From Dubosiella newyorkensis (GTDB taxonomy: Bacteria > Bacillota_I > Bacilli_A > Erysipelotrichales > Erysipelotrichaceae): a stretch of DNA of 32,000 nucleotides. Location: the NCBI RefSeq assembly GCF_001945605.1, contig NZ_MPKA01000064.1, forward strand, positions 6,833-38,832, given 5' to 3'. The translations under genes were made by a program, and so were the position numbers. The notes below the pieces were generated by a model, which was given only the letters and a program-made list of their open reading frames with translations, was not told where the DNA came from and made no database searches. Below are positions 1 to 32,000 of the stretch, piece by piece; positions within the stretch are counted from its first letter, which is position 1; every line of letters begins with the position of its first letter.

Positions 1-358
1 TCGAGGCTGAGAGAAACAATATATTTCTCTTTTCTTTCTTGAAGCCATTCCTGAACTGGTCCGTGGACTAATGTTCCATTGGTGGTAGTTTCAAAATAGG
101 TATTCCGATCCCCGTAAACATCTTCGATGTAGGAATCGATTTTTTTTAGGAGAGCAAAGTTTGCGAAGGGCTCTCCACCAAAAACTTCGATCAGTGCTGT
201 CTCGCCAGGAGGTATCTCCCCATAAAAACTGTCAATAATTTCTTTCGCGGTCTCCCAACTCATCTTTTTTTTATTCTTAAAGTGCTCGTAACAGTAGAGG
301 CAGTTTAGGTTACACTCTTCGGTTAATAAGAGCATGATTTTTTTTTGATCTTTATCCA
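1..358 (-). CDS. radical SAM peptide-modifying enzyme (anSME/SPASM-like); N-terminal 119 codons only, remainder lies left of the window
   Basis: Hand translation from ATG at 358-356: MDKDQKKIMLLLTEECNLNCLYCYEHFKNKKKMSWETAKEIIDSFYGEIPPGETALIEVFGGEPFANF...KYIVSLSL. Has the CxxxCxxC radical-SAM cluster motif (CNLNCLYC) and a GGEP motif. Missing from the ORF track because it has no stop inside the window. Confidence 0.8.
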
Positions 359-420
359 TAATCTTTTCCATTCTAATAACATAAAGTGAAGAGAAATGTT
401 TCTCCTCACTTATTTAGTAA

Positions 421-579
421 TTAATCCCATCCACAGGATTTCTTATGAGCTGTGCAACTGCAGCTATAAGCAGTAAAACCTGGGTCATACGAATATTCAG
501 TTTTATTCTGCGTTTTTTCTGCTTTCTGAATCATTGATTCAAGAGTTGCATAGTCTTCACTTGAAAAATGAAAACTCAT
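421..579 (-). CDS. 52-aa candidate RiPP precursor peptide (Cys/Trp-containing C-terminal core)
   Basis: Hand translation: MSFHFSSEDYATLESMIQKAEKTQNKTEYSYDPGFTAYSCSCTAHKKSCGWD, stop TAA at 423-421. SD AAAGGAG lies ~8 nt upstream of the ATG (579-577). The peptide ends 62 nt upstream of the rSAM start on the same strand. Too short for the ORF track. Confidence 0.55.
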   Translation of the reverse strand: MSFHFSSEDYATLESMIQKAEKTQNKTEYSYDPGFTAYSCSCTAHKKSCGWD

Positions 580-773
580 ACTGTTCTTCTCCTTTCTTGT
601 TTTCTAAGTTTGCAAAAGCAATTAAGCAAAAGTCATTCTATGCTTAACTACTTTGAAGCCCACAAACTATTCACTTGCTAAGTAACATTCATGAGCTTTA
701 TTCAAAGGAAGAATTTAAATAATCCTCCCTATTGAACGACAACACTATTACCATTTACGGCAGATTTATTTAG

Positions 774-983
774 CTATCGAACCAAGCGTATGATTGCGGT
801 CATTAACCACTTAAGGATAATTAGGCAAGTAGCTACATAACCTACTGCAAATCCAATCGCCGATCGAGCGATAAGTTTTCCGGTTCCCGGACCTTCGAGA
901 GCGGGAATTCTACCCACCATAAACTTATTGCCTACGTAAAAGGCAATAGCAGAATAGACGAGTATTACCAAAAGTCCTTCCAT
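774..983 (-). CDS. small (69 aa) two-TM membrane protein, unknown function
   Basis: Track ORF. SD AGGAGAAAG upstream. Two hydrophobic helices (LLVILVYSAIAFYV; FAVGYVATCLIILKWLM). Confidence 0.5.
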   Translation of the reverse strand: MEGLLVILVYSAIAFYVGNKFMVGRIPALEGPGTGKLIARSAIGFAVGYVATCLIILKWLMTAIIRLVR

Positions 984-1030
984 GATTCTCTTTCTCCTAT
1001 CCTCTATATCCTCTAGAAAAACGAATTTCG

Positions 1031-1414
1031 CTATTCGATTCCCGTTTGCTCAGTAAACTCTGAGTAGGGAATAGATTCCTCAGCATCAAATAATTTGTTC
1101 GCGAACTCAAATTGCTTTGAAGGGCTGTCAATCAAATCTTCTTCAACATAAAGAAATTCATCGCCCGTTTTCGTATACACAATCGTTGAATTTCCTAGTC
1201 TGCCGTAGTTCACTACGATATTGCTCGGTTGCATAGAAGTATGCATAATTTTTGAAAAAGCAAAGTAATCCTCAATGTTATCGACTGGTTTTTCTACAAC
1301 TAAGTAATCTGTTTCATTTTTGCTGCTTGTTATTGAAACCTCGTCGGTAGTTGAGCAACCGAGAATGCTCAGGCTCATGCCTATCAGTAGGAGGAGCCGA
1401 AGTGTCCTTTTCAT
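1031..1414 (-). CDS. putative lipoprotein, unknown function
   Basis: Track ORF. SD GAAGGAG. Signal peptide MKRTLRLLLLIGMSLSILGC with a lipobox-like ILGC. Confidence 0.65.
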   Translation of the reverse strand: MKRTLRLLLLIGMSLSILGCSTTDEVSITSSKNETDYLVVEKPVDNIEDYFAFSKIMHTSMQPSNIVVNYGRLGNSTIVYTKTGDEFLYVEEDLIDSPSKQFEFANKLFDAEESIPYSEFTEQTGIE

Positions 1415-1429
1415 TTTTTGCTCCTTCTA

Positions 1430-1759
1430 TCACTTGACTAAGTTTCCAAGCTCTTGAATTTTTTTAATCAAGCTTTTTTTAGGTATTGAAGCAGTGAAAC
1501 CAGAGAGTTGCATTTCGCCTGCACCAACATTTCCTATTCCTACCTGCACCCAGCCGTAAATATTGAGTGCATGATCAACTTGATCAAACGTAAGAAACTG
1601 CATGGCAGTTAGCGCACCTGTTCCTTTTTTATAAACGGGGTTCTTATCAAGGGGACTCTCAATTTGTTTAAATCCATTACTAAGACAAAAATTATTGATG
1701 ATTTGTGCGATGGTTTCTGGGTCTTTACTGGTAGTGTATGAGAACTTACTTCTAGACAT
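1430..1759 (-). CDS. hypothetical protein (109 aa)
   Basis: Track ORF. SD AAAGGAG 7 nt upstream. Its start overlaps the stop of the upstream gene by 8 nt, suggesting translational coupling. Confidence 0.55.
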   Translation of the reverse strand: MSRSKFSYTTSKDPETIAQIINNFCLSNGFKQIESPLDKNPVYKKGTGALTAMQFLTFDQVDHALNIYGWVQVGIGNVGAGEMQLSGFTASIPKKSLIKKIQELGNLVK

Positions 1760-2180
1760 TACTTGCTCCTTTGGTCATTTTTAGCCCCACTAAGCCTAAT
1801 ATTGCAGTAATAACATCAATATAAATTCCATTTTCAAAGCCTTCGCAGACCCTTAGGAACAGATACTGTATGTCTGAATCTACATTCCCTCTCATCATAG
1901 GTGGAACAATTGCGATGATTAGGAGTTCAACTATTAAACCCACACCAATTCCTGAAAGCTTCCCTGGTCTATTTCCTTGAGAAATAGCAAAGAGTATATA
2001 TAGGGCTTGAGCAACAACTATTAAGCCGACGACTGCAAACCAAATCGCATCTCCTGACGACATACCGTGCCAACCATCTAGGTTTCCTGACACTGAACCA
2101 AAATTCATCAGCAGGGAGGCGAGTATAGAACCAGTTAAACCAAGATAACCAATTAAAGCCAATATGTTTACTTTTTTCAT
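1752..2180 (-). CDS. multi-pass membrane protein (142 aa), unknown function
   Basis: Track ORF 1752..2261, trimmed to the internal ATG at 2180-2178 (MKKVNILALIGYLG...), which is preceded by AAGGAAGGGAG. About 4 hydrophobic segments. Confidence 0.6.
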   Translation of the reverse strand: MKKVNILALIGYLGLTGSILASLLMNFGSVSGNLDGWHGMSSGDAIWFAVVGLIVVAQALYILFAISQGNRPGKLSGIGVGLIVELLIIAIVPPMMRGNVDSDIQYLFLRVCEGFENGIYIDVITAILGLVGLKMTKGASNV

Positions 2181-2354
2181 TTTTCTCCCTTCCTTTAGAA
2201 TCCCCGACCATTCCCTCCTTTCTTTAGGTCTTTTTTTGTAGACTATTTTGAACATTACCAATGAACTTATTTAAAGTTTGAAATAAACACAATTAAGGGA
2301 TTAAAACCCGAATTATCAACTTTTTATTGACAAATTGCTGGACTAGTAAGATAA

Positions 2355-2401
2355 TGAAAAGCAAAATAAAAGATTCCCGAAAAGTCTACTTTAAGGGAAT
2401 C
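2355..2401 (-). terminator. rho-independent terminator of the recombinase gene
   Basis: GATTCCC (2372-2378) pairs with GGGAATC (2395-2401), with the stop codon in the loop. On the minus strand it is followed by TTTTATTTTGCTTTT. Confidence 0.45.
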
Positions 2402-2985
2402 CTTCTTTTTTTATACTTATAATAGGTGTTTTTGCTAATGCTAAAGTGTCGGCAAAGATCTTTAACAGTGACCTCGTGGGATTCACATTTTTTAACCCAC
2501 TCGTCAAATTCTTGAGGTAGTTCGAGCTCTGGTCTGCCAAATTTTACTCCACGTGCTTTTGCGGCAGCTATCCCCTCAGCTTGCCGTTTTTTTATTGCTT
2601 CTCTTTCCGTCTGGGCAACAAAAGAAAGAATCTGAAGGACAAGGTCAGCAATGAATGTGCCCATCAGATTCTTTTCGGTTCTTGTATCGAGTAACGGCAT
2701 ATCAACCACTACCATATCCACGCCATTTTCTTTAGTCAGGACCCGCCATTCCTTTTGGATCTCCTCATAGTTCCTGCCAAGCCTATCAATGCTATAGACA
2801 TAAACCACATCACCTGGCTTCAACTTTTTGATAAGTGCTTGATAGTTTGGGCGATTAAAGTCCTTTCCTGATTGTTTATCAATAAACAGATGGTCAGACT
2901 CAATCCCGAGTTCGCTCAGAGCATTAACTTGTCTTGCTTCGTTTTGATCCATGCTACTAACACGGATATAGCCATAAATTGCCAT
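2386..2985 (-). CDS. small serine recombinase (resolvase/invertase family) with C-terminal HTH
   Basis: MAIYGYIRVSSMDQNEARQ... has the catalytic Ser in the YxRVSS motif. Also RLGRN and a C-terminal HTH (VKDLCRHFSISKNTYYKY). Track ORF 2386..3117 trimmed to the ATG at 2985, which has the perfect SD AAAGAGGAGGAA. Confidence 0.85.
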   Translation of the reverse strand: MAIYGYIRVSSMDQNEARQVNALSELGIESDHLFIDKQSGKDFNRPNYQALIKKLKPGDVVYVYSIDRLGRNYEEIQKEWRVLTKENGVDMVVVDMPLLDTRTEKNLMGTFIADLVLQILSFVAQTEREAIKKRQAEGIAAAKARGVKFGRPELELPQEFDEWVKKCESHEVTVKDLCRHFSISKNTYYKYKKRRIPLK

Positions 2986-3160
2986 AAATTCCTCCTCTTT
3001 GGTTGTGATTGGTTTTAACTCATTCATCACAACTATTCGAGTAAGAATTCTGCTTTCTGTTAGATAGGAATCTGAGTGGATTTTCCTAAGAATAAGATCC
3101 TTCCAGAAAAGGGTCATGGCCGTATAATAGTCTGACAGATCTTTTGTTTTGGCTTGTTAG

Positions 3161-3475
3161 TCAAATAGCCATTTTTGCTGCTTTGTTCTGATTGTCCAGA
3201 AGTACTAATTTAGTGATTTCATCAGTATTTATAACAGGTTTCAGATATCCGCCCATAATCAAGTCAATCACTGGTAGCGGGTTTTCATAATCACCAACCC
3301 AGTCCCCGTAGCTAATCTGCCAAAAACCATCTTTACTGTAGCTCATCATCAGTTCGTCATTGAAGTCGACAACGACTTCGCCCTCTCTCAGGGTCGGATA
3401 GACCTCATCTGGTTCAGTGAGGATCTTTTCTGGGTTCCAGCGCTTTACGCCTTCCAGGATTGTATTTAGTTCCAT
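3161..3475 (-). CDS. hypothetical cytoplasmic protein (104 aa)
   Basis: Track ORF 3161..3523 trimmed to the ATG at 3475 (MELNTILEGVKRW...). No family recognised with confidence. Confidence 0.45.
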   Translation of the reverse strand: MELNTILEGVKRWNPEKILTEPDEVYPTLREGEVVVDFNDELMMSYSKDGFWQISYGDWVGDYENPLPVIDLIMGGYLKPVINTDEITKLVLLDNQNKAAKMAI

Positions 3476-4019
3476 TGTTTGTCCTTTCTTAGGACCAGTC
3501 CGTATCTTGCTTAAGCAATTCAATCATACAGGAATTCAGAAGTTTTACAAGAGCAATAATCGACGAATGTACTTTACCTAAAGCATATTTCAGTCATTTA
3601 TTCTTCATAAAAAAGTCACAAATCATTCATCTTAAAGAGAAATACCGGAGAGAAGTGCAAGTCTAAAACAGGATCATCTCTTATCCAGAAACCAAATTTC
3701 GGAATAGATTAGAAGCCGACCAAACTGGAAGGAAATCGTCCAGCATTGTGAGTTCCATGGAAGTTAGCATCTCTCATAAAAATCCGTTTGATGCAAAAAA
3801 TCTTACTGGACATTTCCTTGATGCATTTCTACAGATGTTAACGCAAAATTTACAGTCTTGACGCAAACTTCCGATTTTGTTGAGAGGGCATTTTCAGCCC
3901 TTAATACTGCTTGATTTACACTATTTTTTAGAGTTAGCAAATACCCGATACCTATCGCAGATTTAGCCTATTTTTTATGCGTTTATTGGTATCGGTTAGA
4001 CGTCTCGGTTTTCAAAGCG

Positions 4020-5162
4020 ATGGAAGATGAGCAAGTCGTCAAGATCCTTTTATGCTGTTCTTCCGGGTTCACGACTTCCTATTTTGCTCAACGCTTGAAT
4101 GAAGCCGCAAAGCAGCTAAGCCTAGACTATGAATTCGATGCCACTTCGTATTTTGATCTTTACTCAAGAGCGGAAGGATATGACATGATCTTGATCGCTC
4201 CGCAGATCGGTTACATGCTAAAGAAATTTAAAAAGGCGTTGCCAAAAAAACGGGTGTGTCAGATCCCGACTTCTTTGTTCGCCTCGTACAATACGGGGGC
4301 CACATTTTCCTTTATCCAAGAGCAGCTCAAGGAATATCGCCAACAAAGTCAAGAAAAGAACTCATTGTTCAGCGACTGCAGGCTAGATTGTCCTATGCAT
4401 CAAGAAACGGTGCTTGCGATCGCCGAATTGTATGATGGCAATTCGATCCAAGTCTATATCCATATTTATAAAAAGGGCGAAGTCCTTTTTGATGATGTCG
4501 TCATCAAACCAAACTTTCAAAAAGTCGTCTTGTTCGATTTGATCCAATACGCTCTTGGGCAAGTCGAGGGTGTCGATTTGATCGTGTTGGCCGTTCCTGG
4601 CATCATCAAAGAAGGGACGATCATCGATTTCCCGCAGCGAGGTCTTAAAAATTATCCGATGAAGAAGCGGATCGAAGAGCGATTCCATATCAAAACGACT
4701 TTGATCAACAACACCAACGCAATCGCGCTCGGTTTTGCCTACCTGCATCCGGAGCATGAGATCGTGACCTACCATTCGCAACCATATGGAAGAGCGATGG
4801 GCGGTCAAGGAACTGTCGTTCACCAAAATCTGATCAACGGCATAAGCGGGATCAGCGGCGAGATCAAATTCTTTTTGCCACGCATGCAGTTTTCAAATGA
4901 GCTCGCTCGTCTTGCTAAAACCGATTTTGGGACCCAGGAAATCGTGACCAACGCCTTGCTTCCGACGATTTCTTTGATCGGGCCCGATATTATCGTTTTA
5001 AGAGCGCCATTGATCAACGACTTAGAGGAATTGAAGAAGCGGATCGCCACCTTTATCCCATGTGACGCGATGCCTGAAATCGTCATGATCGAGGATATCA
5101 AGCCTTTTTTATTCCGCGGGATCGCCGAATACGCGTGCTCCTTTCTTCAAGAAACGGAATGA
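4020..5162 (+). CDS. fusion protein: PTS EIIB (lactose/cellobiose family) domain plus ROK-like ASKHA domain, with no HTH and no Zn motif
   Basis: N-terminal ~100 aa resemble ChbB/LicB: KILLCCSSGFTTS (phospho-Cys context) and MILIAPQIGYML (compare LLGPQIAYML). The C-terminal part is ROK-like: VLAVPGIIKEGTI, NNTNAIALGFAY, GGQGTVVHQNLINGISGISGEIKFF. The CxCGxxGC zinc motif is absent and the phosphate-1 DxGGT motif is degenerate (ELYDGNS). No obvious SD. Confidence 0.7.
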   Translation: MEDEQVVKILLCCSSGFTTSYFAQRLNEAAKQLSLDYEFDATSYFDLYSRAEGYDMILIAPQIGYMLKKFKKALPKKRVCQIPTSLFASYNTGATFSFIQEQLKEYRQQSQEKNSLFSDCRLDCPMHQETVLAIAELYDGNSIQVYIHIYKKGEVLFDDVVIKPNFQKVVLFDLIQYALGQVEGVDLIVLAVPGIIKEGTIIDFPQRGLKNYPMKKRIEERFHIKTTLINNTNAIALGFAYLHPEHEIVTYHSQPYGRAMGGQGTVVHQNLINGISGISGEIKFFLPRMQFSNELARLAKTDFGTQEIVTNALLPTISLIGPDIIVLRAPLINDLEELKKRIATFIPCDAMPEIVMIEDIKPFLFRGIAEYACSFLQETE

Positions 5163-5824
5163 AGTCTCGACTTTTTCATCGCTTCATAGCCGATCCAGAT
5201 CGTCCACATATAGGCGCATGTCTTAGGAATCATAAGCATCCCGATCATTGGGATCTTTTCCGCCCATAAGACGACCGGAATATAAAATGCGAAACTCAAT
5301 ACAATCGTAAGAGCCATCCATCGAAACGCGCGATCGCGCGTTTCTTTTACTTTCCAAGCGAATAGAAGGATGATCACCGCTCCCAAAAGCGCAAACGGCA
5401 CGTTTCGAATGATTCCCCAGGCGATTGGCGGATGGGCGTTGAGCCATTCATTTTGAGGAAACATGCAAAGAACGATCCGAACTAGCGCCAAGCCATAAAC
5501 GAGCGCGTTTAGTTTTGGCGTCTTTTTCATTCCATACCGTTTTTTCCAGACTTCAAACAACAAAACATAAAAGATCGTCATCGTGATCGATGTGATCCAT
5601 TTTCCAACACCTAAAGCCGCAGTATAGTTTTCTAGGCCCGTGGTGCATAAGGCGTACGCTCTCGGGATCAAATGGAACGCGTCTCCAGCACCCAAAACGA
5701 TTGCCATCCAGCCAAACAAACGATATTGCGAGCGTGGACGACTTCTTTTGATCATCAAGATCCCGATCACCGTCACGAACGCGAGATACAAAATATCAAA
5801 ACTAGTTTCGAAGACTGCTCTCAT
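5147..5824 (-). CDS. polytopic membrane protein (225 aa), unknown function
   Basis: Track ORF 5147..5953 trimmed to the ATG at 5824-5822, which forms an ATGA stop/start overlap with the upstream gene. About 7 TM segments. Its 3' end overlaps the convergent gene at 4020..5162 by 16 nt. Confidence 0.6.
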   Translation of the reverse strand: MRAVFETSFDILYLAFVTVIGILMIKRSRPRSQYRLFGWMAIVLGAGDAFHLIPRAYALCTTGLENYTAALGVGKWITSITMTIFYVLLFEVWKKRYGMKKTPKLNALVYGLALVRIVLCMFPQNEWLNAHPPIAWGIIRNVPFALLGAVIILLFAWKVKETRDRAFRWMALTIVLSFAFYIPVVLWAEKIPMIGMLMIPKTCAYMWTIWIGYEAMKKSRLHSVS

Positions 5825-6267
5825 TTGAGATCTCCTTTCCTTTTCTTTTGTACGATCGCTTTTCCATAGCTGCAGCCAAAAAGAAGGCCTGCCCAAAACA
5901 AAGAAGCGCCCAGTCCGGTATAAAACACCGCGATAAAGCTGGAGGGAAGCCAATGAAATGTACGAATCATGATCCCGCCAATCATCATGACGGCCATGAT
6001 GATATACGATTTTGCATCAAAGAACTTTAAGACAAATTGCTTTTCTTGAATATAGTCTAAGATGCGTTGGGTGTGTTTTTGAACGAGCTTGCCAAACACA
6101 AACCACTGAAACACGCAAAAGACAACGATCGATAAAGCGATCGTGTACCAATGGATATAGGGCGGATATTCTTGAAGCCCGATCCTTAAAATATTGAAGC
6201 CGGCAAAGATCCAGACGATCGATGCGATCAGCAACAAAGTCGTTTTTTGAACTTTCATCCTTTTCAT
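5821..6267 (-). CDS. 4-TM membrane protein (145-148 aa), unknown function
   Basis: Track ORF. The more likely start is the second ATG at 6258 (GGAG 9 nt upstream). It immediately follows the tetR stop (6271). Confidence 0.6.
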   Translation of the reverse strand: MKRMKVQKTTLLLIASIVWIFAGFNILRIGLQEYPPYIHWYTIALSIVVFCVFQWFVFGKLVQKHTQRILDYIQEKQFVLKFFDAKSYIIMAVMMIGGIMIRTFHWLPSSFIAVFYTGLGASLFWAGLLFGCSYGKAIVQKKRKGDLK

Positions 6268-6270
6268 CTC

Positions 6271-6831
6271 CTAGTCATAAAGCACGCGATGCACGATTTC
6301 AAGAACGATTTTTGGATCATACTCGCCTCTCAAAGCTAAACTTTGCAGCATGGAAAAGAGCGTGTGCGCGAATGCTTTTGGGGTAAAAGAAGCATTGAAC
6401 GCGTCTTTTCGGATCTTGGGATCTTTCATAAGAACGCTTATTAGACTTTCCTCGATATGGTCCCAGATTTTGTGCATATGTTTCTGCCCTTCTTTTTGTT
6501 CATTTTTCTCAAAGTAGATCGCGTGTAGTCGAAAAAAGTCGGGATATAGAGTTTGCGATTCTTCAAGTCTTTGCATGACCCATTCGATCCAAGCGTCTAC
6601 GTCTTTAGGCGAGCTCTCCATATTTGAAGGATGGAAGATCTCTAGCCAGACGCTTTCGATCGTCTCTGAAATAAGGTCCGTTTTTGAATCGAAATAGTTG
6701 TAGATCGATCCAATCGAAACGTGGCAGGCTTGGGCGATCGCTCGGATGCTGATAGATCGATATCCTTTTGTTTGCAGGATAGAGCGGGATTGTTTTAAGA
6801 TTTCTTGCTTGGATGTGACAATCGTATTCAT
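6271..6831 (-). CDS. TetR/AcrR family transcriptional regulator
   Basis: HTH SIRAIAQACHVSIGSIYNYFDSKTDL. Track ORF trimmed to the ATG at 6831 (SD GGGAGGAAC). Confidence 0.85.
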   Translation of the reverse strand: MNTIVTSKQEILKQSRSILQTKGYRSISIRAIAQACHVSIGSIYNYFDSKTDLISETIESVWLEIFHPSNMESSPKDVDAWIEWVMQRLEESQTLYPDFFRLHAIYFEKNEQKEGQKHMHKIWDHIEESLISVLMKDPKIRKDAFNASFTPKAFAHTLFSMLQSLALRGEYDPKIVLEIVHRVLYD

Positions 6832-6845
6832 AGTTCCTCCCAAAG

Positions 6846-6858
6846 TGAACATTGTTCA
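6846..6858. promoter_or_regulatory. perfect 6-1-6 palindrome TGAACA-T-TGTTCA, candidate TetR operator
   Basis: Seen directly, 15 nt upstream of the tetR start in the divergent tetR/ABC intergenic region. Confidence 0.45.
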
Positions 6859-7160
6859 TTATAGACTCTTTTGTTTCTTTGTCAAACTGGACACAAAAGT
6901 GATTTCTCTTTATTCATTGAATGATTAAATTTTTATTCGTTGCTTATATTTTATATTATTGCTTATTTTAAATATATATTATAATATTAATTCAACCGTT
7001 ATTCACGGATCCCTATCACAGGATAGAAAGGAGGCCCCTATGAAACAAAACATCACAAACTGGTCGAATGTATTCATGGTGTCTCCTTCTTTTTTTTCGA
7101 TAAGAGCGTTTCTTCATGAATCCATTGGCCCCCCTATTGTAAATAGAAAGGTCAAAAGGA

Positions 7161-8774
7161 ATGAAAATCACAAACGAAATCAAAAATTTAACTTCTCATC
7201 TTCAATCTTTTTTTCATCTGCTCGTGCAGATGAAGCTTCAGAACACAACTGTAAAACTGCTTTTATGCGCACTGGCGACCGGCCTTTTCGAGATCCTTTT
7301 TTCTCTGGCATACGCCCGGGCCTTGGATCAAATTGCGCTTGAGGCGCTATGGCCCGTTATGCTCGTTTCCGGATTATGTCTTGCAAAGAGCGGAGCCATT
7401 CTCTTTCAAACAATACTGGACTGGCTGAGCCGCACAAACCGCAACGCCATGATCGCCAAACTGCGCCATGAAATGATGCATTCCATCCTGAATATGGACT
7501 ATGAATATTTTCTAACATTTTCCAAAGGAGAGCTCATCGACAAGATCCAGGCCTCCACCTTTGATCTGGCCGACAATCTTGGCATGTTCCTGCCCGATCT
7601 TTTCCGGCATGTCGTGATCGGAACGATCACGCTGGCTGCCGCCTTCTGCTTTGCGCCCGCACTTTCCTTCGTTTTTCTCGTCCTATGCATACTAATGTTA
7701 ATAACACAAATCTATGGCGGAAAATTTTGTGAAAAGCCGATGAACGAAATGATCGCTATGCGTAATAGGCGGGACTCCTGTATCCACGAACTGCTTTCCC
7801 ACACAAAAACGATCCAGATTTTTGATCTGGAATCTTTTGAAAAGAAACAGTTCCATCAGTCATCCGAACATTTTATCGCCTCTTTTTCCAAAGCCATGCA
7901 ACGTCTGGCGTCTGCGTTCAGTCCGGCGCGGATCTTTAATGACTGCGCGATCCTGTTTCCTTGCGTTCTGGCCGTCTTTGCGGTACGCGATCATACGCTG
8001 TCTCTTGAGCGGTTTTTCACTCTGCTGTTTCTTTGGAACATCTGCGCACAAGAATGGAAAGGACTCGACGCCATATTCGGCAATCTGCCCGGACTGCTTG
8101 CCAATTACCGCGATCTTGATCAAATCTGGAACATGCCAAAAGAAAGAACTATTTCATACCCTATTCCTGAAGATACAGTACTCCTTGAAATCAAAGATCT
8201 AGGATATGCCTATCATGACAAAACACCAGTCTTTGCCAATGAGTCCTTAAAGGTCAATTTTGAAGAAAAAATTGCTATTGCCGGAAAAAACGGGTGTGGA
8301 AAAACAACATTTCTGCGCTGTATTGCCGGCCTGTATACCCGCTATACCGGAGTAGTAGCCCGATCTCAATCTCTCAAAATCAGCTACGCCGGACAACGTC
8401 CGGGATGGTTCGAAGCTAGTTTTCGCGACAATCTCGATCCGTTACATATCCATTCCGACCAAGAGATCCACGCCTATCTCAAAGCATTCGATCTCGATTA
8501 TCTATGTGGTAGGATCGATCAGATCCCTGCCGATCTGTCGGGTGGCGAAAAACAGCGGCTAGCCATCATTCGATCTTTGCTCGAAGACCCGGATATTTTG
8601 CTTTTGGATGAGGCAACGAGCGCCGTAGACGCAAAAATTGCCCGCACCATTCATGAACAGCTAACATCTAGACCGCATCTTGCACTTCTTTCGATTGTGC
8701 ATGATCCTTCCGTGCTTGATTTGTATGACCAGGTCCTTGTTCTTGACTCAAAGGAAGGACAACACTATGAATAA
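7161..8774 (+). CDS. ABC exporter half-transporter (TMD-NBD), subunit 1 of a heterodimer
   Basis: Walker A GKNGCGKTT, signature LSGGEKQR, Walker B ILLLDEATSAVD, H-loop SIVHD. About 6 TM segments in the N-terminal half. Confidence 0.85.
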   Translation: MKITNEIKNLTSHLQSFFHLLVQMKLQNTTVKLLLCALATGLFEILFSLAYARALDQIALEALWPVMLVSGLCLAKSGAILFQTILDWLSRTNRNAMIAKLRHEMMHSILNMDYEYFLTFSKGELIDKIQASTFDLADNLGMFLPDLFRHVVIGTITLAAAFCFAPALSFVFLVLCILMLITQIYGGKFCEKPMNEMIAMRNRRDSCIHELLSHTKTIQIFDLESFEKKQFHQSSEHFIASFSKAMQRLASAFSPARIFNDCAILFPCVLAVFAVRDHTLSLERFFTLLFLWNICAQEWKGLDAIFGNLPGLLANYRDLDQIWNMPKERTISYPIPEDTVLLEIKDLGYAYHDKTPVFANESLKVNFEEKIAIAGKNGCGKTTFLRCIAGLYTRYTGVVARSQSLKISYAGQRPGWFEASFRDNLDPLHIHSDQEIHAYLKAFDLDYLCGRIDQIPADLSGGEKQRLAIIRSLLEDPDILLLDEATSAVDAKIARTIHEQLTSRPHLALLSIVHDPSVLDLYDQVLVLDSKEGQHYE

Positions 8775-10413
8775 GTCATGGCAAACAATCCGGCTTCTCA
8801 TCAAAGAAAGCCCGAAATATTGGCGCCTTTCCATCCTGGGCGCCATCCTTGCTTCCCTGCCCTGGTTTGTTTCGACATGGATTGTTTCGTGGTTTCTTGC
8901 AAAGGCTATTGACCAGGTGAATGATATGGCTTGGGATCCGGTCGGAGCATTCATCTTCGTCCTTTTTGTGATCATAATGTTGCGTGTACCGGTTATATAT
9001 GGATATCGTCTTAATTCATGGGCTGCCGAAAAGCTTTCTGCCCGCTTTCAATGGAAACTGCTTCGCTCATGGAATCGAAGAGATCCAGCTGATGTTTCGA
9101 TTTCTTTCAATGAAACATTGACCCGGATCCTGAACGATTGCGCGCAGTCCCTTTCCGAGTTTTTCTTTCAAGGCTTTGGCTTGAAAATACTAGAGCCAGT
9201 CCTGACTGGTGTGATTGCCTTGGTCGTTCTCTGGATGCTGCAATGGAAAATCGCTCTGCTTTCGATCGGACTTGGCGTCGTTTTATCGATCTTTACGATC
9301 AAGTTCACAAAAACGATCGAAGATCTGCATGCTGCACTTCAAACCAAAAACGACCAGTTGAACCAGATTTTTAATGATAATTTATCCAATATGGAAACGA
9401 TCAAAGCGATGGATCTAAGATCCCTAAAGCTCGATCAGTTCGATCGTTGCAGCTGTGAGATCCAAACCACAGCCAATCAGTTGGCAAAAATAGAGATTCT
9501 ATTAAAAACGCTCCCAAAGCTTGGCGAACTGATCCTGATCGTCTTCACGTTGCGCTTTTCGGTTCTTGATCCGGCTTTTCCGGTTGGCAATATCGTTCTA
9601 GTCGTAGCCATGCAAGTGTTTGTGAACAATTTGTTCTCCAACTTTGGAACGATGCGTAATGAGCTCGTCAAAACAGCCATTCATGCGCATAGGATCCTCG
9701 ATACGCTCGATGAGTTGCACAGCTCTGAGCGAAAAGAGAATAAAGCCATATCTTTTCCGGACCCTGTTACATTTTTTCAAATGGACCACATCGATTTTTC
9801 CTATGGAAACCAATCAATCTTACGAGATGTTTGTCTTGTTGCGAAGAAGGGAGAGCTGATGATATTAAAAGCGCTTTCAGGAAGTGGAAAATCGACTTTG
9901 CTTGATATTATCCAGGGATGGAGACAAGCAGAACACGGAACAATTTTGTGGAATGGCCAAAAACACATTCATTGCGGACTTTTTGAAACAAGAAAGAAGA
10001 TCCGGCTATTTGGGCAAGCCCCTGTGCTTTTTCAAGGAACCATTCGAGAAAACATTGAACTCGCCGCATCTAGACCTTTAAACGAAGAAGAACTGAAAAA
10101 GATAGCCGTATCGGTCAACTGGCAAAATTGCGAAATGGAAACCATGATCGAAGAGGGAGGTTCGAATTTATCGGGAGGCCAGCGACAGAAAATCACATTG
10201 ATGCAGGCGCTCGTGAGCGATGTGGACGTTTTGCTTCTCGATGAACCAACATCGGCTCTGGATCAAAAGAGCGAAGAAGTGGTATACGAAACTTTGAATC
10301 GACTCAAACAAGAAAAAATCCTTTTGATCGCGACGCATCGACCTTTGCTGATTCGCAAAGCGGACAGCATCTACTCTTGGCAAAACAAAAAATGGGTTCA
10401 TATCGACCCATAA
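8767..10413 (+). CDS. ABC exporter half-transporter (TMD-NBD), subunit 2
   Basis: Track ORF 8680..10413 trimmed to the ATG at 8767 (MNKSWQTIRLL), which overlaps the subunit-1 stop by 8 nt. ALSGSGKST, LSGGQRQK, VLLLDEPTSALD, ATHRP. Confidence 0.85.
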   Translation: MNKSWQTIRLLIKESPKYWRLSILGAILASLPWFVSTWIVSWFLAKAIDQVNDMAWDPVGAFIFVLFVIIMLRVPVIYGYRLNSWAAEKLSARFQWKLLRSWNRRDPADVSISFNETLTRILNDCAQSLSEFFFQGFGLKILEPVLTGVIALVVLWMLQWKIALLSIGLGVVLSIFTIKFTKTIEDLHAALQTKNDQLNQIFNDNLSNMETIKAMDLRSLKLDQFDRCSCEIQTTANQLAKIEILLKTLPKLGELILIVFTLRFSVLDPAFPVGNIVLVVAMQVFVNNLFSNFGTMRNELVKTAIHAHRILDTLDELHSSERKENKAISFPDPVTFFQMDHIDFSYGNQSILRDVCLVAKKGELMILKALSGSGKSTLLDIIQGWRQAEHGTILWNGQKHIHCGLFETRKKIRLFGQAPVLFQGTIRENIELAASRPLNEEELKKIAVSVNWQNCEMETMIEEGGSNLSGGQRQKITLMQALVSDVDVLLLDEPTSALDQKSEEVVYETLNRLKQEKILLIATHRPLLIRKADSIYSWQNKKWVHIDP

Positions 10414-10450
10414 GATAACTTAAAGCATTTTCATCAAAAAGAATCCATTT

Positions 10451-10514
10451 AAACGCTCCCCTTAAAACGGATAAGCGAAATTTCTAAATAGAAGTTTTGT
10501 AAGGGGAGCGTTTT
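10451..10514 (+). terminator. long inverted repeat (14-bp arms AAACGCTCCCCTTA / TAAGGGGAGCGTTT, 35-nt loop) downstream of the ABC operon
   Basis: Arms at 10451-10464 and 10500-10513, followed by T-rich sequence. The loop is unusually large for a simple terminator. Confidence 0.4.
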
Positions 10515-10723
10515 AGCATATTGTCGAGTTGTATAACGATCAAAATTTCTGTTTAAAAAAACAAATAAAATTTACTCGATTCCCATAGACTACGCCTTCC
10601 GCTTTTTAATTTGAACTTATCTCCAACATTTTAAGGTTAAATGACGGAAATAGTTTCTTAACAATCTGCAATTATTTTTAGGTATCCTGATAGAAAATAG
10701 GAAATTTTTCCGTAAATCGAACA

Positions 10724-10752
10724 CAAAAAAAGCTTCCCGTTTGCAGGAAGCT
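10724..10752 (-). terminator. rho-independent terminator of the murF-ddl/racemase/acyltransferase operon
   Basis: AGCTTCC (10731-10737) pairs with GGAAGCT (10746-10752). A7 at 10724-10730 gives a U-run on the minus strand. Lies 6 nt after the stop at 10758. Confidence 0.75.
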
Positions 10753-10757
10753 AAAGA

Positions 10758-11771
10758 TCAAATCAAATTATTCAAGATCGGATACTTTTCTTTTTCCCGT
10801 ACGATCAAGGAAGCAAGTCCTTGCGATAAAGCGATCGTCAAGAAATAGACGACAAGATTGGCGTTTGGAAAAAACATGAACAAGATCCGAACGAATAAGA
10901 TATGCGATGTATAGATAATCAAAGAATCGTAGCGCAAGATCTTGTACTGTTGACGATACGGGATCTTTACCGCCAGTAAATAATTGACTAAAAAGTACGT
11001 GGCCGGCACGAGCATCAAATACATACAGCTCAAATCATACATCATGCCGATCCGAGTATAGATCCAAACTTCCAAGATCAAAAGCGCGAAGCAGATCGAA
11101 AATGCGATCAAGCTCACCCTTGTTGGAAGCCTTCTTGTCTTCGCTAACAATAAACCGAGCGCCAAATACATCGGTCCAAAGAAAAACCCATCTCGCGCCG
11201 TGACTAGTGTTTTCGTAAAAAAGCCATATAAGATAGATACATAAGGCAGTTTTTCCCACAATGGCGCGTATACGTTGATCAAATATCCGATCAAGTAAAG
11301 AGCAAAGGCTACTTTGAGCGTAAAGGAAAGTCCTTTTCGCTTATAGATCTGATATACGATTGCCATCCCGATGATAAGAGCTGGCAAAAACCATAGATGA
11401 TAATAGCTTCCATTCAAGAAAAAATCACGAATATAGGCGAAGATCGAAATCAGTGAAAAGCCAGAACTCGCATAATTCCAAATCGTATAAGGAAGATAAA
11501 TCACCGTCCAGATCAAATAAAGCTTCAAGATCCGCCATTCATAGTGTTTAAAACGAAAGTCGTTTTCCTCTTCATCCTCGCTCCATTTCCGAAAAAAGAA
11601 ATAGCCCGATACGACAAAGAAAAATGGGACCGCCAGCCGGCAAACCGTCTGGATAAAATACGTATTGAACGTTTTAGAAATATCGACAAACGGATACACA
11701 TGGATACATACGACAAGCAGTGCAGAAATGTAGCGGGCGATATCGATCGCCCCAAATTGTTTTCCCCTCAT
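10758..11771 (-). CDS. acyltransferase-3 family integral membrane protein, resembling the N-terminal membrane domain of VanT
   Basis: About 10 TM segments. Motifs RLAVPFFFVVSGYFF, YHLWFLPALI, ARDGFFFGPMYLALG. SD AGGGGAA. Starts 13 nt after the racemase stop. Confidence 0.8.
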   Translation of the reverse strand: MRGKQFGAIDIARYISALLVVCIHVYPFVDISKTFNTYFIQTVCRLAVPFFFVVSGYFFFRKWSEDEEENDFRFKHYEWRILKLYLIWTVIYLPYTIWNYASSGFSLISIFAYIRDFFLNGSYYHLWFLPALIIGMAIVYQIYKRKGLSFTLKVAFALYLIGYLINVYAPLWEKLPYVSILYGFFTKTLVTARDGFFFGPMYLALGLLLAKTRRLPTRVSLIAFSICFALLILEVWIYTRIGMMYDLSCMYLMLVPATYFLVNYLLAVKIPYRQQYKILRYDSLIIYTSHILFVRILFMFFPNANLVVYFLTIALSQGLASLIVREKEKYPILNNLI

Positions 11772-11784
11772 AATTCCCCTAATT

Positions 11785-12933
11785 CTATTTCTTTGGCAGT
11801 CTAGGCAGCCTAGAGGCCAAGGATGTCAGCGTTTCATTGTTGATGGTGTTCATCATTCTAGAAATACGGTCGATCGTCACTCGATTTCCTTCTTGTTCGC
11901 CAACGATCACCGCTTCATCGCCCTCTTGCACGCCTTCGATCTCTGTCACATCCGCCATGCATTGATCCATACAAATGTTTCCGATCAATTTAGCCTTTTT
12001 CCCATGAAGCAGCACTTCTAGGCCTTGATTGGAGACAAGACGAGAAAGTCCATCCGCGTATCCGATCGAAAGTGTCGCGACCTTCGTTGGCTTTTGAGCG
12101 ACAAAATGCCGTCCATAGCTCACGCTTTCTCCGGCTTTGATCCACTTCACCAAACTCACATTGGCTTTTAAAGTCAAGATCGGCTTCAGACCAAGATGAT
12201 AGGCAGTGTCGATCGAATCATCGCTCGTCATACCGTTGAACAAAAGCCCAGGCCGGCAATAATCGAAACCAAGATCCCCATAATTCAAGATCCCATAACT
12301 ATTTTGAATGTGACGCAAACCAGGATCGATCCCTTCCTCTTTTAAATAAGAGATCGCTTCCTCAAACAATTCGATTTGATGTTTCGTGAAGCGTCGAGCG
12401 TCTTGTCCAAGGTCATCGCTGACAGGAAAGTGGGAAAAGATCCCCTCCACTCTTAAATACGGCAATTCATAGATCGTTTTGAGCGCTTCTATTTCTTTGT
12501 GCCCATCCTGAAAAGGAATCCCGATGCGATTCATTCCCGTATCCAATTTAAGATGCCCGCGAACGACAACATCCTTCGCTTTGGCAAAGTCATTGAGCTT
12601 CTTGGCGTACTCTTCCGAAAGGAACGACTGCACAAGGTCGTATTCAACAAGTTTTGAAAAGTGTTCTGGCGGAGTATAGCCTAGAATCAAAATATTTTCT
12701 TGGATCCCGCCTTCTCTCAGCTCGATGGCCTCATCGACACTCGAAACCCCAAAATAATCGATCCCAAGATCTCTTAATGTTTTTGCGATCGGCAAAGCGC
12801 CAAGACCATAGGCGTTGGCTTTGACGATCCCCATGACCTTGGTCTTGTTCATGAGCTTTTGGATCTCTTTCAAGTTGTGCTCGATCGTATCATAATCGAT
12901 CTCGCACCAAGCGCGTGAATACGCTTCTAGCAT
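11785..12933 (-). CDS. alr: PLP-dependent alanine/serine racemase (Alr fold; VanT catalytic-domain-like)
   Basis: PLP-Lys motif VKANAYGLG; SYGRHF; GNICMDQCMADV. Near the C-terminus it has TINNE where Alr has TINYE. The start ATG overlaps the upstream stop (ATGCTAG). Confidence 0.85.
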   Translation of the reverse strand: MLEAYSRAWCEIDYDTIEHNLKEIQKLMNKTKVMGIVKANAYGLGALPIAKTLRDLGIDYFGVSSVDEAIELREGGIQENILILGYTPPEHFSKLVEYDLVQSFLSEEYAKKLNDFAKAKDVVVRGHLKLDTGMNRIGIPFQDGHKEIEALKTIYELPYLRVEGIFSHFPVSDDLGQDARRFTKHQIELFEEAISYLKEEGIDPGLRHIQNSYGILNYGDLGFDYCRPGLLFNGMTSDDSIDTAYHLGLKPILTLKANVSLVKWIKAGESVSYGRHFVAQKPTKVATLSIGYADGLSRLVSNQGLEVLLHGKKAKLIGNICMDQCMADVTEIEGVQEGDEAVIVGEQEGNRVTIDRISRMMNTINNETLTSLASRLPRLPKK

Positions 12934-15344
12934 GCACTGACCTCTTTTTCCATCGCAAGATCGATCAAAAGATCGATCAATTCAGTAAAGGAGATCCCTG
13001 CAGCTTGCATCATACTTGGATAACGGGAAGTCGCTGTGAAGCCAGGAAGCGTATTGATCTCGTTAAGAACGATCTCGTTTTCTTCGGTCACGAACATATC
13101 GACACGCGCCATCCCCGTGCATCCCATGATTCGGAACGCTTTTTTCGCCAATGCTTGCGCGTTGGCGAATGTTTGTCCATCAATACGAGCTGGACAATAA
13201 ATATTAGCGCCTTTCATCGCGTACTTGCCTTCAAAATCAAAGATGGCGCTTTGGATCTCGATCTCGTCGACACTACCGACCTGGATCTGATCATTTCCTA
13301 AAACGGCGCAGCCGATCTCGAAGCCATTGATCGCTTCTTCGATCAAGATCTTTCCTCTTCCATCCCATTTGAACGCGTCTTTTTTCGCTTCTTCAAATTG
13401 GCTCTTTTCTTCGACAAAATGAACACCATAGCTGCTTCCCGCGTTGCATGGCTTGATGACCCACGGGAGCGGAAGCTGTTCTTGGATCTCTTCAAAGCTT
13501 GGCTGCTCTTCCCATGCCTTCAAACAAATATATCGGGCGCAAGGAATGTGCGCTTGATCGCATAAAATATGCATAATCTCTTTATCCATGCACATCGCCG
13601 AGGCGAGAATATCGCTTCCTACATAATGAATATTCATCATTTGCGCCAATCCTTGGAAGGCGCCATCTTCTCCATTTTTTCCATGGAGCACCGGGAATAT
13701 CACATCGAGAGGAATAAAAATCTCATTGTCCTTGTCATAGACGCCTTTATGCATCCAAGAACAAGAATGAATATACTCTTCTTTTTTCCACGTATCGCTT
13801 TCGATTGCTTCGATCGGACCCGTATAAATAAAGAATTGTCCGCCTTCATCGATTCCAATGCACGTTATATCGTATTTTGAGCGGTCGATCTGGTGTAGAA
13901 AACTGCCTGTCGAATGCAGCGAAACCGAATACTCACTGCTTTGTCCTCCAAAAACGACCCCCAATTTCAATTTTGCCATACTTCCTCCTGCTGTTAATTG
14001 TTTTACGATCGTATCCATCGCCATTGCACGGCTTCCTTTGATCAAGATCACACAATCCTCTTGAAGCAAAGGAAGCAAAGCTTGTACGATTTCTTCTTTC
14101 GTTTGAAAAGATGCTCCATTCTCGCCAAACGCCTTCGCGCTTTCTACGCTCAATGGACCATATGTATAAAGCTGGTCGACACCATGCTCTTTAGCGTACT
14201 TGCCAATCGAAGCGTGGAGTTCTCTTTCTTCATTTCCTAGATCCAGCATATCACCTAAGATGGCGATATGCTTTTGAGCCGGAAGGGCAAGGAGCGTATC
14301 GATCGCCGCCTTGGCGCTTTCCGGATTCGATTTATATGAATCGTCGAGAACGCGGGCATGTTGAAGCGTGAGCAGTTGTGTCCGCATCTTCGTCATTTCT
14401 AAGTTTTTAAGTCCTTGTAAGATCGTCGCATCCTCGATACCATCGTATTTGGCAGCAAGAATGACCGGCAATGCGTTCATCGCTTGATGGGCGCCCAAAG
14501 CATGCAGCTCGATCAAATCCTGGATGCCATTGGTTTTAAAGAAGATCGAATCTTTTCCATAATCGATCGAGGAAACGATCGAAAGCGTGCCTCCTTGGCC
14601 AAAGGATCGGATCGTTTTGCTCGGATCGAGTTTTTTCTCTTGCAGTACTTCTTCGATTTCCGGCGATTCTTTATTGTAGATCAATACGCCACCTTCCTTG
14701 AGTCCATCATAGATCTCCAGCTTCGCTTCGGCGATCTGCTTTTTTCCGCCTAGATTTTCCATATGGGCGGAACCGATCGTCGTAATGATCGCGATATCCG
14801 GGGGCGCGATCTTTGTCAAATAGGTGATCTCGCCTTTGTTTTCCATTCCCATTTCAAGGATCGCGACTTGCAGATCGGCATCAAAGTCTAAGATCGTCAA
14901 AGGAAGTCCGATCTCGTTGTTTCGATTACCTGGTGTCGCCGCGCTCTTCTTTACAAGAGAATAGACACTTTTCACCATATCTTTACAGCTCGTCTTGCCA
15001 TTGGACCCCGTGATCGCGATCACTTCGGCATCTAAAGAAGCTAAATACGCTTGCGCGAGCTGGCCTAGCGCTTCGATCGTATCTTCCACCAAGATCAAAG
15101 GGATCCCTTCTGGATAAGGGGTATGATCTTTTTGCCAAAAAGCAAGAGCGGCTTGTCCGTTTTTAACTTGTTCAATAAATGAATGCCCGTCATTGTGAGC
15201 GCCTACGATCGGAACGTATACATTGCCTTTTTGCACATTTCTCGAATCGATCGTTACGCCTTTTACGATTGTGTCTGGATCGTATGGTCCGCAAACTTCA
15301 CTTTGCATGTAGGTCGCGATTTCCGCGATGGTCTTTTGAATCAT
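12927..15344 (-). CDS. murF-ddl: bifunctional fusion: MurF (UDP-MurNAc-tripeptide--D-alanyl-D-X ligase, aa 1-455) plus Van-type D-Ala--D-X ligase (aa 456-805)
   Basis: MurF part: ITGSNGKTS P-loop, DDSYKSNPESA, ILGDMLDLG. Ddl part: KLGVVFGGQSSEYSVSL, HGKNGEDGAFQG, GFEIGCAVLGN, NTLPGFTATSRYP. It is one uninterrupted 805-codon ORF in the track. Confidence 0.85.
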   Translation of the reverse strand: MIQKTIAEIATYMQSEVCGPYDPDTIVKGVTIDSRNVQKGNVYVPIVGAHNDGHSFIEQVKNGQAALAFWQKDHTPYPEGIPLILVEDTIEALGQLAQAYLASLDAEVIAITGSNGKTSCKDMVKSVYSLVKKSAATPGNRNNEIGLPLTILDFDADLQVAILEMGMENKGEITYLTKIAPPDIAIITTIGSAHMENLGGKKQIAEAKLEIYDGLKEGGVLIYNKESPEIEEVLQEKKLDPSKTIRSFGQGGTLSIVSSIDYGKDSIFFKTNGIQDLIELHALGAHQAMNALPVILAAKYDGIEDATILQGLKNLEMTKMRTQLLTLQHARVLDDSYKSNPESAKAAIDTLLALPAQKHIAILGDMLDLGNEERELHASIGKYAKEHGVDQLYTYGPLSVESAKAFGENGASFQTKEEIVQALLPLLQEDCVILIKGSRAMAMDTIVKQLTAGGSMAKLKLGVVFGGQSSEYSVSLHSTGSFLHQIDRSKYDITCIGIDEGGQFFIYTGPIEAIESDTWKKEEYIHSCSWMHKGVYDKDNEIFIPLDVIFPVLHGKNGEDGAFQGLAQMMNIHYVGSDILASAMCMDKEIMHILCDQAHIPCARYICLKAWEEQPSFEEIQEQLPLPWVIKPCNAGSSYGVHFVEEKSQFEEAKKDAFKWDGRGKILIEEAINGFEIGCAVLGNDQIQVGSVDEIEIQSAIFDFEGKYAMKGANIYCPARIDGQTFANAQALAKKAFRIMGCTGMARVDMFVTEENEIVLNEINTLPGFTATSRYPSMMQAAGISFTELIDLLIDLAMEKEVSAC

Positions 15345-15367
15345 TTTTGAGCCTCCATTTGGAAAAC

Positions 15368-15376
15368 ATTATAGCA
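15368..15376 (-). promoter_or_regulatory. extended -10 element (TGCTATAAT) of the murF-ddl operon promoter
   Basis: Minus strand reads ...GCTGTGCTATAATGTTTTCCAAATGGAGGCTCAAAAATG. The -10 lies ~24 nt upstream of the start and the SD GGAGG sits in between. Confidence 0.5.
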
Positions 15377-15516
15377 CAGCTTCTCACAAATAGAGAGGAA
15401 GCCGAAAAAAAACACATATCCCTCTTGAAAACGGTTTCATTTGTGTTTTGTGACCGATAAATAGCTTTTTTTTGAACAATTTGGAGGAAAAACGTAAAAA
15501 ATAGAAGCAATTCCCC

Positions 15517-15528
15517 CACAAATTTGTG
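15517..15528. repeat. perfect 12-bp palindrome CACAAATTTGTG; core ACAAATTT recurs at 15554-15561
   Basis: Seen directly in the 400-bp murF-ddl/HIT intergenic region. Possible operator. Confidence 0.35.
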
Positions 15529-15681
15529 ATTTTGGTCATTTTCACATATTTTTACAAATTTATCCCATATATTACGATTCAGCTTATGCTATACTGTTAA
15601 ACAAGCAAGGAACAGAAGGCCTTGCCGGTATGAAATCGTGAATAGATATTCATACTATTTTCTATCCCCTTAATTTTATGG

Positions 15682-15711
15682 AAAGCCAGGCCTCCCCTTA
15701 GCCTGGCTTTT
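15682..15711 (+). terminator. stem-loop AAAGCCAGGC-N9-GCCTGGCTTT plus a short T-run, upstream of the HIT gene
   Basis: 10-bp GC-rich stem seen directly. Preceded ~90 nt upstream by an extended -10 (TGCTATACT, 15587-15595). The T-run is only 4 nt. Confidence 0.4.
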
Positions 15712-15743
15712 CATATGCGTTGGGGGTCAAGGAGGGAGAAAAA

Positions 15744-16145
15744 ATGGATATTTTTTGTCAAATCGCACAAGGTTCGATTCCAAGTCATAAGGTGTATGAG
15801 GACGATCAAGTGATCGCGTTTTTCGATATAGCACCTACGAGCTATGGACATACGCTAGTCGTTCCCAAACAGCATTGTGATTCTTTTTTAGATTGTCCGC
15901 CAGAACTACTCAGTCATATGATGGAAGTCGCACAAAAGCTGGCCAATAAGCTGATGGATCATCTCAACTGCGATGGAATCAATATTTTGAGCAACGCCAA
16001 AGAAGCGGCCGGACAAAGCGTTCCGCATTTTCATATCCATTTGATTCCTCGATATGAAGATTCGCCAAAAGATCTTGTCGAGATCCGTTTCCACGAAATC
16101 GAGAAACCAGATTTTGAACAGCTCATCGCCAATCTCAGCCGATAA
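15744..16145 (+). CDS. HIT (histidine triad) family nucleotide hydrolase
   Basis: HFHIHLIP histidine triad. Track ORF trimmed to the ATG at 15744 (SD AAGGAGGGAG). Confidence 0.85.
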   Translation: MDIFCQIAQGSIPSHKVYEDDQVIAFFDIAPTSYGHTLVVPKQHCDSFLDCPPELLSHMMEVAQKLANKLMDHLNCDGINILSNAKEAAGQSVPHFHIHLIPRYEDSPKDLVEIRFHEIEKPDFEQLIANLSR

Positions 16146-16146
16146 T

Positions 16147-16171
16147 AGATGCCACAAGGCATCTTTTTTTA
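16147..16171 (+). terminator. rho-independent terminator after the HIT gene
   Basis: AGATGCC-ACAA-GGCATCT followed by TTTTTTT. Confidence 0.8.
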
Positions 16172-16223
16172 TTTTTGTATTCGCTGAATTATAATTAGAT
16201 CAACCAAAAAGAGGAGGTTTTCT

Positions 16224-16775
16224 ATGAAAAAAAACGCGATCATATTATTAGCCGACGGATTTGAAGAAATCGAAGCCATCACACCATATGATCTGCTCAA
16301 TGAAGCAGGCGTTGAAACAAAACTCATTTCTGTTTCCGACGAAACGAATGTGACAGGAACTAACGGCCTGAAAGTCATTGCGGATGGACTGCTTAAAGAA
16401 ATCGATACCAAAAAAGCCGATTGCTTGATCATTCCAGGAGGCGCTGGCTATCAGATCTTAAAAAAAGAGCAGAGCGTTCTCGATTTGATCCAATCTTTTG
16501 CCAAGCAACCCGATAAAGTCCTAGGAGCGATTTGCGCAGGCAGTTCGATTTTAGGCGAGCTCGGCATTTACCAAGGAAAAAACTATACTTGCGTTCCTGG
16601 CTTGAATGGCGATTTTGGCGGTCACTATGAAAAAGTTCACGCCGTGATCGATGGAAATCTAGTCACAGGAATTTCAGTCGGCGGCGCGATGGAATTTGCC
16701 TACGATCTTGTCGAAGTCCTCTGTTCTAAAGAAAAGAAAGAGGCGCTTGAGCGTCAAACGTGCACGATCGTTTAA
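16224..16775 (+). CDS. DJ-1/PfpI (ThiJ) family protein
   Basis: Nucleophile-elbow Cys in LGAICAGSSILG, with LIIPGGAG upstream. SD AAGAGGAGG. Confidence 0.8.
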   Translation: MKKNAIILLADGFEEIEAITPYDLLNEAGVETKLISVSDETNVTGTNGLKVIADGLLKEIDTKKADCLIIPGGAGYQILKKEQSVLDLIQSFAKQPDKVLGAICAGSSILGELGIYQGKNYTCVPGLNGDFGGHYEKVHAVIDGNLVTGISVGGAMEFAYDLVEVLCSKEKKEALERQTCTIV

Positions 16776-16796
16776 ACGATCACATTTCAATTCACT

Positions 16797-16836
16797 AAAA
16801 AAAGCCATGGATCATCCTAAGTTCCATGACTTTTTT
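16797..16836 (+). terminator. hairpin (GCCATGGA / TCCATGAC) plus T6; terminator for the DJ-1 gene, overlapping the 3' end of the convergent rloB-like gene
   Basis: Seen directly. One mismatch in an 8-bp stem. Flanked by an A-run and a T-run, so possibly bidirectional. Confidence 0.5.
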
Positions 16837-17453
16837 AGAATCGGGGCCCGCATTTCTTCTGGCAAATAGCAAGCCAATTCCAGCACAAGCTCAAATACAT
16901 ACGTGCAAGGCCTTGCTTGGGAAGGCCTTTTCTTTTGTTGTTGGAGGGCGAGCTTTTTCGCGCTTTGTACAGCAAGATGCGGATCGCCGATCTTCAATAC
17001 GATCTCGAAAAGATCCTGTTCCTGTTTTTTGTACGTTAAAAACCCGTGTTTGCGAAAGATCTTTTTTAATAGCCGAATATATTCATCCCGATGAAACAAA
17101 GTTTGATAATAAGAAAAATGCAGCAAGATCCACAACTCGAAGCATTCGTTGCTCCAGGCGCATCGATACGTGTTGCCGCCTTTTCGTTTTTGATCGAGTT
17201 CTTTAACTTTTTGGATCGTTTCATCAAAATTCTTGGCCACAAAATCATCCCGATCGAACACGAGCCAAATATGACTTTGCTTGATCTCATTTTTTCGAAT
17301 ATAGTTTTGCGCGAGCTCCAAGATCCTCAGCGTTTCTTTTCCTAGTCCAAAGCAGTTGATCTTCACTTGTTCTGGATCGGCATATCGAACAAATCCTTCA
17401 AAATAATTGGGCTCCGTCTTTTTCCCTTCGCAAAAAATATAATACGTTTCCAT
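16812..17453 (-). CDS. RloB-like protein (TOPRIM/OLD-type nuclease-like domain)
   Basis: N-terminal YYIFCEGKKTEPNYFEGF, WLVFDRDDF, WSNECFELWILLHF: the characteristic RloB-family strings. Confidence 0.75.
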   Translation of the reverse strand: METYYIFCEGKKTEPNYFEGFVRYADPEQVKINCFGLGKETLRILELAQNYIRKNEIKQSHIWLVFDRDDFVAKNFDETIQKVKELDQKRKGGNTYRCAWSNECFELWILLHFSYYQTLFHRDEYIRLLKKIFRKHGFLTYKKQEQDLFEIVLKIGDPHLAVQSAKKLALQQQKKRPSQARPCTYVFELVLELACYLPEEMRAPILKKSWNLG

Positions 17454-17456
17454 GGA

Positions 17457-18287
17457 CTATTGCGGCATTCGTTCAGAATTCAGCTCCATATGGACGCTTC
17501 CTTCTTCGATCGTATATTGTGAGCCATAGACCCGTTCGATATAACTTCCATAATCCGCGCTCGCTTGCTCCGCTTCTGACATATACGCTTTTTCACCATA
17601 AATGTTTCGAGCCAAGATTTGCTCGCTTTCATTGATATCGGGAACAAGCACCATATAATAGATCGTCTTCTCTTCTCCATCTTCATTGGCTTTGATTTGA
17701 AACAAACCAATGAACTTATCGCTGTTGTCGATACTGTTGGACTTTAAAAAAGCGAAGTAGACGAGCTTTTGCTCAACGATCGAGCCGTTCGATTCAAAAT
17801 TGAGGGCGTCATAGCTCAGCACCTCTTTTTTATGCGAACCGAGATACGAATCCATCGCTTCTTGCACTTTGAGCAAAAAGGAGCGATTCATCTCTTGGAT
17901 CGAATCGATTCGATTTGGCAGTCCTTCGACAATAACTTCTTTATCAGGATTTACGATCTGAAAATGATATTGCTGCGCGAGAGCCTCGTCATAATGCGAC
18001 TGGATATGGAGGACATCTCCATTGGATAAAGCTTCGTTGGGCTCGATCGTATAGGTGAGCGTATCATAAAACTCTTGGATCCTTTGATTGAGATCTTCTT
18101 CTCCTGATTTTGCCTCGACACTCGCCCTGCCATTTTCCCCTGAATAATACAGACGGATGTTCTTTGTGACATCGAGCTCGATCGTCCGCAAGAAAAAGAA
18201 GTACGCCACTAAGATCAGCCCGACGCACATCAACAGCAAGGAAACTAAATAAATCGCTTTACTTTTGATCGTTTCTTTGGAAATCAT
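17457..18287 (-). CDS. N-terminally membrane-anchored protein (276 aa), unknown function
   Basis: Single TM (AIYLVSLLLMCVGLILVAYFFFL) followed by a ~240-aa soluble domain. SD AGGAG 8 nt upstream. The stop lies 3 nt before the rloB-like start. Confidence 0.6.
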   Translation of the reverse strand: MISKETIKSKAIYLVSLLLMCVGLILVAYFFFLRTIELDVTKNIRLYYSGENGRASVEAKSGEEDLNQRIQEFYDTLTYTIEPNEALSNGDVLHIQSHYDEALAQQYHFQIVNPDKEVIVEGLPNRIDSIQEMNRSFLLKVQEAMDSYLGSHKKEVLSYDALNFESNGSIVEQKLVYFAFLKSNSIDNSDKFIGLFQIKANEDGEEKTIYYMVLVPDINESEQILARNIYGEKAYMSEAEQASADYGSYIERVYGSQYTIEEGSVHMELNSERMPQ

Positions 18288-18298
18288 ACTCTCATCTC

Positions 18299-20275
18299 CT
18301 AATCAAAATATCGTGCATTTTTTATAGACCGTTCCACATAATCGAGCATCGGCTTGTCGACCTTGGCCTGCAAGATCTCTTTCGCGTCTTGCACACAGAC
18401 TTCCATGATCGCAGGATCTTTTTCAAAATCGCCAAGGATGAAAGTCGGCAAGCCCGATTGACGCGTTCCTAGCAAGTCACCTGGCCCACGAGATTGTAGA
18501 TCATAAGCCGAGATCGCAAACCCATCATTCAGGCTCTCTAGCTTCTTCAAACGCTCGATCGCTTCTGGATCCTTCGTTTTCGACAACAAAAAACAAACCC
18601 CTTGTTCTTTGCCTCTCGCGCTTCTTCCCCGAAGCTGATGGAGCGTGGACAAGCCAAAGCGGTGGGCGTCATAAATGACCATCATCGTCGCGTTAGGAAC
18701 ATCGATCCCTACCTCGATGACGGTCGTCGAGACGAGCAGATCGATCTCATGATCCGCAAAACGCTGCATGATCTCCTCTTTCTCTTCCGCCTTCATCCGT
18801 CCATGCAATAAAGCCACCCGATATTTTGAAGGTAGCGTTTTGAGCATGCCTTCATACACTGTCGTGACTGATTTTAGATTCGTCTCTAAATTCTCGTCGA
18901 TCATCGGACACACCACATAGCACTGCCTTCCCGTATCGATCCCCGAAAGGATCTCTTTCAAGATCGGTTTCATGCTTGAAGTAGGCACATACTTTGTCTT
19001 GACCGGCTTTCTGCCTGGCGGCATCGTCTTGATCGATGAAAGTCGGATATCTCCATACAAAAAGTGGGCATACGTTCTTGGAATCGGCGTAGCGGACATC
19101 ATCAAAAAGTCGACATTCGCTCCTTTTTCCAACAGCGCCCTTCGCTGATTGACCCCAAAGCGCTGCTGTTCGTCCGTCACGACAAGTCCAAGATTTTCAA
19201 AATTGACTTTTTCTTGAAACAAAGCGTGCGTGCCAACGACCATCCGAACATCTCCCGACTCCAAGCCAGAAAGGACTTCTTTTTTTTCTTTGGCCGGCAA
19301 AGAAGAGACGAGAAGCTTGATCGGAAGACCGAGCTTTTGCATCGTGGCATAGTGCTGACGAGCCAAGATCTCGGTAGGCGCAAGAAAAGCGCTTTGATAT
19401 CCTGCTAGATCGCATGCCATGATCGAAAACATGCCTACAACCGTTTTCCCGCTTCCAACATCCCCTTGCACCATACGGTACATGATAGTGTCTGATCTAA
19501 GATCGCGGATCACATCCTGTATTGCTTTATTTTGATCTTCCGTGAGCGGAAAAGGAAGCGAATCGATCTTTTCCTGGATCACGCTTTCATCGAACACTTT
19601 CGCTTCTTTGCCAATATTTTGTACTTGCTGGCCTTGCACACAGCATTGAAAACATAAAAACTCCTCATACTTCAAAGTCCGGATCGCTTGATGCAGTTGC
19701 GCAAAGGAGCGTGGAAAATGGATCCATTCATACGCTTGCTTTTGTGAAAGGAGCCGATACTTTTCTCGATATCTTTGCGGGATCAGATCCGGGATCTCGT
19801 CGACTTTTTTCAAAGCTGCTTTGATGCTCGCGCTCATATCGCTTGGCTTCATCGCTTTGCTCAGCGAATAAACAGGCTTCAATCCTGTTTGCTCTCGAAG
19901 CGGCTTTAAATTGTAGTTGCTGGCAACAAGCTTGTTGTTGCCTTGATAATGGCCAAAAAGCGTGATCGGATTTCCAAATTGAAACTGCGAGATCCAAGGC
20001 CGATTGAATAAACTCACTTCGATCTCTTCATTCCACGCGATGATCCGAAACTTGACCATAGAACGGTTTTTTCCAAGACGGATCAATGTGGGCTTGGAGG
20101 CGATCAAGCCTTCGACAGCGACCATTTCATTAACCTCCCATTTATCGAAAGGGATCGCTTGAATATCCTCGTAGCGGAACGGATACGTTTTGAGCAGGTC
20201 TTCCACCGTATGGATATTCATCTTTGTCAAAAGGCCAAACCGCCTAGCGGTGAGCTTGAGTTCGCTTAGTTCCAT
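18299..20275 (-). CDS. recG: ATP-dependent DNA helicase RecG
   Basis: GDVGSGKT, DEQQRFG, QLRGRSARG. N-terminal wedge domain with LLKTYPFRYED. Start taken at the ATG at 20275 (MELSELKL...); starts at 20281 or 20308 are also possible. Confidence 0.9.
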   Translation of the reverse strand: MELSELKLTARRFGLLTKMNIHTVEDLLKTYPFRYEDIQAIPFDKWEVNEMVAVEGLIASKPTLIRLGKNRSMVKFRIIAWNEEIEVSLFNRPWISQFQFGNPITLFGHYQGNNKLVASNYNLKPLREQTGLKPVYSLSKAMKPSDMSASIKAALKKVDEIPDLIPQRYREKYRLLSQKQAYEWIHFPRSFAQLHQAIRTLKYEEFLCFQCCVQGQQVQNIGKEAKVFDESVIQEKIDSLPFPLTEDQNKAIQDVIRDLRSDTIMYRMVQGDVGSGKTVVGMFSIMACDLAGYQSAFLAPTEILARQHYATMQKLGLPIKLLVSSLPAKEKKEVLSGLESGDVRMVVGTHALFQEKVNFENLGLVVTDEQQRFGVNQRRALLEKGANVDFLMMSATPIPRTYAHFLYGDIRLSSIKTMPPGRKPVKTKYVPTSSMKPILKEILSGIDTGRQCYVVCPMIDENLETNLKSVTTVYEGMLKTLPSKYRVALLHGRMKAEEKEEIMQRFADHEIDLLVSTTVIEVGIDVPNATMMVIYDAHRFGLSTLHQLRGRSARGKEQGVCFLLSKTKDPEAIERLKKLESLNDGFAISAYDLQSRGPGDLLGTRQSGLPTFILGDFEKDPAIMEVCVQDAKEILQAKVDKPMLDYVERSIKNARYFD

Positions 20276-21059
20276 AGGCATTACACTTCTCTTGAATGAA
20301 GGCGACAAAGTTGAGCTCTAAATACGCGTATAAAAAACCAATCATAAATAAGAAAAAAAGGATCATGAACATTTGCCCGAGCGGAAGGTTGGCCGCCATC
20401 GCCAAAAAAAGACTCATCATCCAAGAAAACATCGGATTGCCCACGTATAAAAGAGAATGCACGATCACAGGCACATTAAATCCACCCGCTAAAGAAAGCG
20501 TCCCTCCACTGAGCGTATCGATCGCCATCATGAACAACAACATAGCGCAATACATATTCAAGATCACTTTATAATGCGCTTTGAAGACCCCAAAAATATA
20601 GGTCTTGATCTCTTGAAAGCTCCGTTTTCCCATAAACAACGCATAATAATACACAAGCTGGAATGGGATCATAAAGATCAAGAAAAAGACGGAAACTAGC
20701 TGCATGAACACCATGAGCCACATTTGATTTTGTTCGATCGCGACTAGGGCGAGAGGAATCAAAAGCGCAGAGACTAGCAAGATATAGATCCCCTGCAAGA
20801 TCAAGACGCGCAAAAGAGTGCCAAAATCTAGTTTTTCTTTCTGACTCGTCCAAACTTTCGTACAGATCCAATACATTCCGATCGAAGACAGTAAAGACAA
20901 CACGACCTGGATAGCGTAGACACTGCGCGAAGAAAGTTGCGAAGAATACGTAAATAGATAGACTAAATTGTATAAAAAAGACAAAACGATCGTCCAGATC
21001 AGCGCCTTCCAGATCGAGTAGATGTGAAAATGCGAAAAAAACGACTGCATATTTTTCAT
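20244..21059 (-). CDS. polytopic membrane protein (271 aa), unknown function
   Basis: Track ORF. SD AAGGAG 7 nt upstream. About 7-8 TM segments. Its 3' end overlaps the recG start. Confidence 0.6.
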   Translation of the reverse strand: MKNMQSFFSHFHIYSIWKALIWTIVLSFLYNLVYLFTYSSQLSSRSVYAIQVVLSLLSSIGMYWICTKVWTSQKEKLDFGTLLRVLILQGIYILLVSALLIPLALVAIEQNQMWLMVFMQLVSVFFLIFMIPFQLVYYYALFMGKRSFQEIKTYIFGVFKAHYKVILNMYCAMLLFMMAIDTLSGGTLSLAGGFNVPVIVHSLLYVGNPMFSWMMSLFLAMAANLPLGQMFMILFFLFMIGFLYAYLELNFVAFIQEKCNAYGTKRTQAHR

Positions 21060-21087
21060 AAAAATCTCCTTATTTCTTTATTTTACC

Positions 21088-21840
21088 TCACTTTCTTTTT
21101 CCAAGCAAAAGAGCGAACGAATCGTATTGATGCCCGATGCTCAGATCGATCTCGATCGGCTTTGGACAATAACGCTTCGCGATCTGAAGAAGCGTGTTTT
21201 CATTGTTGTAGTGCAAGAATTCGCTGAAATTCCCTAAAATCAGCCGATCGATCTGCTCAAAAACGCCCATTTCAGCCAATTGCGCAAAATAGCTTTCGAT
21301 CCTTTCCTGCTTGCCTGAATAGCTTTCTAAAAAAAGATGACCTCCATGCACGTCTGGAAAATAAGGCGTTCCTGCCAACTTTAAAAAGCAGCGCACATTT
21401 CCTCCTACCAGACGATCAGAATATTTGATCAGATCCTCGTTTTTATGAAATAAAAAATCGAGCAGCTCTTTGCTTTTTCCATGATTGCAAATCTGATAGA
21501 GAATCGTTTCTTTATAAGGAAGCAGCGCGTTGAGAACGCAAGTCACATCGCTATATCCCATAAAGATCGTGCGCGAATTTTTATAAGCGGCAAGATCCAA
21601 ATACGGAAGTGTCGTATTCGCAAGATCTCCGCCCGATACATCGCAAATATAATCGAATGTATCTTCTTTGATCCAAGCGTTGAATACATCTGCCTTTTCT
21701 TTAGGAGAAGCGAGCGGATCGTACAAGTGTTTGGAGACGCTGACTTGGATCGAGTGGCGCTGAAGAAAATCGATCGTTTCCGTGATCGGGTACGAGAGAG
21801 CGTTGGATAAATTCAATAAACCAATTTTTAGAGTTTTCAT
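21088..21840 (-). CDS. LD-carboxypeptidase-like protein (peptidase S66), short form
   Basis: GYSDVT nucleophile-Ser motif and C-terminal SIGHQ histidine context. 250 aa, against roughly 300 aa typical. Confidence 0.6.
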   Translation of the reverse strand: MKTLKIGLLNLSNALSYPITETIDFLQRHSIQVSVSKHLYDPLASPKEKADVFNAWIKEDTFDYICDVSGGDLANTTLPYLDLAAYKNSRTIFMGYSDVTCVLNALLPYKETILYQICNHGKSKELLDFLFHKNEDLIKYSDRLVGGNVRCFLKLAGTPYFPDVHGGHLFLESYSGKQERIESYFAQLAEMGVFEQIDRLILGNFSEFLHYNNENTLLQIAKRYCPKPIEIDLSIGHQYDSFALLLGKRK

Positions 21841-21899
21841 ATATTTTTCCTTCTTTTTCTCTATAATTATAAACGTAAAACAGAAAGGAGTCTTTGAGG

Positions 21900-22961
21900 A
21901 TGAGTAATGACTTTCAAAAGACAGTGATCAAATTTTCGAACGCCTTTGGCCCTAGCGGCATGGAAGAAGAGGTCCAATCGATCGTCAAGGAACGCTTTAC
22001 GATCGAGACGGATACGATCCAAAATACGTTCGTATTTTTGAACGAGAAAGAAGGCCTTCCGACTTTGCTTCTAGACGCCCATGCAGATGAGGTCGGATTT
22101 ATGGTCCAATCGATTTTAGAAAATGGACGGTTGAGTTTTTTGCCTATTGGAGGGTGGGATCCGAGCAATATCGTATCGTGTCCGGTAAAGATCAAAACCA
22201 AAAAAGGCTTTGTATCCGGAATCGTCGCGAGCATTCCTCCCCACTTTATGCGCGAAGATCAAAAAGGGCGCAAGATCGATTTTGACGATCTAGTGATCGA
22301 TGTTGGAACGAGCTATAAAGAAGAGAGCATCGCTCTAGGCATCGAGCCTGGAGATTTTATCGTGCCCGATGTTCAATGTGACTATATTCCTAGTCTTCAA
22401 GTATTCAAAGGCAAGGCGTTCGATTGCCGCATCGGATGCGCCGCCCTTTTCGAAACATTAAAGATCTTAGAGAATAAGGAGCTTCCTGTAAATGTGATCG
22501 GTTTGTTTTCAGCCCAAGAAGAAGTGGGAGAACGTGGCATAGAATGCGCGCTTCAAAAGATCCATCCCCAGCTAGCGATCTGTTTTGAAGGATGTCCTAG
22601 CGATGATACATTTGAAGCAAAAGACAAGATCCAGTCCGCGATGGCTAAAGGCGTGATGCTTCGGGCGATGGATCGCAGCATGATCACGCATCCAAAATGG
22701 CAACGCTACGCTCTTGAGACCGCGAAGAAATACGATATTCCTTATCAAGTCGCTGTACGCAAAGGGGGCGGAACGAATGGAGGCATCTTGCATGTTCATG
22801 ATATTCCCACGATCGTCATCGGGATTCCAGTCCGGTATGCGCACGCGAGCGTAGGCTTTTGCTCCGAAAAAGATCTCGAGGGAGCGATCGAGCTCGCTTG
22901 TCAGATTGCATTGAGCCTCGATAGAAAAGCGCTTCAAGCACTAGGCGTACTTCCCGACTAG
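21900..22961 (+). CDS. M42 family metallopeptidase (glutamyl aminopeptidase / FrvX-CelM-like)
   Basis: LLDAHADEVGFMV, SAQEEVGERG, RYAHAS. Start set at the ATG at 21900 (SD AAAGGAG 9 nt upstream) rather than the TTG at 21894. Confidence 0.85.
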   Translation: MSNDFQKTVIKFSNAFGPSGMEEEVQSIVKERFTIETDTIQNTFVFLNEKEGLPTLLLDAHADEVGFMVQSILENGRLSFLPIGGWDPSNIVSCPVKIKTKKGFVSGIVASIPPHFMREDQKGRKIDFDDLVIDVGTSYKEESIALGIEPGDFIVPDVQCDYIPSLQVFKGKAFDCRIGCAALFETLKILENKELPVNVIGLFSAQEEVGERGIECALQKIHPQLAICFEGCPSDDTFEAKDKIQSAMAKGVMLRAMDRSMITHPKWQRYALETAKKYDIPYQVAVRKGGGTNGGILHVHDIPTIVIGIPVRYAHASVGFCSEKDLEGAIELACQIALSLDRKALQALGVLPD

Positions 22962-22995
22962 AATCATGGTATGATGCTCGAAAAGGAGGAATAGG

Positions 22996-23481
22996 ATGAA
23001 AAAGAAAAAAGTTGTCATCAAAATGAAAGATGGGAAAGAAATGGTTGGAGAATTATATCCAGAAATTGCTCCAAAAACAGTCGAAAACTTTGAAAAGCTC
23101 GCCAATGAAGGCTTCTATGATGGTTTGACGTTCCATCGGATCATTCCTGGATTCATGATCCAAGGCGGTGATCCAAAAGGAAATGGTACTGGCGGTCCTG
23201 GCTATACGATTCCTGGCGAATTCAATTCGAATGGTTTTAAAAACGATTTGAAGCATACTCGCGGCATCTTATCGATGGCTAGAGCGATGGATCCAAACTC
23301 CGCAGGCAGTCAATTCTTTATCATGCATGCAGACGCCCCTCATCTCGATGGGGATTATGCTGGTTTTGGCTTGATCACAGAAGGCTTAGATGAACTTGAT
23401 GCGATCGCAGGCACGCCAACAGATTGGCAAGATCGTCCAAAAAAGCCTCAAGTGATCGAATCGATCCGGGTCGAGGACTAA
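22996..23481 (+). CDS. ppiB: cyclophilin-type peptidyl-prolyl cis-trans isomerase
   Basis: [32 protein letters not shown]. Confidence 0.9.
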
Positions 23482-23910
23482 ATGAATCAAGAAGAGCTTA
23501 AATCCAAACTGAGCCCTGAGCAGTTCGAAGTCACTCAGCATGGGGCTACCGAACGCCCATTTACTGGAGAATACAACGATCATTTTGAAAAAGGGATCTA
23601 TGTCGATGTCGTCGATGGTTCCCCGCTCTTTGTATCGAGCGATAAATTCGAATCGGGCTGTGGCTGGCCTGCTTTTTCAAAACCGATCGATCAAGACGCA
23701 TTGATCGGTCTTGAAGATCGAAGCCATGGCATGCATCGAATCGAAGTGCGAAGCAAGCGCGCCGATTCGCATTTAGGGCATGTGTTCAATGATGGTCCTA
23801 AAGAGTCGGGTGGTCTTCGCTTCTGTATCAATTCAGCGGCCTTGCGCTTTATTCCTCTAGATCAAATGGAACAAGAAGGGTATGGAAAATATATCCCGCT
23901 CGTGAAATAA
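23482..23910 (+). CDS. msrB: peptide-methionine (R)-S-oxide reductase MsrB
   Basis: [22 protein letters not shown] (catalytic Cys). The start abuts the ppiB stop. Confidence 0.9.
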
Positions 23911-23915
23911 AAACG

Positions 23916-24398
23916 ATGAAAGAAGTGATCGAGGCGATCCGTCAAGTCAATCAAGAACGCGACTGGGATCAATTTCATACGCCCGAAAATCTAGCCAAAT
24001 CGATCGTGATCGAGGCGGCCGAGCTTTTGGAGTGTTTCCAATGGAAAAGCGATTATGACTCAAAACAAGAGGTGGAAGAAGAGATCGCAGACGTTTTATC
24101 GTATTGTTTGCAGTTGTGCGATGTCTTAGATCTCGATCCAAGAGAGATCGTCCTTAAAAAGCTCGAAAAAACGGTCCATTTTTATATGAACCGTTTTTTT
24201 ATTGCTCGTTTTTTTGTTGATTCCGATACGCTTCTTCCCACTCGGTCGGGACGCTTGAATCGACACCTTGTTCTAAGACGCTTGCGTGTTCGAGCGTTTC
24301 GAAAATCAAAAACAACATATATTGATCAAATGTCAAACCAAGAGAATTGGCTTTCTCTTTTAAAAATTGGACGTGGAATTGTTCTTCGCTCATCATAA
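23916..24398 (+). CDS. MazG-like nucleotide pyrophosphohydrolase. Recognisable domain is ~aa 1-85; the last ~70 codons read through a terminator and antisense to the next gene
   Basis: ENLAKSIVIEAAELLECFQW...EEEIADVLSYCLQLCDVLDLD is a MazG/DCTPP1-like EExxE/D helix pair. After KKLEKT (~24175) the sequence becomes low-complexity, basic and Phe-rich. Confidence 0.6.
   Translation: MKEVIEAIRQVNQERDWDQFHTPENLAKSIVIEAAELLECFQWKSDYDSKQEVEEEIADVLSYCLQLCDVLDLDPREIVLKKLEKTVHFYMNRFFIARFFVDSDTLLPTRSGRLNRHLVLRRLRVRAFRKSKTTYIDQMSNQENWLSLLKIGRGIVLRSS
24166..24200. terminator. bidirectional rho-independent terminator (A6-ACGGTcCAT-loop-ATGaACCGT-T7)
   Basis: Seen directly. Lies immediately after the stop (24199) of the minus-strand small gene, and inside the extended mazG-like ORF. 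Confidence 0.7.
24199..24396 (-). CDS. small acidic protein (~65 aa), unknown function
   Basis: Track ORF 24199..24405. SD AAAGGAG 9-12 nt upstream of the ATG ATG at 24396/24393 (MMSEEQFHVQFLKEKANSLGLTFDQYM...). Followed directly by the terminator. Confidence 0.55.
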   Translation of the reverse strand: MMSEEQFHVQFLKEKANSLGLTFDQYMLFLIFETLEHASVLEQGVDSSVPTEWEEAYRNQQKNEQ

Positions 24399-24467
24399 GT
24401 AGCATATCTCCTTTAATGGCTATACAGTACCTAAATCGATTTCAAAATGCGAACCGTTTGCCTGCCA

Positions 24468-25439
24468 TTATTTATAGACCGCCCACGCGTAGCTCGTTTC
24501 TGAAAGGACCGTGTTCTTGTCCCAATTCCGCGTGTTTTTATTCGAGTTCGGATCAAGCACGTGATATTCTCCATTCTCGAGCGCGTTGACGACGATAAAG
24601 TGACCGACCCGGGTAAAATGGCCTGGCGCTACAGAAAGAAGCAGCGTCTTGCCTTGCGAAAGCGTCTCGTCAAAGGAAGCCTCGCTGATCGGAATGCTTT
24701 CAATATGAATGCCATATTGGCTGGCCGCCGCGTCAAGAAGCGCATGCGAAGTCCCTACACCATCCACAAAATAGCCATTGTCTTGCGAAAATTTAGCGAG
24801 CGCGTAAGGGGTGATAGAGGGATCTTGATTCAAATAAGAAAAGATCATCGCCAAACTTGTCGGCGCGCATCCTGCGAACACGATATTCGAGCTTCCATAT
24901 GGAAGATAGCCCCACCTCTCGTCCCATTGCAGAAGGTGAGGCATCGAATCCAGCGATTCTGTCAAGTTTCCTGGTTCTGGCGTATGGCCATTCAATGTGT
25001 GGTATTTTTCGACAAAAGGAAGACGGTCGGTATCGCGGCTTAAAAAGACAAGATAATCATCGGCAAGTTCTTGATCGTCATATAGCTTTTTATAACGAAG
25101 TCCATCTGTGGCTGGATCGAGTTTTGTATAGCGGGCAAGATCTTCTTTCGAGATCCAATTCTTGTTTTTCGTTTCTTCGATTCCTTCATACGCGTTTGCG
25201 TTGTCGCTTTTCGCCGCCGCTTTTAAGGCGTCGAACGCTTCCGCATCCAGGTTGCGGGTATTTTGCCAATTCTCGATTTCATCGAGCGTTTTTTGGCGCT
25301 GATGTTCGATGACTGTCAGTTCTTCTTTCCGGTTTGTTTTCGTTGTCTGTACGCCCCAATACACTAAGCCAGCCTGGATAAGGACGAGGACTAGGATCAA
25401 GACGACAAGTCTTCTTTTTTTGATTCTTCTTTTTCGCAT
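24468..25439 (-). CDS. membrane-anchored C39-like (papain-fold) cysteine peptidase domain protein
   Basis: N-terminal TM (LVVLILVLVLIQAGLVYWGV). DERWGYLPYGSSNIVFAGCAPTSLAMIFSYL gives the Cys nucleophile context. GHFIVVNALENGEYHVLDPN gives the His context. Confidence 0.7.
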   Translation of the reverse strand: MRKRRIKKRRLVVLILVLVLIQAGLVYWGVQTTKTNRKEELTVIEHQRQKTLDEIENWQNTRNLDAEAFDALKAAAKSDNANAYEGIEETKNKNWISKEDLARYTKLDPATDGLRYKKLYDDQELADDYLVFLSRDTDRLPFVEKYHTLNGHTPEPGNLTESLDSMPHLLQWDERWGYLPYGSSNIVFAGCAPTSLAMIFSYLNQDPSITPYALAKFSQDNGYFVDGVGTSHALLDAAASQYGIHIESIPISEASFDETLSQGKTLLLSVAPGHFTRVGHFIVVNALENGEYHVLDPNSNKNTRNWDKNTVLSETSYAWAVYK

Positions 25440-25451
25440 AGATTTCCTTCT

Positions 25452-26471
<1,020 letters not shown>

Positions 26472-26488
26472 TTAATTTACTTCATAAT

Positions 26489-26519
26489 TTTAGTAAATTT
26501 TGTAATTAATTTTACTAAA
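26489..26519. promoter_or_regulatory. inverted repeat TTTAGTAAA-N13-TTTACTAAA, candidate operator abutting the gal promoter -35
   Basis: Seen directly. ATTAATT also recurs three times (about 26471, 26505, 26520). Confidence 0.35.
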
Positions 26520-26523
26520 TTAA

Positions 26524-26551
26524 TTGACATTATTTTCCTTGCTACTATAAT
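26524..26551 (+). promoter_or_regulatory. sigma-A type promoter of galT-galM-galK (TTGACA-16 nt-TATAAT)
   Basis: Consensus -35 at 26524-26529 and consensus -10 at 26546-26551. SD AAGAGGAG and the ATG at 26575 lie downstream. Confidence 0.7.
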
Positions 26552-26574
26552 AATAAGCAAGAAGAGGAGACTTT

Positions 26575-28059
26575 ATGAACCACGCTATCAATCAATTGAT
26601 CCAATATGGTTTGGATCATGGCCTAATCGATCCATACGATCGATATTATGTTGCCAACACGCTGATCGATCTCTTTTCTCTTTCTCAATACGAAGAAGAG
26701 TCGATCGAGCCAAATTCTGTTTGTCTGCAGGACGTATTGAATACGATGCTCGATCATGCGATCGAACAAGGAATGATCGAGGATACGATCACGCAAAAAG
26801 ATCTGTTGGATACACGGATCATGAATACGCTTATGCCTCGTCCTAGCGAAGTTGTTCACCATTTTGAAGAACTGAAAGAACAGGATCCAAAAAAAGCGAC
26901 CGACTATTTTTACGATCTATCGATCCACTCTAACTATATCCGAATGGATCGGATCAAAAAAAATATCGAGTTCATGATCGAATCCAAATACACGCCGATG
27001 AAGATCACGATCAATTTGTCAAAGCCTGAAAAAGATCCAAAAGAGATCGCAAAAGCCAGCGCCCTTCCTTCGAGTCAATATCCAAAATGTCTTTTATGCA
27101 AAGAGAATGTTGGTTTTGCGGGCACGCTCAATCATCCGGCTCGGCAAAACCATCGCATCCTTCCTTTGTCGCTAGCGCATGGATCGTACGCTTTCCAGTA
27201 TTCGCCCTATGTTTATTACGATCAACATTGTATTATTTTAAATGAAGAACATACGCCGATGCGGATCGATCAAGACACATTCGAAAACTTGTTTTCGTTT
27301 GTAGAACAGTTTCCTCATTATATGTTAGGAAGCAATACGGATATTCCGATCGTTGGCGGATCGATCTTGTCCCATGATCATTATCAAGGTGGCGCCGCGC
27401 ATTTCCCGATCGAAGAGGCTAAAGTTTTTTATAGCGACTCCCTTCCGAATATGGATGTCGAGCTTTTAGAGTGGCCGCTTTCCACGATCCGACTTTCTTC
27501 AAGTTCGAAAGAAGCGCTTGTCAAAGCGAGCATGCAGATCTTAGAAGCGTGGAAGAAGTATGAAGACAAAGATCGAGAGATCATTCCTTACACCAATGGC
27601 ACTCGTCATAATGCGATCACACCGATCGTACGCAAAAAAAACGGGAAGTTCGAAATTGATCTTGTCTTAAGAAACAATCGAACGAGCGAACAATATCCGG
27701 ACGGGATCTTTCACCCACATCCTGAGCATCACCATATCAAAAAAGAGAATATCGGCTTGATCGAGGTCATGGGATTGGCGATCCTTCCTGGCCGTTTAAA
27801 AAAACAAAAGGAAGAGATCATCTCTGTTTTAAAAGGAGAGGCTTCGATCGATTCTCTCCCGGATCTTGCCATGCACCGAGCATGGATCGAGTCACTTCAA
27901 AAAAGCGAAAATAAGAGCGAAGATCTGGATCGTTTCATCAATCAAGCGATTGGCGATAAGTTCGTCCAGGTTCTAGAGAACGCGGGTGTCTTCAAGATGG
28001 ATGTGGACGGAAAACAAGGAATGATCGATTTTTTCGAATCAGTAAAAAAGGATTTATAG
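26575..28059 (+). CDS. galT: UDP-glucose--hexose-1-phosphate uridylyltransferase (long, Gram-positive type GalT)
   Basis: 494 aa. GGSILSHDHYQGG motif. Context with galM and galK. Confidence 0.9.
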   Translation: MNHAINQLIQYGLDHGLIDPYDRYYVANTLIDLFSLSQYEEESIEPNSVCLQDVLNTMLDHAIEQGMIEDTITQKDLLDTRIMNTLMPRPSEVVHHFEELKEQDPKKATDYFYDLSIHSNYIRMDRIKKNIEFMIESKYTPMKITINLSKPEKDPKEIAKASALPSSQYPKCLLCKENVGFAGTLNHPARQNHRILPLSLAHGSYAFQYSPYVYYDQHCIILNEEHTPMRIDQDTFENLFSFVEQFPHYMLGSNTDIPIVGGSILSHDHYQGGAAHFPIEEAKVFYSDSLPNMDVELLEWPLSTIRLSSSSKEALVKASMQILEAWKKYEDKDREIIPYTNGTRHNAITPIVRKKNGKFEIDLVLRNNRTSEQYPDGIFHPHPEHHHIKKENIGLIEVMGLAILPGRLKKQKEEIISVLKGEASIDSLPDLAMHRAWIESLQKSENKSEDLDRFINQAIGDKFVQVLENAGVFKMDVDGKQGMIDFFESVKKDL

Positions 28060-28060
28060 G

Positions 28061-29071
28061 ATGAAACAAAATGATAACGCATTCTCGATCTATGTTTTAG
28101 AGAACGAAAACAATCGAATTGAATTGAGTGATCTAGGGGCGACTTTAGTGTCATGGAAAACGAAAAAAAGCGATGGCTCTTGGCAAGAGATCGTTTTAGG
28201 GTATGACGATTTAGATTCGTATCGCACGCAAGATGGATATTTGGGCGCGTGTCTTGGGCGTGTCGCCAACCGTATCGAAAAAGGGCAGTTCACACTGAAC
28301 GATACGGTATATACTCTTCCGATCAACAATGGTCCAAATTGTCTGCATGGCGGGATTGATGGATTTTCTTATAAACGATTCGATGTCAAGCAAGATGAAA
28401 GCTCGATCGTTTTTCACTACGTGAGCAAAGATCAAGAAGAAGGATTTCCAGGAAATTTGGAAGTTTGGTTTACGTACAGTTTAAAAAAGAACACGTTGAC
28501 GATTCATTATGAAGCGCTCAGCGACGCGGATACGCTTGTCAACTTATCGAATCATTCGTATTTTAATTTGGATGGGAGCGATTCGATCCAAGATCATCGT
28601 CTTCTTGTGAAGGCTTCGAAATTTATGGAGGTCGATGCGGATGGCTTGGTCAAAGGAGAGTATCGAGATTTGCCTACGGATATGGATTTTCAGCAAGAAA
28701 TGCCGATTAGCCAAGCGCTTTCTTCCTCGATCGAGCAGATCGAAGTGGCAAAGGGAATCGACCATCCTTATCTTTTCAGCGATTCCCACGATCCGATCGT
28801 TTTGAGAAGTCCTCTTTCGCATTTGGTCTTGACGATGAATACGAGTTATCCTCTAGCGCAGATCTATTCTGCCAACTATTTAGATGGTCGTCTTGGCAAG
28901 GAGCAAAGGCCTATGCCGAAACAAAGCGGCATTTGTTTTGAGGCCCAATACCTTCCAAACGAGATCAACATCGATCCACAAACAAAAACAATATTAAGAA
29001 AAGGAGAAAAATATGACGAGTGGACGTCATATACGATCAGTTATGAAAACAGTGAATCAATTGATCAATGA
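28061..29071 (+). CDS. galM: aldose 1-epimerase (galactose mutarotase)
   Basis: NCLHGG, NLSNHSYFNL, ICFEAQ motifs. Confidence 0.85.
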   Translation: MKQNDNAFSIYVLENENNRIELSDLGATLVSWKTKKSDGSWQEIVLGYDDLDSYRTQDGYLGACLGRVANRIEKGQFTLNDTVYTLPINNGPNCLHGGIDGFSYKRFDVKQDESSIVFHYVSKDQEEGFPGNLEVWFTYSLKKNTLTIHYEALSDADTLVNLSNHSYFNLDGSDSIQDHRLLVKASKFMEVDADGLVKGEYRDLPTDMDFQQEMPISQALSSSIEQIEVAKGIDHPYLFSDSHDPIVLRSPLSHLVLTMNTSYPLAQIYSANYLDGRLGKEQRPMPKQSGICFEAQYLPNEINIDPQTKTILRKGEKYDEWTSYTISYENSESIDQ

Positions 29072-30323
29072 TTTTGAAGCGAATGTGTTTGATGCGCGAC
29101 TGAAGGCATTATATTTAGATGATTCTCGTCTTGAAGCGGAAAAGGAACGATATATTCAAGCTTTAAAGATGTTTGAATCGTTGTATGGAGATCAAGAGGT
29201 GCAGATCTTTTCGGCGGCTGGACGTTCGGAAGTTTCGGGAAACCATACCGATCACCAGCATGGGCGTGTCTTGGCTGCTAGCATCAATTTAGACACGATC
29301 GCGATCGTATCCAAGCGCGAGGATGATCAGATCAAAGTCGTCTCGGATGATTTCGATATCGAGCCGGTGGATGTGAACGACACGAAACTAAAAGATGTGG
29401 AAGAAAATTCCGCTTCTTTGATCAAGGGTGTTGTTCAGGGATTTAAAAACGATCATTTCCGTGTGGGTGGTTTTAACGCGTATATGACTAGCGAAGTGAT
29501 CGTAGGGGCTGGTTTGTCCTCTTCGGCTAGCTTTGAAGTGCTCATTGGGACGATCCTTTCTTATCTTTACAATGAGGGGAACGTTTCGATGGTCGAGATT
29601 TCAAAGATCGCCCAATATGCGGAAAATGTATATTTTGGCAAGCCTTGTGGTTTGATGGATCAGTGCGCGTGCGCGGTGGGCGGTTTGATCACGATCGATT
29701 TCAAGGATCCTTCTTCTCCTATCGTTCATCAAGTCAATACGGATTTCGATGATTTTGGAGTGAGCTTATGCATTGTCGATACAAAAGGCTCGCATGCGGA
29801 TCTGACGGATGAATATGCGGCGGTTCCTTATGAAATGAAAAAGGTGGCTCATTTTTTTAGTAGCGATGTTTTGCGAGATGTGGATGAGGAAGCGTTCTTG
29901 CAGAATTTAAGTTCGATCCGTGAGAAGATTGGCGATCGAGCTGTGCTGAGAGCGTTCCATTTCTTTAAAGAGAACGCGCGCGTTCCTCAAATCGTAGAGG
30001 CTTTGGAAAAGAAAGATAAAGCAGCTTTCTTAAAAGGGATCCAAGAGTCTGGGGATTCGAGTTATCAATATTTGCAAAATGTGTTCGCGGCTTCGTATCC
30101 TGCCCATCAGGCGGTTTCGCTCGCTTTAGCGCTCAGTAAAGATTTCTTAAAGGACAAGGGTGTTTGTCGTGTCCATGGGGGCGGTTTTGCGGGAACGATC
30201 CTGGCTTTTGTCGACAATGAAGATGTCGCTTCCTATAAAGAATGGATCGAGTCTTTTTTTGGCGCGGATAGCTGTCATGTTTTGAAGATTCGTCCAGAGG
30301 GCGGAACGATCGTCGTCGAATAA
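29013..30323 (+). CDS. galK: galactokinase (GHMP kinase)
   Basis: GRSEVSGNHTDHQHG (galactokinase signature-like) and GHMP motif GAGLSSSASFEV. Start at 29013 has the strong SD AAAAGGAG. The alternative ATG at 29043 has none. Confidence 0.85.
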   Translation: MTSGRHIRSVMKTVNQLINDFEANVFDARLKALYLDDSRLEAEKERYIQALKMFESLYGDQEVQIFSAAGRSEVSGNHTDHQHGRVLAASINLDTIAIVSKREDDQIKVVSDDFDIEPVDVNDTKLKDVEENSASLIKGVVQGFKNDHFRVGGFNAYMTSEVIVGAGLSSSASFEVLIGTILSYLYNEGNVSMVEISKIAQYAENVYFGKPCGLMDQCACAVGGLITIDFKDPSSPIVHQVNTDFDDFGVSLCIVDTKGSHADLTDEYAAVPYEMKKVAHFFSSDVLRDVDEEAFLQNLSSIREKIGDRAVLRAFHFFKENARVPQIVEALEKKDKAAFLKGIQESGDSSYQYLQNVFAASYPAHQAVSLALALSKDFLKDKGVCRVHGGGFAGTILAFVDNEDVASYKEWIESFFGADSCHVLKIRPEGGTIVVE

Positions 30324-30333
30324 AGAATAATTT

Positions 30334-30357
30334 GCCAGTGAAAAACTGGCTTTTTTT
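30334..30357 (+). terminator. rho-independent terminator after galK
   Basis: GCCAGT-GAAAA-ACTGGC followed by T7. Confidence 0.8.
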
Positions 30358-30389
30358 GTTTACGATGATCGTATAAGGAGTAATAGAGT

Positions 30390-31208
30390 ATGAAAGAGAT
30401 CGTTTTAGGAAAGACAAAGATTTGCGTGCCTCAAAATGGTTTTGGGGCGTTGCCGATCCAAAGAGTAAGTCACGAGAAAGCAAAAGAACTTTTGATCAAG
30501 GCGTATGAAGGCGGGATGCGTTTTTTCGATACGGCTAGAGCGTATTCGGATAGCGAAGAAAAGATCGGCGCGGCTTTTGAAGGCATTCCAAGAGAGAATT
30601 ACATTTTGAATTCGAAGACAATGGCGAAAACGCCAGAAGACTTTTGGAAAGATCTTGAATCGTCTTTGTCCAATTTGAAAACGGATTATATTGATGTGTA
30701 TCAATTTCATTGCGCTAATCAAGTGTATAAGCCCAACGATTCGACAGGAATGTACGAGGCGATGCTTGAGGCGAAAAAACAAGGCAAGATCCGACATATT
30801 GGGATCACGGCGCATAAGCTAGGGGTCGCCAAAGAAGCGATCGCCTCGGATCTTTATGAAACTTTACAGTTTCCTTTGAGCTATCTTTCAAGCGAGAAGG
30901 AGCTGGAATTGATTTCGATGTGCAAGGAGCATGATATAGGCTATATCGCGATGAAAGGTTTGGCTGGCGGCTTGATCAACCAGAGCGTTCCGGCGATGGC
31001 GTTCATGCAGCAATTTGACAATGTGATCCCGATCTGGGGGATCCAAAAAGAAAGCGAGCTCAAGGAATGGCTTTCCTTTATGGACAAGACGCCAAAGATG
31101 GATGAAGAGATCAAACATTTTATCGAGAAGGAGAAAAAGGAATTGGCGAAAGATTTTTGTCGAGGGTACACGGCAGCTGGCAAAATGGCTTGTAAGCATT
31201 TTCTTTGA
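30390..31208 (+). CDS. aldo/keto reductase; C-terminal Fe-S (CxxCxxC...) extension apparently cut off
   Basis: AKR strings FDTARAYSDSE and HIGITAHK. The ORF ends ...KDFCRG|YTAAGKMACKHFL, where related AKRs (from memory) continue CRGCGYC... into a ferredoxin-like domain. Confidence 0.7.
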   Translation: MKEIVLGKTKICVPQNGFGALPIQRVSHEKAKELLIKAYEGGMRFFDTARAYSDSEEKIGAAFEGIPRENYILNSKTMAKTPEDFWKDLESSLSNLKTDYIDVYQFHCANQVYKPNDSTGMYEAMLEAKKQGKIRHIGITAHKLGVAKEAIASDLYETLQFPLSYLSSEKELELISMCKEHDIGYIAMKGLAGGLINQSVPAMAFMQQFDNVIPIWGIQKESELKEWLSFMDKTPKMDEEIKHFIEKEKKELAKDFCRGYTAAGKMACKHFL

Positions 31209-31478
31209 TTTGTTATAATATTACTATGAAAGCAAACGGATGAGCTCAAAACGAAAGTCATGGAGGTGGTAGAAAATGCATAAGGGAGTAAAGATCGCGC
31301 TGGACCCAAGTCCCGTCCAGATTGTACTGCTTCGAAAACATGCCGGGACGGCCCGTTTTGTCTACAACCATCTTTTGGCTTATATACAGGAAGAGTACGA
31401 CAAGGGCAATAAGGTATCGACAAATTTCTATCAGCTCCGCAAACACTGGAACAGTGTGAAGGCAGAAGCCGCCTGTAG
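31167..31478 (+). mobile_element. left part of an IS605/IS1341-type (tnpB-only) element, itself interrupted
   Basis: Starts about where AKR similarity stops. Contains the SD GGAGGTGG and the TnpB N-terminus. The boundaries are inferred, not demonstrated. Confidence 0.4.
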
Positions 31479-31509
31479 ATGTCAAGTTAAAAATGTACAA
31501 ATTCGATGA
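31276..31509 (+). pseudogene. tnpB: TnpB/OrfB (IS200/IS605-family accessory, RNA-guided nuclease family) N-terminal fragment
   Basis: MHKGVKIALDPSPVQIVLLRKHAGTARFVYNHLLAYIQEEY... is a typical OrfB_IS605 N-terminal HTH region. Similarity ends near ...WNSVKAEAA (~31478) and the ORF then runs 10 codons into foreign sequence. Confidence 0.6.
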
Positions 31510-32000
31510 GATAAAAATGCTCAATTTTGTTTGAAAGATACTGAAGGATCTTTTCGATCCTTCTTTCGATTTTGACCAATTGCTTTATTCCTGTTCGGTG
31601 TGCGGCTTCTTCTTGATATGGTCTTTCATACGGTAAGACTTTCCGGTAATGGACACGACATGCGCATGATGCAGGATCCTGTCCAGGATCGCATTGGCCA
31701 TAACGGGGTCCTGAAATATCTCGTCCCATTCGCCAAAGCCGATATTGGTTGTCAGTATCGTGCTTTTCTGTTCGTATCGTTTGTCGATCAGCTGAAAGAA
31801 CAGTTTCGACTCTTCTTTTGTGATCGGCAGATACCCGATTTCGTCGATAATCAGCAGCTTGTACCGGCTGTAATTCTTCAAACGGTTTTCCAGCCGATTT
31901 TCTTCGTTGGCTTTTCTCAGCTGCTGGATGAGGTCGTGGCATTTGATGAAGTAGGTGCTGTTCCTCTTCTTGGCGGCTTCGATTCCCAGGGACTATATAG
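31479..32000 (-). mobile_element. istB-proximal end of an IS21-family insertion sequence (continues beyond the window)
   Basis: istB 3' half at 31585 onward. The putative terminus begins TGTAGATGTCAAG... at ~31479, with repeated TGTA/AAAAATG motifs. Hairpin GAAGGATC-TTTC-GATCCTTC at ~31541-31561. Confidence 0.6.
31585..31992 (-). CDS. istB: IS21-family helper ATPase IstB, C-terminal part
   Basis: Hand extension of track ORF 31585..31881: SLGIEAAKKRNSTYFIKCHDLIQQLRKANEENRLENRLKNYSRYKLLIIDEIGYLP (Walker B LLIIDE)...ILDRILHHAHVVSITGKSYRMK. The frame hits a TAG at 31995-31993, 6 nt from the window end. Confidence 0.8.
   Translation of the reverse strand, partial: SLGIEAAKKRNSTYFIKCHDLIQQLRKANEENRLENRLKNYSRYKLLIIDEIGYLPITKEESKLFFQLIDKRYEQKSTILTTNIGFGEWDEIFQDPVMANAILDRILHHAHVVSITGKSYRMKDHIKKKPHTEQE

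Follow-up and report, generated by a model that had tools for sequence, protein, structure and literature searches.

Analysis of a 32,000-nucleotide stretch of the Dubosiella newyorkensis genome (NCBI RefSeq assembly GCF_001945605.1, contig NZ_MPKA01000064.1, positions 6,833 to 38,832; hereafter the window, numbered from its first nucleotide) identified near its left edge a short gene that, with a probability of about 0.7, encodes the precursor of an uncharacterised family of modified peptides, matured by a phase-variable pathway of a radical-SAM (rSAM) enzyme, a kinase and a prenyltransferase. The product is probably a cross-linked lipopeptide, and in its most likely form, as predicted from the encoded enzymes, a thioether-bridged, Trp-prenylated peptide that is either phosphorylated or dehydrated.

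The precursor gene (52 aa) lies on the reverse strand at 421..579, and its translation is exactly the peptide written out in the first-pass annotation of this DNA, which had been made from the sequence alone; a Shine-Dalgarno AGGAG at 589..593 (-), 9 nt before the ATG, bears out the good ribosome-binding site claimed there. The peptide had been described as unannotated, which holds only in that RefSeq lists it as a hypothetical protein (WP_158023798.1). It returned 0 matches in NCBIfam, and an assignment to the six-Cys SCIFF family or another known precursor family was rejected on this basis, in agreement with the earlier view that it lies outside SCIFF. An identical gene is present on at least 23 contigs (Dubosiella newyorkensis / Ileibacterium valens), orthologous small ORFs adjoin related rSAM genes in many genomes, and the last 22 codons show an excess of synonymous over non-synonymous changes (6-13 versus 1-5 differing codons in the five loci compared); the ORF is therefore more than a chance reading frame, and its core appears to be under purifying selection. 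The first-pass annotation had made its reading depend on conservation of the small ORF at homologous loci, where it was indeed kept, with a signature of selection at the protein level.

The leader is predicted to comprise about residues 1-30, with a helical L-x3-MI-x-KAE stretch, and the core about residues 31-52, with the C-terminal end YSCSCTAHKKSCGWD. Conservation is higher in the core than in the leader; typical antimicrobial RiPPs have the reverse pattern, with a core that is not the more conserved part. Loci with rSAM enzymes of just 60-65% identity share the core YSCSCTAHKKSCGWD unchanged, many synonymous changes notwithstanding, and identical-core peptides are also present in human gut metagenomes. 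Pro33, Cys40, Cys42, Cys49 and Trp51 are invariant in an alignment of 11 orthologues, Ser/Thr residues are conserved beside the core Cys residues, and the terminal Asp is not conserved, being His or Gly in relatives. The invariance of all three Cys fits the role of thioether donors that had been suggested for them.

Downstream of the precursor gene, the reverse strand encodes the N-terminus of an rSAM/SPASM maturase (119-123 aa within the window, at 1..359 or 1..371), with the motifs CNLNCLYC and GGEP and a frame that runs off the window edge. The peptide stop codon precedes the ATG at 371 by 49 nt and the ATG at 359, the start used by most gene callers, by 61 nt, and the spacing of 62 nt given earlier was thus about right. 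Between the two genes, a scan for terminator-like structures located a 12-bp stem-loop with a T-rich tail (384..411, -), a candidate attenuator or partial terminator that could set the ratio of precursor to enzyme.

The in-window fragment matches Pfam Radical_SAM with 40.3 bits against a cutoff of 29.5. Extension to the left, as proposed in the first-pass annotation, recovered the full-length enzyme (387/391 aa, from locus L001; CX3CX2C at residues 20-27 of the 391-aa form); of the two domains asked about there, SPASM is present and an N-terminal RRE is absent. The SPASM region has ten invariant Cys, among them those of CX2CX5CX2C (invariant positions include C243, C251, C261, C292, C295, C301, C304, C323 and C329), and the enzyme combines CX3CX2C and SPASM with the 7-8 Cys for two auxiliary clusters by which ranthipeptide and sactipeptide maturases are recognised. 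Its best NCBIfam match is the PapB model (NF047865; 144.3 bits, model positions 4-318 of 330, SPASM region included), below the equivalog cutoff of 340 bits and hence outside the PapB family proper, and with the SCIFF maturase model TIGR03974 it reaches 69 bits, where the cutoff is 425. The best match among solved structures is CteB (5wgg; E 1e-14, rSAM residues 6-314 versus CteB 97-416), followed by anSME, and the best 25 NCBIfam matches are peptide maturases, led by PapB, the CXXX-repeat family, nif11, CcpM and QhpD. Wider relatives adjoin classic Cys-rich repeat peptides. These comparisons place the enzyme as a SPASM-type peptide maturase in the putatively Cys-thioether-forming PapB/CteB clade, downstream of a conserved precursor, and the precursor-then-maturase RiPP locus originally proposed stands.

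A housekeeping sulfatase maturase of the anSME type next to a spurious small ORF, an alternative raised at the outset, is effectively refuted: the enzyme does resemble anSME (E ~2e-8 in the structure search; 46.5 bits against a cutoff of 349 in NCBIfam), but peptide-maturase families score far better, no sulfatase lies near the cluster on the contigs with the identical peptide, and the small ORF is conserved under selection. The first-pass annotation had also likened the K-x3-W spacing of the peptide to that of streptide, in which case the rSAM enzyme would form a Lys-Trp C-C crosslink on K-S-C-G-W. Lys47 and Trp51 are indeed at i/i+4 spacing in the 52-aa peptide and its closest orthologues, but Lys47 is replaced by Met in L021 and the cores of six loci (L015, L024, L025, L017, L026, L027) have no Lys, the peptides of L015, L024, L025 and the L017 type lacking it altogether, whereas neither the Trp nor any of the three Cys varies; without a conserved Lys, the idea fails. 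The KxxxW/StrB maturase family is moreover not among the best 25 NCBIfam matches of the enzyme, which is closest to thioether formers (PapB, CXXX-repeat, CcpM, SCIFF/CteB), and the Lys-Trp crosslink, most improbable on this evidence, was rejected.

Contigs of Dubosiella newyorkensis / Ileibacterium valens that encode the same peptide supplied the rest of the operon, in which the gene order is precursor, 387-aa rSAM/SPASM enzyme, APH-like kinase, 294-aa protein, 181-aa unknown protein, type-1 IPP isomerase and 162-aa membrane protein. In this translationally compact operon, the rSAM and kinase genes overlap by 32 nt, and the kinase gene abuts that of the 294-aa protein, a prenyltransferase as described below. 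The set of peptide, rSAM, kinase and prenyltransferase recurs in gut Clostridia and Erysipelotrichia, in differing gene orders across families, and the cluster has the general make-up of RiPP clusters, with a short precursor beside a modifying enzyme, conserved jointly across genomes. No described family of this kind was found in NCBIfam or in the literature searched, and the literature on RiPPs with rSAM, prenyltransferase and kinase, or on Dubosiella rSAM enzymes, yielded no description of the system; the pathway is an undescribed and uncharacterised gut-bacterial RiPP family. The first-pass annotation mentioned neither the kinase, prenyltransferase and isomerase beyond the window edge nor the inverton and invertase that lie upstream of the precursor.

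The kinase scores above the Pfam APH cutoff, and with its HxD, N and DF catalytic residues invariant it is predicted to be catalytically intact. In a more distant branch the same slot is occupied by a Hanks Ser/Thr kinase, often accompanied by the isomerase, which keeps GxGxxG, VAxK, HRDxKxxN and DFG; homology between the APH-like and Hanks kinases was undetectable (hhalign probability 0.5%), and a common origin was rejected on this ground. This is a case of non-orthologous displacement, and the occupation of one slot by two unrelated kinase families indicates that the pathway needs a kinase activity as such. In one protein, the APH-like kinase and the prenyltransferase are fused. Of the pairing typical of class V lanthipeptides and thioamitides, an APH-like kinase with a HopA1-like lyase, the kinase is present and the lyase is not, and Pfam and NCBIfam revealed no lyase or cyclase domain of HopA1-like or LanL type in any cluster protein; dehydration is therefore hypothetical, and the peptide may instead keep its phosphate.

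The 294-aa protein has no Pfam or NCBIfam match at E<0.1, a profile of its family found no match among PDB sequences, and by sequence it falls outside the described families (Pfam Trp_DMAT, PTase_Orf2, cyanobactin F-family). The AF2 model of the homologue P0002 (35% identical to the Dubosiella protein; pLDDT 89.9, pTM 0.90) is a PT barrel of five alpha-beta-beta-alpha units, with ten strands in five pairs. All 49 Foldseek matches of this model in the PDB at E<=1e-3 are ABBA prenyltransferases, mostly indole/Trp enzymes and including the peptide Trp-prenyltransferase KgpF, with TM-scores to the known enzymes that are moderate (0.40-0.63). K-x-Y, R and Y residues are invariant in the family. As modelled, the 294-aa protein belongs to a small, new family of prenyltransferases with the ABBA fold; the assignment as a HopA1-like lyase, in the manner of class V lanthipeptides, was ruled out by the PT-barrel fold. 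A search of 1.84 billion proteins gave 167 representatives of this family, which forms a self-contained group, and wherever it was detected among the examined loci, an rSAM enzyme of the present family adjoins. The type-1 IPP isomerase scores over both cutoffs (NF002995, 136.5 versus 127; TIGR02150, 112.6 versus 105.8) and recurs at differing positions in relatives; its co-location in several arrangements lends indirect support to the predicted prenyl transfer from DMAPP or GPP to an aromatic or peptide acceptor.

Several subfamily-B loci retain the same Trp-containing peptide without a detectable prenyltransferase, and many relatives lacking the prenyltransferase also have peptides ending in Trp, so the Trp is not uniquely tied to prenylation. 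Together with the frequent occurrence of the rSAM family beside Cys-rich peptides without kinase or prenyltransferase, these loci would suit an ordinary ranthipeptide or sactipeptide bacteriocin, in which the rSAM enzyme alone acts on the peptide while kinase, prenyltransferase and isomerase serve small molecules. We regard this as unlikely, given the overlapping and abutting genes, the recurrence of the set in varied gene orders across families, the two unrelated kinases in one slot, the APH-prenyltransferase fusion, and the constant association of so rare a prenyltransferase family with such an rSAM enzyme where it was detected.

The 181- and 162-aa genes, and two further genes of 67 and 66 aa, matched nothing in Pfam, NCBIfam, PADLOC or PHROGs, and a comparison with about 90 related loci gave no homologue of them; an immunity or export role for them was rejected on these grounds. 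Neither a protease nor a transporter nor a recognisable immunity gene is present in the cluster. U32-family and FAD enzymes occur in some relatives, and there are fusions of U32 with the prenyltransferase. These enzymes and fusions, the absence of an exporter and of an immunity gene, and a core more conserved than the leader are consistent with a peptide that serves as the scaffold of a small molecule or cofactor, as for PQQ, mycofactocin or pearlin, with a modified C-terminal Trp fragment being excised. Such a role is nevertheless quite unlikely: the Dubosiella cluster has neither protease nor oxidoreductase, and three invariant Cys over 10 residues suggest a folded macrocycle and not a single excised residue.

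On its promoter side, the precursor gene is preceded by a gap of 194 nt and by four small genes on the reverse strand. These encode a membrane protein of 142 aa (1752..2180), the first gene downstream of the invertible promoter; an unknown protein of 109 aa (1430..1759), whose start overlaps the end of the 142-aa gene upstream and which has no family matches; a predicted lipoprotein of 127 aa (1031..1414), with a signal peptide followed by Cys and a weak lipoprotein-signal match, specific to the island described below; and a small membrane protein of 69 aa (774..983), likewise island-specific, co-oriented and without family matches. The four genes gave no informative match in Pfam, NCBIfam, PADLOC or PHROGs, they have no homologue in about 90 related loci, and they do not belong to the core of the cluster. 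They may serve in immunity or export; as an assignment this was rejected for the same lack of family matches and of homologues.

The predicted promoter lies in an inverton of 152 bp (2238..2389), bounded by the imperfect inverted repeats GTAGACTATTTTG / CGAAAAGTCTAC and abutted by the 3' end of a serine recombinase gene (2386..3117, -; Pfam Resolvase 111 bits, PHROG 'DNA invertase' 188 bits). In locus L002 exactly the segment 2238..2389 is flipped, with collinear flanks, and eight loci (L001, L003-L008, L010) have the orientation of the window; an adjacent invertase, flanking inverted repeats and both orientations, the features by which invertons are recognised, were thus all observed. Within the inverton, a promoter-like TTGACA-17-GATAAT (2327..2355, +) matches the sigma-70 consensus at 11/12 positions and faces away from the operon. 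Going by this consensus match, the window is predicted to represent the OFF state. Related rSAM clusters have invertase homologues of 50-59% identity immediately upstream, each of which is followed by a segment of 110-150 bp between inverted repeats. No report linking an inverton to a RiPP was found in the literature searched.

Positions 1..4015 are the in-window part of a prophage-derived mobile island, whose edge at about 4015 lies beside a ROK/PTS-IIB gene: this part is 99.8% identical to L001, past 4015 the L001 flank differs (riboflavin operon), and on the other side of the cluster L001 carries an intact phage lysis and tail module. The island, adjoining integrases, defence-like neighbours in other loci (SocA_Panacea, TerB, RhuM, PDDEXK, AAA) and phase-variable expression would accord with an anti-phage or inter-element conflict system on mobile elements in place of a secreted natural product. 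Against this, a leader-core peptide with a SPASM maturase is RiPP architecture, no close relatives were found in 50,697 phage records, PLSDB plasmids or IMG/VR, and PADLOC returned nothing save a generic similarity of the rSAM enzyme to viperins, by which a known defence system was rejected; we consider a conflict system very unlikely.

In the RiPP pathway that we propose, the rSAM enzyme would join the thiols of the three Cys to carbons of side chains or of the backbone, forming thioether rings; the kinase would O-phosphorylate a Ser/Thr residue of the core, either as a final modification or to provide a leaving group for dehydration; and the isomerase would feed DMAPP to the prenyltransferase for prenylation of the invariant penultimate Trp51. 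The product would be a small, rigid lipopeptide of about 15-20 residues outside the cell, bacteriocin-like or a ComX-like signal. In Dubosiella and Ileibacterium, flipping of the 152-bp promoter segment by the DNA invertase would render the operon phase-variable, with most cells and assemblies OFF, which would explain why the product could be missed.

It is a more tentative proposal, to which we give clearly less than even odds, that the system is the first member of a new class of RiPPs from mammalian gut Firmicutes, phase-variable and spreading on prophage-derived islands, that combines thioether rings, phosphorylation or dehydration, and Trp prenylation on one short core of unusual conservation. 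If so, a core that hardly varies from genus to genus would suggest a common receptor or target, as for a lipopeptide signal between species or a molecule directed at the host, and not a strain-specific bacteriocin. Both host species, Dubosiella newyorkensis and Ileibacterium valens, are prominent commensals of the mouse gut; given these hosts and the identical core in human gut metagenomes, a lipopeptide that is conserved and secreted is a plausible mediator between microbes or between microbe and host. For enzymology, the prenyltransferases would, if correctly assigned, constitute a peptide-modifying ABBA family of about 170 sequence clusters recognised by no family model. The combination of rSAM, kinase and prenyltransferase appears in no review or paper among the literature searched, and the two unrelated kinases in the same slot amount to a clean natural experiment, in which phosphorylation would be integral to the pathway.

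The thioether motif of PapB is Cys-X3-Asp, which the ends of the present peptide (C-G-W-D) and of the subfamily-B peptides (C-x-A-W-D) resemble; the acceptor carbon of the thioether is the alpha carbon in sactipeptides and the beta or gamma carbon in ranthipeptides. PapB (NF047865) and CteB/SCIFF (5WGG) share with the present system a full SPASM region and a Cys-containing C-terminal core, and the 330-residue PapB model likewise has no N-terminal RRE, with the CX3CX2C of the present enzyme aligning near its start. They differ in that the precursor described here is unrelated to PapA or SCIFF, with no NCBIfam match, and in that the cluster adds kinase, prenyltransferase and IPP isomerase. The ComX-168 pheromone ends W-G-D. 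ComX/ComQ, PalX/PalQ (PMC10853753, PMC5331326) and KgpF (8YE0) resemble the present system in a precursor of about 50-60 aa and a modified Trp near the C-terminus, the prenylation of Trp being a prediction in our case. ComQ and PalQ are isoprenyl-diphosphate-synthase-like and not ABBA enzymes (PMC10853753); KgpF and PatF have the ABBA fold modelled here, but there is no sequence match to the cyanobactin or DMATS families. In contrast to ComX and KgpF, the prenyltransferase is accompanied by rSAM enzyme and kinase; a ComQ-type modifier and ComP/ComA two-component genes are absent from the operon and its flanks, which separates it from ComQXPA systems, and neither a ComP-like receptor nor a cyanobactin protease is encoded in the cluster. 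Class III/IV/V lanthipeptides, thioamitides and kintamdin (PMC7794033, PMC9415263), in which Ser/Thr dehydration depends on a kinase, have, as here, an APH-fold or Hanks-type kinase beside a Ser/Thr- and Cys-rich core, and differ by a HopA1-like or LanL-type lyase/cyclase domain that is missing from the present cluster. Finally, Hin/Gin-type gut invertons likewise have an invertase abutting a short promoter segment flanked by inverted repeats and occur in nature in both orientations; in the present case the cargo is a RiPP operon with small membrane proteins, and the module recurs upstream of several related rSAM clusters.

We read the locus as a RiPP pathway with a probability of about 0.9. 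The precursor gene and adjoining radical-SAM (rSAM) frame of the first-pass annotation are both real: the former (421..579, minus strand) translates as MSFHFSSEDYATLESMIQKAEKTQNKTEYSYDPGFTAYSCSCTAHKKSCGWD, with AGGAG 9 nt 5' of its ATG as the good Shine-Dalgarno sequence claimed for it, and the latter, starting at 371 or 359 on the same strand, reads MEKIMDKDQKKIMLLLTEECNLNCLYCYEH...GGEPF... and runs past the window edge, the fragment within the window exceeding the Pfam Radical_SAM and Fer4_12 cutoffs. The 62-nt gap given between them was roughly right, the exact distance being 49 nt or 61 nt depending on the rSAM start. Although described as unannotated, the peptide is the RefSeq hypothetical protein WP_158023798.1; by exact-sequence look-up it occurs on at least 23 contigs, under the NCBI names Dubosiella newyorkensis, Ileibacterium valens or 'MULTISPECIES Erysipelotrichaceae'. 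Attenuators often sit between a precursor gene and its enzyme genes; a candidate here, between the precursor and rSAM genes, is a stem-loop of 12 bp whose tail is T-rich (411..384).

Leftward extension, as proposed in the first-pass annotation, was achieved with L001 and L002, two contigs carrying the identical peptide. The whole rSAM recovered there (387/391 aa) has a SPASM region and no RRE. It follows the precursor, and is itself followed by a kinase-like protein (342 aa, 32-nt overlap with the rSAM gene), a 294-aa protein without a sequence family, beginning at the very next base, an unassigned soluble protein (181 aa; L001:13301-13846, off-window), a NUDIX protein (196 aa) and a membrane protein (162 aa; L001:14450-14938, off-window), with two tiny ORFs and a glyoxalase-family gene further 3'. 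The 181-aa and 162-aa genes are tightly packed within the operon and possibly serve in export or immunity; a protease, transporter or immunity gene was not recognisable in the cluster.

The top NCBIfam match of the full-length rSAM is PapB, a ranthipeptide thioether maturase (144 bits against a cutoff of 340, model positions 4-318 of 330), followed by CXXX-repeat, nif11, CcpM, QhpD, RumMC and SCIFF maturases. Among solved structures CteB matches best (E 1e-14); as rSAM residues 6-314 align with CteB 97-416, the N-terminal peptide-binding domain of CteB is absent. The SPASM-region cysteines, including C-x2-C-x5-C-x2-C, are invariant in 13 family members. From these matches, the alignment and the cysteines, the rSAM is a PapB-like, RRE-less SPASM peptide maturase, yet no PapB equivalog. 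It has 634 homologues (E<=1e-20). More remote relatives lack both kinase and prenyltransferase and adjoin classic Cys-rich repeat peptides, which supports Cys-directed chemistry for the whole clade. Distant relatives in Bacteroidota (L087, L096, L100 and L101, loci from Bacteroides, Phocaeicola and Prevotella) encode, downstream, a peptide of 47 aa that ends in …CGCSGDCGSNWM[QR]S; the maturase family thus crosses phyla.

Conservation of the small ORF was confirmed in 11 orthologues, in which Met1, Leu13, Pro33, Cys40, Cys42, Cys49 and Trp51 are invariant. Loci from different genera, with rSAMs of only 60-65% identity, share an identical 15-residue tail, YSCSCTAHKKSCGWD, while their leaders diverge. 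Judging from the sequences compared, the core is under strong protein-level purifying selection, the last 22 codons showing 6-13 synonymous and 1-5 non-synonymous codon differences. The K-x3-W motif had suggested a streptide-type Lys-Trp crosslink; Lys47 is Met in the orthologous locus L021, and the cores of L015, L024, L025 and the L017 type have no Lys, so that such a crosslink is not supported.

The 294-aa protein has no match in Pfam, NCBIfam, PADLOC or PDB sequences, and only 167 representatives of its tiny family turn up at E<=1e-3 in 1.84 billion clustered proteins. A homologue of 35% identity, P0002, was modelled confidently with AlphaFold2 on an 18-sequence alignment (pLDDT 89.9, pTM 0.90), yielding five pairs of strands (ten in all) alternating with helices. 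In a Foldseek search of the PDB, 49/49 matches at E<=1e-3 were ABBA aromatic prenyltransferases (AmbP1/FamD1, CdpNPT, CloQ, FgaPT2, NotF, AnaPT, 5-/6-DMATS, PriB, NphB, KgpF, PatF), with TM-scores of 0.40-0.63. The strand residues K-x-Y, R, Y and N-x-Y are invariant in the family, which we take to match the diphosphate-binding pattern of ABBA barrels. The NUDIX protein exceeds both curated cutoffs for type-1 isopentenyl-diphosphate isomerase (136.5 vs 127 and 112.6 vs 105.8). Given the modelled fold and the isomerase, the natural reading would be a prenylation step. Fusion proteins provide further links: the prenyltransferase domain is joined to an APH-like kinase (one case), to Peptidase_U32 (four cases) and to a family-2 glycosyltransferase, GT2 (one case), in proteins P0164, P0165, P0168, P0208 (about 615 aa), P0198 (635 aa) and P0288 (633 aa). 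As anaerobic hydroxylases are found among U32 proteins, hydroxylation may precede prenylation in some relatives.

About 90 related loci, gathered by looking up gene contexts and by scanning 185,579 species genomes, were screened with local HMMs. Peptide, rSAM, APH-like kinase and prenyltransferase occur together in the close relatives, meaning those whose rSAM has >=51% identity and, at 42%, the L017 type. These derive from Thomasclavelia, Peptococcaceae and Lachnospiraceae MAGs and from metagenomes of the human gut; L013, a human-gut cluster, instead has the isomerase directly upstream. In a more distant branch, where the rSAM is 33-37% identical, the prenyltransferase, peptide and rSAM are accompanied by a kinase and frequently by the isomerase, and the peptides end ...ELNFSGCASGYCQAWD or similar. 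The same Trp peptides occur in some subfamily-B loci that have no detectable prenyltransferase, and one of these keeps only a remnant; in many relatives without the enzyme the peptide still ends in Trp. The human gut metagenome locus L017:6061-14711 is expanded, with prenyltransferase, rSAM, peptide (...FACTCQGNCDGRTSGCSWG), two more rSAM, APH kinase, a 273-aa protein, Peptidase_U32 and an FAD-binding protein, the whole set adjoining a tyrosine integrase. L019:2952-7888 has two tandem precursors (…CKRWDCSISCYCANSYR and …CYRWDCSISCYCAFTFL) 5' of the rSAM, no prenyltransferase, and in place of the small kinase a Pkinase-TPR protein of 1055 aa whose STAND NTPase-like match is weak and below threshold. 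The genes 3' of the L013 cluster (L013:11025-17170: membrane protein, 502-aa coiled-coil-like protein, FHA, 191-aa small rSAM, AAA+ ATPase, PP2C) look like an unrelated conflict or defence module.

The 342-aa kinase scores above the Pfam APH cutoff (26.6 vs 23.2), its closest curated families being SrkA/YihE Ser/Thr kinase and type-II homoserine kinase, and its H-x-D...N and D-F catalytic residues are invariant in six orthologues. The distant branch has a Hanks-type Ser/Thr protein kinase (Pkinase 97-100 bits) with GxGxxG, AxK, HRDxKxxN and DFG all intact; profile-profile comparison found no homology between the two (probability 0.5%). That one slot holds two unrelated kinases speaks for kinase activity as an integral step and, because Hanks kinases phosphorylate proteins, for the peptide as the probable substrate.

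In the proposed pathway, a helical leader (about residues 1-30, L-x3-MI-x-KAE) would recruit the enzymes. Thioether formation by the rSAM is fairly probable, with Cys40, Cys42 and Cys49 giving up to three links. Phosphorylation by the kinase would fall on one conserved Ser/Thr of the core (Ser39, Thr43 or Ser48), and the phosphate would then either stay in place or be lost by elimination, leaving a dehydro-residue; the cluster encodes no lyase. We lean slightly towards Trp as prenyl acceptor, in which case the ABBA enzyme would prenylate Trp51 with DMAPP from the isomerase.

Upstream, a serine recombinase gene (2386..3117; Pfam Resolvase 111 bits, PHROG 'DNA invertase' 188 bits) adjoins a 152-bp segment (2238..2389) bounded by GTAGACTATTTTG / CGAAAAGTCTAC. 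Assembly comparison showed the segment flipped in L002 with both flanks collinear, and in the window orientation in eight other assemblies. It contains the best sigma-70-like site of the region (TTGACA-17-GATAAT, 11/12 consensus matches), which faces the invertase gene in the window, i.e. away from the operon, and in L002 the 142-aa gene (1752..2180, minus strand) and onward the peptide operon. Between segment and operon there is neither a convincing terminator nor a convincing separate promoter. We infer an ON/OFF assignment of the segment, the window being predicted OFF, and co-transcription reaching into the peptide operon. Homologous invertases (50-59% identity) lie directly 5' of related rSAM/peptide clusters in four loci (L029:5589-5745, L075:4079-4213, L089:1680-1810, L098:5786-5950), each followed by a segment of 110-150 bp flanked by inverted repeats with a common AAAGTAC/GTACTTT core. 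Phase-variable expression therefore seems to recur in these clusters, and the segments point to an inverton family that goes with such RiPP clusters.

Window 1..4015 is 99.8% identical in two chromosomal contexts, a riboflavin operon and ROK/ABC genes (L001 counterpart, L001:16117-20159). The L001 island borders on a phage module of endolysin, holin and tail genes that is intact; in L002, which shares its flanks with the window, this module has shrunk to an SH3_5 endolysin fragment beside an IS element. The region is therefore cargo carried at one end of a prophage or of its remnant; searches of phage, plasmid and IMG/VR collections turned up no relatives. Neither the four small co-oriented genes (774-2180) nor the 181, 162, 67 and 66-aa genes downstream gave a match in Pfam, NCBIfam, PADLOC or PHROGs or a homologue in other related loci. 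All of them are island-specific, and immunity or export is a guess.

The locus resembles ranthipeptide or sactipeptide pathways in its first step and ComX, PalX and kawaguchipeptin in its prenylation step. Membership tests placed it outside PapB, SCIFF and streptide, outside cyanobactin and DMATS prenyltransferases, and outside ComQXPA and class V lanthipeptides. No description of this enzyme combination was found in 8 million full texts, including a 2026 peptide-prenylation review (PMC13290415) and the PalQ paper (PMC10853753). We rate the locus as a RiPP cluster that is new in its combination of enzymes and in its prenyltransferase family, and unusual in its regulatory switch.

Follow-up and report, generated by a model that had tools for sequence, protein, structure and literature searches.

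A MurF-ligase fusion and VanT-like genes in a probable D-Ala-D-Ser peptidoglycan-precursor operon of Dubosiella newyorkensis

Results

Organization of the operon

Dubosiella newyorkensis is a gut bacterium of the mouse. The window analysed here, a stretch of 32,000 nt of its genome, contains three minus-strand ORFs, coding for a MurF-ligase fusion (12927-15344; 805 aa), a racemase (382 aa) and a membrane protein (337 aa) (Table 1). The proteins of the window match D. newyorkensis records exactly. The three ORFs are tightly coupled: the stop codon of the fusion overlaps the racemase start codon in the sequence ATGCTAG (12927-12933), which couples the two translationally, and a spacer of 13 nt (AATTAGGGGAATT; 11772-11784) separates the racemase gene from the membrane gene, all exactly as described in an earlier note on this DNA.

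The operon is probably transcribed from a conserved extended -10 element upstream of murF to the hairpin past the membrane gene. About 24 nt separate the candidate extended -10 from the murF ATG, and the leader of about 17 nt carries the Shine-Dalgarno (SD) sequence GGAGG. An alignment of D. newyorkensis, D. muris, M10-2 and OPF54 shows no change within the element, in contrast to the variable intergenic DNA around it. A generic promoter scan did not report it, probably because a -35 element is absent. Pfam annotation of all ORFs with 130 aa or more in the window revealed no two-component system, no VanXY and no M15/VanY peptidase, and the VanX/VanY zinc motif was not found in 790 kb of related loci. 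The conserved -10 with its short leader directly before murF, together with the absence of VanRS, fits the constitutive expression suggested in the earlier note.

Table 1. Features of the D. newyorkensis operon and their positions in the window
Feature	Position	Strand	Basis or remark
Candidate extended -10 of the operon, TGTGCTATAAT	15368..15378	-	Intergenic alignment
N-terminal MurF domain (fusion aa 1-451), predicted UDP-MurNAc-tripeptide:D-alanyl-D-X dipeptide ligase	13992..15344	-	TIGR01143, Pfam, AlphaFold2
Fusion junction GCAGGAGGAAGTATG, linker A-G-G-S plus Met456	13977..13991	-	Junction alignment
C-terminal ligase domain (fusion aa 456-805 and stop codon), D-Ala:D-X ligase resembling VanG, with D-Ala-D-Ser as predicted product	12927..13979	-	NCBIfam, PDB, residues, omega loop
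Ligase key codons	D693 13266-13268; F702 (TTT) 13239-13241; Y708 13221-13223; R774 (CGT) 13023-13025	-	
VanT-type racemase, cytoplasmic catalytic unit, predicted Ser and Ala substrates	11785..12933	-	NCBIfam, PDB, signature residues
Racemase key residues Y213, S237, N365, N366	N366 (AAT) 11836-11838	-	
Stand-alone multi-pass acyltransferase-3 membrane protein, homologue of the VanT N-terminal domain	10758..11771	-	NCBIfam, Pfam, gene order
Terminator-like hairpin AGCTTCCTGCAAACGGGAAGCT followed by T-run TTTTTTGTGT	10731..10752	-	6 nt past membrane-gene stop; marks operon end

The MurF domain and the fusion junction

The N-terminal part of the fusion matches the full murF profile (TIGR01143, positions 1-418) with 394.8 bits (cutoff 288.6); Pfam Mur_ligase, Mur_ligase_M and Mur_ligase_C together span aa 27-439, and AlphaFold2 modelled the domain with a pLDDT above 90. 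At the junction, the ancestral ddl SD (AGGAGG) and ATG are retained within the fusion ORF. In D. muris, M10-2 and OPF54 the murF-ddl spacer is one base longer than in D. newyorkensis, and the TAA stop codon of murF overlaps the start of ddl. The fusion is a recent, species-specific event, in which the 1-nt-shorter spacer brings murF into frame with ddl. It is not an assembly error, since the identical 805-aa product has been recorded from many independent D. newyorkensis assemblies. Among 1.84 billion proteins, few representatives of such fusions were found, and those of Allobaculum arose independently, via loss of the stop codon.

Most likely, the fusion simply resulted from the tight overlap between murF and ddl and is tolerated or neutral; the internal SD and ATG may still allow synthesis of free ligase. 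The AlphaFold2 model (pTM 0.59) consists of two confident domains and a floppy linker (pLDDT below 50 at aa 454-456), with no fixed MurF/ligase interface predicted. With the linker between the two domains predicted to be flexible, substrate channelling is unsupported, and so is the proposal that the fusion passes the dipeptide straight into the pentapeptide.

The ligase domain

Pfam Dala_Dala_lig_N and Dala_Dala_lig_C span aa 460-794 of the fusion. The motifs GFEIGCAVLGN (from aa 674) and NTLPGFTATSRYP (from aa 764), as well as the F702 and R774 codons, are those noted before. VanG ranks first among all NCBIfam ligase models (392.7 bits, under its cutoff of 495), and VanG (4FU0) is also the best PDB chain, with a whole-sequence score of 311.9 bits against 273.4 for DdlA; in a rough NJ tree the ligase groups with that of Clostridium innocuum on the Van side, apart from DdlA and DdlB. 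The Van-like character first ascribed to this domain is thus borne out.

By alignment, F702, Y708 and R774 correspond to Y210, Y216 and L282 of E. coli DdlB (sequence checked against 1IOV), and D693, F702 and R774 to D243, F252 and R324 of VanG (4FU0), which reproduces both registers of the earlier note; the D693/F702/R774 positions are I/Y210/L282 in DdlB and G/Y/M in DdlA. The reading of these three residues as marks of D-Ser specificity holds only in part: they equal those of VanG, but the D-Lac ligase VanA has them too, at the corresponding positions. Asp/Phe/Arg indicate a Van-type ligase as opposed to a Ddl, and the omega loop, which has the VanG length, keeps GKY and is without the VanA-type RIHQ insertion, points to Ser over Lac. 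The rules linking residues to specificity rest on studies of VanC2 and VanG. Worldwide, the ligase clusters nearest to this one form three clearly separate groups, with VanG-like, DdlA-like and VanA-like signatures, and the D. newyorkensis ligase belongs to the first.

The racemase and the membrane protein

The racemase carries Ala_racemase_N and Ala_racemase_C (Pfam); it scores 429.5 bits with NCBIfam vanT-G-Cterm (cutoff 460) against 346.5 with alr, and VanTG (4ECL) is the best PDB chain. Three of the four VanT signature positions are present, among them the decisive Asn: Tyr213, Ser237 and Asn366 align with the VanT signature, where Alr has Ala, Pro and Tyr. Asn366, correctly singled out earlier as a VanT hallmark, is kept in 49 of 49 cluster-linked racemases examined. 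In VanTG, the N696Y substitution reduces L-Ser turnover 30-fold, and in Geobacillus Alr, Y354N raises it 62-fold (PMC4542195).

The membrane protein, which shows the motifs RLAVPFFFVVSGYFF and YHLWFLPALI, matches Pfam Acyl_transf_3 over aa 8-323. Its best models are those of the VanT N-terminal domain (141.7 bits vs 87.7 for the generic Pfam model): NCBIfam vanT-CELN (N-terminal half of the model, profile positions 4-328; E 2.9e-41) and vanT-L-mem (E 9e-29) both match, in agreement with the homology proposed before. The gene lies directly downstream of the racemase gene in more than 40 loci of numerous genera, C. innocuum and an Erysipelothrix-like MAG among them, and is absent from some distant fused loci. 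JGI calls some of the orthologues 'O-acetylase OafA/YrhL'.

Synteny in the Erysipelotrichaceae

The order murF-ddl-racemase-acyltransferase occurs in conserved recG-HIT synteny in at least 30 Erysipelotrichaceae loci, and LdcA-x-RecG-x-HIT, divergent from the four genes, keeps its order across genera. Identity to the D. newyorkensis ligase is 73-74% for Ddl of Dubosiella, about 64-65% for Holdemanella/Faecalicoccus, 54-58% for Allobaculum and 50% for C. innocuum. Because the locus is orthologous to the C. innocuum ddl-racemase locus and the same four-gene order is found across the family, it is the lineage's native wall chemistry and no acquired resistance cassette. Likewise, since it is an inherited core murF-ddl-alr locus in conserved synteny, both the division of VanT over two genes and the lack of VanRS/VanXY are traits of the family. 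The enzymes are of Van type, as the earlier note held, but they do not form a new module; the MurF-ligase fusion is the sole unusual feature, the rest being common to C. innocuum and most relatives.

Discussion

The evidence makes it likely that the locus is a chromosomal, vertically inherited peptidoglycan-precursor operon, probably constitutive and probably yielding precursors that end in D-Ala-D-Ser. L-Ser would be supplied by the acyltransferase-3 membrane protein, uptake being a role that the literature attributes to the VanT N-terminal membrane domain; the VanT-like racemase would convert it to D-Ser and also produce D-Ala; the VanG-like ligase domain would couple D-Ala to D-Ser and form some D-Ala-D-Ala on the side; and the MurF domain would add the dipeptide to UDP-MurNAc-tripeptide. 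The phenotype expected from these predictions is a low-level, VanC/VanG-like vancomycin tolerance, and not high-level resistance. Oral vancomycin depletes Dubosiella in mice (two mouse studies), so that high-level resistance is excluded and any resistance must be low-level; depletion is compatible with low-level resistance only because vancomycin concentrations in the gut are very high.

The same depletion would suit an ordinary D-Ala-D-Ala housekeeping locus (MurF, Ddl, Alr and an unrelated O-acyltransferase) whose Van-like residues are lineage quirks without effect on the product. In NCBI records the proteins go under the names MurF, D-Ala-D-Ala ligase family, alanine racemase and acyltransferase, the ligase and racemase because they pass the generic Ddl and alr models; the ligase falls under the curated cutoffs for VanG and the D-Ala-D-Ser equivalog, the racemase under that for VanT, and the locus is the core murF-ddl-alr. 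We nevertheless regard this as unlikely, as all three VanG determinants, the omega loop and three of the four VanT positions, including Asn, are conserved across the clade, and a homologue of the VanT N-terminal domain is invariably linked to the racemase. Moreover, the proteins of C. innocuum, the organism reported to make Ser-terminated precursors, have identical signatures and the same sub-cutoff score pattern.

A conditional or dual pathway, making mainly D-Ala-D-Ala in vivo and using D-Ser only when serine is abundant, with the membrane protein a co-located wall or polysaccharide O-acyltransferase functionally unconnected to the racemase, is quite improbable. VanTG is 4-fold more efficient with L-Ala than with L-Ser (PMC4542195), Acyl_transf_3 is a broad O-acyltransferase family, JGI gives some orthologues an O-acetylase name, and the membrane gene is missing from some distant fused loci; against this stand the better scores of the VanT N-domain models and the position of the gene directly after that for the racemase in so many genera. 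That the operon is a horizontally acquired van-type cassette which lost its regulators and D,D-peptidase is barely credible and essentially refuted by the flanking synteny: although VanG and VanTG are the closest characterised homologues and there is a resolvase gene, with DNA of lower GC, at a distance of about 8 kb, LdcA, RecG and HIT flank the locus in different genera, sequence identity follows taxonomy, the operon has the same GC content as its surroundings, and the locus holds the organism's own murF.

Comparison with known systems

The native D-Ala-D-Ser pathway proposed for D. newyorkensis has its closest parallel in C. innocuum, and the analogy drawn in the earlier note proved stronger than claimed. 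In C. innocuum, too, murF is followed by a VanG-like ddl, a VanT-like racemase gene and an acyltransferase-3 gene, so that all four genes agree in order and orientation. The ligase D/F/Y/R and racemase Y-S-N-N signatures are the same, and, as in D. newyorkensis, Ddl ranks VanG first (457 bits) and the racemase reaches 443 bits with vanT-G-Cterm, both just below cutoff; VanG itself passes its model with 578 bits. Identities between the two species are 39% (MurF), 50% (Ddl), 55% (racemase) and 42.5% (membrane protein). In C. innocuum, however, murF and ddl are separate (462 and 355 aa), and the flank differs, with a MerR-like ORF upstream (judged by its N-terminal sequence alone). A screen for the VanX/VanY-type zinc motif did not find it in the recovered C. 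innocuum-type loci. In the 2004 work of David and co-workers, about 93% of the pentapeptide precursor pool of C. innocuum reportedly ends in Ser, with an MIC of about 8 ug/ml; the work is said to have covered just ddl and the racemase gene (2,465 bp), without murF or the membrane gene.

The vanG operon of Enterococcus faecalis BM4518 is the source of the best structures (4FU0, 4ECL) and the best NCBIfam models. VanG, about 45% identical to the D. newyorkensis ligase, shares its Asp/Phe/Arg residues and omega-loop length, and Tyr543, Ser567 and Asn696 of VanTG recur as signature residues in the racemase. In contrast, VanTG is a single polypeptide with an N-terminal membrane domain, whereas D. 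newyorkensis has two genes, the racemase first; expression of vanG is induced through VanURS, and the operon also encodes VanXY and VanW, all absent here; and vanG is acquired, whereas the D. newyorkensis locus is core and includes murF. VanT is also divided in vanL, its membrane part being encoded by vanTmL and its catalytic part by vanTrL (PMC4542195). The D. newyorkensis proteins are far under the vanL-specific cutoffs (270.8 vs 750 and 100.9 vs 675), and vanL, unlike the present locus, has VanRS and VanXY. The vanL order, which Boyd and co-workers are said to have described in 2008, is Tm then Tr, whereas in D. newyorkensis the catalytic gene precedes the membrane gene. VanC of Enterococcus gallinarum/casseliflavus resembles the D. 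newyorkensis system as a species-intrinsic, chromosomal D-Ala-D-Ser pathway with low-level resistance; VanC species need VanXYc and VanRS because they keep a separate housekeeping Ddl, and the VanC model gives the D. newyorkensis ligase 282 bits vs 393 for VanG.

Natural Mur-ligase chimeras include MurE-MurF and MurC-Ddl; the catalogue of Shirakawa et al. (2023; PMC10214165) has no MurF-Ddl type. Like the D. newyorkensis fusion, they join two cytoplasmic peptidoglycan enzymes, from adjacent overlapping genes, in one polypeptide. The MurE-MurF of Bordetella has a fixed interface, in contrast to the D. newyorkensis fusion, for which none is predicted; the latter, with MurF N-terminal and Ddl C-terminal, unites consecutive steps, which MurC-Ddl does not.

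Organization of the murF::ddl operon

Three minus-strand open reading frames make up the operon, encoding in turn a MurF::ligase fusion, a racemase and a membrane protein; the sequence ATGCTAG forms the overlap between the stop codon of the fusion and the start codon of the racemase gene, and a 13-nt spacer, AATTAGGGGAATT, separates the latter from the membrane-protein gene. The coordinates, motif strings and codon positions of the earlier note proved correct throughout. Both parts of the fusion are complete: MurF (Pfam Mur_ligase, _M and _C over aa 27-439) and a D-Ala-D-X ligase of the ATP-grasp type (Dala_Dala_lig_N, aa 460-577; Dala_Dala_lig_C, aa 595-794). NCBI records of D. newyorkensis hold an exact match for all three proteins, which are named there only MurF, alanine racemase and acyltransferase.

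Features of the operon and of its surroundings, with positions in the window
Feature	Position	Strand	Remarks
murF::ddl fusion ORF	12927-15344	-	805 aa
Racemase ORF	11785-12933	-	382 aa; Pfam Ala_racemase_N and _C
Membrane-protein ORF	10758-11771	-	337 aa; Pfam Acyl_transf_3
Conserved extended -10, TGTGCTATAAT	15368-15378	-	from comparative alignment
Terminator-like hairpin	10731-10752		after the membrane-protein gene
Candidate small RNA gene	15585-15712	+	~110 nt; between murF::ddl and the HIT gene
LD-carboxypeptidase gene	21088-21840	-	Peptidase_S66, LdcA-like
DJ-1/PfpI gene	16224-16775	+	between HIT and a conserved hypothetical gene beside recG
RloB-like gene	16812-17453	-	PADLOC AbiLii match
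ABC segment	6853-10757		~3.9 kb; between the operon terminator and the TetR gene
ABC half-transporter, first gene	7161-8774	+	ABC_membrane + ABC_tran
ABC half-transporter, second gene	8680-10413	+	ABC_membrane + ABC_tran
TetR gene	6271-6852		
PTS_IIB/ROK ORF	4020-5162	+	380 aa
Low-GC end of the window	1-4000		GC 0.38, against ~0.45 elsewhere
Serine-recombinase (Resolvase) gene	2386-3117	-	

The ligase domain is of the VanG type

Among the NCBIfam ligase models, VanG ranked first for the ligase domain (aa 456-805; 392.7 bits), followed by the generic Ddl subfamily (356.8), the D-Ala-D-Ser equivalog (345.4), VanL (296), and VanC and D-Ala-D-Lac (about 282); the VanG and D_ala_D_ser scores lie below the curated cutoffs of 495 and 520, respectively. 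The best solved structure is VanG (4FU0; 311.9 bits, as a whole-sequence score, vs 273.4 for DdlA), and AlphaFold2 models the domain with a pLDDT of about 90. In pairwise and multiple alignments D693, F702 and R774 correspond to D243, F252 and R324 of VanG, positions at which E. coli DdlB has Ile, Tyr210 and Leu282 and Salmonella DdlA has Gly, Tyr and Met (the DdlB sequence was checked against 1IOV and that of VanA against 1E4E). Mutagenesis of VanC2 and VanG is reported to show that these positions control the use of D-Ser. The register on DdlB and VanG set out in the earlier note thus stands, but its reading of the Phe/Arg pair and of the VanG triad as marks of Ser specificity needs correction, since VanA likewise has Asp, Phe and Arg at the three positions; the triad tells Van-type ligases from Ddl, and not Ser-type from Lac-type. 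The latter distinction is decided by the omega loop. In the window the loop (IFDFEGKYAMKGANIYCPAR) is equal in length to that of VanG (FFDYTEKYTLKSSKIYMPAR), keeps the Lys-Tyr pair and has neither an insertion nor a His of the VanA type; Gly-Lys-Tyr is retained (IFDFEGKYAMKG), where VanA instead bears the insertion IFRIHQEVEPEKGSEN. As judged from its sequence, the loop is of the predicted Ser type.

An exhaustive protein search covered 1.84 billion representatives. The nearest stand-alone ligases, among the matches listed, form three clean signature groups, VanG-like (VDEIE..FFD[YF]..KY..SR[YF]P), DdlA-like (GE..FYD..KY..ISMYP) and VanA-like, and the window ligase is a member of the first. 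In a neighbour-joining tree, a rough one, thinly sampled and built without bootstraps, it groups with the ligases of C. innocuum and other Erysipelotrichaceae, then with fusions of an Erysipelothrix-like type, then with VanA and VanG; DdlA, DdlB and canonical Filifactoraceae Ddl fall outside.

A VanT-type racemase and a separate VanT membrane domain

The racemase has the alanine-racemase fold, with the PLP-lysine motif KANAYG beginning at aa 38, and its closest solved chain is VanTG (4ECL). The generic alr model was passed; the top model was vanT-G-Cterm, with 429.5 bits (cutoff 460), and the other curated VanT models were also below cutoff (vanT-CELN, 349/900; vanT-L-cat, 271/750). VanT racemases are distinguished by the active-site signature Tyr543-Ser567-Thr695-Asn696, where Alr has Ala-Pro-His/Asn-Tyr, and Asn696 is decisive (PMC4542195): the N696Y substitution in VanTG lowers L-Ser conversion 30-fold and the Y354N substitution in Geobacillus Alr raises serine racemisation 62-fold, while T695S leaves the kinetics like those of the wild type and Asn at position 695 is not among the effects reported (PMC4542195). 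The window racemase reads Y213-S237-N365-N366, matching three of the four VanT positions, the decisive Asn among them; the same Y-S-N-N is found in the C. innocuum racemase, and C. difficile Alr has A-P-N-Y. The alignment therefore bears out Asn366 as a VanT-type mark, with serine racemase activity predicted from it.

For the membrane protein, hits came from the full-length VanT model, over positions 4-328 (E = 2.9e-41), and from the vanL membrane-subunit model (E = 9e-29), and from no other NCBIfam family at E ≤ 0.001, which identifies the protein as a homologue of the VanT N-terminal domain, as the earlier note had held from its motifs. The single-polypeptide layout of VanT is absent, the membrane part being a gene of its own downstream of the racemase gene. 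L-Ser transport has been ascribed to the VanT membrane domain, and argued to offset the modest L-Ser efficiency of the racemase (PMC4542195), an attribution rather than a demonstrated function. A VanT-like racemase gene followed by a separate gene for the VanT N-terminal domain is a family-wide trait that may be under-described; it is plausible that this unfused order is the ancestral state of VanT, and such split loci offer a system for probing the role of the membrane domain.

The operon is a core locus of the Erysipelotrichaceae

A genome scan returned 36 loci, 30 of which had enough sequence for gene order; in these 30 the arrangement of murF, the VanG-like ddl, the racemase gene and the membrane-protein gene is constant in both order and orientation. 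Represented are Dubosiella, Allobaculum, Holdemanella, Faecalitalea, Faecalicoccus, Absicoccus and Floccifex, together with other relatives, to which a search with the membrane-protein gene added Ileibacterium, Faecalibaculum and Catenisphaera. The upstream order (LD-carboxypeptidase, hypothetical, RecG, hypothetical, and HIT, divergent from murF) is also kept across genera. Conserved synteny, and identities that track taxonomy, mark the operon as a vertically inherited core locus that holds the organism's murF, and the synteny rules out an acquired van island or cassette. The D/F/Y/R signature (D693, F702, Y708 and R774 of the fusion) is present in 158 of 163 aligned ligase sequences, a set that takes in the 41 fusions (41/41), the window, VanG and DdlB, and the Asn is kept in all 49 linked racemases. 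The earlier note had described the module as a new architecture; its gene order is common to relatives including C. innocuum, and the real novelty is the MurF::ligase fusion alone.

The earlier note's statement that VanRS and VanXY are missing was upheld: no histidine kinase, response regulator or M15/VanY domain occurs within the 32-kb window, and no ORF with a VanX/VanY zinc motif was found in the window and 62 related loci (63 sequences, 790 kb). In Dubosiella-clade loci (L005, L007) and in Allobaculum (L001, L002, L004, L031, L035), the LD-carboxypeptidase gene shares conserved synteny with recG on the upstream side of the operon. Its LdcA-like product is no D,D-peptidase but works on peptidoglycan tetrapeptides, so that it is no stand-in for VanXY.

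MurF::ligase fusions are recurrent but rare

Of 34 related loci, 30 have murF and ddl as two genes that overlap or abut. In D. muris, M10-2 and OPF54 the end of murF (...GGxKNV-TAA) overlaps the ddl ATG; in D. newyorkensis the spacer is one base shorter (GCAGGA-GGAAGTATG), which brings murF into frame with ddl. Within the fusion ORF the ancestral Shine-Dalgarno sequence and ATG (Met456) are retained, so that free ligase may still be made. The 805-aa ORF recurs in many independent NCBI, ENA and Logan assemblies. The 350-aa Ddl records (P0289, P0291) might suggest an unfused D. newyorkensis allele, but they are a gene-calling artefact at contig ends: their contigs start 23-55 nt upstream of the M456 ATG, and the two of these contigs whose upstream sequence was read (L052, L053) show the same junction.

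Fusion has also occurred independently, by loss of the stop codon, in Allobaculum mucilyticum, A. fili and one MAG, and the stop codon lost there is still present in two other Allobaculum. More distant fusions, with ligase domains 35-42% identical, also carry D/F/Y/R, and one Erysipelothrix-like MAG has the full set, with racemase and acyltransferase genes beside the fusion. The best 150 hits of the search over 1.84 billion representatives included about five full-length MurF::Ddl proteins. Three distant fusions, P0436 (778 aa), P0437 (805 aa) and P0446 (830 aa), are 29-38% identical to the window fusion, and the ligase halves of the first two bear the canonical D-Ala-D-Ala signature (FY..KY and ISMYP), which rules out a restriction of the fusion to Ser-type ligases; with so few representatives, two of them of the D-Ala-D-Ala type, the fusion is a rare one that does not depend on Ser specificity. 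MurF-Ddl is not among the types listed in a 2023 survey of Mur chimeras (PMC10214165), and we found no description of such a fusion in the literature.

In two distant lineages (L058, L060) a MurF::Ddl fusion with D/F/Y/R is followed by a racemase that has the Asn, within IPNE instead of INNE, and no acyltransferase-3 gene comes after it. On the opposite strand near these fusions lie a fused Sua5-SHMT gene or separate Sua5 and SHMT genes; as SHMT interconverts serine and glycine, this neighbour may link to serine supply.

An AlphaFold2 model from a 30-fusion alignment gave two confident halves (mean pLDDT 91) joined by a linker of pLDDT below 50 at aa 454-456, with a pTM of 0.59; the catalytic motifs are conserved across the 30 fusions. 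The absence of a predicted fixed interface, together with the disordered linker, gives no support to a rigid channelling architecture, and the channelling proposed in the earlier note stays hypothetical. MurF::Ddl fusions arose repeatedly, through trivial mutations at overlapping gene junctions, and that of D. newyorkensis is recent, one of a recurrent but rare kind, and more likely tolerated than adaptive. A bolder reading, which we regard as unlikely, is that the fused MurF::VanG-like ligase is the sole Ddl and sole MurF of D. newyorkensis, some Allobaculum and Erysipelothrix-like lineages, and would hand D-Ala-D-Ser straight to the MurF site, giving Ser-ending precursors without a VanXY to clear D-Ala-D-Ala. 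If so, it would be a bifunctional enzyme without natural precedent, one that makes the dipeptide with altered specificity and also adds it, and prominent gut commensals across a whole family (Dubosiella, Allobaculum, Holdemanella, Faecalibaculum, Faecalicoccus and others) would natively build Ser-terminated peptidoglycan precursors. The fusions are also a natural experiment on whether linking consecutive precursor steps brings a kinetic advantage.

Expression of the operon and neighbouring features

When the 375 nt preceding murF were aligned among relatives, a conserved extended -10 emerged, some 24 nt before the murF ATG and with a leader of about 17 nt; it was found by this comparison only, as a generic promoter scan gave no convincing minus-strand promoter. 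Riboswitch or leader control of the operon was rejected: no Rfam element reaches the gathering threshold in the window, and the conserved block between the genes is on the other strand and has a promoter and terminator of its own. With a short leader, no regulator adjacent to the operon and no Rfam element, the locus fits constitutive expression.

That intergenic interval holds a candidate small RNA gene, comprising in order a conserved extended -10 (TGCTATACT), a pair of hairpins, an invariant single-stranded ATTTTCTATCCCCTTAA and a terminator hairpin with a likewise C-rich loop (CCTCCCCTTA), and including two CCCC motifs. It is found at the same position in at least 27 Erysipelotrichaceae loci, at 77-90% nucleotide identity and with compensatory changes in 6 of 26 predicted base pairs. 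Its sole Rfam match is weak (RsaE/RoxS, RF01820; 20.9 bits vs a gathering threshold of 79, E = 0.36), and it may be an RsaE/RoxS-like sRNA whose Erysipelotrichaceae form is still missing from Rfam.

The ABC segment beyond the operon terminator, which carries a half-transporter pair, is missing from the D. newyorkensis-like contigs L054 and L055, where the TetR gene directly follows the acyltransferase gene; the difference is a strain-level insertion or deletion. Upstream, the DJ-1/PfpI and RloB-like genes share the interval (16224-17453) between HIT and the conserved hypothetical gene beside recG; in relatives whose fetched stretch takes in both of these flanking genes (e.g., L005, L007 and L012), the two are direct neighbours. 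A search beside the AbiLii-like gene found no partner ATPase of the AbiLi type. The low-GC end of the window, with its serine-recombinase gene, may belong to the border of a mobile element; this end is about 8 kb from the operon and unlinked to it in relatives. The 380-aa ORF shows an unusual pairing of PTS_IIB (aa 8-85) with a partial ROK-family match (aa 173-282).

Significance and comparison with C. innocuum

Much of the Erysipelotrichaceae, and not C. innocuum alone, seems to have a VanG/VanT-like D-Ala-D-Ser pathway as its default locus for wall precursors. Among these bacteria are many mouse and human gut commensals under intensive study, and we found in the literature no paper that connects vanG/vanT or D-Ala-D-Ser with Dubosiella, Allobaculum, Holdemanella or Faecalibaculum. 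In annotation the genes bear only the names MurF, Ddl-family, Alr and acyltransferase; lying just under the cutoffs of AMR models, they will be missed by resistome surveys or mislabelled as vanG or vanT. Oral vancomycin depletes Dubosiella in mice (two studies), which rules out high-level resistance; a low-level tolerance of the VanC/VanG kind is compatible with this depletion only because luminal drug concentrations are very high. As vancomycin is routine in studies of gut commensals, the expected low-level tolerance alters the reading of such experiments.

C. innocuum is the nearest known system. It is reported, in work of 2004 by David and colleagues, to produce constitutively a pentapeptide precursor of which about 93% is Ser-terminated, and to have a vancomycin MIC of about 8 ug/ml. 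Its locus was recovered by scanning metagenome contigs with a ddl MLST primer (PMC11409672), which gave 15 contigs (L039 and 14 others), all with murF, ddl, racemase and membrane-protein genes in the same order and unfused; the ligase and racemase of L039 are exact matches to [Clostridium] innocuum, and its MurF is named so through the members of its 90%-identity cluster. In a control, VanG passed its own model with 578 bits. The C. innocuum Ddl (457 bits, VanG model) and racemase (443 bits) fall just below cutoff with Van models ranking first, as do the window proteins, so that sub-cutoff AMR scores are no argument against D-Ser function. The D-Ala-D-Ser reading of the D. newyorkensis operon is well supported by sequence together with orthology to this locus. 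Identities to the window are 39% for MurF, 50% for Ddl, 55% for the racemase and 42.5% for the membrane protein; the C. innocuum locus resembles that of D. newyorkensis in keeping TINNE and D/F/Y/R, and differs from it in that murF and ddl are not fused.
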